DNA of 64,000 nucleotides, taken from an uncultured Candidatus Peribacteria bacterium. Lineage in GTDB: Bacteria > Patescibacteriota > Gracilibacteria > UBA1369. The position numbers and the translations under genes are program-made. Of the stretch, positions 1-64,000 are shown piece after piece (positions within the stretch are counted from its first letter, which is position 1; the number at the start of each line of letters is the position of its first letter). The notes beneath the pieces are model-generated. The model saw only the letters and a program-made list of their open reading frames with translations. It had not been told where the DNA came from and ran no database searches. The stretch lies in contig CAYFWB010000004.1 of NCBI GenBank assembly GCA_964346765.1, positions 55,512 through 119,511 on the forward strand. Reading direction: 5' to 3'.

Positions 1-286
1 CGGGTAGGCGTTGGTCTCCAAATACTGAATAGATTTTATAAACAAAGGCGGTTTCTTCATCTAAAGATCCATCCGACACAGCAGAATCTAGCAATTCCAC
101 GCTATTTTTATTTTCCGCATTTAACGCACTGATATATTCCTTAATATCATCTGTTTCATTATTAACGTGATTATTTGTTTGTCCATTATTACCCGATTGG
201 GTCATATTCCAATAAGTTAAAGAGACCACAATTATTGCTAATAGTAATCCGAGGCCATAAGGAGCAAATTTATTTAATTTTTTCAT
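1..286 (-). CDS. hypothetical membrane-anchored protein (N-terminal part; ORF runs off window start)
   Basis: The minus-strand ATG at 286-284 opens MKKLNKFAPYGLGLLLAIIVVSLTYWNMTQ... with an N-terminal hydrophobic anchor. The frame stays open to position 1. It is absent from the ORF track because it has no stop in the window. Confidence 0.45.
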   Translation of the reverse strand, partial: MKKLNKFAPYGLGLLLAIIVVSLTYWNMTQSGNNGQTNNHVNNETDDIKEYISALNAENKNSVELLDSAVSDGSLDEETAFVYKIYSVFGDQRLP

Positions 287-324
287 ATTTACAATTATAG
301 ATAAGGGAAATTTGGTTATGTAAT

Positions 325-1278
325 TTAAATTTTTGCATTAAGGCTTTTAATGCATAGTCGTTTTTTGTTTGATTTGATTTTTTCCAATGTGATCCAGGCG
401 CTTACTCCTGCTAAAATTATAAAAGCGCCACTGATTTGGTAAACGGTTAAGTTTTGATTTAAAAATATCCAATTTAGAATTGATGTAATCGGCGCTCCGA
501 TAAGTAAAATCGATGTTGCCAAAGTGGCGGGTATGAGTTTTAGTCCGTTATACCATGTGAGTACGTAACCTAATAAAAAGAGAGTGGCTATTCCCACTTG
601 GATTGCCTGGGATCCGTTTAGAGTTAATGACTGGTTTAGATTTGTGGTGGCCGCCATGTATCCCAAAATGAAAATGGATCCAAAAAACATTCTGCCGAAA
701 GCTACTGTGGTTCCTTGTAAGTTTTTCAAGAGATGTTTTGAGTATGTGTTTTCTGCGGCCCATAAAAGAGTGGCGGCAAGTATCATTAAATGGCCGGCGC
801 CGATTGATCCTAAATCGCCGCTTATCAGGAGAAAGTTGCCGATAAATAATATTAGAGCCAGTGGGAAAATGAATTTGTCGAGTTTTTCTTTTAGGAAAAG
901 TGTTGCAAAAATAGCCACGAAAATGAACATGGTTTTATGAATCAACGCGCCGGCACTGCCTTGGATCATGGCCAGTCCCTGGAAAAAGAGTAGGAAGGGG
1001 ATTGATCCACCGATTAAACCGATTATTGTTAGCGTTCCCCATTTCTTTTTGTTAAGAGTTTTTAATTGATTGAAGTTTTTGTTTTTGGAGTATCTGGCAC
1101 CGATAAAAATTATTGAAAAAAGGGCGAATGCGGTAAGTGAGTTTTTGAATAGTGTAAGGCTGTTCGGGTCAATTTTTGTGATGAAATATGAGTTGGCGAA
1201 AATTGCTACTCCGCTGATAAGAGCTGTTGAAAGTACCAGTAATATTCCTTTTGTTGTATTATTGATTTCGGTATTCAT
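325..1278 (-). CDS. EamA/DMT-family transporter
   Basis: 317-aa polytopic hydrophobic protein with about 10 TM segments in two halves, typical of the drug/metabolite transporter fold. Confidence 0.75.
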   Translation of the reverse strand: MNTEINNTTKGILLVLSTALISGVAIFANSYFITKIDPNSLTLFKNSLTAFALFSIIFIGARYSKNKNFNQLKTLNKKKWGTLTIIGLIGGSIPFLLFFQGLAMIQGSAGALIHKTMFIFVAIFATLFLKEKLDKFIFPLALILFIGNFLLISGDLGSIGAGHLMILAATLLWAAENTYSKHLLKNLQGTTVAFGRMFFGSIFILGYMAATTNLNQSLTLNGSQAIQVGIATLFLLGYVLTWYNGLKLIPATLATSILLIGAPITSILNWIFLNQNLTVYQISGAFIILAGVSAWITLEKIKSNKKRLCIKSLNAKI

Positions 1279-1299
1279 GATGAGTTTATAACTAAGTTT

Positions 1300-1674
1300 A
1301 TGGTGAAAAATGTTTATATTTGCGGTAACCCGCTCGTTAATGATGATAGTATGCCTTTTAGAATTTTGAAAGATTTAAAAGCGGCTTTTCCTGAAATTAA
1401 TTTTTTGGATTTTGATCCTACAGAGAATTTTCCTGATGATGATCCGCTTTTTATTATTGATACGGTTGTGGGGATTTCGGGAGTGAAAGTGATTGAGGAT
1501 GTGGATGGATTTGAGAATGCTCCGCATTTTTCTTTGCATGATGCCGATTTGGCTTTTCATTTAAAGATGATGAAGAAGCTGGGAAAGTTGCCGAAGATAA
1601 AGATATTCGGTGTGCCGCAGGAGGGAAACGAAAAAACAATTGTCTCTCACCTGGTGAATTTTCTTACCGAGTGA
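1300..1674 (+). CDS. [NiFe]-hydrogenase maturation endopeptidase (HycI/HybD-like)
   Basis: It has the CGNPLVNDD motif, then the FIIDTV Asp and the SLHDAD His expected of the metal-binding triad. It lies adjacent to the hydrogenase large subunit. Confidence 0.7.
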   Translation: MVKNVYICGNPLVNDDSMPFRILKDLKAAFPEINFLDFDPTENFPDDDPLFIIDTVVGISGVKVIEDVDGFENAPHFSLHDADLAFHLKMMKKLGKLPKIKIFGVPQEGNEKTIVSHLVNFLTE

Positions 1675-1810
1675 AATGGTTTATGGATGGTTGTATATTG
1701 TTTTTGTTTAGCATGTTTTTTGTTAAAAACTGTTGTGCAGGTTTAATACACTTTTTGAATGTATTTTTTTGGCTTTTATAAGGGGTTGGATGGAGGATAA
1801 AGGCACCTTT

Positions 1811-1836
1811 CACTAGGTGAATTAATTCACCTGGTG
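1811..1836. terminator. palindromic hairpin between convergent genes, overlapping the stop codon of the hydrogenase large subunit
   Basis: AGGTGAATTAATTCACCT (1815-1832) is a perfect 18-nt palindrome, extendable to 1811-1836 with one G-U pair. It sits between the 3' ends of the 1300..1674 (+) and 1822..3117 (-) genes. Confidence 0.35.
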
Positions 1837-3117
1837 AATATTGAGTTTTAAAAAGTGGGTGGCGCAGGACATGCAGGGGTCGTAGGCGCGGATGAGTTTT
1901 TCTATTTCAAAGGTGAGCGCGTCTTTGTCCATTTGGATGTTGTCCTGGACTAGTTTGGCGATGTCGTTTTCCAGATTGATCTGGTTTTGGGCGGTGGGAA
2001 CGATGATGTTGCCCGATTTGATGTTGCCGGTTTTTTCAACCTCCACTTTGTAGTACAGGGTGCCGCGGGGTGCTTCTATCACACCGATTCCTTCGGCGTC
2101 TTTGGGTTCCAGTTTGTCGGGCGGGGCGGGAGCGAATTTAAAGTTTTCCAGAATTTCTATGGATGCGTCTATGGAATGCAGAATTTCTATCGCTTGAGCC
2201 AGGTTGTTGCGGAAAATGTTGTTGGAGGGGAACAGCTTAATATATTCGGCGGCGGTTTTTTGGGTGTTTGGGTGCAGATTCTTCATGTTTTGATTTACGC
2301 GCGCCAGCGATCCTACCATATAGTCCTTGTCGGCGATTCGGTAGCCTTTGGCCTGTGAATGGGGGATTAAAATTTCTTGAAAGTGTTCGCCGAGTTTGTG
2401 TTCGGGGATGCATAACCCTTTGGTACTGCAGACTATTCCTTCTATGAAATCAAAGTCGTCGTTGGTAAGCGAGACAAAATGTGTGTTTCTTTCAAATTTG
2501 AAAGGGCATTCGGCAAAAGTTTTCAGGCATAAATCCATTTTGGGGCGGACTTCTTTCAGTTCTTTTATCAGGTCGGTGATTTCCTGTTCGGTGGGGATTT
2601 TTAAGAAGCCTCCCACGGTGGAAAAGTGCGCGTGTACGGCTCTGCCTCCGGTTTTTGTGGAAAGGTTGTTGCCGGCTCGTTTTAGATCAAATGCGTCGTG
2701 GATGAGTTGGTTTTGCAGTTCGTCTTTTTCGTCGAATTCCAGTAGGGAATCTTTGTTGAATAAATCGGGCAGGGCGAATAGATATAAATGAAGCGCGTGG
2801 TCGCGGATCATCAGTCCGTAGGTGAGGAGTTTTCTTAAATTTACGGTTTGTTCGGATGGTTTGTAGCCGAGAGATTTTTCCACCGCTTCTATGGCGCAGG
2901 TTAAATGTGCCACGGAGCAGGTTCCGCAAATGCGGCTGACCATCTGGGGAAGCTGAAGGTAATTTTTACCGCGAATGGCTTGTTCAAAAAATCTCTGGTT
3001 TTCGGTGATTTTTAGTTTGCAGTCTTTGACGATGCCGTTTTGGACTATTACCTCCAAATCGGTGTGGCCTTCTATTTTGCTGACGTTGTGAATGGAAATG
3101 TCTAAGTCTCTGTGCAT
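1822..3117 (-). CDS. [NiFe]-hydrogenase large (catalytic) subunit
   Basis: It carries the N-terminal RICGTCSVAH (RxCGxCxxxH) and C-terminal DPCMSCATH (DPCxxCxxH) Ni-Fe ligand motifs. A short tail, FLKLNIHQVN, follows and is suitable for protease cleavage. Confidence 0.9.
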   Translation of the reverse strand: MHRDLDISIHNVSKIEGHTDLEVIVQNGIVKDCKLKITENQRFFEQAIRGKNYLQLPQMVSRICGTCSVAHLTCAIEAVEKSLGYKPSEQTVNLRKLLTYGLMIRDHALHLYLFALPDLFNKDSLLEFDEKDELQNQLIHDAFDLKRAGNNLSTKTGGRAVHAHFSTVGGFLKIPTEQEITDLIKELKEVRPKMDLCLKTFAECPFKFERNTHFVSLTNDDFDFIEGIVCSTKGLCIPEHKLGEHFQEILIPHSQAKGYRIADKDYMVGSLARVNQNMKNLHPNTQKTAAEYIKLFPSNNIFRNNLAQAIEILHSIDASIEILENFKFAPAPPDKLEPKDAEGIGVIEAPRGTLYYKVEVEKTGNIKSGNIIVPTAQNQINLENDIAKLVQDNIQMDKDALTFEIEKLIRAYDPCMSCATHFLKLNIHQVN

Positions 3118-3146
3118 AGTGGGGTGGTTTTTGATGAAATTGTTTT

Positions 3147-3165
3147 CTGTGAAAGTATCTCACAG
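3147..3165. promoter_or_regulatory. TGTGA-N7-TCACA palindrome upstream of the hydrogenase large subunit
   Basis: The sequence is CTGTGAAAGTATCTCACAG, about 30 nt upstream of the ATG at 3117. Its left arm TTCTGTGAAA (3145-3154) recurs upstream of the small-subunit gene. Confidence 0.4.
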
Positions 3166-3244
3166 CTTTGACGGTAATTAAATGTTAATGACGTGGGGGA
3201 ATGGCATGGAAGTAGATTTTAAGCTGTGTTTTGTGGTATAATTA

Positions 3245-4423
3245 GTGGAAACTGTATTTGAAAAATTTATGTCCTACAAACTTGATTGCAAAAAACTGCG
3301 GGAGGAGTTGAATCAGCTGAAAGAGCTGAAGGAAGTGTTCGCGCGCGTGTACGCGGAGGAGCTTATTAAGCGGGATTTTAGTGAGTGCAGGGTACTTTTT
3401 TACCAAATGCGCGATATTTTAAAGGGGCCGGACAGTGAAATTGGCAAGTTGCGGGAGATGAAAGATGCGAATGTCGCGCCGGAGTTAAAACATCTGAAGC
3501 TGAAAGAACAGTACGAATCGCAGGTGGAGGTGGCGTGGAAGTCGGGGTTGTTTGGACGAAAAGAATTAGCTAAGGGGACATCAAATCCGGTGATTGAACG
3601 GGGTGGTAAAAAATTTCCCATGCCTAAGTGGCAAGAAGTTCAGAAAACTTTGCGCAAGCCGGAAAACCTGGAAGTCATCAAAGAAAAGAGTGCGCAGGGC
3701 TTTACCAAAATGCTGATTGTGCCGTTTGGCTATGATTTAAAAACGATGGCGGGCAAGTTTAAAGACAAGGTGAGGGAGCTGGACCAAACGACCGGCATTT
3801 TTGGCGCGGGCGGGGAGAAGGTGGAGTTTAACAGGGAGGATAATGATTATCCCGTATGGGTCATGAGAGAGTGGGAAGAAAAAAAGCTTGTTTATTATCC
3901 CAAGCAATATGATGAGAAAAACCATGGGGGTCTAAAAAAAGAGGACGCCATCAAAATAAACGGAGCTTGGCAGATTTGCTTTGTGGAGGATATGCCGGTA
4001 ATACCGCTTGAAGCGGATGAAAAAAAGGATGTAATCGGAGGTAGAAAAAGAATAGATAGGAAGGGGAGCTGTATAAAGGGTCAAACGGAAATACCGGAAC
4101 TTCAACAATTTCATGCCGCGATGCAGGATAAAGAAAAGATGGAAAATCTTACCAAATACAATCACGAAAAAGGCCAGACACCCGAACAATACCTGTGGAT
4201 GCAGTTAACCTCTCTATTGGAGAACGAAAAACCCGTTTTAATGGATTATGAGAATAGCGTATGGGCGGGAACATATTTGACAGAAAATTATAATATTGTG
4301 TTGCGTAGTGTGCTGTTTGCGGGCTGGGCGCAGCACATTTGTCGGATCTACCTGGACTGGTACGATCCTGATGATCAGGATGATGGTTACGGTTTTCGTC
4401 CTTCGGTGAATATTATAAAATAG
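3245..4423 (+). CDS. hypothetical protein (no recognised domain), inserted between the hydrogenase subunit genes on the opposite strand
   Basis: Long uninterrupted 392-codon ORF with an apparent GTG start. I recognise no motif in it. Confidence 0.55.
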   Translation: METVFEKFMSYKLDCKKLREELNQLKELKEVFARVYAEELIKRDFSECRVLFYQMRDILKGPDSEIGKLREMKDANVAPELKHLKLKEQYESQVEVAWKSGLFGRKELAKGTSNPVIERGGKKFPMPKWQEVQKTLRKPENLEVIKEKSAQGFTKMLIVPFGYDLKTMAGKFKDKVRELDQTTGIFGAGGEKVEFNREDNDYPVWVMREWEEKKLVYYPKQYDEKNHGGLKKEDAIKINGAWQICFVEDMPVIPLEADEKKDVIGGRKRIDRKGSCIKGQTEIPELQQFHAAMQDKEKMENLTKYNHEKGQTPEQYLWMQLTSLLENEKPVLMDYENSVWAGTYLTENYNIVLRSVLFAGWAQHICRIYLDWYDPDDQDDGYGFRPSVNIIK

Positions 4424-4432
4424 GTTTGAAAT

Positions 4433-4924
4433 TTACTCTTTGGGTTTTTCCACTATTTCAAACTCCACCAGGTATTTGTTTAAGACGGCCAGGAAGGTGG
4501 CTTCTACCATTGGGCATCCGGGCACTTTGTCGTCCACTTGGACAACTTTGTCTATGGGCAGGACTTCTTTTTCATAGCCATAACGGTCCAATAAATATTG
4601 AATGGAGGCTTTTGTTTCGTCATCAAATTTGTTTCTGTGGTCGGATGGCACGCCGGTGCAGGCGCAGGAGCCCACGGCAACAACTTTTTTGGAGACGGCG
4701 CGGATTTCTTCCAGTTCTTTGCGGTTTTTGACGTTGGCGATTGCTCCTTCCACAAACGCCACGTCTATGTCTTTCATTTTGTTTTTACTTTGCAGGACGC
4801 GGGCGTGCTTGAATTCAACCAGGTTTTTCCAGGTTTCCCAATTGTCGTTCAAGAGTTCGGTAAACATGATGGTGTTGTCTTCGCAGCAACTGAAAGAAAA
4901 CCAGCCTACTTTTAGTTTTTTCAT
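4433..4924 (-). CDS. [NiFe]-hydrogenase small subunit, short NuoB-like form
   Basis: The FSFSCCEDN, VGSCACTG and VPGCP cysteines match the proximal 4Fe-4S ligands of NuoB-type small subunits. At only 163 aa there is no room for medial or distal clusters. Confidence 0.8.
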   Translation of the reverse strand: MKKLKVGWFSFSCCEDNTIMFTELLNDNWETWKNLVEFKHARVLQSKNKMKDIDVAFVEGAIANVKNRKELEEIRAVSKKVVAVGSCACTGVPSDHRNKFDDETKASIQYLLDRYGYEKEVLPIDKVVQVDDKVPGCPMVEATFLAVLNKYLVEFEIVEKPKE

Positions 4925-4946
4925 GGTTTAAGTTATTTAGTTCTTT

Positions 4947-5029
4947 AATTCTGTGAAATACTTTTTCACTCACACGAGGTGGAACCCTTTTATTTCCAGT
5001 TGTGTCCGATAAAAGTATTTCACAGAATT
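4947..5029. repeat. perfect 19-bp inverted repeat with 45-nt spacer in a divergent intergenic region
   Basis: AATTCTGTGAAATACTTTT (4947-4965) is the exact reverse complement of AAAAGTATTTCACAGAATT (5011-5029). The region contains several TGTGA/TCACA motifs. Confidence 0.9.
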
Positions 5030-5102
5030 TGGAATCGAGAAATACATTTTCTTGCCGTCAGCTTTTTTTGTGCTAATTTGTGGCAGAAATTAATCTATCA
5101 AT

Positions 5103-5657
5103 ATGAAAGAGGCAAAAAGGGTTTCTAAGAATCGGTATTATTTGAACATTGCGGAAGAGGTTTCCAAGCGCGCTACCTGCATGAGCGCGCATTTTGGTTG
5201 TATTATTGTGAAAGATGATCAGATTATTTCCACCGGGTATAACGGGGCGCCGCGCGGGACGAAGGATTGTTATGAGATTGGCAATTGTTTGCGCCGTAAG
5301 CTGGGGGTGAAGTCGGGGACGCAGTATGAGATGTGCAGGAGCGTGCATGCAGAGCAGAACGCGATTATTAACGCGGCGCGTGCGGGTGTGAGTCTGCTTG
5401 GTGGCACGATGTATCTTTTTGGCAGAAGGGTCTGGGACGGTGCGGATCAATTGTTAGAGGCTTATCCCTGCTTTATTTGTAAGAAAATGATTTTGAACGC
5501 TGGGATTGATAGGATGATTGTGAATGATGAGAACGGTGAGATTGTTGAGTTTAGCGTGGAAGAATGGGCCGATCAGTGGGCGAAAAACGATATGATTGAG
5601 GATACGGAAAAATATTCGGCCAATTATTGTCGTTCCAACCAGTCGGTTACTTCGTGA
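5103..5657 (+). CDS. dCMP (deoxycytidylate) deaminase
   Basis: It has the zinc-deaminase motifs VHAEQNAI and PCFICKKMI (HAE ... PCxxC). Confidence 0.85.
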   Translation: MKEAKRVSKNRYYLNIAEEVSKRATCMSAHFGCIIVKDDQIISTGYNGAPRGTKDCYEIGNCLRRKLGVKSGTQYEMCRSVHAEQNAIINAARAGVSLLGGTMYLFGRRVWDGADQLLEAYPCFICKKMILNAGIDRMIVNDENGEIVEFSVEEWADQWAKNDMIEDTEKYSANYCRSNQSVTS

Positions 5658-5986
5658 AGTATTTCGTTGGCCCTGTCAATTTCTTGTTTAGTACGCATGG
5701 CATTCCAGTCTATTTGCGTGAATTCGTTTTCAATATAGTTTACAACTTCCATATATAATGGATCGCCCATATGGGGCACACATAATCTTAATGTTTTTTC
5801 TAATGCATTGAACCAGTCGGTCCGGCATTTGAATTTGTGGTGATTTTTGTCTCCGGGCTGAAGAGTATGATCGGGGTAATCATCCATGTAATTGTCTTTC
5901 CACTCTTGAAGCATCGGCAGGAAATCTCTTTTTAATTCTTCAAGACTTAATAATACGGGGTATTCGTTTGAGTTTAAAGTTTCCAT
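5624..5986 (-). CDS. hypothetical protein
   Basis: 120-codon ORF convergent with the deaminase gene, overlapping its 3' end by 34 nt. No motif recognised. Confidence 0.45.
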   Translation of the reverse strand: METLNSNEYPVLLSLEELKRDFLPMLQEWKDNYMDDYPDHTLQPGDKNHHKFKCRTDWFNALEKTLRLCVPHMGDPLYMEVVNYIENEFTQIDWNAMRTKQEIDRANEILHEVTDWLERQ

Positions 5987-6064
5987 GATTTTGATTTAAA
6001 GGGGTTGGAGTTTACTTTATAAGTTTATTTATGGCAAGATTTTCGTAGAATTTAATATAAAATT

Positions 6065-6619
6065 ATGAATCATAAAATTATTGCACTTGTAGGGATGCCC
6101 GGAACGGGTAAATCGGTGGTGTCGGATTATTTTGAAGTCAGGGGTTACGCTTCTATCTATTTTGGAGGCGTTACAATGGAGGAAATTGAAAGAAGGGATC
6201 TTGAATTGAATGAAGAAAATGAAAAATTGGTAAGGGAGAGTTTGCGTAAAGAATATGGTATGGCGGCGTACGCGATTTTGAACATTCCAAAAATAGAGGC
6301 GGCGTTGATGCACGGGAATGTTATTGTTGATGGTCTTTACAGCTGGAGCGAGTATAAGGTTTTGAAAGATAAATTTGCAGATCAGCTGGAGGTTTTGGCG
6401 GTTGTTTCGCCAAGAGCGGCGCGGCATGAAAGACTGGCTAATAGAAAGCATCGACCCTTAACCGAAGAAGAATCCAACGCCCGCGATTATGCCGAAATTG
6501 AAAATCTGGAAAAAGGCGGGCCCATAGCTAATGCGGATAATTATATCTTGAATGACAGTACGATTGGGGATCTGGTTAAGAATCTGGAGAAGATTTACGG
6601 CAAAGATGAGTCAAGTTAG
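6065..6619 (+). CDS. P-loop nucleoside/nucleotide kinase-like protein
   Basis: It has the Walker A motif GMPGTGKS at the N-terminus and a size and layout like small NMP/dephospho-CoA-type kinases. Substrate is unknown. Confidence 0.6.
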   Translation: MNHKIIALVGMPGTGKSVVSDYFEVRGYASIYFGGVTMEEIERRDLELNEENEKLVRESLRKEYGMAAYAILNIPKIEAALMHGNVIVDGLYSWSEYKVLKDKFADQLEVLAVVSPRAARHERLANRKHRPLTEEESNARDYAEIENLEKGGPIANADNYILNDSTIGDLVKNLEKIYGKDESS

Positions 6620-6647
6620 AATAACTTATTAGAGCGGATCAATGGCC

Positions 6648-6676
6648 GGGCACTCATATGTAGGTGCCCTTCTCTT
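6648..6676 (+). terminator. putative intrinsic terminator
   Basis: GGGCAC (6648-6653) pairs with GTGCCC (6664-6669), followed by TTCTCTT. It lies just after the stop of the 6065..6619 gene. Confidence 0.45.
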
Positions 6677-6739
6677 GAAAGTTGTTGCAAATCGGCATAC
6701 AGTTAAATTGTTTAGGTAAGTGTTCTTAACAAATTGTAT

Positions 6740-8059
6740 ATGCCATCCAAACTTTTAAAAAATGCGGAGATAGTGCGGCATAATGGTTCCATGAAAGGTG
6801 CTTTGGTTATAGATGGAGATAAAATCGCCGAGGTTTACGAGGAGGGCGCCGCTTTGCCGGACGAAGGAGCTTTTGACGAGGTGATTGATCTTGAAGGGAA
6901 GCATCTGTTACCTGGACTTATTGATGTCCACGTTCATTTTCGCACTCCGGGTCAGGAATATAAGGAGGACTGGACTACCGGTTCAAAAGCCGCTTTGGCG
7001 GGGGGCGTTACGACTGTACTGGATATGCCCAATAATGATCCGCCGGTGATTGATGAAGAAGCGCTTGATCGTAAAAGAGAGATTGTGAAAAAGGAGGCGT
7101 TGGTTAATTACGGACTTTTTGTGGGGGCGACGGACGATAATGTTTCTTTCATCGGTAAAATTAAGTCCGCGGCCGGGGTGAAAGCTTATCTTGGCAGTTC
7201 TACCGGCGACTTGCTACTGGGGTCCAAGATTTATTTGGAAAAGCTGTTGGAAAATACGGAGAAGATTGTGGCGGTGCATGCCGAAAGTGAGCTGTGTGTT
7301 TTGGAAGAGACCGCTAAACATAAAGGTCAGACCCATCCAAAGGTTCATTCGATGATCAGAAATCCCGAGTGCTCATATGAAGCGGTGAGAGACGCTTTGC
7401 ATTTGCTCAAGAAATATCAGAATAAACTTCATCTTTGTCATGTTTCCACGGAGCGGGAGCTTATGGAAATTAAGAAATTTATGAATGAAGATGTGAGCGT
7501 GGAGGTTACACCGCATCATCTGTTTTTGAACACGATGGATTATGAAAGATTCGGTAATTTTATAAAAGTGAATCCACCCGTGCGCGAGCCTGTTGATCAG
7601 GTGGCGCTTTGGCAGGGGATTAAAGACGGTCTGGTGAATGTGATTGCCACGGATCACGCTCCGCATACGTTGGAAGAGAAAAAGAAGGATTATAAAGAGG
7701 TTCCGTCCGGTGTGCCGGGTGTGCAGACAATGTTGCCTTTGCTTTTAAATGTCGTTAATGAAGGGAAAATTAGTTTGGAAAAACTGGTAGAACTGACTTC
7801 TTATAATCCGGCTCGTATTTTCGGTATTAAAAATAAGGGGGTGATTGAAAAGGGTGTGGACGCGGATCTTACTGTTGTCGATTTGAAAAAAATTGCCACG
7901 GTTGAGAAGGATTACTTGTTTAGCAAGTGCGGATGGTCTCCGTTTAGCAGCTGGGAGCTGACGGGATGGCCGGTAATGACATTTGTAAATGGAGAAAAAA
8001 TGTATGAGTGGCGGGACAGGTTTGGCGATAAAAAGGGACGTGAGTTGGATTATGAATAA
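6740..8059 (+). CDS. pyrC: dihydroorotase
   Basis: It has DVHVHFRTPG (the HxH metal site), GGVTTVLDMPN and ATDHAPH, typical of cyclic amidohydrolases/DHOase. The ATG at 6740 is preferred over the TTG at 6734 used by the track. Confidence 0.85.
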   Translation: MPSKLLKNAEIVRHNGSMKGALVIDGDKIAEVYEEGAALPDEGAFDEVIDLEGKHLLPGLIDVHVHFRTPGQEYKEDWTTGSKAALAGGVTTVLDMPNNDPPVIDEEALDRKREIVKKEALVNYGLFVGATDDNVSFIGKIKSAAGVKAYLGSSTGDLLLGSKIYLEKLLENTEKIVAVHAESELCVLEETAKHKGQTHPKVHSMIRNPECSYEAVRDALHLLKKYQNKLHLCHVSTERELMEIKKFMNEDVSVEVTPHHLFLNTMDYERFGNFIKVNPPVREPVDQVALWQGIKDGLVNVIATDHAPHTLEEKKKDYKEVPSGVPGVQTMLPLLLNVVNEGKISLEKLVELTSYNPARIFGIKNKGVIEKGVDADLTVVDLKKIATVEKDYLFSKCGWSPFSSWELTGWPVMTFVNGEKMYEWRDRFGDKKGRELDYE

Positions 8060-8102
8060 ATATTAGTGTATATTTTCCGTAAATTATCTAAAATCAAAAA
8101 AT

Positions 8103-9011
8103 ATGAAAAGATTTATATCTTTATTGTGTCTTATTTTAATGATGCCGTTATCCGGTCAGGCAATGAATACGCGTGACGTTCTTGAAGAGGAGCTTGGAGG
8201 CACACAGTTTTTTCCGGACGTGTCGCAGGATCATCCTAATTTTTTATCAATCGCCTGGATGAGTGATGAAGGTACAGTGGAGGGATATTCCGATGGTACT
8301 TTTAAGCCTGACAATCCGGTTAATAGGGCGGAACTTATGAAAATGGTAGTGTTGATGGATTCCGATTTTGAGCCTACAACAGCTTATAACGGCTGTTTTC
8401 CGGATGTTGATAATGAATGGTTTGCTTCTTATATTTGTTATGCCAAGGAGCGGGGATGGATAGACGGTTATCCGGATGGTAATTTTAAACCCGGCAATTA
8501 TGTTAACAGAGTTGAAGCTATTAAAATTATTTTAAACACTATGGTCCCGGCTGATCAATGGCCGGAACCAACTGACGCTGAATTATCAATTACTACTCCT
8601 GTTGATCTGGATATGGAGGCTTGGTATGGAGGATACGCCAGATTCGCGATTGTGAAGGAGTTTGTTGACGGCTGGCATGTAACACAGGATGAGGATGGTA
8701 ATTTGTATTATCATCCGGCTGACGAGTTTACCAGAAAAGAAGTGGCGGAAATGCTTTTTAGAGTTGCGCTTTGGCAGGTTGAAAGAGTTAATTATGCCAG
8801 CACAATGGCTGAATCGATATGTTATATCGTTGAGAATCAGGAGGATATGACGGACGAAGAATTAAAACCGGGTGTGATTGAGATTTTCGAAGCGAATGGA
8901 TACACGGAAGAAGAGATGGATCTTTTAACGCTGAAATACGAAAATGACGCTATTGTTCAGGCGAACATTAATGATATGACAGAAGAGATGTGCGGTTCCC
9001 TTACAGAATAA
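8103..9011 (+). CDS. secreted SLH-domain protein
   Basis: It has an N-terminal signal peptide followed by repeated FPDV...GY(S/P)DGTFKP(D/G)N.VNR(A/V)E modules, which are S-layer homology repeats. Confidence 0.75.
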   Translation: MKRFISLLCLILMMPLSGQAMNTRDVLEEELGGTQFFPDVSQDHPNFLSIAWMSDEGTVEGYSDGTFKPDNPVNRAELMKMVVLMDSDFEPTTAYNGCFPDVDNEWFASYICYAKERGWIDGYPDGNFKPGNYVNRVEAIKIILNTMVPADQWPEPTDAELSITTPVDLDMEAWYGGYARFAIVKEFVDGWHVTQDEDGNLYYHPADEFTRKEVAEMLFRVALWQVERVNYASTMAESICYIVENQEDMTDEELKPGVIEIFEANGYTEEEMDLLTLKYENDAIVQANINDMTEEMCGSLTE

Positions 9012-9021
9012 TTAAAAAATT

Positions 9022-9969
9022 ATGACAAAAGCTTGTAAAATAGAGTCGGCGTTTAAAACTAAATTTAAGGTTTCCGTAATAGGTTGCGGTAGCGTGGGTG
9101 CGACCGCGGCTTATTCGATGTTGATTGACGGTGCCCCCACGGATATGGTTTTGATTGATAGGTACAGACAAAAGGCGGACGGATTGAAATTGGACTTTGT
9201 TCATTCATTACCTTTTACGGATTATATGAGAATTACCGCGTCCGATGATTACGCGGAATGTGAAGATTCCACTTTGATTATTATTACCGCGGGTGCTAGG
9301 CAGATGGAGGGTGAAACAAGGCTTGATCTGGTAAAAAAGAATAAAGCTATTTTTAAGGATATAATTCCGGCTGTTTCCAGAATCGCGCCGGATAGTATTT
9401 TGTTGATTATAGCCAATCCGGTTGATGTTTTAACTTATGAGGCTTTGAAACTTTCGGGATTTCCCGAAAACAGGGTGTTTGGCTCAGGGACTATGCTTGA
9501 TACAGCCAGGTTCCAGTTTCATATTTCGGAAAGATTGTGTCTAAGTCCGAAAAGCGTTGAAGCTTATATTTTGGGTGAACACGGGGACAGTTCTTTTCCC
9601 GTTTACAGTTCGTCCAATGTGGCCGGTAAGAGTTTGTTTGATTTTGAAGGATTCACTCGTAAAGTGGCGGAGCAGTGCTATATGGATACAAAAGAGGCGG
9701 CGTATAGAATTATTAATGATTTGGGCTATACGTGTTATTCGATCGGAATGGTGATTACCGAAATTATGCGTGCGATTCAGGATCACGCGAAGTTGGTGGT
9801 GCCTTTATCTGTTATGTTGAATGATTATTATGGGCACAGTGATGTTTGTTTAAGTGTGCCGTGTGTTTTAGACAGTGATGGTGTTTCTGATGTGATTAAA
9901 GTGCCTTTGAATGAAGAAGAACAAAATAAACTGGCCAAATCCGTTGATGTTTTGAAGGAATTTATTTGA
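9022..9969 (+). CDS. ldh: L-lactate dehydrogenase
   Basis: It has the VIGCGSVGATAAY Rossmann motif, ITAGARQ.EGETRLDL and GEHGDS. Confidence 0.85.
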   Translation: MTKACKIESAFKTKFKVSVIGCGSVGATAAYSMLIDGAPTDMVLIDRYRQKADGLKLDFVHSLPFTDYMRITASDDYAECEDSTLIIITAGARQMEGETRLDLVKKNKAIFKDIIPAVSRIAPDSILLIIANPVDVLTYEALKLSGFPENRVFGSGTMLDTARFQFHISERLCLSPKSVEAYILGEHGDSSFPVYSSSNVAGKSLFDFEGFTRKVAEQCYMDTKEAAYRIINDLGYTCYSIGMVITEIMRAIQDHAKLVVPLSVMLNDYYGHSDVCLSVPCVLDSDGVSDVIKVPLNEEEQNKLAKSVDVLKEFI

Positions 9970-10178
9970 TTCCGGTGATTTTTTTGCGCTTTGGCATTGG
10001 ATATTTCTTGTTCTTCAGTATAGTGGCGGAATGAATCTGGCATTATTTTATTGTCTATAATGTATAGGTCTGTGTTTTTTTTAAGGCAACTATATTCTCT
10101 GATTAAAAACTTGAGTTTGTCTCTTAGCGGGAGCCGTGATTTAATATTAGAGGATGCGTATCACTATTATTAAAAAAT

Positions 10179-11099
10179 ATGAGATTAAAGACGCGATTTT
10201 TGGGGGTTGAGTTTGAAAATCCTTTGGTGGTGGCTTCGGGTGTACTTGGGGTTACAGGTGCAAGTTTGAAATATGTTGTTGAAAACGGAGCAGGGGGTGT
10301 TACTTCAAAATCGATTTGGGTGGAAGAGCATAAAGGGCATAAGAATCCGGTGATAATTGCTAATGAACATTATATGCTTAATGCGGTGGGTTTGCCGGAC
10401 GCGGGAATAGGCAAAGCAAAAGTTGAGCTTGGTAATTATTTAAAAGATAAACCGGCGCCTTTGATAGCGAATATCGTGGCGGGCCGCGTTGATGATTTTG
10501 GCGAGGTGGCGGAGCAGGTTTCGGAACTTGATCCGGATATTATAGAGGTGAATATTTCGTGTCCCAATGTTGAAAGTGAGTTTGGTAAACCTTTTGCCTG
10601 TTCACGCGCGGATGCTTCCAAGGTTACGGCTCTTGTTAAGATGAAAACCATAAAGCCGGTTGTTGTTAAATTGAGTCCGAACGTTGAAAATATCGTGGAG
10701 ATAGCAAAGTCGGCGGTGGACGCGGGCGCGGACGGTTTGACTTTGATCAATACGGTGGGGCCGGGAATGGCTATTGATCTGGATATGAGAAAACCGATTC
10801 TTGCCAATAAAGTGGGCGGAGTTTCGGGTCCGGCAATTAAACCGATTGCAATCAAATGTGTGTATGATGTTCATAAAGCTTTGCCTGATGTTCCGATTAT
10901 CGGAACCGGCGGAGTGACTACGGGTGAGGACGCGATTGAAATGATTATGGCGGGCGCGACTTTGGTGGGGGTGGGAACGGCTGTTTATTATAGAGACGTT
11001 AAGTGCTTCGGACTGATCGCCAATGAGATGAGGTCATGGCTGGAGGAAAGAGAAATTAATTATATTGAAGAGTTGCGTGGTTTGGCTGTAAATAAGTGA
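10179..11099 (+). CDS. pyrD: dihydroorotate dehydrogenase, class 1B catalytic subunit
   Basis: It shows the NPLVVASG, NISCPN and GGVSGPAIKPIA motifs and is followed by a PyrK-like partner. Confidence 0.9.
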   Translation: MRLKTRFLGVEFENPLVVASGVLGVTGASLKYVVENGAGGVTSKSIWVEEHKGHKNPVIIANEHYMLNAVGLPDAGIGKAKVELGNYLKDKPAPLIANIVAGRVDDFGEVAEQVSELDPDIIEVNISCPNVESEFGKPFACSRADASKVTALVKMKTIKPVVVKLSPNVENIVEIAKSAVDAGADGLTLINTVGPGMAIDLDMRKPILANKVGGVSGPAIKPIAIKCVYDVHKALPDVPIIGTGGVTTGEDAIEMIMAGATLVGVGTAVYYRDVKCFGLIANEMRSWLEEREINYIEELRGLAVNK

Positions 11100-11135
11100 T
11101 AGTTAAATATTTATATAATTTATTTATTCAGAAAA

Positions 11136-12002
11136 ATGTTTGATTTACCAATATCTATACCTATAAAAAAGGTTATTCAGGAAACTGAAAATGTGAAAAC
11201 TTTTGTTTTTAAGCATGACCTTAGGGCCAAGCCGGGACAGTTTGTTAATTTATGGTTGCCGGAAGTTGATGAAAAACCGATGAGCGTTGCTTATTGTGAT
11301 AGTAAAGAGTTTTGGGTAAGTATTTTCGCGGTGGGGCCTTTCAGTCAAGCTATGCATCAGCTTAAAGAAGGTGATTTGGTTGGTGTGAGGGGTCCGTATG
11401 GGCATGGTTTTAAATGGGAAAAAAATCAGCATTTGGTGATGATGGCGGGTGGTTACGGAGCGGCGCCGCTTTATTTTTTAACCAGGAAGGCGGTTGGAGA
11501 TGGATGCAGTGTTGAATTTGTTATAGGTGCTAGGAGTAAGGATCATTTGCTCTATACGGAAAGGATTAAGGAGCTGGATAATGTGGAATTGCATGTTGCA
11601 ACTGATGATGGATCGGAAGGTGTGAAGGGTTTTAATGTGGTGATTTTGGATCAGTTGATTGAAGATGCAAAGAAAGGTAAAAAGTTTAAAGTTATTTGTG
11701 ACGGGAGTACCTGTAAAAGGGAAGAGGTGGATTTTGCTCCGCTTGATTGTGTGTACGCGTGTGGTCCGGAACTTATGATGAAGTCGGTGGCTGAAAAGTG
11801 CGCGGAAGCGGAGATTGATTCGCAGGTTTCTGTTGAAAGGTATATGAAATGCGGATTTGGTGTCTGCGGTCAATGTTGCGTGGATTCGAGCGGAAAGAGA
11901 ATGTGTAGTGAAGGGCCATGTATTCCGGGTGTCGAGGCTTTGAAAATAGATGAGTTCGGGAAATACCACAGGGACGCGCAGGGTAAAATTCATGAGTTTT
12001 AA
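11136..12002 (+). CDS. pyrK: dihydroorotate dehydrogenase electron-transfer subunit
   Basis: It has an FAD/NAD-binding ferredoxin-reductase-like layout with a C-terminal CGFGVCGQCC 2Fe-2S motif. It lies immediately downstream of pyrD. Confidence 0.85.
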   Translation: MFDLPISIPIKKVIQETENVKTFVFKHDLRAKPGQFVNLWLPEVDEKPMSVAYCDSKEFWVSIFAVGPFSQAMHQLKEGDLVGVRGPYGHGFKWEKNQHLVMMAGGYGAAPLYFLTRKAVGDGCSVEFVIGARSKDHLLYTERIKELDNVELHVATDDGSEGVKGFNVVILDQLIEDAKKGKKFKVICDGSTCKREEVDFAPLDCVYACGPELMMKSVAEKCAEAEIDSQVSVERYMKCGFGVCGQCCVDSSGKRMCSEGPCIPGVEALKIDEFGKYHRDAQGKIHEF

Positions 12003-12044
12003 TGAATACTTGATTGTTATTTTGTATATTAATAATTAATTATT

Positions 12045-12713
12045 ATGCAGGAATATAAGGAGGAGTTTATTACTTTTCTTGTTAAATCGCGGGCGCTTAA
12101 GTTTGGTGATTTTACTTTGAAAAGCGGAAGACAGTGTCCGTATTTTTTGAATATGGGGTTTTTTTATAAGGGAAGTCAGATTATTGAACTGGGCAGGTAT
12201 TATGCGGCGGCATTGAATGAAAATGTGCAGGATTTTGATACGGTTTTTGGCCCGGCATATAAAGGTATTCCTTTATGCGTGGCGACGACAGCTCAACTTT
12301 TTAAGAATTTTGGAAAAGATGTTGGGTACAGCTATAACAGAAAAGAGGCCAAAGATCATGGTGAAAGAGGAAATATTATAGGGGCGCAAATTACTTTGGA
12401 TTCTAAAGTTGTTATAGTCGATGATGTTATGACCGCGGGTACGGCGGTTAAAGAGACGCTGGAAATGATGAAAGGGCTGGGAAATCCCGAAATTAAAGGG
12501 ATTTTGATAGCGGCGGATCGAATGGAAAAGGGAAGCGGGGATAAAAGCGCCGCCCAAGAAATGAAAGATACTTACGGGATTGATGTTTATTCAATTGTGA
12601 ATTTGGATGAAATAATTGAGGTTTTGTATAATAAACCGATTGATGGAACGATTTATATTGATGATGAAAAAATGGAGCAGATAAAAACTTATCGGGTGCA
12701 GTACGGGGTTTAG
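12045..12713 (+). CDS. pyrE: orotate phosphoribosyltransferase
   Basis: It has FGDFTLKSGRQCPYF and the PRPP-binding loop VVIVDDVMTAGTA. Confidence 0.9.
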   Translation: MQEYKEEFITFLVKSRALKFGDFTLKSGRQCPYFLNMGFFYKGSQIIELGRYYAAALNENVQDFDTVFGPAYKGIPLCVATTAQLFKNFGKDVGYSYNRKEAKDHGERGNIIGAQITLDSKVVIVDDVMTAGTAVKETLEMMKGLGNPEIKGILIAADRMEKGSGDKSAAQEMKDTYGIDVYSIVNLDEIIEVLYNKPIDGTIYIDDEKMEQIKTYRVQYGV

Positions 12714-12733
12714 TTATAATTTAATCAATTGAA

Positions 12734-13387
12734 ATGTTAAAAGCTGTAATTTTTGATATGGACGGGGTTGTGCTGGATAGCGACAGGATGATTTATAATG
12801 TGGAAAAAGAGATATTTAAAGAGCTTGGTGTAGATGTTAAGGGAGGGGATCATTTGGTTTTTGTCGGTAGGACGGCTGATGAGTTTTGGGCAGGTGTAAA
12901 GGAATTGTACGGGCTGAAGCAGCCTGTAAATGAGCTAGTGGCAAATTTTCGGAAAGCTTCTTATGATTTTTTTGCTTCTAATGAGTTTGAATCTAATCCC
13001 GGTTTTAGATCTTTTTTGGAGTCTATATTGAATGAAGGTATAAAAGTGGCTTTGGCCACTTCCGCTTCGTTTGAAAGATCATCTTTGATAATTCAAAAAC
13101 TTGATTTGGAGGGAATTTTTAAGGTGCGGGTTACGGCGAAAGATGTGGTTAAAGGTAAACCTGATCCGGAAGTGTTTTTGCAAGCGGCGAAGAGGCTGGG
13201 GGTTGAACCGGCTGAGAGTGTTGTTATAGAAGATGCACGGCTTGGGATTAAAGCGGCTAATTCCGCGGGGATGAAAAGTGTGGGATATAACGCGGTGCCG
13301 GGCAGACAGGATTTGAGCGAAGCTGATTTGGTGGTGAGTGGTTTTGATGAATTGAGCTATGATAAATTGGCTTATTTGTTTGGTTGA
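12734..13387 (+). CDS. HAD-superfamily hydrolase (beta-phosphoglucomutase-like)
   Basis: It has the HAD motif I FDMDGVV, plus later KGKPDPE and EDA..G motifs. Confidence 0.8.
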   Translation: MLKAVIFDMDGVVLDSDRMIYNVEKEIFKELGVDVKGGDHLVFVGRTADEFWAGVKELYGLKQPVNELVANFRKASYDFFASNEFESNPGFRSFLESILNEGIKVALATSASFERSSLIIQKLDLEGIFKVRVTAKDVVKGKPDPEVFLQAAKRLGVEPAESVVIEDARLGIKAANSAGMKSVGYNAVPGRQDLSEADLVVSGFDELSYDKLAYLFG

Positions 13388-13479
13388 TTATAGAGTTGAG
13401 CGAATTTACGATGGGTTTGATATTTTTTGACAATTTTGGGAGCCTAAACTACTCTTAGGTAGGCTTTTAACAAATTCAA

Positions 13480-14499
13480 ATGGTTGATAATCAACAGAAA
13501 GAAACCGACAGAGAAAAAGAGCAGAGAGAAGATCGGGAGTCGAGGCAGGTGCGGGATGAAGATATTCAGAAACCTTTTCATTTTGCGGATAGGCTTAACG
13601 AGCATATTCAAAAGAAAAAATCTGTGGTGTGCGTGGGGTTGGATCCGAAACTTGAGCAGGTGCCGGAATATATTAAAGAGAAATATTTTAAGAAATATAA
13701 GAACGCTTTGACGGCGGCGGCGGAGTCGATTATAGAGTTTAATAAAGGGGTTATTGACGCGGTTCATGATTTGGTTCCGGTGGTGAAACCGCAGATCGCG
13801 TTTTATGAACAGTATGGGCATGAGGGGGTGCGCGCGTTTGAAGAGACATTGTGGTATGCCAGGGATAAAGGGCTTTTGACTATCGCTGATATTAAAAGAG
13901 GGGATATAGGGTCTACGGCAGGCGCTTATGCCAAGGCTTTTTTGGGTAAAGTGAATTTGTTTGGGAAAGATGTTTTTTCTTTTGACGCGGACGCGGTGAC
14001 GGTTGTGCCTTATTTGGGCTGGGATGGTATTAAGCCGTTTTTGGAGCAGGCACGGATTCACGGTAAGGGAGTTTTTATTTTGGTTAAGACTTCCAATCCT
14101 TCTTCCGTTGATTTGCAGGATTTACAGATGAAAAATGATGATTTAATGGTGTATGAAATTATGGCGCAGTATCTGGAATCGTGGGGGGCTGATGATATGG
14201 GTGACAGCGGCTATAGTTTTGCGGGGGCGGTTGTTGGAGCCACTTATCCCAAACAGTCGGCTGAGCTTCGTAAATTTATGCCCAATAATATTTTTCTGGT
14301 TCCGGGTTACGGCGCGCAAGGTGGAACGGCGGCCGACGTGAAGTGTTGTTTTAACGAAGATGGTTTGGGAGCGGTGGTTAACTCTTCACGTGGAATTATT
14401 TTTGCCTGGGAAAATTCGGATGTGTTTACGGAAAAAGATTACGCGGAGGCGGCGCGCAAGGCGACTGACGATATGAACAAGGATTTGAATTCGGTGTAA
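13480..14499 (+). CDS. pyrF: orotidine 5'-phosphate decarboxylase (long type-2 form)
   Basis: It has VCVGLDP, IADIKRGDIGST and PGYGAQGG motifs, with a highly charged N-terminal extension of about 45 aa. Confidence 0.85.
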   Translation: MVDNQQKETDREKEQREDRESRQVRDEDIQKPFHFADRLNEHIQKKKSVVCVGLDPKLEQVPEYIKEKYFKKYKNALTAAAESIIEFNKGVIDAVHDLVPVVKPQIAFYEQYGHEGVRAFEETLWYARDKGLLTIADIKRGDIGSTAGAYAKAFLGKVNLFGKDVFSFDADAVTVVPYLGWDGIKPFLEQARIHGKGVFILVKTSNPSSVDLQDLQMKNDDLMVYEIMAQYLESWGADDMGDSGYSFAGAVVGATYPKQSAELRKFMPNNIFLVPGYGAQGGTAADVKCCFNEDGLGAVVNSSRGIIFAWENSDVFTEKDYAEAARKATDDMNKDLNSV

Positions 14500-14584
14500 T
14501 TATATACAGATGTTTACGTCAAGCTGAACTGTATTGATTCTGTTGTGTTTTTGAATAAACTTTCTTTCCTAAAAGTATTTTTTT

Positions 14585-15487
14585 ATGGAATCAATCAGAC
14601 CTGAAAGTGTTGATGGGGAGTGGGATGAAATTTCCGCGGAAATGGAGTTGAATGTCGCGGACGTGATTGAAATAAATCCGGCGAAGGTGAAAAATCGAAG
14701 CGGTGAGTCAAAAGTAAGAGAGCTGGAAGAGGAGACGGAGCTTAAGATAATCGACGTGATTGATTATTTGCGTGAACCTTTTTATGTATCTGAGAACGGG
14801 CTTTATGATTTTAGGGAATTTGAGAATCGATATTTTGTAATTAGACATGGTGAGAGTACGGCTAACGAGCGCGGACTTGTTGTGAGCGATCCGAGTATCG
14901 GGACTATCGGTTACGGTTTGACGGCCAAAGGTAAGCAGCAAATTGATGAGTCCGCGCGGGAATTTATAAAGGGGTTGAACGAGCATAGGGAAAGATTGGC
15001 TGATATTGTGGGTAAAATGGTGGCGAATCAAAAATTGAAGATGGATAAAATAACGAAGTATAATGCTGTTGTACTTTCTTCCGACTTTAAGAGAGCGATG
15101 GAAACCGCGGAGATTTTAGCGGATGTTGCTGAAGTGAATCGTCCGAAGCCGGTAAAGTCATTAAGGGAAAGGTTTTTTGGGGACTATGATATGAAAGAGA
15201 TAAGTGCTTATAAAAAAATTTGGGAATCTGATAATATTGATTATAGGCAGAAAATGGGTGGAGTTGAATCTGTGGCAGAGGTTATGATGCGTTCGACGAG
15301 GCTCATAAGGATGATTGAGAGATCTTACAGAGGTAAGAATATTTTTTTGGTGGCTCATGGAGACGTAGGGCAGGTACTTGAAGCCGGTTTTAAAAAAATG
15401 AATCCTTCCATGTATAGGTCATTATCTTATTTGAAAAATGCCGAGATTAGGGAAATGTGGTTAAATCCGTTAATGATAGAGGGTTGA
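14585..15487 (+). CDS. histidine phosphatase (phosphoglycerate mutase) family protein
   Basis: It has the catalytic VIRHGESTAN (RHGE) motif after an acidic N-terminal extension of about 85 aa, and a later VAHG motif. Confidence 0.7.
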   Translation: MESIRPESVDGEWDEISAEMELNVADVIEINPAKVKNRSGESKVRELEEETELKIIDVIDYLREPFYVSENGLYDFREFENRYFVIRHGESTANERGLVVSDPSIGTIGYGLTAKGKQQIDESAREFIKGLNEHRERLADIVGKMVANQKLKMDKITKYNAVVLSSDFKRAMETAEILADVAEVNRPKPVKSLRERFFGDYDMKEISAYKKIWESDNIDYRQKMGGVESVAEVMMRSTRLIRMIERSYRGKNIFLVAHGDVGQVLEAGFKKMNPSMYRSLSYLKNAEIREMWLNPLMIEG

Positions 15488-15502
15488 TTTTTATTTTAGG
15501 AA

Positions 15503-15535
15503 TGTGTTAGTATTTACGTACTAGTGTGTTAGTAT
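15503..15535. promoter_or_regulatory. trp-operator-like site flanked by 11-bp direct repeats
   Basis: TGTGTTAGTAT occurs at 15503-15513 and at 15525-15535. Between them is CGTACTAGT (15517-15525), which contains the ACTAGT palindrome. The site is directly upstream of the TrpR-like gene. Confidence 0.45.
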
Positions 15536-15541
15536 AACTGT

Positions 15542-15817
15542 ATGAATGATTTGGAAAAAATTAGTGAGTATTTGGTCAGAATAAAGAAAAAATCTGGAAT
15601 GGTGGCTTTTCTTAACGGTATTTTGACGGATGCTGAAAAGAGTTCGATCGCGGGTCGGATTAAAATTGTGGAAATGTTGAAGAGCGGTTATACGCAAAGG
15701 GAAATCGCGGATTTTTTGGAGGTGGGGATCGCTACGGTTACAAGAGGCTCGGCCGAAATTAAGGCCGGTAAGTTTGATATGCAGGTTTGGCGCGATTTTA
15801 AGAGTTGGCGGTCTTAA
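15542..15817 (+). CDS. TrpR-like / YerC-YecD family DNA-binding protein
   Basis: 91-aa protein with the helix-turn-helix [23 protein letters not shown], characteristic of the Trp repressor/YerC fold. Confidence 0.75.
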
Positions 15818-15835
15818 GTGGAATTGTTTTTTTGA

Positions 15836-15858
15836 GACCGCCGAATGGCGGTTTTTTT
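15836..15858 (+). terminator. intrinsic terminator or attenuator between the trpR-like gene and trpB
   Basis: ACCGCC (15837-15842) pairs with GGCGGT (15847-15852) over a GAAT loop, followed by a T7 run. Confidence 0.75.
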
Positions 15859-15879
15859 ATTTACTTATTTATTTTTATT

Positions 15880-17088
15880 ATGAAAAAATTTGATATCAAT
15901 CCAAACAAAGAAGGTTATTTTGGATTTTATGGCGGACAGATTTTGCCTCCTTTTTTGAAACCGATTTTTGATGATATAAGTGATTTTTATATGTCCATTA
16001 AGGATGATCGGGATTTTTTGGATGAGTTGATGTATTATAGAAAGCATTTTGTGGGCAGACCCAGCCCGATTTATTTTGCGGAGAAATTGAGTGAGAAGTA
16101 TGGTGGAGAGACTGGAGCGAAGATTTATTTGAAGCGTGAGGATTTGAATCATACCGGCGCCCACAAAATTAACCATACTATTGCGGAGGCGTTGATCGCT
16201 AAGCGAATGGGTAAGAAGAAGCTTTTAGCGGAGACGGGCGCCGGTCAGCACGGCGTGGCGTTGGCAACGGCCGCCGCGCTTGTGGGTATTCCCTGCGAAA
16301 TTCATATGGGGGAAGTAGACATGCTTAAACAGCAACCGAACGTGGTTCGTATGAAAATGCTGGGAGCCAAAGTTGTTTCTGTAAAAACGGGCATGCGTTC
16401 TTTAAAAGACGCGGTTGATAGCGCTTTTAATGAATTTGTTAAGGATTCTCAAAGTACTTTTTTCGGAATAGGATCGGTAGTGGGGCCGCATCCTTTTCCA
16501 ATGATAGTTCGGGACATGCAGAGAATTGTTGGTGAAGAGGCTAAGTATCAATTTCGTGAATTAACGGGGTCTGCTCCGGATAATCTGGTGGCCTGCGTGG
16601 GTGGTGGGAGTAACGCGATCGGTCTGTTTTCGGCTTTTCTTGAAAATGAATCGATAAGTATTTATGGAGTTGAACCCAGCGGTAAGGGATTAAATTCCGG
16701 TGATCATGCCGCAACTTTAACTTTGGGGAAACCGGGTGACCTGCACGGTATGCACACTTATTTATTGCAAGATGAAAACGGACAACCCGTGCCTGTTTAT
16801 TCAATCGCTTCGGGTTTGGATTATCCGGGTATAGGGCCACAGCACAGTTATTTAAAGGATATTAAGCGGGTAAATTATGTTACGGCTTCGGATGCCGACT
16901 GTTTAGAAACCTTTATGGAGCTGTCGCGTTTGGAAGGTATAATTCCCGCTCTTGAAAGTGCTCATGCTGTTGCTTACGCAATGAAGTTGGCGTCGAAAAT
17001 AAATAGTGGAAAATCTATTCTAGTAAATCTTTCCGGCAGGGGAGACAAGGATATCGATTTTGTGGCGGAAAAATTGAATATAGCTTAG
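15880..17088 (+). CDS. trpB: tryptophan synthase beta chain
   Basis: It has [29 protein letters not shown] (the PLP lysine region) and GGGSNAIG. The start is taken at MKKFDINP (15880) because the track's 15805 start would run through the terminator. Confidence 0.9.
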
Positions 17089-17972
17089 GTTGTGTTTTTT
17101 GAAACAGAGCAAAAGTTGATTTCATTAATCAATTTTTGCCACTGCATGATAGATAGTGTTTGGGGGCGCGCTTGCCCGTCTATACCCGCGTTTGTAAGTA
17201 TTTGTTGGGTTTTGGCGCGTTTATCGGGTTTGTTTTTTCGCTCTTTTGATCCTCCCAGGCCGGGTGTGAAATTTTGTAAAGTGTTGAAGAGTGTTTTGCG
17301 TTTTTGATGAAAGCAAACAGATGTTAGCTGTTTAAACAGTTTTAAGTCTTTTATGAGCGGTTTTTGATAAGTCTCGATCTTTAATATGGAGGAATCCACT
17401 TTTGGAGCGGGGAAAAAGTCGTACCTTGATACTTTTGTAATAAGTTTAGGCTCTCCGAATATTTGTACGTTTAAGCTTAAAATGCCGTGTTCCCCCCGGC
17501 CGGCGCATATTTTTTCCGCCACTTCTTTTTGTACCAGTAAAACAATTAATTCCGGTTTTTTTTCTTCCGGATGGCGCGGATTAAGGTAATGATTTAGCAG
17601 TGGTGATGTGATGTGGTAAGGAATATTTGCTACAAGTTTGTAATTGGATTTAGGCAGTCGCGCTTTCAGAGCGTTTCCTTTTTCCAGTTCAAAATTTTTA
17701 TTATCGCCGAAAGTTTTTTCCAGATAAGGATAGAGGGTTTCATCCAGTTCTATTGACTTTACATGGCCGGCATTTTTTAATAATTGTTCTGTCAGAATTC
17801 CAAGTCCGGGACCTACTTCCACTACGAATTCTTTTTTATCAAGATCAGCGGTTTTAATGATTTTTTTTATGATTTCGCGGTTTAGAAGAAAGTTTTGGCT
17901 GAACTGTTCTTTGGCGAAAATATGTTCTTTTTTTAAGAGCTGAAGTAATTCTGTTTTATTGTGGTAGGTCAT
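17085..17972 (-). CDS. rsmA: 16S rRNA (adenine1518/1519-N6)-dimethyltransferase
   Basis: It has QNFL, the SAM motif [12 protein letters not shown], and NIPYHITSP. Confidence 0.9.
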
Positions 17973-18057
17973 GTTTACTGTTTTATTTCTGACGTTATCA
18001 TTAATTCAGCGGTTTGTCGGTAATCGATTTTCAGTGGAATAATTTGTTTTAGTGTCG

Positions 18058-18321
18058 TTATTTATTAAGTATGATTGTTTTATTTGAGCTTCTTTTTCCT
18101 TTGGTTATTTGAATCTTGTTTTTGGATATATGAAGTTTTTTACTTAAAAGCTTTATAACCGCTTCATTGGCTTTATTGTTTTTGGGTATCGCGGTTACTT
18201 TAATTTTTATATGATCGGAAGCTGTTTCGGTTATTTCGTTTTTTGAGCTTTTTGGGATAATTTTTGCTTTGAGTGTGATCCGATTTTCTTGTTCCAATTT
18301 GTTTTTAATATGACTAAGCAT
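18058..18321 (-). CDS. DUF167 (YggU-like) family protein
   Basis: 87 aa with the pattern L.AKIIPKSSKNEI ... IKIKVTA.P..NKAN.A.IK.LSK.L...K..I.I..G..S..K. Confidence 0.65.
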   Translation of the reverse strand: MLSHIKNKLEQENRITLKAKIIPKSSKNEITETASDHIKIKVTAIPKNNKANEAVIKLLSKKLHISKNKIQITKGKRSSNKTIILNK

Positions 18322-18364
18322 GTTATTAAAATAGCATCTCCAAATCTATCAGTCAGCAGTCTTT

Positions 18365-21202
18365 TTATTTCGCGGTTGTGCGAACGAAGTATTTACGCGT
18401 TTCTTCGATTATCAGTACCAGCATGGATGATCCGATGATAATACTCCAATCCATAAGATTGAGTCCGGTAGTTCCCATATAATTTTGGAGAAGAGGTATT
18501 TCCGCTATCATTATGGTTATAATTATGGAAATCAGAATGGCTCCTATTAACCATAAATTTGAAAAGAATCCCAATTTGAAGATTGAGTTGGTTTCACTGC
18601 GGGCGTTAAAAACGTTTACCATTTGAATTATTACCAGGGTGGCAAATGCCATTGTCGCCCCTTTAAGGTAGGTTAAATTTTCTTCGTCCAGTGTATCCCC
18701 CCAAGTCCAGCCGTATCGATATAGTGTCCAGATATATACGGACATAACTATGGCACCGATAATGGTTCCAAGATAGAGGTAACGTAGAACAAACGGCTTA
18801 TTCATAATTTTTTCTTTGGGATCGCGCGGCTTTTTTTCCATGATACCGGGTTCCGACGGGTCTATTCCAAGCGCCACCGCCGGTAATACATCGGTGCCAA
18901 GATCAATGCTTAGGATCAGAATTGCCGTAAGCGGTGCGGGCATGCTTAGTATTATAGCCGCAAAAACGGTGATCAATTCACCTATATTGCATGAAAAAAT
19001 GAAGAAAACGAATTTTTTTAAGTTGTCGTAGATGGTACGTCCTTCCTTGATTGCCGTTACGATAGTGGAAAAGCTGTCGTCGGCTAGAACCATGTTAGAG
19101 GCTTCTTTACTTACATCCGTTCCGGTAATACCCATTGCTATTCCAATATCGGCTTTTTTCAGTGCTGGTGCGTCGTTAACACCGTCTCCGGTTACGGATA
19201 CGACTTCATTCAGTTTTTTTAGCTGTTTTACTATTCTGAGTTTATGTTCGGGGCTGACGCGGGCAAAAATGATATCCAGTTTTTTGTTCGCAAGCATTGA
19301 TTTAAGTTTTTTATCACTTAATTTGTTAAGCTGTTCTCCGGTAATGATTTCATGTTTACGTTTTTTGTCTATGATGCCCAGCTGTTTGGTTATCGCTTGC
19401 GCTGTCAGACCGTGGTCACCGGTGATTACGTAGATTCTTATATTGGCTTTGTGAGCAATTTGAACGGCGTTTTTAACTTCTGAACGTGGCGGGTCGATCA
19501 TTCCCGCAAGGCCAAGGAAAATCATGCCTTTTTCAATGTCTTCGGATTTAAATGTTTCGTATTTTTTAGCGGTTTCAACTTCTTTTTCGGTTAATTCTCT
19601 ATATGAAAAACCAAGGTCGCGCAGTGCACGTTTGGCCATTGCGCTGTTTTGGTCATGGTATTTTTTTCTGATTTTACGCGTCATTTTTTTATTGACGCTA
19701 TCATGCATGTAGTGATCACAGATATTTAGTATGCTATTCGGAGCCCCTTTGGTGAACGCGTAATATTTTCCTTTTTGATTTTGTACGATTATGGTCATTC
19801 TTTTTCTGGTCGAGTCGAAACTGATTTCATGTATTTTTTTGTATTGTTTTTGAAAATCTTCTAATTTGAATCCGCTTTTTGCTACCATGGTTAAAAGCGC
19901 GCCTTCAGTTGGGTCGCCAAGAATGGACCATTTGCCGTCTTTTTTATTTAGACTCGCGTTGTTGCAAAGTGCCGCGGCGGCCATGAACAGTTTTAAGGAA
20001 TCGTATAAATTTTTGTATTGCTTCTGGACAAACTTTAGTGTTTTTTTTGTTATTTCATAGTCATCATAAGGGGATTTTTCTTGTCCGATCGATATTAGAT
20101 GTTTGCCGTTTTTTTGGATGTTTATATAGCCGATGGGAGCGTATCCCACGCCGTGTACGGCGGTGTCATGATTGTCAAAGTAAATTTCTTTGACAGTCAT
20201 TTCGTTTTTTGTGAGTGTGCCGGTTTTGTCACTGCAAATAACCGTGGTGGATCCAAGGGTTTCCACCGAGGAGAGTTGTTTTACTATGGCGTTTTTTTTG
20301 GCCAGTTTTTGTACACCGATCGCCAGCGCGATGGTAATTGTGGCGGGCAAGCCTTCCGGCACGGCGGCGACCGCTACCGAAGTGGCGAATAGTAAGGTAT
20401 CAATGAAGGCTTTACCTTGAATAAATATTCCTATTAAAAGTAGTATGGCTGAAATCGCCAGCGCGATTTGCCCCACAAACATTCCGATTCTGTAAAGTTC
20501 TTTTTCGAGCGGACTTTTTCCTTTTTTTGTTTCAGAAGTTAATTTTGCGATGTTTCCCATTTGGGTGTTCATTCCCGTGCTTACGACTATGGCTTTGCCA
20601 GTGCCGTGGGTTATGTTGGTTCCCATGAAAATCATGTTTTCTTTTTGCGCTTCCGTACCTTTGGTTTCTTCAATATCATGGAGCAGTTTTCTGACCGGGG
20701 TAGATTCACCGGTGAGCGCCGCTTCCATGGCTTCTAGTTCATTTGATTCGAAAAGTATTGCGTCCGCTGTAACGCTGTCTCCTTCGTTGAGTACCAGAAT
20801 GTCTCCGGGTACGACGAATTTTGCGTCTATAAGTGTTTCTGAGCCGTTTCTGATGACGCGGGCGTGCGGCGCGACCATTTTTTTTAGGGCTTCAATAGCT
20901 TTTTCAGCTTTAAATTTTTGTACAAATCCTATGACTGCATTTAGTACAACTATAAAGAAAATTATTGACGCGTCGGTAATTTCTCCGGCGGCATAGGCAA
21001 GTCCGGAGGCTATTATAAGTATGATTACCATTAAATCTGTGAACTCTTCAAAAAACATTACAATCAAGGACTTCTTTTTTTTGGCTTTGATCTCGTTTTT
21101 TCCGTTTTCGGTAAGACGTTTTTCTACTTTTTTTTGGGTTAATCCTTTTTTCGAAGTATTATTTTTTTTGAATAGTGTTTTTTTTTCTTTTAGGGAAAGC
21201 AT
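18365..21202 (-). CDS. P-type cation-transporting ATPase (P2/Ca2+-type-like)
   Basis: It has the DKTGTLT phosphorylation site, TGES, TGDHGLTA and TGDGVNDAPALKKADIG motifs, and about 10 TM segments. Confidence 0.9.
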   Translation of the reverse strand: MLSLKEKKTLFKKNNTSKKGLTQKKVEKRLTENGKNEIKAKKKKSLIVMFFEEFTDLMVIILIIASGLAYAAGEITDASIIFFIVVLNAVIGFVQKFKAEKAIEALKKMVAPHARVIRNGSETLIDAKFVVPGDILVLNEGDSVTADAILFESNELEAMEAALTGESTPVRKLLHDIEETKGTEAQKENMIFMGTNITHGTGKAIVVSTGMNTQMGNIAKLTSETKKGKSPLEKELYRIGMFVGQIALAISAILLLIGIFIQGKAFIDTLLFATSVAVAAVPEGLPATITIALAIGVQKLAKKNAIVKQLSSVETLGSTTVICSDKTGTLTKNEMTVKEIYFDNHDTAVHGVGYAPIGYINIQKNGKHLISIGQEKSPYDDYEITKKTLKFVQKQYKNLYDSLKLFMAAAALCNNASLNKKDGKWSILGDPTEGALLTMVAKSGFKLEDFQKQYKKIHEISFDSTRKRMTIIVQNQKGKYYAFTKGAPNSILNICDHYMHDSVNKKMTRKIRKKYHDQNSAMAKRALRDLGFSYRELTEKEVETAKKYETFKSEDIEKGMIFLGLAGMIDPPRSEVKNAVQIAHKANIRIYVITGDHGLTAQAITKQLGIIDKKRKHEIITGEQLNKLSDKKLKSMLANKKLDIIFARVSPEHKLRIVKQLKKLNEVVSVTGDGVNDAPALKKADIGIAMGITGTDVSKEASNMVLADDSFSTIVTAIKEGRTIYDNLKKFVFFIFSCNIGELITVFAAIILSMPAPLTAILILSIDLGTDVLPAVALGIDPSEPGIMEKKPRDPKEKIMNKPFVLRYLYLGTIIGAIVMSVYIWTLYRYGWTWGDTLDEENLTYLKGATMAFATLVIIQMVNVFNARSETNSIFKLGFFSNLWLIGAILISIIITIMIAEIPLLQNYMGTTGLNLMDWSIIIGSSMLVLIIEETRKYFVRTTAK

Positions 21203-21246
21203 GAACAGGGATTAATCAATCTTAATATAATAACACTTTTTTATTG

Positions 21247-21900
21247 TTATACCAAGTTATCCTTGCGCCATTTGTTGATATTGTTATGGTGTCCGCTGAT
21301 TAAAACATCCGGTACTTTTACGCCCTTAAAGACAGGAGGCCTTGTATAATGAGGGTATTCTTTTTTACCTTTTAAGCTTTTGGAAAAACTTTCTTCATTG
21401 GAAGATTCATCGGTGCCCAATACTCCGGGGAGCAATCTGCTAAGCACGTCAACTGTAACCATAGCCGGCAGTTCGCCACCTGTAAGTACATATTTACCAA
21501 TCGACAGTTCCCGGTCCACGCATAAATCGATTATTCTTTGGTCAATTCCTTCATAACGGCCGGTAAGCAGTATAATCCCTTTTTTTGAATATTTTTTAGC
21601 CATTTTTTCGGCTCTTCTTTGCGTTAATATTTCTCCGCGTGGGCTCATGTAAATTATCGGTCCTTTGTTGGATTTTTTAACGTGTTCAATACAGTCGTAA
21701 ATGGGTTGGGGCGTCATGACCATTCCCGGACCGCCACCGTAAGGCATGTCATCCACTTTTTGATGTCTGTCTTTGCTGAATTTTCTTATATCGTGCACGT
21801 ATATTTTGATTTTTTTTTCCTGAATCGCTCGTTTAATTATGCTTTCTTTAAAATAGGAATCAAAAATGTCCGGAAAAATTGTAAGTATGTCGAATCTCAT
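21247..21900 (-). CDS. trmD: tRNA (guanine37-N1)-methyltransferase
   Basis: It has MRFDILTIFPDIF..Y, GGGPGMVM and LTGRYEGIDQR. The start is taken at the conserved MRFDI (21900) rather than the track's 21933. Confidence 0.9.
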   Translation of the reverse strand: MRFDILTIFPDIFDSYFKESIIKRAIQEKKIKIYVHDIRKFSKDRHQKVDDMPYGGGPGMVMTPQPIYDCIEHVKKSNKGPIIYMSPRGEILTQRRAEKMAKKYSKKGIILLTGRYEGIDQRIIDLCVDRELSIGKYVLTGGELPAMVTVDVLSRLLPGVLGTDESSNEESFSKSLKGKKEYPHYTRPPVFKGVKVPDVLISGHHNNINKWRKDNLV

Positions 21901-22025
21901 GAGTTTTGGTTTAAATTTGTTTAATATTAGCATAATACATGCGGTTCGCCATTTTTAATTGGTTAATATAGTCAGCTTGCTTTTTTTGTGTTCTTGTATA
22001 TAATTATGCCTTATAATTTTTTTGT

Positions 22026-23741
22026 ATGGTTAACAGTATTGATGGTAATGATTACGATACTCTTCATGTTGAAGATATTGTCGACGGGGAGAAAATTGAC
22101 GTTCCGGTGGACGATTCGATAAGAATCGAAAAAGAAAATATGGAAGGCAGAGTTGTGTATTTGTATGCCGATGATAATGTTTATTTGGGATCGATTACTT
22201 TGAATAAGGCTGGTAACAAGCTAAAAAATAATGAATTTGTAAGTATTAATGATTTAACTTATACGTACACTGTGCCAAATGGTTACGAGGTATTAATCCC
22301 TGTACCGGAAGCGCATGACCCTCCTTTCTTTTTTACCGTTGGCAGTAGCTGTTTTCCGGGTTTTTATATGGATCAGCACGGTAATCCGCAAACTGCGGTG
22401 GCCGATAAACAATGCAGATTGAGGATTGAGAATGACGGGAGTTTAAAAATAAGGGATTTAAATAGTTCGGCGGGGACTTCGATTGAGCTTGTAACTATTC
22501 TTGAACCACTGGAGGAAAGCGACATTGCCACAAAGGTGGATAGGCAACTGGTATTAAAGCAGGAGTGGCAGATTGTTACCGTGAGGCAGGATCAATCAAT
22601 GTATATTCATCAGGGTGATGTTACTGATCCGGTGGCGGTTTTGTATAAATTGCCCAACGTGCAAAACGGTTATTTGTTACGTGATTATAATACGGATGAA
22701 ACGTATACGATTGATTCTACTTCTTTGGGAGGTGATTTTATTTCTTTTCCGGGAGTGCATGGTAAAAAAATTCAGTTCAGGATTTATAACAATGAATTTC
22801 AGATGAGAGCGGACAGCATCTATTTTTGTGATATGTTTTCCTCTAAATGTAATGATTTTGTTGATGTAGGCAAAGATGGTTATTTTAGTGGTAAGATTAA
22901 TGGAGGCAGACCTTTGAGAGGATTTACTGTTAGGCAGCTTGGTGGAGATGGTATCAAGAAGTATTCACAGCTGAATGAAGATAGTTATGGCGTTAATTAT
23001 ATGAAAGGACGCGTGGTTGTGGCGGATGGAATTGGTAGTGGCGTAAACAGTCAGCATACTTCGGCGATGGCCGTACGTTGGATCGCTAACAGTGAGCAAT
23101 CTTTAACTGACGCGATTTATCACGCCCATTTGGCTTGTAAAGTGCAGAATACGTTTATTGAAAAAATTCCCGGCAAATATTGCGCAGATGCTGTATTTGT
23201 TGCGGCCGAATTTCATGGGGATACAGTTTATCTTGCTCACACGGGGGACGCGCGTTGGGTATTGGTAAGGAAAGAAGTTAACCAGGACGGTAAAATTGGT
23301 TTTGAAGTAATCAAAAGTCCTCTTCATACGGAGCTGGAGAGAATGATTGAAGATGGCGATATTTCTGAGAGAGAAGCTTTAACCCATAGGAAATTTTTAC
23401 AGTTAAAAGCCATGGTTTTAACATCGCTTTATGGAGCTAGAAAAGAGGCGGATATTTTTGGGGGAATAGAGCTTGATCAGGTGGAATATGCAAAGATCAA
23501 AGCAAAGAAAGGTGATTATTTGTATTTTCTTTCGGATGGGGGAGAGACTTTAATGGATGAAAATTTTATTTTGGCAACGAAAATGGATGATCCCGATCAG
23601 GCTTTACGTTATTTGGAAAGTGTTATTGAAATTAACAATAATAATGGATGCTATGTACGTCACTTTAATGACGATCAGGGCGTGGCATCTGTACCATCTG
23701 CGTTTGATAACGCCACTGTTTTGGTGTATCACCATGAATAG
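22026..23741 (+). CDS. PP2C-family phosphatase domain protein with FHA-like N-terminal region
   Basis: The C-terminal third carries VVADGIGSG, FLSDGG and FDNATVLVY (PPM/SpoIIE-type motifs). The N-terminal region has IRDLNSSAGTSI, which resembles an FHA core. Confidence 0.6.
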   Translation: MVNSIDGNDYDTLHVEDIVDGEKIDVPVDDSIRIEKENMEGRVVYLYADDNVYLGSITLNKAGNKLKNNEFVSINDLTYTYTVPNGYEVLIPVPEAHDPPFFFTVGSSCFPGFYMDQHGNPQTAVADKQCRLRIENDGSLKIRDLNSSAGTSIELVTILEPLEESDIATKVDRQLVLKQEWQIVTVRQDQSMYIHQGDVTDPVAVLYKLPNVQNGYLLRDYNTDETYTIDSTSLGGDFISFPGVHGKKIQFRIYNNEFQMRADSIYFCDMFSSKCNDFVDVGKDGYFSGKINGGRPLRGFTVRQLGGDGIKKYSQLNEDSYGVNYMKGRVVVADGIGSGVNSQHTSAMAVRWIANSEQSLTDAIYHAHLACKVQNTFIEKIPGKYCADAVFVAAEFHGDTVYLAHTGDARWVLVRKEVNQDGKIGFEVIKSPLHTELERMIEDGDISEREALTHRKFLQLKAMVLTSLYGARKEADIFGGIELDQVEYAKIKAKKGDYLYFLSDGGETLMDENFILATKMDDPDQALRYLESVIEINNNNGCYVRHFNDDQGVASVPSAFDNATVLVYHHE

Positions 23742-23769
23742 CAATGCAGAGACGTTGAGTGGTCCGCAT

Positions 23770-24195
23770 TTAACGTTTGCTGAACTGAGGAGCTCTTCTA
23801 GCTCTTTTTAAGCCTGGTTTCTTTCTTTCTTTGATTCTAGCGTCTCTGGTTAACAGTCCGGCTTTCTTAAGTGTGGTTCTGAGTTCATTATCGAATTCCA
23901 GCAGTGCTTTGGAAATTCCGTGTCTTACCGCTTCGGCCTGGGCGCTTAAACCGCCGCCGATGACTTTGACGCTGATGTCAAATTTTTTGGTAAGACCGGT
24001 AAGTTTTAGCGGGTATTTTACTGATCCCATTGAAGCCAACAGACTAAAATATTGATCAGCTGGTTTTTCGTTCACTGTAATGTTTCCTTTGCCGTTGGGA
24101 TAAAGTCTTACTCTTGCTACAGAGGTTTTTCTCTTACCTGAAGCGTAAAAATATTGTTGATTCTTTTTCTTGATTGTTGTTTCCTTTGTTGGCAT
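23770..24195 (-). CDS. rpsI: 30S ribosomal protein S9
   Basis: It has [12 protein letters not shown] and the C-terminal [17 protein letters not shown]. Confidence 0.95.
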
Positions 24196-24209
24196 GGGTT
24201 AATTAATTA

Positions 24210-24638
24210 CTAAATTTCTAGAGATTGTGGTTTTTGAGCCTCGTTTTTATGTTCGGCTTCAGCGTATATTTTCATCTTTTTTAAAATGTCTTTTTTTAGT
24301 TTGTTTCTTGGAATCATTCCGGCGACGGCTTTTTCAAGTACCTTAATGGGATTTTTTTCAAGGAGTTCTTCTACGCGTACCGTCCTTAAACCGCTCGGGT
24401 ATCTGGTATGCCAGCCGTATTTTTTTTTGTTAAGTTTGTTGCCTGTAAGATGCACGTGCGCGGCGTTAATAACTACAACATAATCTCCGCAGTCAACATG
24501 CGGTGAAAATATTGGTTTATTTTTTCCTCTCAAAACGTTTGCAATGGTTGTCGCTGCTTTACCCAGTGTTTTGCCTTTGACGTCAATCAAATGCCACTGT
24601 CTTTCTACTTCTTTATGTTTCGGTGAAAATGTATTCAT
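24210..24638 (-). CDS. rplM: 50S ribosomal protein L13
   Basis: It has WHLIDVKGKTLGKAAT.IA..LRGK and GDYVVVINA. Confidence 0.95.
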   Translation of the reverse strand: MNTFSPKHKEVERQWHLIDVKGKTLGKAATTIANVLRGKNKPIFSPHVDCGDYVVVINAAHVHLTGNKLNKKKYGWHTRYPSGLRTVRVEELLEKNPIKVLEKAVAGMIPRNKLKKDILKKMKIYAEAEHKNEAQKPQSLEI

Positions 24639-24639
24639 G

Positions 24640-24993
24640 TTAAGTCAGTTCAATTTGTACTAATGGCGCGGCGTCTCCAGCTCTTACTCCCAATTTGATT
24701 ATTCTGGTGTATCCGCTGTTTTTATTATCATATTTTTTTACTACCTCATTGATTAGCTTTTTGGCGCTCAGTTCATTTTGCAGTACGGCGTTAACTTCTC
24801 TTACGGCAATGACCTTATTAGGCTTTTTGGCAGAAGCGATCAGCTTGTCTATTAGTGGTCTTAACGCTTTAGCTCGGGCTTCCGTTGTTTTGATCTTTTC
24901 ATGGATGATCAGAGACGTGGCAAGATTATTCAGAAGTAGTTTGCGTTGCCCTTTGGGTTTATTAAGAATGGGTTTTTTTACTTTGTGTCTCAT
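24640..24993 (-). CDS. rplQ: 50S ribosomal protein L17
   Basis: It has MRHKVKK..L.K..GQRK.LL.NL..SLI.HE.I.TT..RAK and follows rpoA. Confidence 0.95.
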   Translation of the reverse strand: MRHKVKKPILNKPKGQRKLLLNNLATSLIIHEKIKTTEARAKALRPLIDKLIASAKKPNKVIAVREVNAVLQNELSAKKLINEVVKKYDNKNSGYTRIIKLGVRAGDAAPLVQIELT

Positions 24994-25003
24994 GGTTGTT
25001 TAA

Positions 25004-25978
25004 TTATTCTTCGGATAGGGTCATGTCTCTTTTTTGAAGAGCTTCTCTTACTTCCGCGAGGGCTTTTTTACCAAAACCGCGAAGATTAGTCAACTTGCTT
25101 TCGGTACATTTTGATAATTGTTCAACTGAGCCGATGCCGCCATTGATAAGGGCGTTAAGTGTTCTAGGTGAAAAGCCCAATATTTCAATGGGTGTGTAAG
25201 ATTCTTGGTTGGGTTTTGCTTTTTCTTCCTCCATTTCTTTTTCCTGAATTTTCTTAAAATCGCTCATAAAGTTTTCTTCAACTATCGCGTTTTCCTGGTT
25301 GAAGAGATTAAAGTAAGATTGTAGGATGTTTGAGGCGAATTTAAGAGCGTTTTCGGGCGAAATGGATGAGTCTGTCACAATTTCAAGAGCGAGTTTGTCC
25401 AGATTGGTCATTTGGCCTACGCGGGTAGATTCGACTTCATATCTTACTTTTTTAACTGGAGTGAATACTGAATCAAGACTGATGATGTTGGGATCTGTAT
25501 CATCTTTTTGTCTGATAGTTGCCGGAATGTAACCAACACCTTTCTCTATTCTAAGCTCTATGTTAAGCTTGGCTCCTTTTTCAAGTGTTGTAATGTATTG
25601 GTCTGGGTTTAATATTTCCACTTCACTTGGGCATTTGATGTTTTTTGCTAAAACTTCGCCCTCTTTGTTGGCGCTTAAAGTGCAAACGGAAGGTTCACTG
25701 TTATTTTTTTTGAACTTGAGCATTTTAAGATTAAGTGTGATGTCCAAAATGCTGTCTTTGATACCTTTGATAGTGGAATATTCGTGATTGACACCGTCGA
25801 TTTTTACTCCGGATACGCATGCCCCCGGCAGTGAAGATAGAAGAATTCTTCTGAAACTATTGCCAAGCGTAGTGCCGTAGCCCGGGGGTAATGGGCTTAC
25901 GGTAAAAATCGCGTGGTCGTCGTTGATTCTTTCAGTTTTAATCTTCGGAATGCCGATTTCGGCTTGAATCTGATGCAT
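25004..25978 (-). CDS. rpoA: DNA-directed RNA polymerase alpha subunit
   Basis: It has GYGTTLGNSFRRILLSSLPG and a C-terminal helix-hairpin-helix domain (IEILGFSPRTLNAL). Confidence 0.95.
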   Translation of the reverse strand: MHQIQAEIGIPKIKTERINDDHAIFTVSPLPPGYGTTLGNSFRRILLSSLPGACVSGVKIDGVNHEYSTIKGIKDSILDITLNLKMLKFKKNNSEPSVCTLSANKEGEVLAKNIKCPSEVEILNPDQYITTLEKGAKLNIELRIEKGVGYIPATIRQKDDTDPNIISLDSVFTPVKKVRYEVESTRVGQMTNLDKLALEIVTDSSISPENALKFASNILQSYFNLFNQENAIVEENFMSDFKKIQEKEMEEEKAKPNQESYTPIEILGFSPRTLNALINGGIGSVEQLSKCTESKLTNLRGFGKKALAEVREALQKRDMTLSEE

Positions 25979-26027
25979 TCGTGGAATGGGTTATGGATTA
26001 TCTAAGGGCTTAAAAGAGCCGTGCTTT

Positions 26028-26636
26028 TTACTTGGAGTAGAACTCTACTACCAAGTTCATATGTATTGCTTTTTCCAAATCTTCCGGTTCAAGTTCTTTC
26101 ATTATTTCACCGTACAGTTTGGCGTAATCTGATTTCAGCCATTTGGCGGGGCTGAATTTTTGTTTTGTCAGGTCTTTGAAAAGAGGGGAGGATCTTCTTC
26201 TGTCCAGAACTTCAAATTTGTCACCCACTTTAACCTGAAAGGAAGGTACCGTTACTCTTGTACCGTTTACTTTGAAAAGACCATGGCTGACCATTTGCCT
26301 TGCTTGTGGTCTTGATTTTGCGAATCCTGCTTTGAAAATTACGTTGTCCAGTCTTGTTTCCAGTTCTTTTAAAAGAGAGTTACCGGTGATTTCTTTTTTT
26401 GAAGTCGCTTTTTTGTAGTAATTCAAGAGTTGTCTTTCTGTCACTCCAAACATCCTTTTCAGTTTTTGTTTTTCTCTCAGCTGTCTTGCGTATTCAGAAG
26501 GTTTGGCAAAATTGCCCTTGGGACCGTGAATTCCCGGAGCGTAGTTTTTCTTTTTAAGATTAAATTTTTCATTCCCGAAAAGATTAATACCTTCTCTTCT
26601 GCACAGCCTATATTTTGGTCCAATATACTTTGACAT
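26028..26636 (-). CDS. rpsD: 30S ribosomal protein S4
   Basis: It has MSKYIGPKYRLCRREG and the S4 RNA-binding domain (RLDNVIF..GFA.SR.QARQ.V.HG). Confidence 0.95.
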   Translation of the reverse strand: MSKYIGPKYRLCRREGINLFGNEKFNLKKKNYAPGIHGPKGNFAKPSEYARQLREKQKLKRMFGVTERQLLNYYKKATSKKEITGNSLLKELETRLDNVIFKAGFAKSRPQARQMVSHGLFKVNGTRVTVPSFQVKVGDKFEVLDRRRSSPLFKDLTKQKFSPAKWLKSDYAKLYGEIMKELEPEDLEKAIHMNLVVEFYSK

Positions 26637-26647
26637 ATTAAGATTAA

Positions 26648-27139
26648 TTATGCACGTCTAGTTTTTTTAGGGCGACAGCCGTTATGCGGAACAGCGGTTC
26701 TGTCGGTAATTTTATCAATAGTTATTCCTCCGCTTAAAAGTCCTCTCATCGCCTGTTCTCTGCCATTCCCGGCCCCCTTAATATAAACTTCAACTTTTTC
26801 CACGCCGTAAACTTTGGCTTTTTCGGCAACCTTTTCAGCGGATGTTTGGGCGGCGTAGGGAGTAGCTTTTTTAGGTCCTTTAAATCCGTTTGCTCCGGCA
26901 CTGCTTTGACATAAAACTTCACCGTTTTGGTCCGTGATTGTGATGATGGTGTTGTTAAATCCGGCTTGAATATATGCTTTTCCTTCCGGAACGATTCTTC
27001 TTTTCGGTTTTTTCTTTCCGGTTTTTTTCGCTGGCGCGGCGGCTGCTTTTTTGGTGTCTTTGGCTTCAGTTTTTTTAGCTTCTTTAGCTGGAACTGAAGT
27101 TTCTTCTTTTATGGTTTCAGGTGCTTTGTCTTCGGCCAT
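26648..27139 (-). CDS. rpsK: 30S ribosomal protein S11 (with Lys/Ala-rich N-terminal extension)
   Basis: It has GKAYIQAGFNNTIITITD..G and GFKG.KK.TPYAAQ. Confidence 0.95.
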   Translation of the reverse strand: MAEDKAPETIKEETSVPAKEAKKTEAKDTKKAAAAPAKKTGKKKPKRRIVPEGKAYIQAGFNNTIITITDQNGEVLCQSSAGANGFKGPKKATPYAAQTSAEKVAEKAKVYGVEKVEVYIKGAGNGREQAMRGLLSGGITIDKITDRTAVPHNGCRPKKTRRA

Positions 27140-27178
27140 GTTTAATTAATACTATTTGATATTGAGTGTAATAGTTTA

Positions 27179-27553
27179 TTACTTGGTTGCTATTTTCTTA
27201 TTCGCTACAGTTTTTTTCTTACCTTTTCTGGTCCGTGCGTTTTTTTTGGTGCCTTGTCCTCTTACAGGTAGTCCTCTTCTGTGCCTGAATCCTCTGTATG
27301 TTCCCGTTTCTTGTAGTCTTTTGATATCCATCTGTACTTTTCTTCTGGCATCACCCTCCACATTCATTTTTTCAATTTTTTCTCTTAAAATGTCAAGCTG
27401 ATCTTCTGTAAGGTCATTAACCTTGGTATTCATATCTATTGCGGCTTCTTTTAGAATTTGTCTGCTTTGGCTTCGTCCTATTCCGTATATACTTGTAAGT
27501 CCGACTTCAATTCTTTTTTCTTTTGGGAGGTTTACCCCTGCTATACGTGCCAT
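27179..27553 (-). CDS. rpsM: 30S ribosomal protein S13
   Basis: It has [20 protein letters not shown]. Confidence 0.95.
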
Positions 27554-27576
27554 TCTCTGTAATATTAAAAGATAAA

Positions 27577-27690
27577 TTAACCTTGTCTCTGTTTATGCTT
27601 TTTGGTTTTGCAAATAACTCTTACCACCCCCTTGCGGCGGATTATTTGGCATTTTTCACACAATTTTTTGACGGATGATCTAACTTTCAT
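27577..27690 (-). CDS. rpmJ: 50S ribosomal protein L36
   Basis: Hand translation of the minus strand gives [37 protein letters not shown] followed by a stop. It is too short for the supplied ORF track and sits in the canonical infA-rpmJ-rpsM position. Confidence 0.9.
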
Positions 27691-27700
27691 GGTAAAAGAT

Positions 27701-28021
27701 TTAATCTTTAGTTGTTTCTTCTGTATCATTTCCAACTTTCTCTTCTTTCGGCTTTTGTTCTTCCTCTTGGGTCAAGGTTTTGGATCCTTTGTTGTCTTTA
27801 TGTCTGAAAATGATTCTGCCTTTGGTGAGGTCGTATGGTGTTAGTTCAATGGTTACTTTATCGCCTGGCAGTATGCGAATATGGTGAATGCGCATTTTGC
27901 CGGATATGTGAGCCATGATTTCGTGATTTTGGTAGTTTTCTTCCAACAGCTTTACACGAAACATCGTATTCGGCAGCGTTTCCATTACAACGCCTTGTAC
28001 TTCAATGACCTCTTTACCCAT
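27701..28021 (-). CDS. infA: translation initiation factor IF-1 (with acidic/Lys-rich C-terminal tail)
   Basis: It has the S1-like core G.V.E.LPN.MFRV.L......AHISGKMR...IRILPGD.V..E..PYDL.KGRI..R. Confidence 0.9.
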
Positions 28022-28125
28022 ATGGCTTTTTTAGCTTTTTTAGCCCTTTTTAAAGGGATTTTTTTACAAATAGCGTATGGATTCTACATTATGTAATACC
28101 TTAATGCAACACTTTTTTGCAATTT

Positions 28126-28905
28126 TCAGACGGGTCTTTTCGTAAGTATTTCAGTGCCTTTTTCGGTAATCGCAACGGTGTGTTCCACTTGCACGGAAAG
28201 TGACCTGTCCAATGTAACATAAGTCCACCCGTTTCTCAGTAATTTTATTTCTGGGCTTCCCGCACTTATAATAGGTTCAATCGCAATTGTCATGCCGGGT
28301 TGGAGAATCGGTCCCGCATCGGAATCTCTGAAATTAGGGACGGTGGGATCTTCATGCAGATTTAATCCTATACCGTGGCCGGTTAAATCGTATATTACCG
28401 AAAATCCTTTTTTTTCAACGATTTTTTGAATGACCGAGCTGATGGTACCAACTCTGACACCGGGGCCGGCGGTTTCAATAGCTTTTTTTAAAGCTTTTTC
28501 CGTCGTGTTTATTAAGGTCTGAGCTTCCTGATTGATTTTTCCAATACTCACGGTAATGGTACTGTCGGAATAGAATTTATTATAAATTACTCCGCAATCC
28601 ACGCTAATAATGTCCCCCTTTTTTAGTGAATATGATCCGGGGATGCCATGCACAACCTGCTCATTGACATTGGCGCATACCGCGGCGGGAAATCCCTGGT
28701 AACCTTTAAAAGCCGGGAGAACATTATATTTTTCCATCAAGTTTTCCGCGAGCTGATTTATTTCGTCTGTCTGAACGCCTTCCTTGATAAATTTTTCCAG
28801 TTGATGATGTATTTCACCCAGTATTTTTCCACTTTCGCGCATTGCCGCAAGTTCCTCTTTATTTTTTATACTTATTTTGAGTCCGTTTTCTTGCCAATAT
28901 TTCAT
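28126..28905 (-). CDS. map: methionine aminopeptidase, type I
   Basis: It has the metal-ligand contexts VVHGIP, DII.VD, GHGIG and HTV.IT. Confidence 0.9.
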   Translation of the reverse strand: MKYWQENGLKISIKNKEELAAMRESGKILGEIHHQLEKFIKEGVQTDEINQLAENLMEKYNVLPAFKGYQGFPAAVCANVNEQVVHGIPGSYSLKKGDIISVDCGVIYNKFYSDSTITVSIGKINQEAQTLINTTEKALKKAIETAGPGVRVGTISSVIQKIVEKKGFSVIYDLTGHGIGLNLHEDPTVPNFRDSDAGPILQPGMTIAIEPIISAGSPEIKLLRNGWTYVTLDRSLSVQVEHTVAITEKGTEILTKRPV

Positions 28906-29549
28906 GTGCTCTTTGTTATTTTATTTCTAATTATTTGAAACATATTTGTCCGGGCTTCCGGAATCGGGGGAGTGCCGTCCATGACTATCAATTTATTGGA
29001 TTCTTTGAAATGATTGATTACGGGAATGGTTTCTTTTTCGTACGCGTCGATTCTGGTTTTGATTGACTCGGGATTGTCGTCGTCGCGGGTTTTAAGTTCA
29101 CCGCCGCATTTTTCACATTTGTCGTTTTTATAGTTAGCAGGGTAAACTTCTTTGCATTTAACGCAGATTCTTCTGGTTGTAAGTCTTCTTAACGCTTCTT
29201 CTTTGGGAATATCCACCAAAATACCAATGTATTTTCTGTGATGTTTGTTTAGTAGTTTTTCAAGCATTTTGGATTGCTCCATGTTTCTTGGAATTCCGTC
29301 AATTACAACGCTTTTTCCGTCAGATTGTTTGTTCATGAAATTTTCGACAATTTCCATGACTACATCATTGGAAACCAGATGTCCGGTTTCCATTATGTAT
29401 TTTACTTTTTTACCAAGGTCGCTGTCTTCTTTGGCCAGTTTTCTAAGTTCACCTCCGGTTTCAAAATAATTCATGTCGTAATTGGCGGCGATGGCTTTGG
29501 CTAAAGTTCCTTTTCCGGATCCCTGTATCCCAAATAGAATGATGTCCAT
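28902..29549 (-). CDS. adk: adenylate kinase (zinc-lid type)
   Basis: It has the P-loop GIQGSGKGT and a lid with CVKC...CEKCGG. Confidence 0.9.
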   Translation of the reverse strand: MDIILFGIQGSGKGTLAKAIAANYDMNYFETGGELRKLAKEDSDLGKKVKYIMETGHLVSNDVVMEIVENFMNKQSDGKSVVIDGIPRNMEQSKMLEKLLNKHHRKYIGILVDIPKEEALRRLTTRRICVKCKEVYPANYKNDKCEKCGGELKTRDDDNPESIKTRIDAYEKETIPVINHFKESNKLIVMDGTPPIPEARTNMFQIIRNKITKST

Positions 29550-29595
29550 GGTTTATATTAAGTAGTTAAATGGCAGACAATCCTAACTGGATTTT

Positions 29596-30891
29596 TTAGT
29601 AAAGTTTGTTGTAATCGTGCATCACAAGCTGAGCGTTGATTTGTCTGAACAGTTCGAGTACGACGCCTACGATAATGATAAGTCCGGCACCGGTTACCAG
29701 GGTCGGTACAGAACCGAGAGCCATGATTGTAAATATGATTCCAAGCACCATCGGAGAGATCGCGATGAAGGCGATGAAGAGACCTCCGAATAGGTTTAAT
29801 CTGTTTGATACTTTATGTAGATAATCGGCAGTTTCTTTTCCTGGTCTGATTCCGGGGATATATCCGCCGCGTTTCTGAATATTTTCAGCTACTTGTTCGG
29901 GGTTAAAAGTGATTGAAACATAGAAAAATGTAAATCCAACGACCAGCAGGAAGTAAAATACAAGATATACCCAGCTACCCTGATGCAGATAAGTCGCGAA
30001 AAGCGATCCGATCGCCTGTAAAGTTGTGTTGGTTGAATTCTGGAAAAAACTGCTTAAGAGTCCGGGAAAACTTATAACCGATACGGCGAAGATGATCGGG
30101 ATCATTCCGGCCTGGTTGATCCTTATGGGAAGTGATGATTGTACACCGCGTCCTCTTACTCCTCTTCCGGCATAAGTGATCGGGATGTTTCTGCTTCCTT
30201 CTGTTACTAATATTACAAGTACCGTTAGAGCTAGCGTGACCAGGATCATAATTACAAGTGGTATGACTCTTTCCGATTGTTGTTGCGTCAAAGCCAATGA
30301 TTGACCCAGTACACCGGGAATTCCGGCAATGATACCGGCGAAGATCAAAACCGAAACACCGTTTCCAAGACCTTTTTCCGTAATCAGTTCACCCATGTAC
30401 ATTAACAGTATGGAACCCGTGGTAACTGTAATCATGATCGGGATTATAACGGTCGGGATACCGAGTCCTTCGATAATGGGGAGAGGGGATTGTGAGTTTA
30501 AAATCGCGATCATGCCATAGGATTGTAAAAACGCGATTGGAACGGTAAGCCACCTTGTATATTGATTGATTTTTTTTCTTCCTTGTTCGCCTTCTTTGGA
30601 TAATGATTCGAGATTCGGCACAATAACGGTCAAAAGCTGCATGATGATGGAAGCGTTAATGTAAGGGGAAAGTCCCATCAGAATGATGGAGAAGTTTTCC
30701 GCGCTACCACCTGTCAGCATAGAAAACATGCCAAGTAGCTGATTTTGTTCAAAAATGAGTTTCAGTGATTCGGTGTTTGCCCCGGGAATTGATATCTGGG
30801 CGAGAACTCTGAATATTATGATTATGAAAAATGTGAAAAGTATTTTATTGCGAAGATTTTTGGAGTTCCAGATTTGAAGTAAGTAATTCAT
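29596..30891 (-). CDS. secY: preprotein translocase subunit SecY
   Basis: 431-aa 10-TM protein in the canonical L15-SecY-Adk position, with GLSPYINASII and GIRPG..T motifs. Confidence 0.95.
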   Translation of the reverse strand: MNYLLQIWNSKNLRNKILFTFFIIIIFRVLAQISIPGANTESLKLIFEQNQLLGMFSMLTGGSAENFSIILMGLSPYINASIIMQLLTVIVPNLESLSKEGEQGRKKINQYTRWLTVPIAFLQSYGMIAILNSQSPLPIIEGLGIPTVIIPIMITVTTGSILLMYMGELITEKGLGNGVSVLIFAGIIAGIPGVLGQSLALTQQQSERVIPLVIMILVTLALTVLVILVTEGSRNIPITYAGRGVRGRGVQSSLPIRINQAGMIPIIFAVSVISFPGLLSSFFQNSTNTTLQAIGSLFATYLHQGSWVYLVFYFLLVVGFTFFYVSITFNPEQVAENIQKRGGYIPGIRPGKETADYLHKVSNRLNLFGGLFIAFIAISPMVLGIIFTIMALGSVPTLVTGAGLIIIVGVVLELFRQINAQLVMHDYNKLY

Positions 30892-30908
30892 TAAATTTTA
30901 TATTACTT

Positions 30909-31367
30909 TTATTTTGAATTATTCGGCACAACTACAGTGCCCTTTGCTTTTTCAACTTTTTCTTTGGCCGAAGCGGAAGCGCTGTCGAGTTTTACAGTCA
31001 GTTTTTTTGTGATTTCACCGTCACCGAGTAGTTTGACCGGTTGTACTTTGTTGCTGATCAATTTTTTCTCATAAAGTTTGATGATGTCGATTTCTTCATT
31101 GTCGTCGAATAAACTTAAATTGCCAACGTTAACAACTTGATAGTTTATGCGGTTAACGTTTTTAAATCCTCTTAGTTTGGGCATTTTTCTGTATAGGGGC
31201 GTCTGTCCTCCTTCAAAACCCGGTTTTACTCCGCCGCCGGTTCTGGAATTTTGTCCGTTCATACCGCGGCCGGCGTAGTTTCCTTTACCGGATGAGTTGC
31301 CACGTCCCAGTCTTTTTGATTTTTGTCTGGCACCTTTATTGCTTTTGAGTTCTAGCAGTTTGGACAT
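30909..31367 (-). CDS. rplO: 50S ribosomal protein L15
   Basis: It has RLGRGNSSGKG..AGRG..GQ..R.GG.V.PGFEGGQ.PLYRK.PK. Confidence 0.95.
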   Translation of the reverse strand: MSKLLELKSNKGARQKSKRLGRGNSSGKGNYAGRGMNGQNSRTGGGVKPGFEGGQTPLYRKMPKLRGFKNVNRINYQVVNVGNLSLFDDNEEIDIIKLYEKKLISNKVQPVKLLGDGEITKKLTVKLDSASASAKEKVEKAKGTVVVPNNSK

Positions 31368-31443
31368 TTTATCTGATAGTTATTTTTAAGTATTATTTAG
31401 TGCTCTTTTCCTTTTCGGTGATCGCTTTTTTTATTCGGTTTTT

Positions 31444-32028
31444 TTACTCCTTTTGGTGCTTTTTGGATTCAGCTTTTTTTTCGTTATTGTGAGCGCCGCC
31501 TTTTTCTTGTTTTTTAGCCTCGCCGGCTTTTTTCGCATTTTCCGCTTCTTTCTTTTTGGTAGCCCATGGCATTTCTTTTAGCTGATCAAGAGCAACGATT
31601 GTTGCTTGGCTATTTGTCATACGGTTGTTGTTGCCGAGACATTTTGCCAATACATCTTTGATGCCTGCCAGTTCAAAAATTTTTCTTAAAGGGCCGCCGG
31701 CAATGATTCCGGTACCGGGACACGCAGGCATTAAAAGCAACCTTGCACTCTTATATTTTACTTTAACCTTGTGGGTGATGGTTTTTTCAACCATTGGTAT
31801 TGTGATCATAGTTTTTTTGGCCTGAGCAATGGCTTTTTGGATGGCTCCGGTAACTTCCGTGGATTTACCGATACCGACTCCCACTTTGCCTTTTTTATTG
31901 CCAATGGCTACAGTCGCGCGGAATCTAAGTCTTCTACCACCTTTTACCACACGGGTTACACGGTCGATTTGAATGACTTCTTCTTCGAATTCTTTTGGTT
32001 CTCTGATTGGTGCTCTACCTTTTTTCAT
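31444..32028 (-). CDS. rpsE: 30S ribosomal protein S5 (Lys-rich C-terminal tail)
   Basis: It has IDRVTRVVKGGRRLRFRA.V..GN..G.VG.G.GK..EV. Confidence 0.95.
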   Translation of the reverse strand: MKKGRAPIREPKEFEEEVIQIDRVTRVVKGGRRLRFRATVAIGNKKGKVGVGIGKSTEVTGAIQKAIAQAKKTMITIPMVEKTITHKVKVKYKSARLLLMPACPGTGIIAGGPLRKIFELAGIKDVLAKCLGNNNRMTNSQATIVALDQLKEMPWATKKKEAENAKKAGEAKKQEKGGAHNNEKKAESKKHQKE

Positions 32029-32041
32029 GCTTAATTAATAG

Positions 32042-32392
32042 TTAGAATTTTAATCCGCCATCACGGGCGCTGTCCGCGATCGCTTTGACTCTGCCATGAT
32101 ATTTGTATCCGTTACGGTCAAATACGATGTTGGTGATTTTTTTTGCTTGTGCCAGTTCGGCAATTTTTTGTCCAAGTTGTTTGGCTGTTTCCGTTTTGGT
32201 CGCTTTACCTGTGTCTTTCAGGTCGGAAACACTGACCAACGTTACTCCTTTGTCATCGTCGACAAGTTGGAGAAAATGTTTGGAGTTGCTCTTTGAGACT
32301 ATGAGTCTCGGTCTTTCAGCCGTGCCTTTAACAATGGCGCGGATTCTGACCTTTCTTCTTTGCCTGTTTAATAATTTTTTTGCTGTTTTCAT
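32042..32392 (-). CDS. rplR: 50S ribosomal protein L18
   Basis: It has R.RRK.R.R....GT.ERPRL.V.KSN.....Q..DD and DR.GY.YHGRVKA.AD.AR..GL.F. Confidence 0.95.
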   Translation of the reverse strand: MKTAKKLLNRQRRKVRIRAIVKGTAERPRLIVSKSNSKHFLQLVDDDKGVTLVSVSDLKDTGKATKTETAKQLGQKIAELAQAKKITNIVFDRNGYKYHGRVKAIADSARDGGLKF

Positions 32393-32409
32393 GTGTTATT
32401 AGTCAATTA

Positions 32410-32967
32410 TTAGCCTTTATCTTTTGTTGCGGCTTTACCTGCCTTGCGCGCAACCTGTTCATTTTCATATCTTATTCCTTTACCTTTATAAGGTTCCGGT
32501 TTTCTGTATGATCTGATTTTAGCCGCGACTTCGCCAACCATTTGTTTGTTAACGCCGCTTACAATTAGAATATTCTTTTTTTCTTCATCCACTTTCAGAG
32601 TGACTCCCTTGGGCGGTTCGAATTCAACGGGGTGTGAAAAACCAATGTTCAAAACGGCTTTTGCCCCCTGCAGGTTAACCCTGTAACCAACACCCTGAAT
32701 TTCGAGTCTTTTTTCAAATTCTTTTTCAACACCTTTAACCATGTTAGCCAGAATCGATCTGGTCAGACCATGAAGACTTTTATGTTCACGATTGTCCGAT
32801 GGACGGGTGCAGATGAGTTGATCTTCTTTGATTTCCACAGTCATATCTTTGTGGACGGGGAAGCTGATTTCACCCTTGGGTCCTTTTACAAATATTACAT
32901 TGCCATCACGTTTTTCAACTGTAATGCCATTTGGTATTTTGATTGGTAATTTTCCTATGCGTGACAC
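32410..32967 (-). CDS. rplF: 50S ribosomal protein L6
   Basis: It has MSRIGKLPI.IP.G and YRKPEPYKGKGIRY. Confidence 0.95.
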   Translation of the reverse strand: MSRIGKLPIKIPNGITVEKRDGNVIFVKGPKGEISFPVHKDMTVEIKEDQLICTRPSDNREHKSLHGLTRSILANMVKGVEKEFEKRLEIQGVGYRVNLQGAKAVLNIGFSHPVEFEPPKGVTLKVDEEKKNILIVSGVNKQMVGEVAAKIRSYRKPEPYKGKGIRYENEQVARKAGKAATKDKG

Positions 32968-32988
32968 TTTGTAATTGTTATTTAATAA

Positions 32989-33372
32989 TTAATATACTTC
33001 ACAGATCAGTTCTCCTCCCAAGTTTTGTCTTTTAGCTTCTTCGACACTCATGATGCCCTTGGGAGTGGATATGATTGACATACCCAGGCCTCCATTGGTT
33101 TTTTTAAGGCCTATCGATTTAACGTAAATTCTTTGACCGGGTTTGCTGATTTTTTTTAATGTTATATCATTAATGGTCGGATTAAGCGTTATTTGTATTT
33201 CGGTGAATTTTCCCTCTTTGGTTTCTTTATAATCATCAATGAATTTTCTTTGCTTCATCACTTCAAGAACTGCAGTTTTGTTTTTGGAGTGGGGGATAGT
33301 TACAATATTTTTACGGCTCATATACCCGTTTCTAATTCTTGTTAATAGGTCTGATATTGGATCTGTGTACAT
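32989..33372 (-). CDS. rpsH: 30S ribosomal protein S8
   Basis: It has DPISDLLTRIRNG and a C-terminal GGE.ICEVY. Confidence 0.95.
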   Translation of the reverse strand: MYTDPISDLLTRIRNGYMSRKNIVTIPHSKNKTAVLEVMKQRKFIDDYKETKEGKFTEIQITLNPTINDITLKKISKPGQRIYVKSIGLKKTNGGLGMSIISTPKGIMSVEEAKRQNLGGELICEVY

Positions 33373-33414
33373 AGTTATAAGTTATTTTTCTTTGTGATTA
33401 TTTTTCTTGGTGTT

Positions 33415-33639
33415 TTACCAGGAAGATTTTCTAAGTCCCATGATTTTACCCTCTCTGGCATGTTCTCTGAAGCAGATTCTGCACATATCGAATTTTCTCA
33501 TGTATCCTCTGTTTCTGCCGCATAATTTACAGCGATTGTATACCTTTGTGGGGTGATGCGGTTTTTTGCCCGCGGCTAGATTCTTTAGAATGTCCTTTTT
33601 TCTTTTTTCGGTTTTTACAATCAATGATGTTTTTGCCAT
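33415..33639 (-). CDS. rpsN: 30S ribosomal protein S14 (zinc-ribbon type)
   Basis: It has [22 protein letters not shown] with four Cys, ending in W. Confidence 0.9.
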
Positions 33640-33650
33640 TTAAATTAAAT

Positions 33651-34220
33651 TTAAGATTTCTTTTCTTTGGCTTCACGGAATGGGAATCCAAGAGCTTTAA
33701 GAAGTTCGTAGCCCATTTCATCGGTTTTGGCCGTTGTTGTTATTGTTACCTGTAATCCGTGGATTTTGTCTACGTTGTCGGGATTGATTTCCGGAAAAAC
33801 TATATTTTCATTAATCCCCACCGAGTAGTTTCCATGTCCGTCGAAAGATCTTTTTGAAATACCTCTGAAGTCACGTACACGCGGGAAAGTTATGTTTACG
33901 AGTTTGCTTACAAAGTCATACATCTTGTTACCGCGCAGTGTGACTGCAACAGCTACCGGCATGCCTTCTCTCACTTTAAAATTAGAGATCGATTTTCTGG
34001 CTTTGGCGATGATAGGCGCTTGACCCGTGATCGCGGCAATGTTTTCCAGAACTTCAGAGTAGTCTTTTTTTGTCGCCAGAAACTGTCCAAGTCCCATGTT
34101 GATCTTTACTTTTTGAAGTCGCGGTACGGCCATTGAATTTTTGAATCCATGGTCTTTCTGCATCTTAGGACGGATGTTTTTGTTGAAGTTTTCTCTTAAT
34201 GTTAGTAATTCTTTGGCCAT
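33651..34220 (-). CDS. rplE: 50S ribosomal protein L5
   Basis: It has VPRL.KV..NMG.G and F.GRGNYS.GI.E..IFPEI-type motifs. Confidence 0.95.
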   Translation of the reverse strand: MAKELLTLRENFNKNIRPKMQKDHGFKNSMAVPRLQKVKINMGLGQFLATKKDYSEVLENIAAITGQAPIIAKARKSISNFKVREGMPVAVAVTLRGNKMYDFVSKLVNITFPRVRDFRGISKRSFDGHGNYSVGINENIVFPEINPDNVDKIHGLQVTITTTAKTDEMGYELLKALGFPFREAKEKKS

Positions 34221-34225
34221 AATGG

Positions 34226-34654
34226 TTAAGCTTTAATGGTCTTTTTCTTAGATGATTTGGTTGTTTTTGCTTTTGACTCTTTGTTTTCAGGTTCTTTTTC
34301 TTCTTTTTCGGCTGTCTTTTTCTTTGTTTCGTTTTCAGTCGCAAGTTTGTCCAGTGATATTCCGCTAAGTTTTGAAACTCTTTCTTTTTTGCCGTTGTCT
34401 ATAAATTTGTATCCGATTCTGGTGGGCTTGTTATCTTTGGGATCCAGTATCATGACGTTGGAAACATTGATGGGAGCTTCGTATCTGATTTTTTCACCAG
34501 CTTTGTTTTGAGTCTTTTTGATATGCTTTGTTCGTAAGTTCAGTTTTTCTATTACTACCTGGTTGTGTTTTACTGAGACTTTTGTGATTTTACCGGTTTT
34601 TCCTTTGTCTTTTCCGGCTATCACCACCACTTTGTCTCCAACTTTAATTTTCAT
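34226..34654 (-). CDS. rplX: 50S ribosomal protein L24 (Lys/Glu-rich C-terminal tail)
   Basis: It has MKIKVGDKVVVIAGKDKGKTGKI (KOW motif). Confidence 0.95.
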   Translation of the reverse strand: MKIKVGDKVVVIAGKDKGKTGKITKVSVKHNQVVIEKLNLRTKHIKKTQNKAGEKIRYEAPINVSNVMILDPKDNKPTRIGYKFIDNGKKERVSKLSGISLDKLATENETKKKTAEKEEKEPENKESKAKTTKSSKKKTIKA

Positions 34655-34664
34655 AGTTATTTAC

Positions 34665-35033
34665 TTATAAAACTTCTGGCGCCAGACTTATAATTTTTTG
34701 ATAACCTTTTTCACGGAGTTCTCTGGCGATTGGTCCGAACACACGTGTTCCTTTGGGCATGCCGTCTTTATTGATCATTACCACGGCGCTTTCGTCAAAT
34801 CTGATGTAACTGCCGTCTTTTCTTGGAGTTTCTTTCTTGATTCTTACAACGACACCTCTTTCCACGGCGTGAGTTTTTACCGCTCCGCGCGGAGCGGCCT
34901 GTTTGATTGTCAGAACCACAATGTCACCGAGTCCGGCATATCTTCTTCTGGTTCCACCCAGAACTTTAATTACCTGCGCGAGCTTGGCTCCGCTGTTATC
35001 CGCTATATTTACCATTGATCTTAGCTGTATCAT
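34665..35033 (-). CDS. rplN: 50S ribosomal protein L14
   Basis: It has MIQ..S...ADNSGAK....I.VLGG and ends with APEVL. Confidence 0.95.
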
Positions 35034-35036
35034 GAC

Positions 35037-35285
35037 TTAGTTTTCTTTATTTGATACTTGTTCCGGTTTTACAACCGTCCATTTTTTCAGTTTCGAAAGT
35101 GGTCTTGTTTCATAGATTGTTACTTCGTCTCCCACTTTGTACTGATTTTCCCCGTCATGCGCGTAAAATTTGCCGGATGTTCGATATTTTTTTTTATACT
35201 TGGGATGCGTTTTGTAGGTGTGAACGGTAACCACCAGGGTTTTATCCATTTTCGCTTTTGTTACTATTCCTTTTTTACTTCGCAT
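35037..35285 (-). CDS. rpsQ: 30S ribosomal protein S17
   Basis: It has G.V....M.KT.VV.V......P.Y.K........AHD and is in the canonical position. Confidence 0.9.
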   Translation of the reverse strand: MRSKKGIVTKAKMDKTLVVTVHTYKTHPKYKKKYRTSGKFYAHDGENQYKVGDEVTIYETRPLSKLKKWTVVKPEQVSNKEN

Positions 35286-35302
35286 ATTATCTTTTTAATT
35301 AA

Positions 35303-35524
35303 TTAATTTGTTTTCGATTCTTTGGATACCGGTTTTGTCAGGTTTTCTTTCTGAACGGTTTTGACTCGGGCAATATACGCACGGTATTTTTTCTTATTGT
35401 GTGATTCTTTGTTGTATCCGCTTTGCAGATCCATTTGCAGTTTGCTCAGTTCTCTTGAAGTTTGTTCCAGTTCGTGAGTTAGGTCGGCGTCCGTAAGTTG
35501 TCTAAGTTCTTGTAAAGTTAACAT
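35303..35524 (-). CDS. rpmC: 50S ribosomal protein L29
   Basis: It has the LR.L...DL..EL......L..L pattern and lies between L16 and S17. Confidence 0.85.
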   Translation of the reverse strand: MLTLQELRQLTDADLTHELEQTSRELSKLQMDLQSGYNKESHNKKKYRAYIARVKTVQKENLTKPVSKESKTN

Positions 35525-35527
35525 AAT

Positions 35528-35950
35528 CTAGGCGATAAAATTTGAATCAATAAATTTGCATTTAACAGGCAGTTTTTGAGCCGCAAGATACATAGCGCGT
35601 CTTGCTATTTCTTCCGGCACTCCGTCCATTTCAAACAAAATTGTTCCGGCTTTAACCGTTGCCACGTATTTTTCCAAAGTGCCTTTACCACTACCCATCG
35701 GTACTTCCGCAGCTTTTTGGGTGATAGGTTTGTGAGGGAAAATTCTGATCCAGATTTTTCCGCCTCTTTTTACGTGTCTTGTCATAGCTCGTCTGGCGGC
35801 TTCGATCTGTCTGGAGCTGACTTCACCACCGTTAACGGTTTTAAGTCCATAGGTACCAAAGGTAACACTGTGTCCTCTGGTAGCGACTCCGATTTGCGAT
35901 CCTCTTAATCTTTGGGATTTTCTATATTTTGATTTTTTTGGCTGTAACAT
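35528..35950 (-). CDS. rplP: 50S ribosomal protein L16
   Basis: It has [14 protein letters not shown] and GGK.WIRIFP.KP.T.K..E..MG.GKG. Confidence 0.95.
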
Positions 35951-36002
35951 ATGTAATTTTAAGCTGTCTGATTATACTGATCGATAATTATTTATCAAGT
36001 TT

Positions 36003-36668
36003 TTATTCTTGAACCGGCGTAACTTTAACTTCATTTTTTTTCTTAAAGATGTCTCCTTTATAAATCCATACTTTTACGCCGATTGTTCCGAACGTGGTTT
36101 TAGCGTGTACAAGAGCGTAATCAATGTCGGCTCTGAATGTATGTAGAGGGATTTTTCCTTTTGAAAAGAATTCCGAGCGGGCGATTTCAACTCCGTTAAG
36201 ACGACCGGCGATGAATATTTTCGTGCCCTGCGCTCCTGCTTCCATTGCTTTATCTATGGCCATTTTTGCGGCTCTTCTGTAAGAAATTCTTTTTTCAACT
36301 TGTTTGGCTATAGAATCGGCCAACAGATAAGCGTCTAATGCTGGTTTGCTGATCTCTTTAATACTTAAATTGAACTCTTCTCTGAATCTTCTTTCCAGAT
36401 CTTCTTTTAAAGCTTCGATTCCCGCCCCTTGACGGCCGATAATAAGGCCCGGTTTGGCGCTGTGAATATAAACTATAACTTTGTTCGCCGTTCTGTGAAT
36501 TTCAATTTTTGACACGCCGGCATCGGCCAGTTTTTCTCTGATTATTTTTTCGATTTTGATATCTTGAATCAAAAGTCTGCCGTACTGTTTTTTGGTGGCG
36601 AACCATTTAGAGTCCCAGCTCCTGATAATACCTATTCGTAAGATGTTTGGATTTACTTTTTGTCCCAT
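36003..36668 (-). CDS. rpsC: 30S ribosomal protein S3
   Basis: It has MGQKVNPN.LR.GI and a KH domain (GIIIGR.G..I..L). Confidence 0.95.
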   Translation of the reverse strand: MGQKVNPNILRIGIIRSWDSKWFATKKQYGRLLIQDIKIEKIIREKLADAGVSKIEIHRTANKVIVYIHSAKPGLIIGRQGAGIEALKEDLERRFREEFNLSIKEISKPALDAYLLADSIAKQVEKRISYRRAAKMAIDKAMEAGAQGTKIFIAGRLNGVEIARSEFFSKGKIPLHTFRADIDYALVHAKTTFGTIGVKVWIYKGDIFKKKNEVKVTPVQE

Positions 36669-36683
36669 ATTATTATTAAAATA

Positions 36684-37142
36684 TTAAGCTTTTACGGTTT
36701 TAATTTCTTTTGGAGCACTTTTTTCAGCCTCCGTTTTTTTGGTATCTTGAATTTTTTCTCTTTTTGGTTCGGCGTTTTTTGACTGAGCTTTCTTGACAGG
36801 TTTCTTTTCTTCGGCATCTTTTATACCGATTTTTATTGTAAGATGAGAATTTCTTTTCAGGATTGGATTAACTCTTCCTCTTGAAGCGGGCATCCATCTT
36901 TTATAAGTACCGGCTTTTGAAACCAGAACCTCTTGAATCACAAGATTTTCTTTTTCTTGTTTAAAGTTATTGGTCGCGTTGGCCATCGCACTTTTTAATG
37001 CTTTGTGCAGGATTTTTGCTCCCTTCTTGGGTGTGTATGCAAGAATTTCCATCGCTTTAACCGCTTCTTTGTCTCTTACCAGTTCGGCTATAAGGTTAAG
37101 CTTCTTTGGACTTATTCTGATTGTTTTAACTACTGCTTTCAT
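36684..37142 (-). CDS. rplV: 50S ribosomal protein L22 (Lys-rich C-terminal tail)
   Basis: It has IRISP.K.N.IA..VR......A..IL and RA.GR...I.KR..H.TI. Confidence 0.9.
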   Translation of the reverse strand: MKAVVKTIRISPKKLNLIAELVRDKEAVKAMEILAYTPKKGAKILHKALKSAMANATNNFKQEKENLVIQEVLVSKAGTYKRWMPASRGRVNPILKRNSHLTIKIGIKDAEEKKPVKKAQSKNAEPKREKIQDTKKTEAEKSAPKEIKTVKA

Positions 37143-37167
37143 AGTTTTTTTGATCCGTTAGATAAGA

Positions 37168-37449
37168 TTATTTCGCTGTTTCTCTGGCGAGTTTTCCACC
37201 GTGACTCTTGAACTTTCTAGTAGGGGAGAATTCACCAAGTCTGTGTCCGACCATGTTTTCCGTTACAAAGACAGGTATGTGTTGTTTCCCGTTGTGGACG
37301 GCGAAGGTGTGTCCAACAAAATCGGGAGCGATTACGCAGTCTCTTGCCCATGTTTTAATGATTTTCTTTTGTCCGGAAGCATTTAAAACGTTAACTTTTT
37401 TAGCGAGTTTAACTTCTATAAATGGTCCTTTTTTAGCACTTCTAGCCAT
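37168..37449 (-). CDS. rpsS: 30S ribosomal protein S19
   Basis: It has MARS.KKGPF and HNGK.H.PV.V.E.MVGH.LGEF.PTR.F..H. Confidence 0.95.
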
Positions 37450-37466
37450 ATTATTTATTGATTAAT

Positions 37467-38312
37467 TTACTTTTTTTTCTTAAGCCTCCTGTTTTTTACA
37501 ATCATTTTGTCGCTGTATTTTTTCTTTCTTGTTTTGAATCCAAGGGCCGGCATTCCCCAAGGTGTTTTTGGAGATTTGAGACCGATGGGCTGGTTACCTT
37601 CACCACCACCGTGCGGATGGTCGATCGGGTTCATAACTTTACCTCTTACGGAAGGCCTTTTTCCAAGCCATCTTGAACGCCCGGCTTTACCGATTGTTAT
37701 ATTTCCATGTTCAATGTTACTTACAACACCTATAGTAGCAAAACATCTTTTGTCAATCAGTCTTACTTCTCCGGATGGCAGTTCCACTTGCGCGTGCTCT
37801 TTTTCTATAGCCGCAACTTTACCTTTTGATCCGGCGGAACGGATAATTTGCCCGCCTCTGCCGTAATTCAGTTCAACGTTGTGAATATCATAACCTACAG
37901 GGATATATTTTAAAGCCATTCTGTTACCGATTTTAACTTTTGTTTTTTCCTGTGTTAAAATAGTGTCACCAATCTGAATGTTTTCCGGAGCCAGGTGATA
38001 TCTCTTGTCTCCGTCTTCATAGTTTACCAACATGATGTAGGCGGAACGTATCGGGTCGTATTGAATTGAAGTGACTTTGCCGTTGATGTTCATTTTGTCC
38101 CTTTGGCTGAAATCAATAATTCTGATTCTTCTCTTGTGTCCGCCCCCCTGGTGTCTGACGGTAATTTTCCCCTGGTTATTTCTTCCGGCTTTTTTTGAAG
38201 TTTTTTTGATCAGGCTTTTTTCGGGTTCGCCGCTCTTTGTCAGCTCTTTGAATGAGGAGCCTGTCATGTGTCTTCGGCTGGGGGTCGTTGGTTTGTAAGT
38301 CTTTATAGCCAT
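37467..38312 (-). CDS. rplB: 50S ribosomal protein L2
   Basis: It has MAIK.YKPTTP.RR and [13 protein letters not shown]. Confidence 0.95.
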
Positions 38313-38325
38313 TTTAATTAATTAC

Positions 38326-38631
38326 TTATTTCTTGCTTTTTTCTTTACTTATTTTAGTTACATCAACTTTCTTTTTACCCTTGAAGGTAACCAATGCTTT
38401 TTTCATTTGCGGTTTTTTGACGATACTTTTTCTTCCGTATGACCTTTTCTTTTCCGATGTGTTAAGTATTCTTACGGATTCGACGTCTGTTCCGTAGAGT
38501 TCTTTCATAGCCGTTTTAACGTCAATTTTGGTCGCGTCTTTACCGACGTAAAAAGTGTAAGTCATCTTTTCACCCATTTTGAGGGCTTTTTCTGTAACTA
38601 ACGGTTTTTTTACTGTGTATAGTGCTTTCAT
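38326..38631 (-). CDS. rplW: 50S ribosomal protein L23
   Basis: It has P..TEKA........Y.F.V...A.K..VK.A.......V..V pattern and lies between L4 and L2. Confidence 0.9.
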   Translation of the reverse strand: MKALYTVKKPLVTEKALKMGEKMTYTFYVGKDATKIDVKTAMKELYGTDVESVRILNTSEKKRSYGRKSIVKKPQMKKALVTFKGKKKVDVTKISKEKSKK

Positions 38632-38640
38632 TATTTAAAA

Positions 38641-39282
38641 TTATTTTTCTTCTGATAAATATGTTTTTTCAAGTTTTGCGATAGCGTCTTTCATAAACAT
38701 TACGTGTCTGTATTTTTGAAGGTCGGCGATGTTCAGGTAGTTTACCAATATGATTTTTGCAAAAGGTACGTTTCTTGCGGATTTTTGTAGAGCCTCATTT
38801 TTTTCCGGAAGAACGACAAGTACGTCGTCGTTTACGGGAAGTTTATAAAGCATTTCCACAAAAGCTTTAGTCTTTGGTCCTTCGGTTTTATATTCTTCAA
38901 GAGCAAATATCTGGTCGTCTTTCAACTTGGCGGACAGCGCCGAAAAGAGAGCCACTCTTCTTTGTTTCTTGGGCATGTTTTTTTTGAAGTTTTTTTCGTT
39001 TCTTGGTCCGAACGCCACGCCACCACCCACATAGTGGGGATTTCTGATTGAACCCTGTCTGGCCCTGCCTGTACCTTTTTGCCTGAAAGGCTTGGCACCA
39101 CCACCTTTAACTTCGGCTTTGGTTTTGGTGTGAGCGATAGAAGCTACTCTGGCATTCGCCAGCTGACGCACCAGTGCTTGATGGATCAGATCTTTATGAA
39201 ACGTTACGCTAAAGATTTTGTCCGAGGCGGTTATGTCTCCTTTCTGTTCACCGTTCTGGTTGTATAATGCAATTTTAGCCAT
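38641..39282 (-). CDS. rplD: 50S ribosomal protein L4
   Basis: It has GGG.KP.RQKGTGRARQGS.R.P...GGGV.FGP. Confidence 0.95.
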   Translation of the reverse strand: MAKIALYNQNGEQKGDITASDKIFSVTFHKDLIHQALVRQLANARVASIAHTKTKAEVKGGGAKPFRQKGTGRARQGSIRNPHYVGGGVAFGPRNEKNFKKNMPKKQRRVALFSALSAKLKDDQIFALEEYKTEGPKTKAFVEMLYKLPVNDDVLVVLPEKNEALQKSARNVPFAKIILVNYLNIADLQKYRHVMFMKDAIAKLEKTYLSEEK

Positions 39283-39287
39283 TTTAG

Positions 39288-39872
39288 TTAAGATACTTTC
39301 GTAATAGTTAATACTGTTTTGTTTCCACCCGGCAGAGCGCCTTTGATTCCAATTAAATTATTCTTTTGGTCTATATATACCACCTGAGTTCTTGGAAGAG
39401 TAACTGTGTCGTGTCCCATTCTTCCGGGAAGTTTTTTTCCTCTCTGGATTCTGCCCGGAGCGGCACAAGCACCTACGGCTCCCGGCTGTCTTTTGTGGTG
39501 TGAACCGTGAGACATAGGACCGCGACCCATATTGTGTCTTTTAATAACACCCTGGAAACCTTTACCTTTGGATTTTCCGCTTACTTTCACAGTGTCTCCT
39601 TCATTAAAGAAGTCTATGCTTACAGAGTCTCCTTTTTTGGTTTCCGTATTCTCTTCGATTCTGAATTCTTTAAGGAAGTGGAATTTTTTATTCTTGGTAG
39701 TTTTATTTAACTTCGAAAGCCCCAGGACTATCGCCGGATATCCATCTTTTTCAACTGTCTTTACTTGTGTAACCTCATTGGGTTCGCACTGGACAACAGT
39801 GATTGGGATCACGCGACCATCGTCTTGAATGACTCTCGTCATACCTAGTTTTTTACCGATAATACCGGTCAT
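39288..39872 (-). CDS. rplC: 50S ribosomal protein L3
   Basis: The conserved start MTGIIGKKLGMTRV is at 39872. The track's upstream extension to 39968 (MLSGNCGPTATP...) has no L3 character. It also has KGKGFQGV.KRH motifs. Confidence 0.9.
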   Translation of the reverse strand: MTGIIGKKLGMTRVIQDDGRVIPITVVQCEPNEVTQVKTVEKDGYPAIVLGLSKLNKTTKNKKFHFLKEFRIEENTETKKGDSVSIDFFNEGDTVKVSGKSKGKGFQGVIKRHNMGRGPMSHGSHHKRQPGAVGACAAPGRIQRGKKLPGRMGHDTVTLPRTQVVYIDQKNNLIGIKGALPGGNKTVLTITKVS

Positions 39873-40006
39873 AGTAATGTAGAGGTTATATCCCGCTCTC
39901 AACAGAGAGGATTGGAAGTGAAGACCTTTTGACGGGGTTGCCGTCGGCCCGCAGTTCCCTGATAACATATAGATTTTTTGCGACTTTGCAAGTTTATTTA
40001 TCCTGC

Positions 40007-40348
40007 TTAGGCCGCTGCCTTGGCCGCCTGTTGTGCCAACATTTTAATTTCAATGTCGACTCCGGCGGGAAGGCTGAGGTTGGTCAGTGAGTCGACTGTC
40101 TTTGCTGTTGATTCAGTTATATCTATCAGTCTCACATGTGTTCTTATTTCATATTGTTCCCTGGAAGGTTTGTGAACAAACGTGGATCTGTTGATTGTAT
40201 GTTTTTCAATTTTGCTTGGCAGGGGAATCGGTCCGGCAACTATAGCGCCTGTTCGTTCTGTCGTGTCAATAATAAGCCTGGCCGAATCATCAACCACTTT
40301 ATGATCGTAAGCCTGAATTTTAATTCTTATTTTCTGCTTTGCTGACAT
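40007..40348 (-). CDS. rpsJ: 30S ribosomal protein S10
   Basis: It has QKIRIK..AYDH...D.S...I..T..RTGA...GP.PLP. Confidence 0.95.
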
Positions 40349-40362
40349 GCTGTTTAAAGTGG

Positions 40363-41547
40363 TTATTCGATAATTTTTGCTACTACACCGGCTCCCACTG
40401 TTCTGCCACCTTCACGGATTGCGAATCTTGTACCTTGTTCCAGGGCAATAGGTGAACCCAGTTCAACTTTCATAACAATGTTGTCTCCTGGCATAACCAT
40501 TTCAACACCTTCGGGAAGTTCGACAGAACCTGTTACGTCCGTGGTCCTGATGTAGAACTGAGGTTTGTAACCTTTAAAGAACGGAGTGTGTCTACCGCCT
40601 TCTTCTTTATTCAGTACGTAAACTTCACCTTCGAATTTGGTATGAGGATTGATGGATCCCGGTTTACAACATACTTGCCCGCGTACAACATCATCTCTTT
40701 CAATACCTCTTAAAAGAAGTCCGACGTTGTCTCCGGCCTGTCCTTGATCGAGCATCTTCTTGAACATTTCAACACCCGTTACCACAACTTTTTTTGTGGG
40801 GTTAATACCGACGATTTCAACTTCGTCATTTACTTTAACCACACCCGTGTCGACTCTACCAGTCGCGACGGTACCTCTACCTTTAATAGAGAATACATCT
40901 TCAACGGGCATAAGGAACGGTTTGTCCAGATCTCTTTGAGGTTCGGGGAAGTAGCTGTCCAAAGCGTCAAGAAGCTCCTGAATGCACTTTGTGGCTTCAG
41001 GATCATCAGGTTTTTCAAGAGCTTTAAGAGCCGAACCTTTAATAACCGGAACTTCGTCTCCGGGGAATTCGTATTTTGTAAGAAGTTCACGCACTTCCAT
41101 TTCCGAAAGTTCGGCGATTTCAGGATCCGCCATGTCCATTTTATTTAGGAACACAACGATATTGGGCACGTTTACTTGATGAGCCAAAAGGATGTGTTCG
41201 CGAGTTTGAGGCATGGGGCCGTCCGCGGCGGATACAACCAGAATAGCGCCGTCCATCTGAGCGGCACCTGTAATCATGTTTTTAACGTAGTCGGCATGTC
41301 CCGGACAATCAACGTGAGCGTAGTGTCTTTTGTCTGTTTCGTATTCTTGATGAGAAGTGGCGATGGTAATACCTCTGGCCTTTTCTTCGGGAGCGTTGTC
41401 GATATCTTCAAATTTTCGTGCGCTGGCGGCTCCTTTTGTAGCACAATATTGCGTAATTGCTGCTGTTAATGTTGTTTTACCGTGGTCAACGTGGCCGATT
41501 GTGCCTACGTTTACGTGCGGTTTATTTCTTTCAAATACGTCTGCCAT
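40363..41547 (-). CDS. tuf: elongation factor Tu
   Basis: It has [18 protein letters not shown] and NKMD GTPase motifs in a 394-aa protein. Confidence 0.97.
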
Positions 41548-41656
41548 ATTTATTAGAGGTTAAAGATTTGTTTATTGGTAGTTAGGAGAAATGCTAAGTG
41601 ATACTATAGTATTTTTTTTTTGAGCACAAGAGTTTTTTAAGATTTTTCAAGTCGAT

Positions 41657-43723
41657 TTAAGCTCTTTCCGCTATGATTTTTTCGGCCACGTTGTTAGGCA
41701 CTTTTTCGTATTTGTCGAATTCCATGGAGTAAGCCGCTCTTCCTTGTGTCATCGAGCGAAGGTCGGTGGCGTATCCGAACATTTCGGAAAGTGGTACATA
41801 AGCGTGGATAGCTTTGGCCATTCCGCGATCCGTTGTTTCATAGATCTGACCTCTTTTTGAATTAAGATTACCCATGACGTCTCCAAAGAATTCTTCGGGA
41901 GTGGTTACTTCAACTTTCATGATCGGTTCAAGTAGTACGGGGCCGGCGTTTTTGGCTCCTTTCTGAAAGGCGAGTGATCCGGCGACTTTAAACGCAAGTT
42001 CGGACGAGTCAACGTCGTGGTAGGATCCGTCGTACAGTTCGACCGATAGATCTACAATCGGGTATCCTGCAACGATACCCCTGGTCATAGCTTCTTGAAT
42101 ACCTTTGTCAACCGCGGGAATATATTCTTTTGGAATTTTGCCTCCAACGATTTTGTCGACAAATTCATAACCTTTGCCCGGTTCGTTGGGAGTGATTTTA
42201 ATGAGTACATGTCCGTATTGACCACGACCACCCGATTGTTTGGCGTATTTTTCTTCGGCTTTGACTTCGTTTTGAACGGTTTCTCTGTAGGCGACCTGCG
42301 GACGGCCGATGTTGGCTTCCACTTTGAATTCACGTTTCATACGGTCGACGATGATATCTAGGTGAAGTTCTCCCATACCCGAAATAAGTGTTTGGCTTGT
42401 TTCTTCATCCGATTGGACGCGGAAAGTCGGATCTTCTTCGGCAAGTTTTTGCAGGGCGATACCCATTTTTTCTTGGTCGGCTTTGGTCTTTGGTTCAATC
42501 GCGATCTGGATAACCGGTTCCGGGAAGGTGATCGATTCAAGAATGATCGGATGTTTTTCGTCGCAAAGTGTTTGACCTGTTCTGGCTTCTTTAAGACCTA
42601 CGACAGCGGCAATACCACCGGCTTTAAGTTGTTTGATTTCTTTTCTGGAGTTGGCGTGCATTTGCAGTAAACGGCTGATTCTTTCTTTGTTACCGGTTGA
42701 TGAATTTAAAACATAACTTCCCGAGTCGAGTTTGCCGGAATAAACGCGGAAAAAGGCAAGTTTACCAACAAAAGGATCGGACATCACTTTAAAGATAAGC
42801 GCTGAGAAAGGAGCGTTTTCATCCGACGGTCTATCTTCTTCTTGTTCTGTGTCGGGGTTGATGCCTGTAATAGGAGGTACATCCAGCGGTGAAGGGAGGT
42901 AAACGTTTACCGCATCGAGCATTTGCTGAATACCTTTGTTGGCGAGAGCGCTTCCGCAAAGTACGGGATAAAGTTGTACATTAATGACCGCTTTTCTAAG
43001 CGCGGTATTTAGTTCTTCGATTGAAATTTCTTCTCCGTTTAAGTATTTGTCAATAAGTTTGTCATCGGTTTCGGCGATTTTTTCCACAAGAGTGTTTCTG
43101 TATTCTTCAACTTGATCTTTCATGTGTTCCGGGATTTCGATCTCTTTGATAATTTCACCGAATTTTCCATCATGTGTGTAGGCTTTTTTTTCAATTAAAT
43201 CGATTAGTCCGCCGAATTCGTTTTCGGCTCCGATCGGGAGTTGAATTGCGACGGCTTCGGGGGCAAGTCTGTCATGAATCGATTTAAGACTCATAAAAAA
43301 GTCGGCGCCGATTTTATCCATCTTGTTGATAAATCCCATTCGTGGAACTTTGTATTTGTCGGCCTGTCTCCATACTGTTTCGGATTGAGGTTCTACACCC
43401 TGTGAACCGTCGAAGACAACAACACCTCCGTCGAGAACTCTAAGCGACCTTTCCACTTCGGCGGTAAAGTCCACGTGTCCGGGAGTGTCGATAATATTAT
43501 AGGTGCAATCTTTCCATTCACATGTGGTGGCGGCCGAGGTGATGGTGATTCCTCTTTCTCTTTCTTGTTCCATCCAGTCCATGGTCGCGGCGCCTTCATG
43601 CACTTCACCTATTTTATAGTTGATACCTGTGTAGAAAAGTACACGTTCCGTTGTAGTGGTTTTACCGGCGTCAATGTGTGCGATAATACCGAAATTTCTT
43701 AATTTTTTGAGGTCTTCTGACAT
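41657..43723 (-). CDS. fusA: elongation factor G
   Basis: It has [17 protein letters not shown] and NKMD motifs in a 688-aa protein. Confidence 0.97.
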
Positions 43724-43933
43724 TTTAAAAAGGGGTGAAACTAATAATATGTTTTAAGAAAGCCCTCGATGTGACGCCGTAATAAAGAGCGTTTGAGGGC
43801 TTTGGTATTATATTGGGTCATTATTTAAAGTCAAGCGAGAAGGCCGTATGTTTTATATTTTTATTGATTGTTATTATAGAATGAATGACCCGCCTTTAAT
43901 TAAGTAGGGTCAAAAAGTGAAAAATGATTATAT

Positions 43934-44257
43934 TTAGGCGTGTTGGTTAAGGACGTCTTCCAAGACAGGTTGAGTTTGAACGCCCACCATTTTGTGCACG
44001 GGTTCGCCGTTTTTGAAGACCAGAAGAGTGGGGAGGCTCATAACTCCGTATTTCATGGCGGTCATGCTGGATTCTTCGGTGTCCAATTTGCCGACATCGG
44101 CTTTTTCGCCTATTGATTCGGCAAGTTTGTCTATTATGGGTGCCTGCATCATGCAGGGGCCGCACCATCCGGCGAAGAAATCCACCAGTACGGGTTTTTG
44201 TTTTGATGCTTCTATTACATCCCGTTGAAAGTTTGAATTCGTGAAATGTTTAGTCAT
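43934..44257 (-). CDS. trxA: thioredoxin
   Basis: 107 aa with the WCGPC active site. Confidence 0.9.
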   Translation of the reverse strand: MTKHFTNSNFQRDVIEASKQKPVLVDFFAGWCGPCMMQAPIIDKLAESIGEKADVGKLDTEESSMTAMKYGVMSLPTLLVFKNGEPVHKMVGVQTQPVLEDVLNQHA

Positions 44258-44278
44258 AATAATAAGGTTAAAAAATTG

Positions 44279-44527
44279 TTAATTGATGCAGGTGAGTTCT
44301 TTGAAGAATTTGTGGCAGGTTTCTTGTTTGGATGCTTTGTCTTTGCACTTGTCGATGCATTCGGTGAACTGCGCTTCAAGGAATCTGTTCATAAGTGTGT
44401 TGAAAGAAGATTTCGCGGCTTTCATTTGAGTCAGTACTTCAAAGCAGTTTCTTTCGGCGGCCATCATATCTTTGAGTCCGTTCAATTGTCCGATAATGTT
44501 ATTGATAAGTTGTTGATCGTTCTTCAT
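44279..44527 (-). CDS. CsoR/RcnR/CstR-family (DUF156) transcriptional repressor
   Basis: 82 aa with the pattern INNIIGQL.G...M......C.EVLTQ..A..S....L......EAQFTEC. Cys is present at both conserved positions, but Gln replaces the usual His. Confidence 0.75.
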   Translation of the reverse strand: MKNDQQLINNIIGQLNGLKDMMAAERNCFEVLTQMKAAKSSFNTLMNRFLEAQFTECIDKCKDKASKQETCHKFFKELTCIN

Positions 44528-45672
44528 GCTTGTTTAAAATGTTTATAGAGTAGTGAAAAGAACATCACGACAGTTATTATAAAAGTGATGATGATAGTGA
44601 AGTATAGGAAGGGGGTTGGAATGAAGGCGGCGTAAACAAAACTGCCAAGGACGGCGAAGGCGACAAGCGGACAGATGAGTCCCCATTGTGAGGGATAGAA
44701 TTCTTTGAAGAAATCTTTTTTAAGGTATTCGCTTAAAAGACTCAGGCCAAACAGCATGTACCAGATTTCAAAGGCAAAGAAGGTTGTGGTTACTATTAAA
44801 AAGTAAGCGCCCATTTCGGCGTTTTGATGCTGTTCAAGGTAGTGGCCGAAGCGGAAGAAACTGATTGCGTATAATGTGAGGTTTGGTACTACAATTAAGA
44901 AGCTTGGTAGGAACTGTTTTTCCGGCAGGCCGCGCATGGCAAAGTGGCTTTTAAAAAGGGAGACCAGTTTTACTGTGAGTAAAAATAGTCCCATTGATCC
45001 GCTGATTAATGACATGAAGGCGGCGGTGTGGGCGATTTCGGGGTTTTTTGCCAGGGCGGCGATTCCGGTGCCGGTTACCGTTACCATGCCCAGGGCGAAA
45101 GGGTGCAGTAGCCAGCCAAAGTGGATTTTGCTGACGTCGAATTCATTGGTGAATGAGATTGTGAGCAGTTTTATTTCGGTCCAAAGAAGTGCGATCCAGA
45201 TGACACTCCATCCGATTAAGGCCGGAAGCATGAATGATTGCAGGTTATCCGCGATTTGGGGGATGAAGTACCTTACAGGGCCAATAAAAACGTTCATGGT
45301 CATGGTGATTGAAATGAACGGAGCCAGAATGGCGGAGTTTTTTAAAGGGTCCTGGATGAATTCGTGAAAGGCGCGTTTGTTTTTAATCCAGATTAGAAGT
45401 TGGATTAAAAAAAATGCGGTCAGAATAATGTGGATAGCCGTGAAAAGGATCATGGAAATTTCCGCGCCGCGGAAAAGGAAGAACTGCCAGAGCGAGGCGC
45501 CGACGTACGGCATTTGGGACTGGGTGATTAAGCCGGCGGCGTGGGAGACGGAGTAGTTGAAGAAGGCAAAGGGCACTACGGCTATGCCGCCGGCGCCGAG
45601 CGACGCAAGGAAGTACAGCGGCGTAAATTTTTTCATGATTAACTGAGTTATGTTTTTTGAGTATGATTCCAA
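44524..45672 (-). CDS. polytopic membrane protein (possible TDT/TehA-like transporter)
   Basis: About 10 TM segments, overlapping the repressor gene by 4 nt. The track start is a TTG. The ATG at 45636 (MKKFTPLYF) is an alternative start. Confidence 0.5.
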   Translation of the reverse strand: MESYSKNITQLIMKKFTPLYFLASLGAGGIAVVPFAFFNYSVSHAAGLITQSQMPYVGASLWQFFLFRGAEISMILFTAIHIILTAFFLIQLLIWIKNKRAFHEFIQDPLKNSAILAPFISITMTMNVFIGPVRYFIPQIADNLQSFMLPALIGWSVIWIALLWTEIKLLTISFTNEFDVSKIHFGWLLHPFALGMVTVTGTGIAALAKNPEIAHTAAFMSLISGSMGLFLLTVKLVSLFKSHFAMRGLPEKQFLPSFLIVVPNLTLYAISFFRFGHYLEQHQNAEMGAYFLIVTTTFFAFEIWYMLFGLSLLSEYLKKDFFKEFYPSQWGLICPLVAFAVLGSFVYAAFIPTPFLYFTIIITFIITVVMFFSLLYKHFKQA

Positions 45673-45680
45673 AATAGTAT

Positions 45681-45697
45681 ATACCCCTAGGGGGTGT
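45681..45697. promoter_or_regulatory. CsoR-family-type operator (C-tract/G-tract pseudo-palindrome)
   Basis: ATACCCCTAGGGGGTGT lies directly upstream of the membrane-protein/repressor/trx operon. It has the AT-flanked C4-N2-G5 architecture typical of CsoR/CstR operators. Confidence 0.55.
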
Positions 45698-45705
45698 CAA
45701 TGGTT

Positions 45706-45727
45706 GGCGGCGAAAATTTTCGCCGTC
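45706..45727. repeat. GC-clamped palindrome GGCGAAAATTTTCGCC
   Basis: There is a perfect 16-nt palindrome at 45709-45724, extendable to 45706-45727. It lies in the roughly 400-bp divergent intergenic region. Confidence 0.8.
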
Positions 45728-46069
45728 TTTGTTCGCAGTTTTCATTTATTAATTTGAAAATTCGTTTTAGGTTCCGTTTTTACAAGCAATTTTTGAATCT
45801 TTTTCTTTTTTATCTTGAGTAGCACTCCTTAATAATTTATGCTTGGTGAATTCGCTGAAATAGAGTTTATTATTGTTTTGAATAAAGCTCTTCCAATAGT
45901 TTTTGTGTTTGCTTGGCAAGGTCGCTTTGTGTGTTTTGTAAATTACTGTAAATGCATGTGTCTAAAAGTACATGCGTATCCTGTGACTGGCATTTTTTCT
46001 ACTTGAATTATAGCGGAATTGGTATGATTGTATAGAAAAGATGTTAAATATTTCTAAACTAAATTTAAA

Positions 46070-47134
46070 ATGTTTAAAAAGTTGTGTGGGCTTTGTTTGG
46101 CCGTGTTAATGCCGGGGATGGTTTTTGCCGAGGTGCAGCCGCCGTTTCCGGACGTACCAGTGGATCATCAATATGTAGAAGCTATCGGTTATCTTTATGA
46201 CAATGATATTGTGAGCGGTTATCCGGATGGGACTTTTAAACCGGACGCGCAAATCAACCGCGCGGAGTTTTTGAAAATTCTGGTGGGGAGCGGGAACGAG
46301 GGATTGGCGTATGCCGATGAGCTGGAGTCTCCTCAATCCGACTGTTTTACGGATGTGGGTTCGGAGTGGTTTGCGGCTTATGTGTGCGCGGGGAAGGCTT
46401 TCGGTTGGGTGGATGGGTATCCCGACGGCAGTTATAAACCGGAGCAGACGGTAAACAAGGTAGAGGCTATTAAAATGGTTTTAAACGCCAAGGAACTGGC
46501 CGATTTGCCGGATCCTTCCACTATCACGGTTAAACCTTATGACGATGTTCCTCTGGGCGAGTGGTACACGCCTTATGTGATGCGGGTCAAGGAGCTTGGA
46601 ATTCTGGAAGAGACGGGCGGAAACCTGAATCCAGGGGCGAACATGTCGCGGGCGGGGATTTCGGAAATGATGTACAGGAGTGAGTTTGTGGTGACGCCGG
46701 AGCCGGGCTTTGTTATTGATCTTGAGATGGCTATGGTAACGCGTGTGGTGGACGGTGATACTTTGGAGGTGGATCTGGACGGGGTGACGGAAAAGGTGCG
46801 TTTGCTGGGAATTGATACACCGGAATTTTCCAGCAGTGACTGTTATGCGCAGGAAGCGACGGATTACATAGAAGGGCTGGTTTTGGGGAAAGAAGTCGCA
46901 CTAAAGGCAGACGCTTTAAATGTCGACAGGGACAGATATGACCGTTTGCTCCGTTATGTGGAGCTTGACGGTCTGGATATCAACAAGAAGATGATTCGCG
47001 ACGGGTACGCTTTATATTACGATACCTATGATGTATTAAGGGGCGCGGAATATGCCGAAGCCCAGCTGGCCGCGCAGACCGAAGTCTTGGGTTTGTGGGG
47101 GGATTGCCAGGGGGCGGAGGAGCCGGGCTTATAA
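46070..47134 (+). CDS. secreted SLH-domain protein fused to a thermonuclease (SNase-like) domain
   Basis: It has a signal peptide and SLH repeats (FPDVP...GYPDGTFKPD..INRAE). The C-terminal part has VVDGDTLEV...VRLLGIDTPE, YDRLLRYVELDG and GLWG, typical of staphylococcal-nuclease homologues. Confidence 0.8.
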   Translation: MFKKLCGLCLAVLMPGMVFAEVQPPFPDVPVDHQYVEAIGYLYDNDIVSGYPDGTFKPDAQINRAEFLKILVGSGNEGLAYADELESPQSDCFTDVGSEWFAAYVCAGKAFGWVDGYPDGSYKPEQTVNKVEAIKMVLNAKELADLPDPSTITVKPYDDVPLGEWYTPYVMRVKELGILEETGGNLNPGANMSRAGISEMMYRSEFVVTPEPGFVIDLEMAMVTRVVDGDTLEVDLDGVTEKVRLLGIDTPEFSSSDCYAQEATDYIEGLVLGKEVALKADALNVDRDRYDRLLRYVELDGLDINKKMIRDGYALYYDTYDVLRGAEYAEAQLAAQTEVLGLWGDCQGAEEPGL

Positions 47135-47190
47135 ACCAGTTGAATATAGGTTGGGCGCGATATTCCGAGTTTTTTCGCCGGATGCGCGGC

Positions 47191-47496
47191 TTTTTTGCGT
47201 TTGTGGTCAACCAGAATCGGCGCGACATGAACTACGGAATGGCCGGCTTCATTCAGATATGAAGTAAGTCTTTGACCAAAACCCTGGCAATCTTCCAGAC
47301 CGATACGCGGTGAAAGGTTTGCCACTTTTGCCACTAATCTGACTTTTCCGGCCAACTCCTCAAAATTTTGAGGATAATTACCAACAGTGAGCTCAAACAG
47401 TTTTTCTCCGAATGGAGAAAGGCCAACTGCCGTATGTGTGTCCTTGTGGACATCGACGCCTACAAAGAGCGTCTTTGCTTTTTCACAGGTTTGCAT
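47191..47496 (-). pseudogene. IS110-family transposase, N-terminal DEDD domain only
   Basis: From the ATG at 47496 the frame reads MQTCEKAKTLFVGVDVHKDTHTAV...IGLEDCQGFGQRLTSYLNEAGHSVVHVAPILV, matching the first Asp and Glu contexts of IS110 RuvC-like domains. Recognisable similarity ends near 47195, and the rest of track ORF 47026..47556 merely reads through the nuclease gene 3' end. Confidence 0.6.
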
Positions 47497-47817
47497 GTGA
47501 AATGGAGTTAAAGAATATGCTTTGCGCGACGGCTGAATTCCCGGTATACGAGTCATATCCCTTGCGTGCGACTATCCGCTATATGTTCATATCCGAAACA
47601 CGGAGGCGGTATGCTACAATCCCTCATGAGTCGTTTTCATCAATTGAAGAGCGACAGGAACAAAAAACGAAATATCATACCGCCTCCACTTGAGATGAAT
47701 GACAGGGCAAGGGTGTGAAATGTCATACTACCTCCATAGACTTTACACTAAAAGTCCGAGACGATTCTCTCATACTGGGGACAAAAAGGGTGAATGCCCG
47801 AAGCCCAAAACACCTTA
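47497..47817 (-). ncRNA. candidate structured RNA in the IS110 5' non-coding end (bridge-RNA-like position)
   Basis: Nested stems are visible: GGAGGCGGTATG (47602-47613) with CATACCGCCTCC (47676-47687), enclosing TCGTTTT (47631-47637) with AAAACGA (47664-47670). A further hairpin pairs GACTTT with AAAGTC (47739-47756). CATACTACCTCC (47724-47735) is a near-copy of the 3' arm. Confidence 0.3.
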
Positions 47818-49239
47818 TTATATTTTTACTCCCAACTTTTCTATTTCATTTTTTATCCATTTTTCCGCTTCTTGTTCGTCTTTTTCTATTGCCATTTCTA
47901 CGCCTTGCTTGGCGATTTCAAGGAGGGATTTTGATAATTTCCTGTCGGCAAATGATTCTTCAATCAGTTCTTTGATTTCCTTTTGGTTATCTTCATTTAA
48001 AATAGGAATTATGGTTGTTTTTACTTGATCCGGTCTCCAATGCTTGATAATTGATCCGCCGGCGTACTGCTCGATTTGTTTTTGAACAACTACGGAATTT
48101 AAAACAAGCGTTAAGTATTCGGGCAATACTCGTTGGTCAATATCTTTTAATCTTAAAATACCGCCGGAAATAATCATTTTTTGCGGTTCTTCATTGAGAA
48201 AATAGGCAATACCGGGGGTTGCGTCCTTGGAAAGTAAAACCTCTCCTTTTTTAGGTTGATGTTTTTTAAAAGTCTCGTACAATTCGTCTGCTAAAAACTG
48301 CTGATTATTGGTACCTATTTCAAATTTTGAAAGATTGCTCACGCGGACAAACGGAATTCCGTTTTCTTGATATGCTTCGCTTCCCGGCTCAATACTTTTT
48401 TTAATTTTCACCAAATTTCCCAATTCATCAAATCCGTCTTTGTATTTTTTCACCGCCTCAATGATTTCTTCGTATTTCGGTTGAAAATACTCCGCATCAA
48501 AACGCTCGGCTTCTTGGGTGTCGGAAAAGTTTTTAATAAAACTCAGTTCGTGTTTCGGTCTCCAGCTGGGGAGTTCGAGTTCGGAAAGGAGTAGTTGTTC
48601 GGCTTGGGAGTAGTGTGTTTTGGAAGACTCAATTTGTTGAAAAGCATTTTTAACTATCTCAGCAATCATTTCTTGAAAAGAGCTTTTAACAATTGGAATT
48701 GGAGCTTGTCGCACTTTTTGCAATGATAACCCTTGTTGCACCATCCCTGAACTATTTCTAGTAAGCCAATCCTGCCCAAGATTACAATTCAGATAAACCA
48801 GCAAAAATTCTGGCAAGATTCTGGATTTTTTCTCTAAATCAATTCTAGCAACATCTTGATCAATATTTGCTGGTAAAATATTCTCATTAACTAAGGCGCA
48901 AAATCCAACAGTTCCTCTAGTCGAAAGAATTAAGTCATCTTTTTGCAGTGATGATCTTTTATTTTTATCATCTACCCACTTTGCAATCCTATCTGCTTCA
49001 ATATCATCTGCAAACCAATTTTTAGCATTTTTAGCGGTTAAATGCCTTATTGGAGAATCTTCATCAACTTCATGATATCCATGCTGCCCATCAGTCACAA
49101 AAGCTATATCACCAATTTTAATGTTCTCATATTTGGCAATCAATGCGTCTTCTCTTAAATATTGAGGCTTGTAATACTCAGCATCCCATCTGAATGCAAA
49201 GCTTTCTAATTCACTAAAATTTATGATTGAGTATTGCAT
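47818..49239 (-). CDS. hsdS: type I restriction-modification specificity subunit
   Basis: 473 aa with a two-TRD architecture and repeated conserved spacer helices (...QEMIAEIVKNAF... and ...QKEIKELIEESF...). It is in an operon with an N6-adenine methylase. Confidence 0.8.
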   Translation of the reverse strand: MQYSIINFSELESFAFRWDAEYYKPQYLREDALIAKYENIKIGDIAFVTDGQHGYHEVDEDSPIRHLTAKNAKNWFADDIEADRIAKWVDDKNKRSSLQKDDLILSTRGTVGFCALVNENILPANIDQDVARIDLEKKSRILPEFLLVYLNCNLGQDWLTRNSSGMVQQGLSLQKVRQAPIPIVKSSFQEMIAEIVKNAFQQIESSKTHYSQAEQLLLSELELPSWRPKHELSFIKNFSDTQEAERFDAEYFQPKYEEIIEAVKKYKDGFDELGNLVKIKKSIEPGSEAYQENGIPFVRVSNLSKFEIGTNNQQFLADELYETFKKHQPKKGEVLLSKDATPGIAYFLNEEPQKMIISGGILRLKDIDQRVLPEYLTLVLNSVVVQKQIEQYAGGSIIKHWRPDQVKTTIIPILNEDNQKEIKELIEESFADRKLSKSLLEIAKQGVEMAIEKDEQEAEKWIKNEIEKLGVKI

Positions 49240-49241
49240 AG

Positions 49242-50732
49242 TTAGTCATCTTTAATAAAAGAAATCATCTCTTGAGTAGATTGTTTTAATTCATCATCTG
49301 AATATTTATCATTTTGCGTATTTTCGGGATGATGGATTGAGTGCCTTATATAGGTTTGCAAAGCCACATCAAATTTCAAATCTTCTTTTTCCTGTTCTGT
49401 TTTATTTCCTTTTAGCTTTCTATCATCAAACCATTTTTTATTATCGTTAGTTTTCTTATTATCTAAAAATTGACCAAATTCATCCTTTTTATTCGCTTCT
49501 AAATAACCATAAAGCTCATTATGAAATTCCACTGTCGGCAAATCGTAAGCGTGCCAGTTTATTTCTCCCCAAGTCGGGCTAAATCTGCCAAAAATACCCC
49601 AGCCGTCATCTCTTGCGTCTATAATCTCTATTTCATCATTGTTTTTCTTAAAAATTGAGAGCTTTGCACCTTCCCCGATTGCTCCTTTGAACATATAGGG
49701 AGAATGAGTAGAAATAAAAATTTGTTTGTCTTTTGCTTCTTCTAAAAGCAATTCCAATAATTTTTCTTGTGCTTTTGGGTGTAAATGTAATTCCGGTTCA
49801 TCTATCAGATAGATGATTTTTCCGTCAGACGCTCCGGCAATATTTTTTAACAATAGTATGGTTAGAATAATTTCAATGCCGGATCCTAAATCTTTTACCA
49901 AAATCTGCTTAAGTTCATTGTCTTTTCTGATAGTAAAAAAGGCATTTTCAAAAGGTTGCAACAAAGGCAGTAAATCAATTTTTAGATTTTCATAATCATC
50001 ATTTTCAAAGAAGTTTTTTAAGTCTTCCGCTGTTTTTGTGCCTGCACTACTTCCAACTATTTCTTGAATATTTTTAAAAAATTCTCCGTTTATATTGTTG
50101 ACAAGATTTTGTTGGTTTTCTTCGTTTAAATTTTTTCTAAACTTCCAACTTAAATCATCAAGTATTTTTTCAAATGTGGTTTTATAGTTTCCCGTTGTTA
50201 TTTGTCTATTTCTGTTTTTATCAAAATAAAAAATATTCAAACCGTCATCTTTAATGCGGGAGTTAGAAAAAGGTTTGTCTCTTGAATCAACATCTTTTTT
50301 AGGATTATCATTTTTGTCAAGATATTTGTTATCAATTTTAAACCACGAATGGTCTTGAAAGGGGGCAGACAATAATTTATTTTTCTCTTTTGTGTCTCTG
50401 CTTTTTGCAAAAAATTCTATTCCAGACGATTTAAAGTGCCAACTACTATAATAATCAATAGAAGATGAACATTCATATTTATCAGTATCAGCAATAACTT
50501 CAATAGCTTGCTTAAAATCTTGAAAATCACTTATATTCAGTTTGTTTTGTACCGAAAAACTATTTAGCGTTAAATAATTGATAGCTTCCAGTAGGGTTGT
50601 TTTTCCATTTCCGTTTTCGCCTATCAAAATATTTAGTCCACTGCCTTTTTCACCGTTAGGAGTAGCTAAATTTTCAAAGGTTTTATCCTGAAAGCATTTA
50701 AAATTTTTGATCTGTAATTTATTGATAAACAT
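49242..50732 (-). CDS. ABC/SMC-like AAA ATPase with C-terminal Rx4H (HEPN-like) motif, embedded in the type I R-M locus
   Basis: It has Walker A GENGNGKTT, Walker B/D-loop IYLIDEPELHLHP and H-loop STHSP. The C-terminal region ends with IRHSIHHPEN (R463-H468, nt 49329-49346). Confidence 0.7.
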   Translation of the reverse strand: MFINKLQIKNFKCFQDKTFENLATPNGEKGSGLNILIGENGNGKTTLLEAINYLTLNSFSVQNKLNISDFQDFKQAIEVIADTDKYECSSSIDYYSSWHFKSSGIEFFAKSRDTKEKNKLLSAPFQDHSWFKIDNKYLDKNDNPKKDVDSRDKPFSNSRIKDDGLNIFYFDKNRNRQITTGNYKTTFEKILDDLSWKFRKNLNEENQQNLVNNINGEFFKNIQEIVGSSAGTKTAEDLKNFFENDDYENLKIDLLPLLQPFENAFFTIRKDNELKQILVKDLGSGIEIILTILLLKNIAGASDGKIIYLIDEPELHLHPKAQEKLLELLLEEAKDKQIFISTHSPYMFKGAIGEGAKLSIFKKNNDEIEIIDARDDGWGIFGRFSPTWGEINWHAYDLPTVEFHNELYGYLEANKKDEFGQFLDNKKTNDNKKWFDDRKLKGNKTEQEKEDLKFDVALQTYIRHSIHHPENTQNDKYSDDELKQSTQEMISFIKDD

Positions 50733-50812
50733 AATTTATTTCCAAAAAGATAAATCCTCACCTTTTGCCCAATCGATAAATTTTTCCGCCACACCGTCGG
50801 GCAATTCTTTGC
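50733..50812 (-). pseudogene. duplicated remnant of the hsdM 3' end
   Basis: By eye it aligns at roughly 85-90 percent identity with 52084-52163. It still encodes ELPDGVAEKFIDWAKGEDLSFWK-stop, versus ELPEGVAEKFIDWAKSENLSFWK-stop in the intact hsdM. The remnant stop lies 3 nt before the ATPase ATG. Confidence 0.85.
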
Positions 50813-50917
50813 CTGCCTGTGCGTCCTTGCACGCAGACAGACCGTGGCTTTCTTTAATTATTACATTTTTACTTTCATGATACTATTATTTTTCATGGTC
50901 TAACACATTAGACTATG

Positions 50918-50976
50918 ATTATTTTAATTATCATATTCTGTGTTTTATGATAATTATATTATTTTAATTATCATAT
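50918..50976. repeat. AT-rich repeat cluster downstream of fic
   Basis: ATTATTTTAATTATCATAT occurs at 50918-50936 and 50958-50976. The core TAATTATCAT is present at 50925-50934 and 50965-50974, and inverted at 50947-50956. Confidence 0.85.
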
Positions 50977-50990
50977 GTGATATTTACACA

Positions 50991-52076
50991 TTAAGCGACT
51001 ATTTTTAACAATTTATTGAAAAAATAGGTTTTATGCCTTTCCTTGCCGTCTGAAAAAACCACATTGTTTTTTTCCAAAATTCTAATATAACGCATCGCAC
51101 TAGCCTGCGGTATTTTGGAAATCCTTATAAAATCACCACTCTTAAAAATCGGCATCTCAAAAAGCGCGTCAAGAATTCTGATGCTAAATTGCGATTTGGT
51201 AAGTTCGGTTATTCTTTGCTTTTTCTGTTCGTAAAGTTCCATAATTTTTTTGGCTTTGGCGATATTCTCCTCTGATTGCTCTATAACCGCTTGCAGAAAA
51301 AAAGTTATCCAGCCGTCCCAATTATCATTTTTTGAAATATCCAGTAGTGCTTGATAGTATTCGTCCCTGTGCGATTCAAGATATTCGCTCAAATAAAATG
51401 ACGGATAGAAAATGGCTTTTTTGAAATACAAAAACAAGGGCATTATCATTCTGCCGACTCTGCCGTTGCCGTCCATAAACGGATGAATCATTTCAAATTG
51501 CGCGTGAATAATGGCTAGCTGCACAAGCAGATCCCTTTCTTCTGAGTGGATATACTTTTCCAGATTGGACATTAAATCAGCAATTTTTTCAGCAGAAGGC
51601 GGAACATAGGTTGCCTGTTCAATGTTTGCGCCGGAATTTCCGATAAATACCTGCTGTCGCCTAAAATTTCCCCTGTCTTTATTTTCGCCCCGCACTCCTT
51701 GAAGCAAAATCTCGTGCGCTTTTTTTATAACTCTTGTTGAAAGCGATAATTTCTCCATTTCATCAATGGTAGCCTTTAACGCTTTTCTATAATTTATGAC
51801 TTCTTGAATGTCTTCATATTTTTTCGTTTCTTTTTGGGGATTGGCTTCAAATTCCAAAACTTCTTTCAGCGTCGCTTGCGTTCCCTCAATACGGGAAGAC
51901 AAAACCGCTTCATTAGTAATCAACGGACTTAAAAGCACGGAAGGGTTGGGAATGTTTTGAAGTAGCGCGTCAAATCTGCCAATTTCTACATTGGCCTTGC
52001 CTATCAAATGAACAAAAGACTCCCATTTTATATTTTGAACCGGTAAATTTTTAGGTGTGTGGCTGCTGTTTGTCAT
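50991..52076 (-). CDS. Fic-family protein (AMPylase-type) with N-terminal inhibitory motif
   Basis: It has the Fic motif HPFMDGNGRVGR (HxFx[DE]GNGRxxR), an N-terminal SSRIEG matching the [ST]xxxE[GN] inhibitory helix, and a C-terminal wHTH-like tail. Confidence 0.9.
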   Translation of the reverse strand: MTNSSHTPKNLPVQNIKWESFVHLIGKANVEIGRFDALLQNIPNPSVLLSPLITNEAVLSSRIEGTQATLKEVLEFEANPQKETKKYEDIQEVINYRKALKATIDEMEKLSLSTRVIKKAHEILLQGVRGENKDRGNFRRQQVFIGNSGANIEQATYVPPSAEKIADLMSNLEKYIHSEERDLLVQLAIIHAQFEMIHPFMDGNGRVGRMIMPLFLYFKKAIFYPSFYLSEYLESHRDEYYQALLDISKNDNWDGWITFFLQAVIEQSEENIAKAKKIMELYEQKKQRITELTKSQFSIRILDALFEMPIFKSGDFIRISKIPQASAMRYIRILEKNNVVFSDGKERHKTYFFNKLLKIVA

Positions 52077-52086
52077 ATTATTAAAT

Positions 52087-54129
52087 TTATTTCCAAAAAG
52101 ATAAATTCTCAGATTTTGCCCAGTCTATAAACTTTTCCGCCACGCCTTCGGGCAATTCTCCGCCGTGGTTGTGTAAATCATGATCAATGATTAAATGACC
52201 GTTTTTATCCAGCTTGCTTAAGCCGTTCCCATTTTTTACAAACACATACTCCCCAGAATTATCCTTGCCGGATTGTTCCGATACCGCAAAGAAAATCGGA
52301 TAATCTTCCTTTTTCGGGCAAAGTTCATCATCCCACTTTTGCACAAAAAGCACACTGGTTTTGGTGCCAGTATGTGGTTTAAAAGTATTGACATGCAATC
52401 CGACCACCGCCAAAATTCTGGCTTTCTCAGCGATATACTCACGGATTCTTTTGTCCGAGGTGTTATTAAACCTGCCTTGCGGTAACACAATCGCCATTCT
52501 TCCGCCGGGCTTTAAAAAGTTTAGATTTCTTTCAATAAACAAAATATCTCTGCCGACTTTTGATTTTGGCTTGTTTTTGTCGTTGTAGCCAAGATCATAC
52601 TTGTGAATAATGCGAGATTCTTTGATATCGCCGGCAAAAGGCGGATTCGCCATGAGAATATCAAAGTTAAATTCTTTGTAAGAATTGGGGTCGTCTTGCA
52701 ATCTTTCCAAACGATTCAAGCCTGCTCCGTAGGTATCCAGCCAATTGCGGTTTTTTATCGTTTCATTCCAGCGGTCATAATCTAAATTATTCAAATGCAA
52801 AACATTAGTGTTGCCGTCCCCGGCGATGAGGTTGAGCGTTCGAGCGACACGAACGACTTTTTCATCAAAATCAATTCCGAATATTTTTAAGACATTGTCT
52901 TTTTCGTGTTCTGGTACTTCCGCATTTTCAAATAGATGCCCGGTAATATGAAAAATAGTGTGTACCGGAAAACCGCACGAACCAGCCGCCGGATCTATCA
53001 TATATTCTCCGGGTTTTGGATTGAGCATTTTAACGCACATATCAATCACATGGCGAGGCGTGAAGTATTGCCCTTTTTCACCTTTTGAGGATTTATTGAC
53101 CAGATACTCAAACGCCTCATCAATAATTTGTAAATTGGAGTTAAACAGTTTTATATCCTGAAAACCCGAAACACTGACGGATAAATGCGAAGGAGAAAGT
53201 TGGATTTTTGAGGATTCATCAAAAACACCCGACCATTTTGTTTTGGCCTTATCAAAAAGTTTTTGGATTTTGGTTTTGAGTTCCGATTCGGATTGCCCCG
53301 TATTTCTAAACTCCAAAACGCGAAAATCGGAATCATCAAAAGTTTCCAAATATTCTTTTATTTTGACATAATCTCCGCGATCTTCTTCGGAAAGCTCTTT
53401 GTGTAAAAATCTTTCAATAAACTTTTTATCATCGCGACTTTCCAATTCGTCATACAGTTTGGTAAAAATCAGTTTAAACACTTCTTCAAACACATCCACT
53501 CCAGCATTTGCCAAAACTTCATCTTCCATTTCCTGAATAATGGTTTTGAGCGACTTTCCCTCGTTTGGAATCTTGTCTTTGATAATTAAGTCTTTGAGGG
53601 TAAATCTTTCTTTTAAAATATCTTCAAGTGTTTGGTCAGCTTTGGGAATATCGGTGATGTCTTCAAAATAATTTGGGTCTTTGCGGTGATATTGGGAAAT
53701 TTGTCCGCCATTAGTCCAAACGGCGATTGGTGCTCCTGTTGCGTTGGTGTATGAACGGAGTTGATTTTTTCCGTCTTGAAGCTTTGGCTTTTTGATTTCG
53801 ATGATGATGTATTCAACTGTCGGGCGGTCTTTATCAAAAATAACGATATCGGCGGATTTTACTTCACGTCCAAAATGAATGGCATGTTCAAATGTAATTC
53901 TTTGCTTTTGGTAGCCGTATTCTTTGAGTAATTTCATTGTATAGAGCTGACGGACAACTTCTTCAGGTTTTAGAAGAATCTCTTTATCACGAATAGCACA
54001 AACAATATAAAATTTGCCGTTCTTTTCGATTATTTTGTTTTCCAATTCCGAAACCAACTTTTCATCAAACAATGCAAAGCTGTAATTGGAATCTTTGAAT
54101 ATTTGCTGTAATGTATTCATTTTTTCCAT
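52087..54129 (-). CDS. hsdM: type I R-M N6-adenine DNA methyltransferase with HsdR_N-like N-terminal domain
   Basis: It has SAM motif I IDPAAGSCGF and catalytic motif IV NPPF (ILMANPPFAGD). The N-terminal 130 aa resemble the type I R-subunit N-terminal (PD-(D/E)xK-like) module (ADIVIF...IIIEIKKP). Confidence 0.85.
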   Translation of the reverse strand: MEKMNTLQQIFKDSNYSFALFDEKLVSELENKIIEKNGKFYIVCAIRDKEILLKPEEVVRQLYTMKLLKEYGYQKQRITFEHAIHFGREVKSADIVIFDKDRPTVEYIIIEIKKPKLQDGKNQLRSYTNATGAPIAVWTNGGQISQYHRKDPNYFEDITDIPKADQTLEDILKERFTLKDLIIKDKIPNEGKSLKTIIQEMEDEVLANAGVDVFEEVFKLIFTKLYDELESRDDKKFIERFLHKELSEEDRGDYVKIKEYLETFDDSDFRVLEFRNTGQSESELKTKIQKLFDKAKTKWSGVFDESSKIQLSPSHLSVSVSGFQDIKLFNSNLQIIDEAFEYLVNKSSKGEKGQYFTPRHVIDMCVKMLNPKPGEYMIDPAAGSCGFPVHTIFHITGHLFENAEVPEHEKDNVLKIFGIDFDEKVVRVARTLNLIAGDGNTNVLHLNNLDYDRWNETIKNRNWLDTYGAGLNRLERLQDDPNSYKEFNFDILMANPPFAGDIKESRIIHKYDLGYNDKNKPKSKVGRDILFIERNLNFLKPGGRMAIVLPQGRFNNTSDKRIREYIAEKARILAVVGLHVNTFKPHTGTKTSVLFVQKWDDELCPKKEDYPIFFAVSEQSGKDNSGEYVFVKNGNGLSKLDKNGHLIIDHDLHNHGGELPEGVAEKFIDWAKSENLSFWK

Positions 54130-54332
54130 AGTGTTTTAATAAGTCCTGAATTAGTTTTATTGTATCCGTTTTCCCCTAAAATTAAAATTATTTTCGGAGC
54201 GATAGCGGAGAAAACACTATATTTCCCCTTTTTCCCTCATATAATAAAGAAAAAATTTGTTTTGATTCCTTATTCTTAAAGCGAAGCGGGAAACCTCCTA
54301 AAAAGATAAAAAATGTATGTCACACAACGTTC

Positions 54333-54398
54333 CTGGCTATGCGATGTTGCGACCGTAGGGAGCAATATGGGTGGAGCGAAGCGGAATCGCATAGCCAG
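54333..54398. repeat. 13-bp perfect stem hairpin with 40-nt loop, just 3' of the HNH gene
   Basis: CTGGCTATGCGAT (54333-54345) pairs with ATCGCATAGCCAG (54386-54398). The loop is relatively GC-rich. Confidence 0.85.
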
Positions 54399-54399
54399 T

Positions 54400-54418
54400 G
54401 TTGTACGATGAGCTGGCC
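54400..54418. repeat. inverted repeat, arm 1, flanking the HNH gene
   Basis: The reverse complement of GTTGTACGATGAGCTGGCC matches 55916-55934 at 17 of 19 positions. Confidence 0.8.
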
Positions 54419-54471
54419 AATCCCGTTTTGTATTGCTGAATTTTGAGTGAAGCATTAAGAAATTATACAAA

Positions 54472-55887
54472 TCAATTTCCTTCTTTAATAGAATGTGGAA
54501 GATTAGTTTTGCCTCGGTTACATTCTTTGCAGAGTGTTTGCAAATTATCTTCTGCAGTTTCTCCACCAGTTGAATAAGGAATTATGTGATCAATCTCAAG
54601 CACGACCTCATCTTTCATAGGACTTTTGCCACATATTTTGCAAGTAAAATTATCACGTCTAAACACACGAAATCGAAGTGTTGGCGTAATGGTTCTGCCG
54701 GTTGAATGTTTAATAATAATCGAAGAATTATTATTACTTAGTTCGTTACTTTTTGTGATAGGAGCTTTGGTGGCAGGTGTTGCTTGTAGTAATGAAGATT
54801 GAATCATTTCTGTTATTTCTGGTTCTGTATCGGAGGAGGTGTCATTGTTTCTATCTTCACAAAAGGCATGTATTGCCTTTGTCCAACTGCCGAACAGTTT
54901 TGCATAAACTTTTGGCGATATTTTCCCCAGTTTCCACATCTGAACCTGCGTTGGTTGCTTTCCAAACTGTTCCCACAATCGTTGAATTTCATTGAATAAA
55001 TCATTTTTTGAGTATCTTGATTGTTCACCAGAAACCCCACCTACTGCATTAACTGCCTTAGTCCAACTGCCAAAATGTTTTACAAAAACACCCTTACTAA
55101 AAGTTCCACCATTTGACTTGTATGGATCATATTTAATAATATCTCCAGGGAATTTTCGTTGAAATTCTCGCAACTCGTTAAGTAATTCACCTTTCGTTAG
55201 AAGAGGCCCTGAACAAGAAGAATGCCACTCAACACTTAGACCTTTCTTTTGGCAAAAAATTTCTATCGCTTTTGTCCATGTGCCAAATCGCGATATGTAA
55301 ATTGTTATTCCATACTTTGATGCTTGCGAAAACTCATCATAGGTTGGTCGACCGTGCTTTGCTTGCCATACTCGATCAATTTCATTAAATAAATCTTCTT
55401 TTGTTAGGTTCGCAAGTAAATTACGTCTTTGTGAATGTGGACTTACAACTGTATGAATAATTCTTTGCTTTTTCATCGCATTTATTTTTTGCATTACATC
55501 TTTCCAGTTTTGCACATTAAATCCTTTTAGAATAGTTGCGGGACTATAAAGTCCACCATTTTTTTTATAAAAGTCTTGCGTAAAGGAATAACCATTTGAT
55601 CGTTCGAGTACAGCTTTAAGATTCCCTGTAATCTGATTTAAAGGGATTCTGGGCAGTGCTGTTTGTCTATGAGAATTAAAACCAGCTTGCTGTATTGCTT
55701 TTTTATAGGTGCCAAAATATTTTGCTATAGTCGGGTGTTTGACGCGTGAAAATTTTTCAAAGTTATTTCGATTTGGTGTAACTCCGTTGAATACATCATT
55801 TACAACACGTTGGATTTCTTTAATTATTTCTGATTTTGAGTAATTATGTAATCTGCTGGGATTAAATTGTTTCGGATTATTTTGCAT
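54472..55887 (-). CDS. HNH endonuclease with five N-terminal homing-endonuclease-associated repeats
   Basis: The C-terminus has CKICG...EIDHIIPYS.GG....NLQTLCKECN (the HNH motif). Upstream are five modules ending in FG(S/T)W(T/K)KA-type motifs. Confidence 0.85.
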   Translation of the reverse strand: MQNNPKQFNPSRLHNYSKSEIIKEIQRVVNDVFNGVTPNRNNFEKFSRVKHPTIAKYFGTYKKAIQQAGFNSHRQTALPRIPLNQITGNLKAVLERSNGYSFTQDFYKKNGGLYSPATILKGFNVQNWKDVMQKINAMKKQRIIHTVVSPHSQRRNLLANLTKEDLFNEIDRVWQAKHGRPTYDEFSQASKYGITIYISRFGTWTKAIEIFCQKKGLSVEWHSSCSGPLLTKGELLNELREFQRKFPGDIIKYDPYKSNGGTFSKGVFVKHFGSWTKAVNAVGGVSGEQSRYSKNDLFNEIQRLWEQFGKQPTQVQMWKLGKISPKVYAKLFGSWTKAIHAFCEDRNNDTSSDTEPEITEMIQSSLLQATPATKAPITKSNELSNNNSSIIIKHSTGRTITPTLRFRVFRRDNFTCKICGKSPMKDEVVLEIDHIIPYSTGGETAEDNLQTLCKECNRGKTNLPHSIKEGN

Positions 55888-55915
55888 ATTTTTGGTATTA
55901 TATATGAGTGTTTTC

Positions 55916-55934
55916 GGCCAGCTTTTCGTACAAC
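55916..55934. repeat. inverted repeat, arm 2, flanking the HNH gene
   Basis: GGCCAGCTTTTCGTACAAC lies 29 nt upstream of the HNH ATG and is the partner of 54400-54418. Confidence 0.8.
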
Positions 55935-56113
55935 TATTTATTATACGAACAAAAGAACAATATTCTATTATTGCTCTTTGTCAATTTGTAGTTAATCCTC
56001 CTAGACCTTCGGCTCAATCATAGCCTTAATCGTCATCACATCAACAATTGTTGATCTCTCCGTCTCCGCCAACTTCATTGTTATGAACTTAACGTTGTTC
56101 TTAAGGTAGGGGA

Positions 56114-57337
56114 TCATCCACCTTTTCCCGCTACCTCTGCAAACTTCTCTGTCATTGTGGGATTTCCGCGTGTTAATTTTTTTATGGTTAAATCTTCCGC
56201 TTTATTGTTGGCCAGACGGTAATTGTTTTCTGATGATAATAGCGCGTCTTTGGTTTTTTGAAGGTGGGTTATGGTTTTGTCTATTTCGTCGATGGCGGTT
56301 TTGAATTTACGGCTGGCCAGATCATAGTTTTTTGCAAAGCCTTCTTTGAATGTGTTTAAGTTCTCTTCGAAGTTGGTGATATCAACATTTTGGTTTTTTA
56401 CCAAAGCCAGCTCCGCTTTGTATTTTAGAGAGTTTATGGCTGCATTGCGGAGTACTGTTATCATTGGAATAAAAAATTGCGGTCGGACTACATACATTTT
56501 GGGATATTTGTGGGAGACATCTACAATTCCTGTGTTGTATAGTTCATTTTCGGTTTCCAATAGCGAAACTAGGACGGCATATTCGCATTTCTTTTCTGTG
56601 CGGTCTTTATCCAGTTCTCGTAAAAAGTCTTCGTTCTTGTGTTTGGTGGCTGTTTTATCGCCTTCGTTTTTCATTTCAAACATTATTGAAATTATTTGGT
56701 TGCCGGCTTCGTCGGTTTCGCGATAGATATAATCGCCCTTACTGCCGGTTTTGGAATCATTATCTTTTTCAAAGTACGCATTTTGGAAAGCGGTGGCTCT
56801 TAGTTTGTTGAATTCAATTTCACAATGCTGTTCCAAAGTTTCTCCGACCATTTTGGTGCTAAGTTTTAACTTCATGTCTTTGTATCGTTCAATTATTTCG
56901 TCTTTTGATTTCAGCTCATTTTCATACTTGTCCTTTAAGGAAACTTCACGAAGCTGCATTTCATTTTCTTTGCTTTGCAGTTTGGCTGTCAGGTTGTCCC
57001 GTTCTTTTTCAATAACAGTGACCGCCTGTGTGACGGCGAGTTTTTTCTTCAGCTCGTCACCATCTATTTTTGCTTTAATAACAGCTATTTCCGATTCCTT
57101 TTTTGCCAAAAGTTCTGTCCATTCCTTATTTTTTTTTGTAATTTCCATCTGTACTGCATTTTTCATATTGGCTGCAGCCAGTTTGACAGCGCTTTCTTTT
57201 TCTTTTTCCGCAATCGTCAATCGCTCATGCAGTTCTTTTTCAAACTGATGATCGCGCACTTGTTTGAGTATGTCTGCAAATCCCGCTTCATCTACTTTAA
57301 ATATTTTTCCGCAATGCGGACACTTAATGTCATTCAT
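56114..57337 (-). CDS. DUF2130-like protein: zinc ribbon, coiled coil and putative PD-(D/E)xK nuclease domain
   Basis: It has an N-terminal CPHCGK, a long heptad-rich central region, then GDYIYR...IMFEMKN (a D...ExK pattern). Confidence 0.65.
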
Positions 57338-57550
57338 ATAATTTGTTGGGTAAACTTGGGTATGGAGTCTATTGCATACTATTGGAAAATTTCTTTTATT
57401 TGAAGTTTTTAAGCAAATTTTTAGGAATCGTTGTATGGTCTTGCGGGTTTGGCAAGGGCGTGAGCCTGCTTTTTTAGATTCGGGCGTTTTTGTTGCCCAG
57501 GCAAACCAGGTTGGTCATGTGTGAAGAGGGGTTAGGTTGTAATCCTTGTT

Positions 57551-59665
57551 TTATTGATGTTCTGCGATGAACTCTTTAATAGAGTTCATGACATTTTTGG
57601 TTTTTGCCTGCGCCTCTCTGGTACTTTTGTATATACCCAATGCCATGGTCGCACGGAAAATATAGGTTCTACTTTTTATTTTTTTCCCCGATGCGCAGAC
57701 GAAATCAGTATCTTTTAACGCGTTAAATGTTAGGTCGTCAATACTTGTACCTAGCTGATCGGCTATAACGGCTAAATCGGTAGCTAAATTTTTTTTAAAA
57801 TATTTACTATCCATAGCTGGAGGCAGTTGAATTCCTATTCGTGTTTTTAACATGTCCAGTGCTTTTTTTTGTTTACTGCCGGCCTTTTTTTTGTCTTTAA
57901 CCAAGCCAAGAGCAATTGTTGCCCGGCAAAGATAAGCTTGCCCTCTAACAGATTCTTGATTGGCGCAAACAGCTGTTTTTGTAGACATGTTTTGTGTATT
58001 TAAATCTTCGATCTTTTCAACTCCCACTTCTGTCGCGAATGCTTGCAGGTCAAATTTTATCGCATCTGCATTTTTAAAATATTCTTGGTCCATTTCATCA
58101 TATTTTTTAATTTCCATGCCCGCGACTTCTTTTAGTTTTTTAAGAGTCGGACCCCGAATATGGCCGGCTTTGATTGATTCTTCGGCTAATCCATATGCGA
58201 TAGCGGCTTTGCTTAAATAAACATTTCCATTGATTGTTTGACCGTTGGAATAAGTAAACGTTCTGCATATAAGTTCTGTTGTCGTGGTTAATTCTTCGAT
58301 TGAAATGCCATTAGCTTCGGCCATTATTGTTAAATCGTTTTTTACTTTATCTTTATCGTTGAAGTACTCTTTATCCATTTGTTTAAAAATTGTTTTTATT
58401 CCAAGTTTTTCTTTTAATTTTTTTAGTGCCAGACTTTGGTGAGAAGCGGCCGCGGTCATTGTGGTTGCCAGCTTAAAATGTACGCCCGCTCTTAATAAAT
58501 ACTTCTGCCCTTTTATTTGTTCGTTATTTGCACATTTTACCTCGATGCCTGCAATTTTTGATATTGAAATTTCCTCGATTTCTTGATCGACCGCTTCGGC
58601 ATAAGCTTGAAGATCATGTTTGATATTACTTATGTTTGAAAAATATTCATCATCCATGGGTGGTACCACTTCCAGACCGGCAAGCTCTTTTAATTGGTTC
58701 AACGTGGCAAGATAGTTTAATGTTCCGGGGAGACATTTTGCCGCTTGTTTTAAATATTTCAGTTGATTGATGGTTTCACCGTTTGAACATTGTGCATAGT
58801 TTTCCCGCATACGTTTCGTGTTTAGTTTATTCGGGTCAATACCGGCGGCAGAGGCGAAAGCATATAAATCTTTTTTTACAAATTCGGGGTTTGAAAAATA
58901 TCTGCCATCCATTTTTACGTAGCTATTGATAGTATCAAGGGCTTCTTTTAAGTCCGCAACAAATTGTTCCGGATTATGGAAAACAAAATGTTTAACGCGG
59001 GGTTTGCTCTTTAGAGTTTTTTTCCCGTAACGTCTAAGTTCTCGTCTATATGCATCAGAATGATAGAGGACAACAAAGGTTCTATTATGATGTTGATTAT
59101 TTGTAAAAATTACAATTCCCAGTTTTTTTAGGTTGAATTCCCAGTAGGGTCTTGTCCTGAATGAATGCGTAGGTGTTGATGATACGGAAATAGCTATGTC
59201 ATCAAGCATAATTTTTTCTCCGTTAAAATCGTGATTTAAAATGGTCTGTAATGTTAGCGCAACACGGTTATAGTCGACTCTGTTTTCTTCTTTTTCTTCA
59301 TGTACTGTGTCGTTTGAAGGGTCTTTTTGGTCAGGAGGAATGTAAATAGCCTTTGTTTGACGAATTTTTACTCTAAAATCTCTAATTAGATTTGTTACCA
59401 GATCTGTTTCGGTGGGCAAATGTTCGGCATTTAGTTTTTTGTCCCAGTGTCCCAGAGCGGAATCAAGAATGTCAAAAGGATCCCTTATTCCGGCTTTTTC
59501 AAAAAGCTCTGAATTGTCAATTCCCAGTGATTCACGAATCTGTATAATGATGTTTTCAAGATCGATCAGAAGGTTAAAAGTACCTTCTTTGTAAATGTTA
59601 TCTTCCAGGACAGCTTGTTCGACGCTTTTTGCCTTTTTGTGTAAAGCTTCAAATTGCTCCTTCAT
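57551..59665 (-). CDS. hypothetical protein with five tandem repeats of about 90 aa
   Basis: Repeats begin at aa 252, 337, 430, 525 and 618, each starting MD..YF and containing C.NG..I.G..YL..A...GL...L..LKE..G. The N-terminal 250 aa are unrelated. Confidence 0.7.
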   Translation of the reverse strand: MKEQFEALHKKAKSVEQAVLEDNIYKEGTFNLLIDLENIIIQIRESLGIDNSELFEKAGIRDPFDILDSALGHWDKKLNAEHLPTETDLVTNLIRDFRVKIRQTKAIYIPPDQKDPSNDTVHEEKEENRVDYNRVALTLQTILNHDFNGEKIMLDDIAISVSSTPTHSFRTRPYWEFNLKKLGIVIFTNNQHHNRTFVVLYHSDAYRRELRRYGKKTLKSKPRVKHFVFHNPEQFVADLKEALDTINSYVKMDGRYFSNPEFVKKDLYAFASAAGIDPNKLNTKRMRENYAQCSNGETINQLKYLKQAAKCLPGTLNYLATLNQLKELAGLEVVPPMDDEYFSNISNIKHDLQAYAEAVDQEIEEISISKIAGIEVKCANNEQIKGQKYLLRAGVHFKLATTMTAAASHQSLALKKLKEKLGIKTIFKQMDKEYFNDKDKVKNDLTIMAEANGISIEELTTTTELICRTFTYSNGQTINGNVYLSKAAIAYGLAEESIKAGHIRGPTLKKLKEVAGMEIKKYDEMDQEYFKNADAIKFDLQAFATEVGVEKIEDLNTQNMSTKTAVCANQESVRGQAYLCRATIALGLVKDKKKAGSKQKKALDMLKTRIGIQLPPAMDSKYFKKNLATDLAVIADQLGTSIDDLTFNALKDTDFVCASGKKIKSRTYIFRATMALGIYKSTREAQAKTKNVMNSIKEFIAEHQ

Positions 59666-59671
59666 GGTTTT

Positions 59672-60091
59672 TTAGAAATGGACAAAAATCAGAACTAATT
59701 TGTGCCATATTTCTTGTTTTATGTCAAGCATGCGAATGGTGCGCTGGCGGACGAGTGGGCGGTAGGGGTGAGGTTTTACCAAGTGCCAGGTCGCGGAGGA
59801 AACCGGAGATGGATGTGTATATCCTTTTTTAAGCGCTATTTTTTTGATTCGTTTTTTGTCTTTTGATGTTACGCGAAAGCGGATTTCTTCGCTTTGTTGT
59901 TCGTTGTATTTTTTTTCTGCAAGGATTAAGTTGGGCAGGTCGTTTAAAAGACCCGGGCTGTTTTCATTTAGAAATTCCTGGTCTATTTTTGCCGCTTCGC
60001 ATTTTACTTTAGTTGCTTTTTTCCCGTAGTTGTGAAGTGTGTAAAAATATTTTTTATTGTTGAGTGTAATGTAGTGTTTAAGTGGAGTCAT
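59672..60091 (-). CDS. hypothetical protein with RHH/MobC-like segment, apparently frameshifted
   Basis: It reads EIRFRVTSKDKKRIKKIALKKGYT in frame. The -1 frame continues SISGFLRDLALGK, a typical RHH second helix, while the in-frame tail is low-quality sequence. An A6 run and an ACACA lie at the junction (plus-strand 59813-59830). Confidence 0.55.
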   Translation of the reverse strand: MTPLKHYITLNNKKYFYTLHNYGKKATKVKCEAAKIDQEFLNENSPGLLNDLPNLILAEKKYNEQQSEEIRFRVTSKDKKRIKKIALKKGYTHPSPVSSATWHLVKPHPYRPLVRQRTIRMLDIKQEIWHKLVLIFVHF

Positions 60092-60360
60092 TTTCGTTTA
60101 TTATAGTGTTAATTCGTTTTGCAATCATTTTTTGTCATTTCTTTATTTTATTGCACTGTTTAGCCATTTCAGTTTGGCTTTGGTGCTGATGTTTTTCCAG
60201 CGGTAATAGTAAATGCCGTTTTCCGGAATGATGTCCATGAAAAGCACGCTGGCCGGGAACTTGTTTAAGGCGGGCCGGTCTTTTATGTTAAGCGGTTTTG
60301 GAATGTTGTCGATTGCTTTGATCCTTTATATACATAGATAAGAAAGTTAAGTGATATTAA

Positions 60361-60530
60361 CCTTCAGAGGGAATTTGTTTTGCGCGGTGGGGTTGATTGT
60401 GTGTCGCGCGCGGTTACATCATTTGGTTTTAGCATCAGTGCCCTTAAGGGCAGGTTGCTGGCGGGTCATTGATCCAAATCTTTCGCAGTCTTCCGATGAA
60501 AGTGGAGGCTAAGGTAGCAAGGGGGGGATT
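60361..60530. other. GC-enriched, self-complementary non-coding island upstream of cas12a
   Basis: It is locally much more GC-rich than its flanks. Complementary pairs are 60382-60386 with 60405-60409, 60421-60426 with 60474-60479, and 60439-60443 with 60448-60452. All six frames are closed. Confidence 0.4.
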
Positions 60531-60596
60531 TTAGTATTGTGTTTTGTTTTGCAGGCGTTGTAAGTTGTAATATGTAGTTTTTTTTTTATACTTACC

Positions 60597-63500
60597 ATGA
60601 AAAAATCTATTTTTGATCAGTTTGTAAATCAGTATGCTCTTTCTAAAACGTTGCGGTTTGAATTGAAGCCGGTGGGGGAGACGGGGAGGATGCTTGAGGA
60701 GGCGAAGGTTTTTGCTAAAGATGAAACAATCAAGAAAAAATATGAGGCAACCAAGCCTTTTTTTAATAAATTGCATCGTGAATTTGTAGAGGAGGCTTTA
60801 AATGAGGTGGAATTAGCTGGTTTGCCTGAATATTTTGAAATATTTAAATATTGGAAAAGGTATAAAAAGAAGTTTGAAAAGGATTTGCAGAAGAAAGAAA
60901 AAGAATTGCGGAAATCAGTTGTAGGTTTTTTTAATGCACAGGCAAAGGAATGGGCGAAAAAATATGAAACTTTGGGTGTGAAGAAAAAAGATGTGGGACT
61001 TTTATTTGAAGAAAATGTTTTTGCTATATTGAAGGAAAGGTACGGAAATGAGGAGGGATCACAAATTGTTGATGAAAGTACAGGAAAAGATGTTTCGATA
61101 TTTGATAGTTGGAAGGGCTTTACAGGGTATTTTATTAAATTCCAGGAAACTCGTAAGAATTTTTATAAGGATGATGGCACGGCTACTGCTTTGGCTACAA
61201 GGATTATTGATCAAAATTTGAAGCGTTTTTGTGATAATTTACTAATATTTGAAAGTATTAGAGATAAAATTGATTTTTCAGAGGTAGAACAAACTATGGG
61301 AAACTCTATTGATAAGGTTTTTTCAGTAATTTTTTATAGTTCCTGTTTACTTCAGGAAGGAATTGATTTTTATAATTGTGTTTTAGGTGGGGAGACTCTG
61401 CCAAATGGTGAAAAGAGACAGGGAATAAATGAGCTTATTAATCTCTATAGGCAAAAAACTAGTGAGAAAGTACCTTTTTTAAAGTTGCTTGATAAGCAGA
61501 TTTTGAGTGAAAAAGAGAAGTTTATGGATGAAATTGAAAATGATGAGGCTCTCTTGGATACTCTTAAAATATTTAGAAAATCGGCTGAAGAAAAAACCAC
61601 TTTGTTAAAAAATATTTTTGGTGATTTTGTTATGAATCAGGGTAAGTATGATTTAGCGCAGATTTATATTTCCAGAGAATCTTTAAATACTATTTCACGG
61701 AAATGGACCAGTGAAACAGATATATTTGAGGATTCATTATATGAAGTGTTAAAGAAATCAAAAATAGTTTCTGCCTCTGTAAAAAAGAAAGATGGAGGGT
61801 ACGCTTTCCCTGAGTTTATTGCGCTTATTTATGTGAAAAGTGCTCTTGAACAAATTCCTACTGAAAAATTTTGGAAGGAGCGATATTATAAAAATATTGG
61901 AGATGTTTTGAATAAAGGGTTTTTGAATGGTAAGGAAGGTGTCTGGTTACAATTTTTATTGATTTTTGATTTTGAATTTAATTCTCTTTTTGAAAGAGAA
62001 ATAATTGATGAAAATGGAGACAAGAAAGTGGCCGGATATAATTTGTTTGCCAAGGGTTTTGATGATCTTTTGAATAACTTTAAATATGATCAAAAAGCTA
62101 AGGTTGTTATTAAGGATTTTGCAGATGAGGTTTTACATATTTATCAGATGGGAAAATATTTTGCTATTGAAAAGAAACGTTCTTGGTTGGCTGATTATGA
62201 TATTGATTCATTTTATACTGATCCTGAAAAAGGTTATTTGAAGTTTTATGAAAATGCGTATGAAGAGATTATTCAAGTTTATAATAAATTGCGAAATTAC
62301 CTAACGAAGAAACCTTATAGTGAGGATAAATGGAAACTTAATTTTGAGAATCCAACTTTAGCTGATGGGTGGGACAAAAATAAAGAAGCTGATAATTCTA
62401 CAGTTATTTTGAAAAAGGATGGTCGCTATTATTTAGGGTTGATGGCTCGCGGGCGAAATAAACTTTTTGATGATAGAAATTTACCAAAAATTTTGGAGGG
62501 CGTTGAGAATGGGAAATATGAGAAAGTTGTATATAAGTATTTTCCGGATCAGGCAAAAATGTTTCCAAAAGTTTGTTTTTCAACTAAAGGTTTGGAGTTT
62601 TTCCAACCTTCGGAGGAAGTCATTACTATTTACAAAAATTCTGAATTCAAAAAAGGGTATACTTTTAATGTAAGGAGTATGCAGAGGCTTATTGATTTTT
62701 ATAAAGATTGTCTTGTTAGATATGAGGGGTGGCAATGTTATGATTTTAGAAATTTGAGAAAGACAGAAGATTATCGGAAGAATATTGAAGAGTTTTTCAG
62801 CGATGTTGCTATGGATGGGTATAAAATATCCTTTCAGGATGTCTCGGAAAGTTATATTAAAGAGAAAAATCAGAATGGGGATTTATATTTATTTGAGATA
62901 AAAAATAAAGATTGGAATGAAGGCGCAAATGGAAAGAAAAATTTGCACACTATATATTTTGAATCTCTTTTTTCGGCTGATAATATTGCCATGAATTTTC
63001 CCGTTAAGTTGAATGGACAAGCGGAAATTTTTTATCGGCCAAGAACAGAGGGGCTGGAGAAAGAAAGGATAATCACTAAAAAGGGTAATGTTTTGGAAAA
63101 AGGAGATAAAGCTTTTCATAAAAGAAGGTATACGGAAAACAAAGTTTTTTTTCATGTTCCGATTACACTTAATCGAACAAAAAAAAATCCATTTCAATTT
63201 AATGCAAAAATTAATGATTTTTTGGCTAAAAATTCTGATATAAATGTTATTGGGGTCGATCGTGGGGAGAAGCAATTAGCATATTTTTCTGTTATTTCAC
63301 AGAGAGGCAAAATTTTGGATAGGGGTAGTTTAAATGTGATAAATGGAGTTAATTATGCAGAGAAATTAGAAGAAAAAGCTAGAGGGCGTGAGCAGGCGCG
63401 TAAGGATTGGCAGCAGATTGAAGGTATTAAAGATTTAAAGAAGGGATATATTTCTCAGGTAGTTAGAAAGCTAGCCGATTTAGCAATTCAGTATAATGCG

Positions 63501-64000
63501 ATTATTGTTTTTGAAGATTTGAACATGCGGTTTAAGCAGATTCGTGGAGGTATTGAAAAAAGTGTTTATCAGCAGTTGGAGAAGGCTTTGATTGATAAAT
63601 TAACTTTTTTGGTTGAAAAGGAAGAAAAAGATGTAGAAAAGGCAGGTCATTTGTTAAAAGCTTACCAGCTTGCTGCTCCGTTTGAGACTTTTCAGAAAAT
63701 GGGTAAACAAACGGGGATTGTTTTTTATACACAGGCTGCATATACTTCACGAATTGATCCTGTTACAGGTTGGCGGCCTCACTTGTATTTGAAATATTCC
63801 AGTGCGGAGAAGGCAAAGGCGGATTTATTAAAATTTAAAAAGATAAAGTTTGTGGATGGCCGGTTTGAGTTTACTTATGATATTAAGAGTTTTCGTGAAC
63901 AAAAGGAACATCCAAAGGCGACTGTCTGGACGGTGTGTTCTTGCGTGGAGAGATTTCGTTGGAATAGATATTTAAATAGCAATAAAGGTGGTTATGACCA
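60597..64000 (+). CDS. cas12a: CRISPR-associated type V-A effector Cas12a (Cpf1), N-terminal 1134 aa; ORF continues past the window end
   Basis: Hand translation from the ATG at 60597 finds no stop up to position 64000. It contains MKKSIFDQFVNQYALSKTLRFELKPVGET, NVIGVDRGEKQLAYFSV (RuvC-I), KDLKKGYISQVVRKLADLAIQY (bridge helix), IIVFEDLNMRFKQIRGGIEKSVYQQLEKALIDKL (RuvC-II) and GIVFYTQAAYTSRIDPVTGW. There is no HNH insert. Confidence 0.93.
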   Translation, partial: MKKSIFDQFVNQYALSKTLRFELKPVGETGRMLEEAKVFAKDETIKKKYEATKPFFNKLHREFVEEALNEVELAGLPEYFEIFKYWKRYKKKFEKDLQKKEKELRKSVVGFFNAQAKEWAKKYETLGVKKKDVGLLFEENVFAILKERYGNEEGSQIVDESTGKDVSIFDSWKGFTGYFIKFQETRKNFYKDDGTATALATRIIDQNLKRFCDNLLIFESIRDKIDFSEVEQTMGNSIDKVFSVIFYSSCLLQEGIDFYNCVLGGETLPNGEKRQGINELINLYRQKTSEKVPFLKLLDKQILSEKEKFMDEIENDEALLDTLKIFRKSAEEKTTLLKNIFGDFVMNQGKYDLAQIYISRESLNTISRKWTSETDIFEDSLYEVLKKSKIVSASVKKKDGGYAFPEFIALIYVKSALEQIPTEKFWKERYYKNIGDVLNKGFLNGKEGVWLQFLLIFDFEFNSLFEREIIDENGDKKVAGYNLFAKGFDDLLNNFKYDQKAKVVIKDFADEVLHIYQMGKYFAIEKKRSWLADYDIDSFYTDPEKGYLKFYENAYEEIIQVYNKLRNYLTKKPYSEDKWKLNFENPTLADGWDKNKEADNSTVILKKDGRYYLGLMARGRNKLFDDRNLPKILEGVENGKYEKVVYKYFPDQAKMFPKVCFSTKGLEFFQPSEEVITIYKNSEFKKGYTFNVRSMQRLIDFYKDCLVRYEGWQCYDFRNLRKTEDYRKNIEEFFSDVAMDGYKISFQDVSESYIKEKNQNGDLYLFEIKNKDWNEGANGKKNLHTIYFESLFSADNIAMNFPVKLNGQAEIFYRPRTEGLEKERIITKKGNVLEKGDKAFHKRRYTENKVFFHVPITLNRTKKNPFQFNAKINDFLAKNSDINVIGVDRGEKQLAYFSVISQRGKILDRGSLNVINGVNYAEKLEEKARGREQARKDWQQIEGIKDLKKGYISQVVRKLADLAIQYNAIIVFEDLNMRFKQIRGGIEKSVYQQLEKALIDKLTFLVEKEEKDVEKAGHLLKAYQLAAPFETFQKMGKQTGIVFYTQAAYTSRIDPVTGWRPHLYLKYSSAEKAKADLLKFKKIKFVDGRFEFTYDIKSFREQKEHPKATVWTVCSCVERFRWNRYLNSNKGGYD

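What the first reader, a model, noticed from the sequence alone, without database searches (positions are those of the whole stretch)
47191..47817. Decayed IS110-family element that keeps its 5' non-coding end with bridge-RNA-like nested stems
Only about 100 aa of an IS110-type DEDD domain remain (FVGVDVHKDTHTAV ... GLEDCQG ... VVHVAP). The 321-nt region upstream of its ATG is intact and strongly self-complementary. A 12-bp perfect stem (47602-47613 with 47676-47687) encloses a 7-bp stem, and there is an additional hairpin. A 10/12 near-copy of the stem arm at 47724-47735 could pair alternatively. In IS110/IS621-type elements this position encodes the guide (bridge) RNA that specifies target and donor. 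A stranded guide RNA next to an R-M locus would be a useful fossil for inferring the element's former target.
Basis: partly seen in the sequence, partly recalled or inferred. Interest (0 to 1): 0.6.

Follow-up and report, generated by a model that had tools for sequence, protein, structure and literature searches.

The report
IS110 fossil with dual-guide bridge RNA
This is the dead front end of a jumping gene that still carries an almost undamaged guide ("bridge") RNA gene, and in this sub-family the RNA has two alternative address segments that match the two kinds of site where its relatives are found inserted.

Summary

**What is there**
- Window 47173-47776 (minus strand) is the 5' remnant of an IS110-group insertion sequence.
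- It keeps the left end, about 235 nt of bridge RNA gene, and the first 108 aa of the DEDD recombinase.
- The rest of the gene, the right end and the right half of the target are gone.

**Evidence that it is a bridge RNA**
- Forty distinct intact relatives (63-86% protein identity to the closest intact homologue) keep the same upstream RNA, with strong compensatory covariation.
- A covariance model built without the window hits 47522-47601 at E 1e-21.
- One internal loop spells the element's own right end in sense, and the core plus left end in antisense. This makes it the donor loop.
- The other loop resembles the insertion flank, so it is the target loop.

**What is new**
- The window's sub-family has a 48-nt tandem duplication of the 5' half of the target loop.
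- This gives two left-target guides that compete for one shared 3' half.
- Eight insertions of such elements fall into two site classes, each matching one guide. Identical copies within one genome use both classes.
- The window's copy used guide 2.

The fossil itself looks inert. Dual addressing is inferred, not shown. Earlier notes from this scan reported duplicated target loops in IS1111-type elements on other DNA.

The parts
47777..47815 (-). Left half of the target: 5' arm and part of the loop of a conserved hairpin repeat, directly after the hsdS stop codon. It is flank, not element.
   Evidence: The same about 40 nt occur without any IS in other genomes of the order, where the complete hairpin is seen. 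Positions 47778-47787 match guide 2 (47657-47666) at 9/10.
47764..47776 (-). Left end (LE) terminus of the element, including a -10-like hexamer GAGAAT (47769-47764).
   Evidence: The first 12 nt are invariant in 41 aligned copies. In a right-end/left-end junction of a relative, the -10 pairs with a TTGACA in the right end at 17-nt spacing. The window has no -35 partner.
47738..47759 (-). 5' stem-loop of the bridge RNA.
   Evidence: A 7-bp hairpin appears in both constrained folds. A 5' hairpin is also present in relatives, but it is not positionally alignable with the main clade.
47724..47735 (-). Arm 1: first copy of the 5' strand of the target-loop outer stem.
   Evidence: It pairs 10/12 plus one G-U with 47602-47613. 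It is homologous to the single 5' arm of single-loop relatives, where 12 of 14 stem pairs covary.
47705..47723 (-). Guide loop 1 (LTG1), the ancestral left-target guide. Its last 9 nt are 47713-47705.
   Evidence: It aligns with the LTG of single-loop relatives. It matches type A insertion sites of sister elements at 6-8/9, but the window's own flank at only 5/9.
47693..47704 (-). Conserved TGTC plus first copy of the apical-hairpin 5' arm.
   Evidence: This arm can pair with 47640-47636.
47676..47687 (-). Arm 2: duplicated 5' strand of the target-loop outer stem.
   Evidence: It forms a perfect 12-bp helix with 47602-47613. It lies 48 nt downstream of arm 1 and is 10/12 identical to it.
47657..47675 (-). 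Guide loop 2 (LTG2), the derived left-target guide. Its last 9 nt are 47665-47657.
   Evidence: It matches the window's own left flank at 8/9, and the empty sites in neighbouring genomes match it closely by eye. The guide segment is only 2-5/11 identical to guide 1, while the flanking structural parts are conserved.
47636..47656 (-). TGTC plus apical hairpin of the target loop, including the shared 3' hairpin arm.
   Evidence: Helix 4: all 5 pairs show double changes across the family.
47614..47635 (-). 3' side of the target loop with the right-target guide (RTG). GAGGG lies at 47625-47621.
   Evidence: Its reverse complement reads core CC plus CTC, which is the start of the right flank in relatives of both site types. 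In relative L146 the RTG matches the right flank over 11 nt.
47602..47613 (-). Single shared 3' strand of the target-loop outer stem.
47522..47601 (-). Donor-binding loop module. The left-donor guide is at 47582-47574 and the right-donor guide at 47548-47540.
   Evidence: A covariance model built from 40 relatives without the window gives 71.8 bits, E 1.3e-21, full length, and it is the only hit in the window and in the genome. The left-donor guide equals the last 9 nt of the right end of intact relatives. The right-donor guide is the reverse complement of the core plus left-end start, with one window-specific T>C.
47173..47496 (-). Truncated recombinase gene: the first 108 codons of the DEDD (RuvC-like) domain.
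   Evidence: Pfam profile positions 1-93 of 155 only. It is 84% identical to the N-terminus of the 363-aa P0001, which carries PF01548 plus PF02371. The alignment with L011 stops near 47173. Nothing downstream resembles the right end or the right flank.

Best explanation
An IS110-group element of a clade found in groundwater Candidate Phyla Radiation (CPR) bacteria inserted into the loop of a hairpin repeat directly downstream of hsdS. It inserted by RNA-guided recombination, with the second of its two left-target guides reading the site. A later deletion removed about 1 kb: two thirds of the recombinase gene, the right end and the right half of the hairpin. What remains is the left end with a nearly unmutated bridge RNA gene and 108 codons of the recombinase.

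In intact relatives the RNA works like the IS621 bridge RNA.
- The donor loop pairs with the right-end/left-end junction of the excised circle.
- The target loop pairs with the left target (bottom strand) and the right target (top strand) around a C-C/T core.
- A promoter is assembled across the circle junction.

Specific to this sub-family, the 5' half of the target loop (stem arm, guide, TGTC, hairpin arm) is duplicated in tandem. The RNA can therefore fold into two mutually exclusive target loops that share one right-target guide but present different left-target guides. This lets one element use two variants of the hairpin target.

Shown: homology, conserved structure, guide-to-DNA matches, and the two site classes. 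Inferred: transcription, conformer switching, use of both guides by the recombinase, and that the fossil is inert.
For: - **Fragment identity:**
- **Conserved structure:** 41 distinct sequences, 95.8% of cells paired, 25 of 42 pairs with double changes, 0 of 500 shuffles reaching the observed values, and slid controls at 34-49%.
- **Independent covariance model:** E 1.3e-21 on the window.
- **Donor guides:**
  - The 5' side of loop 2 is identical to the last 9 nt of the right end.
  - The 3' side is the reverse complement of the core plus left-end start.
  - In L012/L146 both the guide and the right end change together, and the right-donor guide tracks a CT core.
- **Target guides:**
  - Family-wide, the left-target guide matches the left flank at 7.0 of 9.
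  - L146's right-target guide matches its right flank over 11 nt.
  - L100 sits inside another copy's guide-coding DNA.
- **Core duplication:** empty sites have four C, while filled sites have three plus three, which indicates a 2-nt core duplication.
- **Junction promoter:** TTGACA-17-GAGAAT.
- **Dual guide:**
  - The duplication is present in the window, L011, L072, L073, L074, L154 and L155.
  - Arms are 10-11/12 identical, TGTC is 4/4 in four of five copies (a 1-nt deletion shifts the register in L073), and the guides are only 2-5/11 identical.
  - The two conformers lie within 0.9-6.4 kcal/mol of each other, and either one can be the minimum-energy fold.
  - Four insertions match guide 1 (6-8/9, against 2-4/9 for guide 2). 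Four match guide 2 (8-9/9, against 3-5/9 for guide 1).
  - The two G042 copies are identical over the 5' region that the contigs cover but sit in different site classes.
  - Type B sites are used by 4 of 8 dual elements against 1 of 36 single-loop relatives, Fisher p = 0.002.
Against: - There are no expression data.
- No sigma-70-like promoter is predicted upstream of the fossil on its strand.
- The covariation between guide and flank is weak within the main single-loop clade, because all its targets are alike. The left-target guide permutation test gives p = 0.03 and the right-target guide gives p = 0.7.
- Only eight dual-type insertion events are available. All come from MAG or metagenome contigs, several of which end inside the element.
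- For two of the eight events (L155, L158), guide 2 was taken from the sister copy.
- Guide 1 matches are no better than 6-8 of 9.
- The exact core and register are ambiguous in the main clade, where the left junction mostly reads CC and the right junction CT.
- The left-donor guide does not obviously include the core, unlike in IS621.
Confidence: 0.9

Rival explanations
1. The duplication is a neutral relic. Only one of the two left-target guides works (most likely copy 2, with its perfect stem), and the other is a decaying leftover. On this view, the insertions in the 'other' site class are tolerated off-targets.
For: Copy 2 forms the better helix in the window and in L073. Guide 1 matches its sites at only 6-8/9. 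Bridge recombinases are reported to tolerate mismatches and off-target insertion (titles and abstracts). The number of events is small.
Against: Both arms, both TGTC motifs and both hairpin arms stay conserved across six diverged elements while the guides differ. Type A sites match guide 2 at only 2-4/9 and type B sites match guide 1 at only 3-5/9, which is too poor for tolerated off-targets. Single-loop kin that carry only a guide-1-type guide essentially never sit in type B sites.
Confidence: 0.3
2. The upstream region is an ordinary 5' leader (translational or transcriptional control of the transposase) or encodes the antisense 93-aa ORF (47412-47693, plus strand). On this view it is not a guide RNA.
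For: The fold of the single sequence is not exceptional (z = -1.64). An antisense ORF of similar sequence is also open in L072. Rfam has no matching family.
Against: The loops carry the element's own ends and its flank in the strand pattern defined for bridge RNAs. Compensatory pair changes are the dominant pattern of variation. By eye on the alignment, the roughly 48-nt insertion that most of the antisense ORF spans is missing in most relatives.
Confidence: 0.03
3. The stranded bridge RNA is still used. It would be transcribed by read-through from the R-M operon and would act in trans with another recombinase, or as a regulatory RNA.
For: Only 2 departures from columns that are at least 90% conserved, which is within the range of intact copies (0-18, most 0-5). 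It lies on the same strand directly after hsdS, with no terminator predicted in between, because the insertion split the hairpin.
Against: The only other IS110-family gene in the 98.9%-complete genome is 21% identical. No right end, no second left end and no further target repeat exist in the assembly. The right-donor guide carries a window-specific mismatch to its own left end. Near-intactness is equally explained by a recent deletion.
Confidence: 0.07

Closest known systems
IS621 / IS110-group bridge RNA with its recombinase (Durrant et al. 2024, PMC11208160; Hiraizumi et al. 2024, PMC11208158)
   Same: The RNA is encoded in the left end, upstream of a DEDD plus Tnp_20 recombinase. The order is 5' stem-loop, then target-binding internal loop, then donor-binding internal loop. 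The left guides are in the sense of the top strand and the right guides are antisense, exactly as defined. A 2-nt core is duplicated at both junctions. A promoter is split between the right end and the left end. The target is a repeated extragenic hairpin.
   Different: There is no detectable sequence similarity to any Rfam family. The core is C-C/T rather than CT. The left-donor guide does not visibly cover the core. This sub-family carries a tandem duplicate of the 5' half of the target loop, giving two left-target guides for one right-target guide. That layout was not found in the searchable literature.
ISPpu10 (bioRxiv 10.64898/2026.03.19.712850), an IS110 element whose target recognition needs a DNA hairpin
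   Same: The target is a conserved intergenic hairpin-containing repeat (abstract only). Here too the insertions lie in the loop of a G+C-rich hairpin.
   Different: Whether the hairpin structure itself is read here is untested. ISPpu10 is reported to lack the 5' stem-loop, whereas this clade has one.
IS1111-group seekRNA elements (Siddiquee et al. 2024), and two earlier notes of this scan on IS1111-type elements with duplicated target loops (e1-2504084, e1-5228663)
   Same: The idea that a guide-RNA module can be duplicated inside one element.
   Different: In those elements the RNA is 3'-encoded and whole hairpin modules are duplicated. Here the RNA is 5'-encoded, only the 5' half-loop is duplicated, and the two copies compete for one 3' half. 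Here the two site classes are actually observed.

Membership tests
IS110 family (IS110 group) insertion sequence | N-terminal DEDD / RuvC-like recombinase domain (PF01548) | tested here: met
   E 2.1e-12, above the curated cut-off, but only profile positions 1-93 of 155 are present.
IS110 family (IS110 group) insertion sequence | C-terminal Transposase_20 domain (PF02371) with the catalytic serine | tested here: not met
   The domain is absent from the window copy because of truncation near 47173. It is present in nearly all listed full-length relatives. The window copy is therefore a remnant of a member, not a functional member.
IS110 family (IS110 group) insertion sequence | Long non-coding left end, short right end, no terminal inverted repeats, site-specific insertion with a duplicated 2-nt core | tested here: met
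   In relatives the left end is about 230-285 nt and the right end only a few tens of nt after the stop codon. Junctions read CC on both sides in the window's sub-family. Empty sites have 4 C against 3+3 in filled sites.
Bridge RNA (bispecific guide RNA of IS110 recombinases) | Conserved secondary structure with two internal loops, supported by covariation | tested here: met
   A covariance model of the second loop hits the window at E 1.3e-21.
Bridge RNA (bispecific guide RNA of IS110 recombinases) | Donor loop: the 5' side matches the right-end terminus in sense, and the 3' side is complementary to the core plus left-end start | tested here: met
   There is a 9-nt identity to the right end, and an 8-9-nt reverse-complement match to the core plus left end. 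L012/L146 covary in the guide, the right end and the core. The window copy has one mismatch in the right-donor guide.
Bridge RNA (bispecific guide RNA of IS110 recombinases) | Target loop: the 5' side matches the left flank in sense, and the 3' side is complementary to the core plus right flank, covarying with the site | tested here: met
   In the window, guide 2 matches the flank at 8/9 (9/10 by the repeat finder). Sister elements track their sites. L146's right-target guide matches over 11 nt. Within the uniform main clade the covariation is weak (p = 0.03 for the left guide, 0.7 for the right guide).
Bridge RNA (bispecific guide RNA of IS110 recombinases) | RNA is transcribed and required for recombination | not testable with these tools
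   Only a junction-spanning promoter-like site in a relative was found. No promoter-like site lies upstream of the fossil.
Rfam-curated RNA family | Match to any Rfam 15 covariance model | tested here: not met
   There were no hits over the region at E up to 10. Intact relatives had no hit at gathering score.

The most novel reading that the evidence does not exclude
A natural two-address bridge RNA. A tandem duplicate of the 5' half of the target-binding loop lets one RNA switch between two near-isoenergetic folds. Each fold presents a different left-target guide next to the same right-target guide, so a single IS110 element homes into two sequence variants of its hairpin target. The window preserves a fossil copy that used the second address.
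Probability: 0.55. Interest if true: 0.75.

Novelty: new variant of a known kind. Interest (0 to 1): 0.6.

Why it matters
Bridge RNAs are being developed as programmable recombination tools, and their natural diversity is being mined. If one RNA can present two alternative left-target guides through mutually exclusive pairing with a shared 3' half, that would be a compact natural way to give one recombinase two addresses. It would also show that guide modules evolve by partial duplication followed by retargeting, with the ancestral guide retained.

The idea can be tested directly with the existing plasmid assays. For genome biology, the result documents an RNA-guided IS clade in small CPR genomes that homes into hairpin repeats just after stop codons. 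It also shows that 5' fossils of these elements can be read: the stranded guide identifies the former target even though half of that target has been deleted.

The fossil itself is ordinary and probably inert.

Tried and rejected
- **Rfam search.** Nothing was found in the region at E up to 10 or in intact relatives at gathering score.
- **Fold of the single sequence.** Not significant (z = -1.64), so the case rests on comparative data.
- **Intact copies or further target repeats in the window's own genome.** None were found. The only other IS110 gene (L002) is 21% identical and unrelated at the RNA level.
- **Remnant of the right target half or right end beyond the truncation point.** Local alignments scored no better than shuffles.
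- **Same-genus genome G001, to reconstruct the ancestral locus.** There was no DNA match.
- **Viral contigs.** No relatives.
- **Class-level sample of 400 genomes.** No further copies of the dual-type RNA.
- **The look-up of encoding contigs.** The metagenome scan returned only the best 80 of 391 relatives.
- **Permutation tests of guide versus flank in the main clade.** These gave only weak signal because the targets are nearly uniform.
- **Exact core register in the main clade.** I could not settle it. No empty sites of that type were among the fetched loci.
- **Motif-based coordinate script.** The coordinates were obtained from alignment columns instead.
- **Antisense ORF reading.** Rejected on the covariation pattern and on its absence from most relatives.

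Full report
**1. Observation**

The minus-strand ORF 47026-47556 carries the N-terminal 93 of 155 positions of Pfam DEDD_Tnp_IS110 (E 2.1e-12). The likely start is the ATG at 47496.

Full-length homologues of 355-385 aa, almost all with PF01548 plus PF02371, are abundant: 523 hits, the best being P0001 at 84% identity over the 108-aa query. The DNA alignment with the intact Peregrinibacteria copy L011 runs base for base from the non-coding region into the gene and stops near 47173.

The neighbours are a Type I specificity gene, whose stop is at 47818 on the same strand, and an SLH-SNase gene ending at 47134 on the other strand.

On its own the 320-nt fold is unremarkable (z = -1.64). Rfam has nothing there.

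**2. Relatives and element borders**

The window's genome is 1.4 Mb in 19 contigs and 98.9% complete. It holds no second copy, only a 21%-identical IS110 elsewhere.

Genome and metagenome scans returned one intact copy in a Peregrinibacteria MAG (L011) and 80 metagenome loci with full-length genes. nhmmer finds the window's upstream region in front of the gene in roughly 70 of the fetched loci.

- The left end starts with an invariant 12-mer, at window 47776.
- The right end finishes a few tens of nt after the stop codon, with a conserved terminus.
- Two contigs show right-end/left-end junctions, L074 and L129.

In the window's sub-family both junctions read CC. Empty sites in other genomes have four C where filled sites have three plus three, which indicates a 2-nt core duplication.

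The 40 nt left of 47776 are therefore flank. They are the 5' arm and part of the loop of a hairpin repeat that occurs, uninterrupted, right after the stop codons of unrelated genes in other genomes of the order.

**3. Structure**

Forty-one distinct sequences running from the left end to the ATG were aligned (A3). RNAalifold predicts two internal-loop modules.

| Measure | Value |
|---|---|
| Cells paired | 95.8% |
| Cells paired with partners slid | 34-49% |
| Pairs with compensatory double changes | 25 of 42 |
| Shuffles reaching any of the five measures | 0 of 500 |

- The outer stem of loop 1 has 12 of 14 pairs with double changes.
- The short helices predicted inside the loops barely vary. 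They are explained by both guides covering the same core.
- A covariance model of loop 2, built from 40 relatives without the window, hits 47522-47601 full length at 71.8 bits, E 1.3e-21. It hits nothing else in the window or the genome.

**4. What the loops read**

The bridge-RNA definition is that left guides pair with the bottom strand and right guides with the top strand, each including the core.

*Loop 2 (donor loop).*
- The 5' side carries the last 9 nt of the right end in sense.
- The 3' side is the reverse complement of the core plus the first 6 nt of the left end, and further with one mismatch.
- This holds in nearly all the copies examined.
- In the divergent pair L012/L146 the guide and the right end carry the same two-base change, and the right-donor guide follows a CT core.

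*Loop 1 (target loop).*
- The 5' side resembles the left flank, with a mean of 7.0 of 9 across 36 distinct single-loop insertions. Because all these targets are alike, permuted pairs score 6.8, so the covariation is weak (p = 0.03).
- L146's 3' side matches its right flank over 11 nt.
- L084, L077 and L132 show extended right-side matches.
- L100 is a copy inserted into the guide-coding DNA of another copy, whose flank is identical to the guide over 18 nt.

*Promoter.* The right-end/left-end junction in L074 forms TTGACA-17-GAGAAT with a TG extension. This is the split-promoter arrangement reported for IS621.

**5. The duplication**

The window, L011, L072, L073, L074 (= L076/L157), L154 and L155 carry a 48-nt tandem duplicate of the 5' half of loop 1: stem arm, guide loop, TGTC and hairpin arm. 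L158, which is truncated inside copy 1, has the sub-family's sequence signature and sits in the same genome as L154. The closest single-loop kin (L075, L077, L078, L079) and the rest of the family have one copy.

Between the two copies:

| Segment | Identity |
|---|---|
| Arms | 10-11 of 12 |
| TGTC | 4 of 4 (a 1-nt deletion shifts the register in L073) |
| Guide | 2-5 of 11 |

There is only one 3' half, and either 5' half can pair with it. Constrained folds of the two conformers differ by 0.9-6.4 kcal/mol, and either one can be the minimum.

**6. Two site classes**

Eight insertion events of dual-type elements were scored.

| Site class | Events | Guide 1 match | Guide 2 match |
|---|---|---|---|
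| Type A | L011, L072, L155, L154 | 6-8 of 9 | 2-4 of 9 |
| Type B (loop variant with a T-rich insert) | window, L073, L074, L158 | 3-5 of 9 | 8-9 of 9 |

- For L155 and L158 guide 2 was taken from the sister copy, because those contigs end or the copy is truncated before it.
- In genome G042 two copies that are identical over the sequenced 5' part sit in a type A and a type B site. Genome G151 shows the same.
- Right flanks of both classes begin with the same core plus CTC that the single right-target guide reads.
- Type B sites are used by 4 of 8 dual elements against 1 of 36 single-loop relatives (Fisher p = 0.002).
- In the window itself, the repeat finder independently reports 47657-47666 (guide 2) and 47778-47787 (flank) as a 9/10 repeat.

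**7. State of the fossil**

The RNA gene departs from columns that are at least 90% conserved at only two positions, which is within the range of intact copies. One of the two departures is in the right-donor guide.

- No promoter-like site precedes the RNA gene on its strand.
- No cognate recombinase, right end or further target repeat exists in the assembly.
- Nothing beyond 47173 resembles the right end or the right flank.

The simplest reading is a fairly recent deletion that left an inert stub. Similar 5' stubs occur in G054 (L156) and G151 (L158).

**8. Comparison and novelty**

The element works like IS621-type bridge systems and passes the tests that could be run. The window copy itself lacks the catalytic C-terminal domain.

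Searches of the held literature found no description of a duplicated or alternative target-loop half. A 2026 preprint surveying 32,190 bridge RNAs discusses guide length, not this layout.

Two earlier notes of this scan report duplicated target hairpins in 3'-encoded IS1111-type RNAs on other DNA. I did not test them.

I rate the fossil as an ordinary new member. I rate the half-loop duplication, with its two observed site classes, as a new variant of a known kind. Its function is inferred and not shown.

Noticed in passing
L002 (G000 contig C1, about 283.2-284.7 kb); ORF at L002:1387-2454: The genome's only other IS110-family gene is intact (355 aa from the listed start). It is 21% identical to this clade and has its own roughly 290-nt upstream non-coding region, which was not analysed for a bridge RNA.
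   Followed up: partly
L008, L009, L010 (downstream of the empty hairpin); L072:2310-2840; L073 right flank: Downstream of the target hairpin lies a further 100-300 nt of non-coding sequence that is conserved between genomes of different families and has no Rfam match. In L072 it is followed by a Fic-domain gene, as in the window's island. Its nature is unknown; it could be a repeat, the end of another element, or an RNA.
   Followed up: partly
L100 (whole 1494-nt contig): One copy is inserted into the guide-coding DNA of another copy. The left flank is identical to the guide over 18 nt, and the right flank continues with the rest of the target loop. This shows that the guide gene is itself a target mimic.
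   Followed up: partly
L074:2290-2335; L129:80-115: These contigs contain right-end/left-end junctions. In L074 the right end plus core is followed by a 16-nt left-end stub and then the right half of the target. In L129 a full second copy follows. These may be tandem insertions or assembled circle junctions.
   Followed up: no
L156 (G054:C40) and L158 (G151:C119): Two further 5' stubs of the same sub-family, truncated inside or just after the first guide loop. Loss of the 3' part while keeping the left end therefore seems recurrent.
   Followed up: partly
L095:860-1200: This copy lacks the left-end terminus and 5' stem-loop. It abuts what reads like the 3' end of a tRNA gene, and it has an extra roughly 40-nt hairpin inserted between the target and donor loops.
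   Followed up: no
main-clade loci, e.g. L118, L127, L141, L094 (left and right junctions): In the main clade the left junction mostly reads CC and the right junction CT, with a few copies reading CT or TC on the left. This would fit unequal donor and target cores, but no empty site was available to settle it.
   Followed up: partly
window 47412-47693 (+): A 93-aa antisense ORF lies over the bridge RNA gene and is also open in L072. It is most likely a by-product of the conserved DNA, since most of it spans the sub-family-specific duplication.
   Followed up: partly

What the first reader, a model, noticed from the sequence alone, without database searches (positions are those of the whole stretch)
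60597..64000. Unlisted, open-ended giant ORF is a Cas12a/Cpf1-type single-effector CRISPR nuclease
The supplied ORF track shows only short antisense ORFs for 60.5-64 kb. The + strand frame starting at ATG 60597 is nevertheless open for 1134 codons to the window edge. I spot-checked the frame at 60600, 61260, 62460, 63240, 63500 and 63900. Its N-terminus (FDQFVNQYALSKTLRFELKPVGET) is the hallmark start of Cas12a. VIGVDRGEK (Asp codon 888, nt 63258-63260) and IIVFEDLN (Glu codon 973, nt 63513-63515) are the RuvC-I and RuvC-II catalytic contexts, separated by an Arg/Lys-rich bridge-helix-like segment. There is no HNH domain. RuvC-III, the Nuc domain and any cas4-cas1-cas2 genes or CRISPR array must lie beyond 64000, and none are upstream. 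Cas12a is a known family, but this copy in a CPR-like genome with this neighbourhood (repeat protein, RHH gene, R-M island) is probably uncharacterised.
Basis: partly seen in the sequence, partly recalled or inferred. Interest (0 to 1): 0.95.

Follow-up and report, generated by a model that had tools for sequence, protein, structure and literature searches.

The report
Cas12a CRISPR nuclease gene, CPR bacterium
The open reading frame running off the window's end is a real, intact Cas12a (Cpf1) CRISPR nuclease gene from an uncultured CPR bacterium, with its partner genes and CRISPR array just past the window; it is an untested but ordinary new member of a very well-known family.

Summary
Frame +1 from ATG 60597 is open for 1134 codons to the window edge.

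The interpretation also holds. The protein scores 835 bits on NCBI's Cas12a equivalog model (cutoff 300), or 908 bits full length. It has the five Cas12a Pfam domains in order. It matches solved Cas12a structures at E = 1e-200 to 1e-140.

I recovered the source contig, which is identical over the 13,404 shared bases. The protein is 1281 aa and carries the RuvC-III Asp (D1231) and the Nuc Arg (R1189). It is followed by type V cas4, cas1 and cas2. A nine-repeat array follows, with repeats ending GAUUUCUACUUUUGUAGAU.

The host is a Peregrinibacteria/Gracilibacteria-type CPR bacterium. Type V-A is already reported as the usual CRISPR type in that group. The nearest public relative is 70% identical.

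One deviation was found. The pre-crRNA-processing loop is short and lacks the "conserved" catalytic His. About a third of the sampled Cas12a cluster representatives share this, so it is a branch-wide trait.

Verdict: new member of a known kind. Interest is low (about 0.2), not 0.95.

The parts
60597..64000 (+). cas12a (cpf1), codons 1-1134 of 1281; the gene continues 441 coding nt plus the stop codon past the window edge
   Evidence: Open frame. TIGR04330 at 834.8 bits. Identical full-length protein P0001 on JGI contig Ga0153774_1000019.
60565..60592 (+). Sigma-70-like promoter match (TTGTAA-16-TATACT) just upstream of the start codon. This is a consensus match only.
   Evidence: Three such sites were found in the region, against 1.5 expected by chance, so this is weak evidence.
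60753..61502 (+). REC1 domain (residues 53-302)
   Evidence: Pfam PF18501, E = 3.4e-45.
61539..62306 (+). REC2 domain (residues 315-570)
   Evidence: Pfam PF21918, E = 1.2e-12.
62367..62384 (+). GWDKNK motif (G591-K596). K596 aligns to the PAM-contacting Lys FnCas12a K613.
   Evidence: Identical motif aligned to Fn (PDB chain numbering is native + 2). The GWxxxK PAM motif is described in PMC7757703.
62544..62822 (+). PAM-interacting (PI) domain (residues 650-742). It includes MFPK, where K658 (nt 62568-62570) aligns to Fn K671.
   Evidence: Pfam PF22222, E = 2.1e-21. Alignment. Motif position.
63006..63161 (+). WED-III pre-crRNA-processing loop (residues 804-855), the short His-less form. T827 sits in the Fn H843 column, a gap in the K852 column, H841 in the K869 column, and Y845 in the F873 column.
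   Evidence: phmmer alignments. MAFFT alignments of 110 and 141 sequences.
63195..63752 (+). RuvC domain segments I-II with the bridge helix (residues 867-1052)
   Evidence: Pfam PF18516, E = 1.8e-71.
63258..63260 (+). RuvC-I catalytic Asp D888 (GAT)
   Evidence: Aligns to FnCas12a D917 in SIDRGER.
63360..63449 (+). Bridge-helix equivalent (about residues 922-951, EKLEEKARGREQARKDWQQIEGIKDLKKGY)
   Evidence: Aligns without gaps to the Fn segment ...[29 protein letters not shown].
63513..63515 (+). RuvC-II catalytic Glu E973 (GAA)
   Evidence: Aligns to FnCas12a E1006. The E1006Q mutant chain 6i1l shows Q at this column.
63753..63986 (+). First half of the Nuc domain (residues 1053-1130). The rest, with R1189 and the RuvC-III D1231, lies beyond the window.
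   Evidence: Pfam PF18510, profile positions 1-79 of 162. Full-length alignment.

Best explanation
This is the effector gene of a complete type V-A CRISPR-Cas locus in a CPR (Patescibacteria) bacterium of the Peregrinibacteria/Gracilibacteria lineage. The locus reads cas12a-cas4-cas1-cas2-leader-array. Only the first 1134 of 1281 cas12a codons fall inside the window.

Shown here:
- the gene is intact;
- it has the full Cas12a domain set (REC1, REC2, WED, PI, RuvC with bridge helix, Nuc);
- the RuvC triad is D888/E973/D1231 and the Nuc Arg is R1189;
- both PAM-contacting lysines (K596, K658) are present;
- type V-specific Cas4, Cas1 and Cas2 follow;
- nine identical 36-nt repeats separate eight unique 26-32-nt spacers, and each repeat ends in the Cas12a 5'-handle hairpin (GAUUUCUAC-UUUU-GUAGAU).

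Inferred from established Cas12a biology:
- Cas4-Cas1-Cas2 insert new spacers at the cas2-proximal leader;
- the array is transcribed in the direction of the cas genes;
- Cas12a binds the repeat hairpin without a tracrRNA and trims the pre-crRNA just upstream of it;
- the crRNA-Cas12a complex recognises a 5' T-rich PAM and forms an R-loop;
- the single RuvC site cuts both DNA strands in a staggered, PAM-distal manner.

The crRNA-trimming step is the least certain. This protein and its whole branch lack the His of the canonical His/Lys/Lys processing site.
For: Open frame of 1134 codons.

Family assignment:
- TIGR04330 cas_Cpf1 equivalog: 834.8 bits for the window fragment and 908 bits for the full-length protein, cutoff 300.
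- Pfam REC1, REC2, PI, RuvC_1 and NUC in the canonical order.
- 26 distinct PDB Cas12a sequences matched over nearly the full length, at E = 1e-200 to 1e-140.

Residue-level alignment to FnCas12a:
- D888 = D917, E973 = E1006, D1231 = D1255, R1189 = R1218, with a continuous bridge helix.
- K596 = K613 and K658 = K671.

Locus:
- The source contig is identical to the window over 13,404 nt.
- cas4, cas1 and cas2 follow cas12a. They pass the type V-specific cutoffs: TIGR04328 213 bits against 70, TIGR04329 316 against 300, TIGR01573 52 against 24.5.
- The array has 9 identical repeats and spacers of 26-32 nt.
- The repeat folds into the 5-bp stem with a 4-nt loop at its 3' end.
- The UUUU loop is the scaffold reported for PbCas12a, PeCas12a and LiCas12a (PMC7093978).

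Context:
- The closest relative (70% identity, Ca. Peregrinibacteria CP065009.1) has the same gene order and at least 43 repeats with the same terminal 19 nt.
- Host placement: SecY is 73-81% identical to named Gracilibacteria, Peregrinibacteria and Patescibacteria SecY. There is no uL30 gene between S5 and L15. TGA is used as a stop codon.
Against: No activity has been measured.

None of the eight spacers matches anything found. There was no self-target at 6 or fewer mismatches. There was no exact 22-nt hit in the viral contig collection. The array gave no BLAST hit against GenBank phages. So neither the targets nor the PAM could be confirmed.

The catalytic His of the pre-crRNA-processing site (Fn H843, Lb H759, called 'conserved' in PMC6711708) has no counterpart. 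The loop is 9 residues shorter than in Fn. The Fn K852 column is a gap and the K869 column holds His. Self-processing is therefore assumed, not supported by sequence.

The cas locus has much lower G+C (31-36%) than the flanking core genes (42-48%). It is probably a horizontally acquired island, and its expression in this host is unknown.
Confidence: 0.95

Rival explanations
1. It is a Cas12a whose crRNA maturation differs from the textbook mechanism. The WED-III RNase site would be remodelled, with Lys/Arg-only or differently placed residues. Alternatively it would be inactive, with crRNAs trimmed by a host RNase. DNA interference would otherwise be normal.
For: No His occupies the Fn H843 column in the query or in any of about 108 close clade members. 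Across the sampled family, about 50 of 139 cluster representatives have this short loop, against 75 canonical and 13-14 'GHH' forms. The TIGR04330 alignment breaks at residue 833, inside this loop. The His is treated as conserved and catalytic in characterised enzymes (PMC6711708).
Against: The repeat keeps the canonical handle and hairpin, including the nucleotides around the usual cut site. The loop is still rich in Lys/Arg (ITKKG, FHKRRY), and the conserved aromatic (Y845 = Fn F873) is retained. Multi-spacer arrays persist across the branch, with at least 43 repeats in L005, which implies working crRNA biogenesis. Loop alignments are intrinsically uncertain, and no coordinates were available for a structural check.
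Confidence: 0.2
2. It is a decaying or repurposed copy: catalytically dead, DNA-binding only, or a pseudogene in the making. It would not be an active immune nuclease.
For: No protospacer was found for any of the eight spacers. The array is short at 9 repeats. The low-GC island suggests horizontal acquisition.
Against: There is no stop or frameshift in 1281 codons. All RuvC and Nuc catalytic residues and both PAM lysines are intact. The adaptation genes are intact and pass curated cutoffs. All nine repeats are identical, which is typical of a maintained array. Missing protospacers are normal for CPR phages, which are poorly sampled.
Confidence: 0.04
3. It is Cas12a2, the RNA-triggered abortive-infection sister family that shares Cas12a repeats, and not Cas12a.
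For: Cas12a2 shares the repeat type and a related RuvC domain with Cas12a (bioRxiv 10.1101/2022.06.13.495973). Repeat and RuvC evidence alone would therefore not separate the two.
Against: Cas12a2 is defined by a large insert replacing the bridge helix and a zinc finger replacing Nuc. Here D888 to E973 spans 85 residues, against 89 in Fn, and aligns continuously with the Fn bridge helix. The Pfam NUC and PI domains are present. The C-terminal region has only four scattered Cys and no CxxC pairs. The protein passes the Cas12a equivalog model at three times its cutoff.
Confidence: 0.01

Closest known systems
FnCas12a (Francisella novicida Cpf1; PDB 5ng6, 5mga, 6i1k)
   Same: It aligns end to end, query residues 3-1120 to chain residues 3-1153, at E = 1e-174. 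It shares the domain order, the RuvC D/E/D triad, the Nuc Arg, the bridge helix with the RKDW motif, and the GWDKNK and (M/L)xPK PAM lysines. The repeat handle is of the same type, AUUUCUACU-loop-GUAGAU.
   Different: The WED-III processing loop is 9 residues shorter and has no His at the H843 column. The repeat loop here is UUUU, whereas PMC7093978 lists UGUU for FnCas12a. From my recollection of the Fn repeat, the first handle base also differs (G here, A in Fn).
ReChb (reconstructed ancestral Cas12a; PDB 8qwd)
   Same: It is the best solved-structure match, at E = 1.3e-200 over query residues 5-1128.
   Different: ReChb keeps the canonical processing His (...ETIVHKANEPIKNKN...), and the query does not.
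Ca. Peregrinibacteria bacterium Cas12a (P0002; genome CP065009.1, GCA_016699755.1)
   Same: It is 70% identical over the full length and is annotated by NCBI as type V Cas12a/Cpf1. It has the same cas12a...cas4-cas1-cas2-array order and the same terminal 19 nt of the repeat. It has the same short His-less loop, variant A.
   Different: It carries an extra unannotated 109-aa ORF between cas12a and cas4. Its array is much longer, with at least 43 repeats. The 5' half of the repeat differs.
CPR Cas12a orthologues known since 2015: Roizmanbacteria GW2011_GWA2_37_7 (L004), and PbCas12a/PeCas12a of Parcubacteria and Peregrinibacteria
   Same: The Roizmanbacteria copy is 63% identical. PbCas12a and PeCas12a use the same UUUU-loop crRNA scaffold (PMC7093978). 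Representative P0260 resembles my recollection of PbCpf1 and has the same short-loop type.
   Different: Identity is only about 42-63%. I could not retrieve the original 2015 Cpf1 paper to check how these orthologues behaved biochemically. That comparison rests on memory.

Membership tests
Cas12a / Cpf1 (type V-A effector) | Passes the curated equivalog profile TIGR04330 cas_Cpf1 | tested here: met
   834.8 bits for the window fragment and 908 bits for the full-length protein, cutoff 300.
Cas12a / Cpf1 (type V-A effector) | Bilobed single-effector architecture: REC1-REC2-WED/PI-RuvC(+bridge helix)-Nuc, with no HNH domain | tested here: met
   Pfam REC1, cas_Cpf1_2nd, Cpf1_PI-like, RuvC_1 and NUC in order, with no HNH hit. 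Near-full-length alignment to solved Cas12a chains.
Cas12a / Cpf1 (type V-A effector) | RuvC catalytic triad Asp-Glu-Asp | tested here: met
   D888 = Fn D917 and E973 = Fn E1006 are in the window. D1231 = Fn D1255 is in the contig continuation.
Cas12a / Cpf1 (type V-A effector) | Nuc-domain Arg needed for target-strand cleavage (Fn R1218 / As R1226) | tested here: met
   R1189 in CQIRNT aligns to Fn LQMRNS. It lies outside the window, on the source contig.
Cas12a / Cpf1 (type V-A effector) | PAM-contacting lysines (GWxxxK motif and the PI-domain Lys) | tested here: met
   G591-K596 is GWDKNK, and K658 sits in MFPK. They align to Fn K613 and K671. The motif is described in PMC7757703.
Cas12a / Cpf1 (type V-A effector) | Cognate CRISPR repeat ending in the TCTAC-N(1-8)-GTAGA hairpin, with no tracrRNA | tested here: met
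   Nine repeats read ...AGATTTCTACTTTTGTAGAT, 178 nt after cas2. The 5-bp stem with a 4-nt loop is predicted. No anti-repeat copy exists in the window. The array lies outside the window.
Cas12a / Cpf1 (type V-A effector) | WED-III pre-crRNA RNase site His/Lys/Lys (Fn H843/K852/K869; Lb H759/K768/K785) | tested here: not met
   T827, a gap and H841 occupy these three columns, and the loop is 9 aa shorter than in Fn. About 50 of 139 family representatives share this. It is therefore a trait of a large branch within Cas12a, not grounds for exclusion, but self-processing is unproven here.
Cas12a / Cpf1 (type V-A effector) | Linked type V adaptation module cas4-cas1-cas2 | tested here: met
   TIGR04328 at 213 bits (cutoff 70), TIGR04329 at 316 bits (cutoff 300) and TIGR01573 at 52 bits (cutoff 24.5). 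Gene order.
Cas12a / Cpf1 (type V-A effector) | crRNA-guided, PAM-dependent staggered dsDNA cleavage | not testable with these tools
   This needs biochemistry. No protospacer was found from which to infer a PAM.
Cas12a2 | Large domain of unknown function in place of the bridge helix | tested here: not met
   85 residues separate RuvC-I and RuvC-II, and they align continuously with the Fn bridge helix.
Cas12a2 | Zinc-finger domain (four conserved Cys) in place of Nuc | tested here: not met
   The Pfam NUC domain is present. The only Cys after residue 1000 are C1114, C1116, C1186 and C1259, with no CxxC pairs.

The most novel reading that the evidence does not exclude
The most novel reading the evidence allows concerns pre-crRNA processing. 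This enzyme, and the large CPR-centred branch of Cas12a it belongs to, would mature crRNA without the canonical catalytic His. That could mean a remodelled Lys/Arg-based WED-III site, or no self-processing at all, with reliance on a host RNase. If so, autonomous His-dependent array processing, usually described as a hallmark of Cas12a, would not be universal in the family.
Probability: 0.2. Interest if true: 0.45.

Novelty: new member of a known kind. Interest (0 to 1): 0.2.

Why it matters
The direct result is modest. It adds one more intact, compact (1281 aa) Cas12a orthologue with a standard crRNA scaffold. The source is an uncultured Peregrinibacteria-type CPR bacterium, a group already known to rely mostly on type V-A systems. 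It could be screened as a genome-editing or diagnostic nuclease, but nothing in the sequence predicts unusual properties.

The more useful by-product is the processing-site result. The catalytic His described as conserved in characterised Cas12a enzymes is absent from about a third of the sampled family representatives, including this one. Biochemical testing of any member of that branch would show whether Cas12a self-processing chemistry is more plastic than assumed. That matters for multiplexed-array applications and for anti-CRISPRs such as AcrVA4 that dock on that site.

Tried and rejected
**Targets and PAM**
- All eight spacers (PAM-proximal 22 nt) were scanned against the viral contig collection. 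None matched.
- The newest spacer and the repeat were scanned against metagenome contigs. Neither matched, not even to the source array, so that collection evidently lacks this record.
- The whole array was BLASTed against GenBank phages with no hit.
- A self-target search at 6 or fewer mismatches found nothing.

**RNA features**
- Rfam at gathering threshold found nothing in the whole window, and no tRNAs were found.
- A sub-threshold SAM-I riboswitch hit lies in the intergenic region upstream of cas12a, on the opposite strand (24.3 bits against a gathering score of 44.4). About ten of its pairs are non-canonical and it is not conserved in two related loci. I treat it as probable chance.
- Folding of the GC-rich intergenic patch is no better than shuffled sequence (z = +0.68 and -1.31).

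**Neighbouring genes**
- I asked whether the 704-aa repeat protein and the 139-aa protein are Cas12a-associated. They have no Pfam or PADLOC hits and are absent from the other cas12a loci examined. They are unrelated neighbours.

**Alternative assignments**
- Cas12a2 was rejected.
- An alternative genetic code (code 25 of Gracilibacteria proper) was rejected because TGA terminates 9 of 38 long ORFs.

**Not done or not possible**
- I could not retrieve the 2015 Cpf1 paper.
- A 23-orthologue Cas12a study does not mention CPR enzymes.
- I did not run structure prediction. The sequence evidence is already decisive, and the tool returns no coordinates for inspecting the processing site.
- One repeat finder failed on a strand argument.
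Full report
**1. Observation**

Translating window 60597-64000 on the + strand gives 1134 codons with no stop. The first in-frame stop upstream is TAA at 60561, so ATG 60597 is the first available start. With the local composition (35% A, 32% T, 23% G, 10% C) a random codon is a stop 9.1% of the time. An open run of this length has a probability of about 7e-48.

- the N-terminal motif starts at residue 6;
- D888 is GAT at 63258-63260;
- E973 is GAA at 63513-63515.

The ORF was missing from the ORF track because the lister omits ORFs that run off an end of the source.

**2. Identity**

The fragment scores 834.8 bits on TIGR04330 (cas_Cpf1, an NCBI 'equivalog' model, cutoff 300). It carries Pfam REC1, REC2 (cas_Cpf1_2nd), PI, RuvC_1 and the first half of NUC, in the canonical order, with no HNH domain. 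It aligns nearly end to end with 26 distinct solved Cas12a sequences. The best are the reconstructed ancestor ReChb (8qwd, E = 1.3e-200) and FnCas12a (5ng6, E = 1.1e-174).

**3. Extending past the window**

A 100%-identical full-length protein of 1281 aa (P0001) exists in the protein collection. It is encoded on a 131.8-kb JGI metagenome contig (3300012002, Ga0153774_1000019) and on an independent 12.2-kb Logan assembly (ERR2437277). The window is identical to the JGI contig over all 13,404 shared bases. The two assemblies are identical to each other over 12,175 bases.

Downstream of cas12a lie cas4, cas1 and cas2. They pass the type V-specific NCBIfam cutoffs: TIGR04328 at 213 bits against 70, TIGR04329 at 316 against 300, and TIGR01573 at 52 against 24.5.

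After a 178-nt AT-rich leader comes an array of nine identical 36-nt repeats, CTCGAATATCCCTATTAGATTTCTACTTTTGTAGAT. They separate eight unique spacers of 26-32 nt. The repeat's 3' end folds into the 5-bp stem with a 4-nt loop. The UUUU loop is the scaffold listed for PbCas12a, PeCas12a and LiCas12a (PMC7093978). No repeat copy occurs in the window itself.

**4. Functional residues**

Residue-level alignment to FnCas12a chains gives the following (PDB chain numbering is native + 2):
- D888 = D917 (RuvC-I).
- E973 = E1006 (RuvC-II). The E1006Q mutant chain 6i1l shows Q in that column.
- D1231 = D1255 (RuvC-III).
- R1189 = R1218 (Nuc).
- The 85 residues between RuvC-I and RuvC-II align without gaps to the Fn bridge helix, including the RKDW motif.

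The PAM-contacting lysines are kept: K596 in GWDKNK and K658 in MFPK. The GWxxxK motif is described in PMC7757703. A T-rich 5' PAM is therefore the expectation, but this is inference.

**5. Sister family excluded**

Cas12a2 shares the repeat type and a related RuvC domain with Cas12a. It is defined by a large insert replacing the bridge helix and a zinc finger replacing Nuc (bioRxiv 10.1101/2022.06.13.495973). Neither is present here.

**6. The one deviation**

In characterised Cas12a enzymes, pre-crRNA is cut by a His/Lys/Lys site in WED-III: Fn H843/K852/K869 and Lb H759/K768/K785. The His is called conserved in PMC6711708.

In this protein the segment between KLNGQAEIFYR and FFHVP (residues 804-855) is 9 residues shorter than in Fn. 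phmmer places Fn H843 opposite Gly or a gap, and the two Fn chains give two different placements. In a MAFFT alignment of 108 close homologues with Fn and ReChb, no clade member has His in that column.

To see how general this is, I searched 1.84 billion cluster representatives. There were 1,012 at E ≤ 1e-30. I aligned the loop for 139 of the top 150:
- 75 have the canonical His, then K/R, then K-D-x-R-Y/F arrangement, with loops of 58-137 aa.
- 13-14 have a 55-aa 'GHH' form.
- About 50, including the query and its CPR relatives, have a short 42-70-aa loop with no His at that position.

In the query, the Fn H843, K852, K869 and F873 columns hold T827, a gap, H841 and Y845.

This is a trait of a large branch and not a peculiarity of this gene. 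The sample is also biased towards relatives of the query. The loop stays rich in Lys/Arg, the repeat is canonical, and relatives maintain long arrays (at least 43 repeats in L005). crRNA biogenesis therefore evidently works. Whether Cas12a itself performs it in the usual way is open. I found no paper in the held library addressing this.

**7. Host and context**

The window carries a ribosomal protein operon, S8-L6-(L18)-S5-L15-SecY-Adk-Map, with EF-Tu and EF-G nearby. Only 76 nt separate S5 and L15, so uL30 is absent. That is a known CPR trait (PMC9297842, listed).

SecY is 73-81% identical to sequences named Ca. Gracilibacteria, Ca. Peregrinibacteria or Patescibacteria. TGA is used as a stop codon, which fits Peregrinibacteria-type rather than code-25 Gracilibacteria. 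Type V-A is already reported as almost the only CRISPR type of Gracilibacteria and Absconditabacteria (PMC10746230).

Upstream of cas12a lies a defence island:
- a type I-like methylase (PADLOC MTase_I, 951 bits), a specificity subunit, an AAA_15 ATPase and SoFic;
- an HNH nuclease with homing-endonuclease repeats;
- a DUF2130 protein;
- two proteins with no family hits, of 704 aa (internally repetitive) and 139 aa.

The last two are absent from other cas12a loci.

The cas locus has 31-36% G+C and a strong positive GC skew. The V/A-type ATPase operon that follows it has 42-48% G+C. This suggests horizontal acquisition.

**8. Targets**

No protospacer was found for any spacer. CPR phages are poorly sampled, so this says little either way. 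It does leave the PAM and the natural targets unconfirmed.

**9. Verdict**

The finding is real and correctly interpreted. It is a new, uncharacterised orthologue, at most 70% identical to any other public cluster. It belongs to one of the best-known protein families in biology, in a host group where it is expected, and it has a textbook locus.

Novelty is 'new member of a known kind' and interest is about 0.2. The only thread worth pulling is the His-less processing loop shared by a large, apparently unstudied branch of the family.

Noticed in passing
window 63006-63161 (residues 804-855 of Cas12a); also P0002-P0120 and P0241-P0387: The pre-crRNA-processing loop lacks the 'conserved' catalytic His and is shortened. 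About 50 of 139 Cas12a cluster representatives share this form, and another 13-14 have a distinct 'GHH' form.
   Followed up: yes
window 60413-60502 (- strand): A sub-threshold SAM-I riboswitch match (RF00162, 24.3 bits against a gathering score of 44.4, E about 0.002-0.005 for the small region searched, full model length). It lies about 320 nt upstream of the 139-aa minus-strand ORF. It has about ten non-canonical pairs and is not conserved in two related loci, so it is probably chance.
   Followed up: partly
window 57551-59665 (-) and 59672-60091 (-): A 704-aa protein built of roughly 75-aa internal repeats (recurring M-D-x-E-Y-F...D-L motif) and a 139-aa basic protein. Neither has a Pfam or PADLOC hit, and both are absent from the other cas12a loci examined.
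   Followed up: partly
window 47818-57337 (- strand): A defence island: type I specificity subunit, AAA_15/AAA_21 ATPase, SoFic (PADLOC, 389 bits), an HsdR-N plus N6-methylase fusion (PADLOC MTase_I, 951 bits), an HNH nuclease with four homing-endonuclease repeats, and a DUF2130 protein.
   Followed up: partly
window 31368-31446 (gap between L15 and S5 genes): There is no uL30 gene between S5 and L15 in the ribosomal operon. This is a CPR hallmark and supports the host assignment.
   Followed up: yes
L001 10001-16000 versus 17001-23000: The cas locus has 31-36% G+C with a strong positive GC skew, against 42-48% in the adjacent genes. It is probably a horizontally acquired island. It is followed by a complete V/A-type ATPase operon.
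   Followed up: partly
P0080 (Ca. Kaiserbacteria) and P0114 (Ca. Campbellbacteria), C-terminal third: These Cas12a homologues keep the bridge helix but carry two CxxC pairs (for example TSKTCPECGF...INCPCCGF) where the usual Nuc segment sits. They look like a zinc-ribbon variant of CPR Cas12a, different from Cas12a2.
   Followed up: no
L005 9848-10177 (CP065009.1, closest relative): An unannotated 109-aa ORF sits between cas12a and cas4 in the closest relative and is absent from this locus. PMC10746230 also notes unannotated ORFs inside CPR type V-A operons.
   Followed up: no
L003 (DYJS01000011.1): A CPR-type Cas12a, 63% identical to the query and with the same repeat ending, sits on a contig binned as 'Candidatus Methylomirabilis sp.'. 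This is either a mis-binned contig or a horizontal transfer.
   Followed up: no
window 46070-47134 (+): A protein combining three S-layer-homology domains with a staphylococcal-nuclease domain, probably a cell-surface-anchored nuclease.
   Followed up: no
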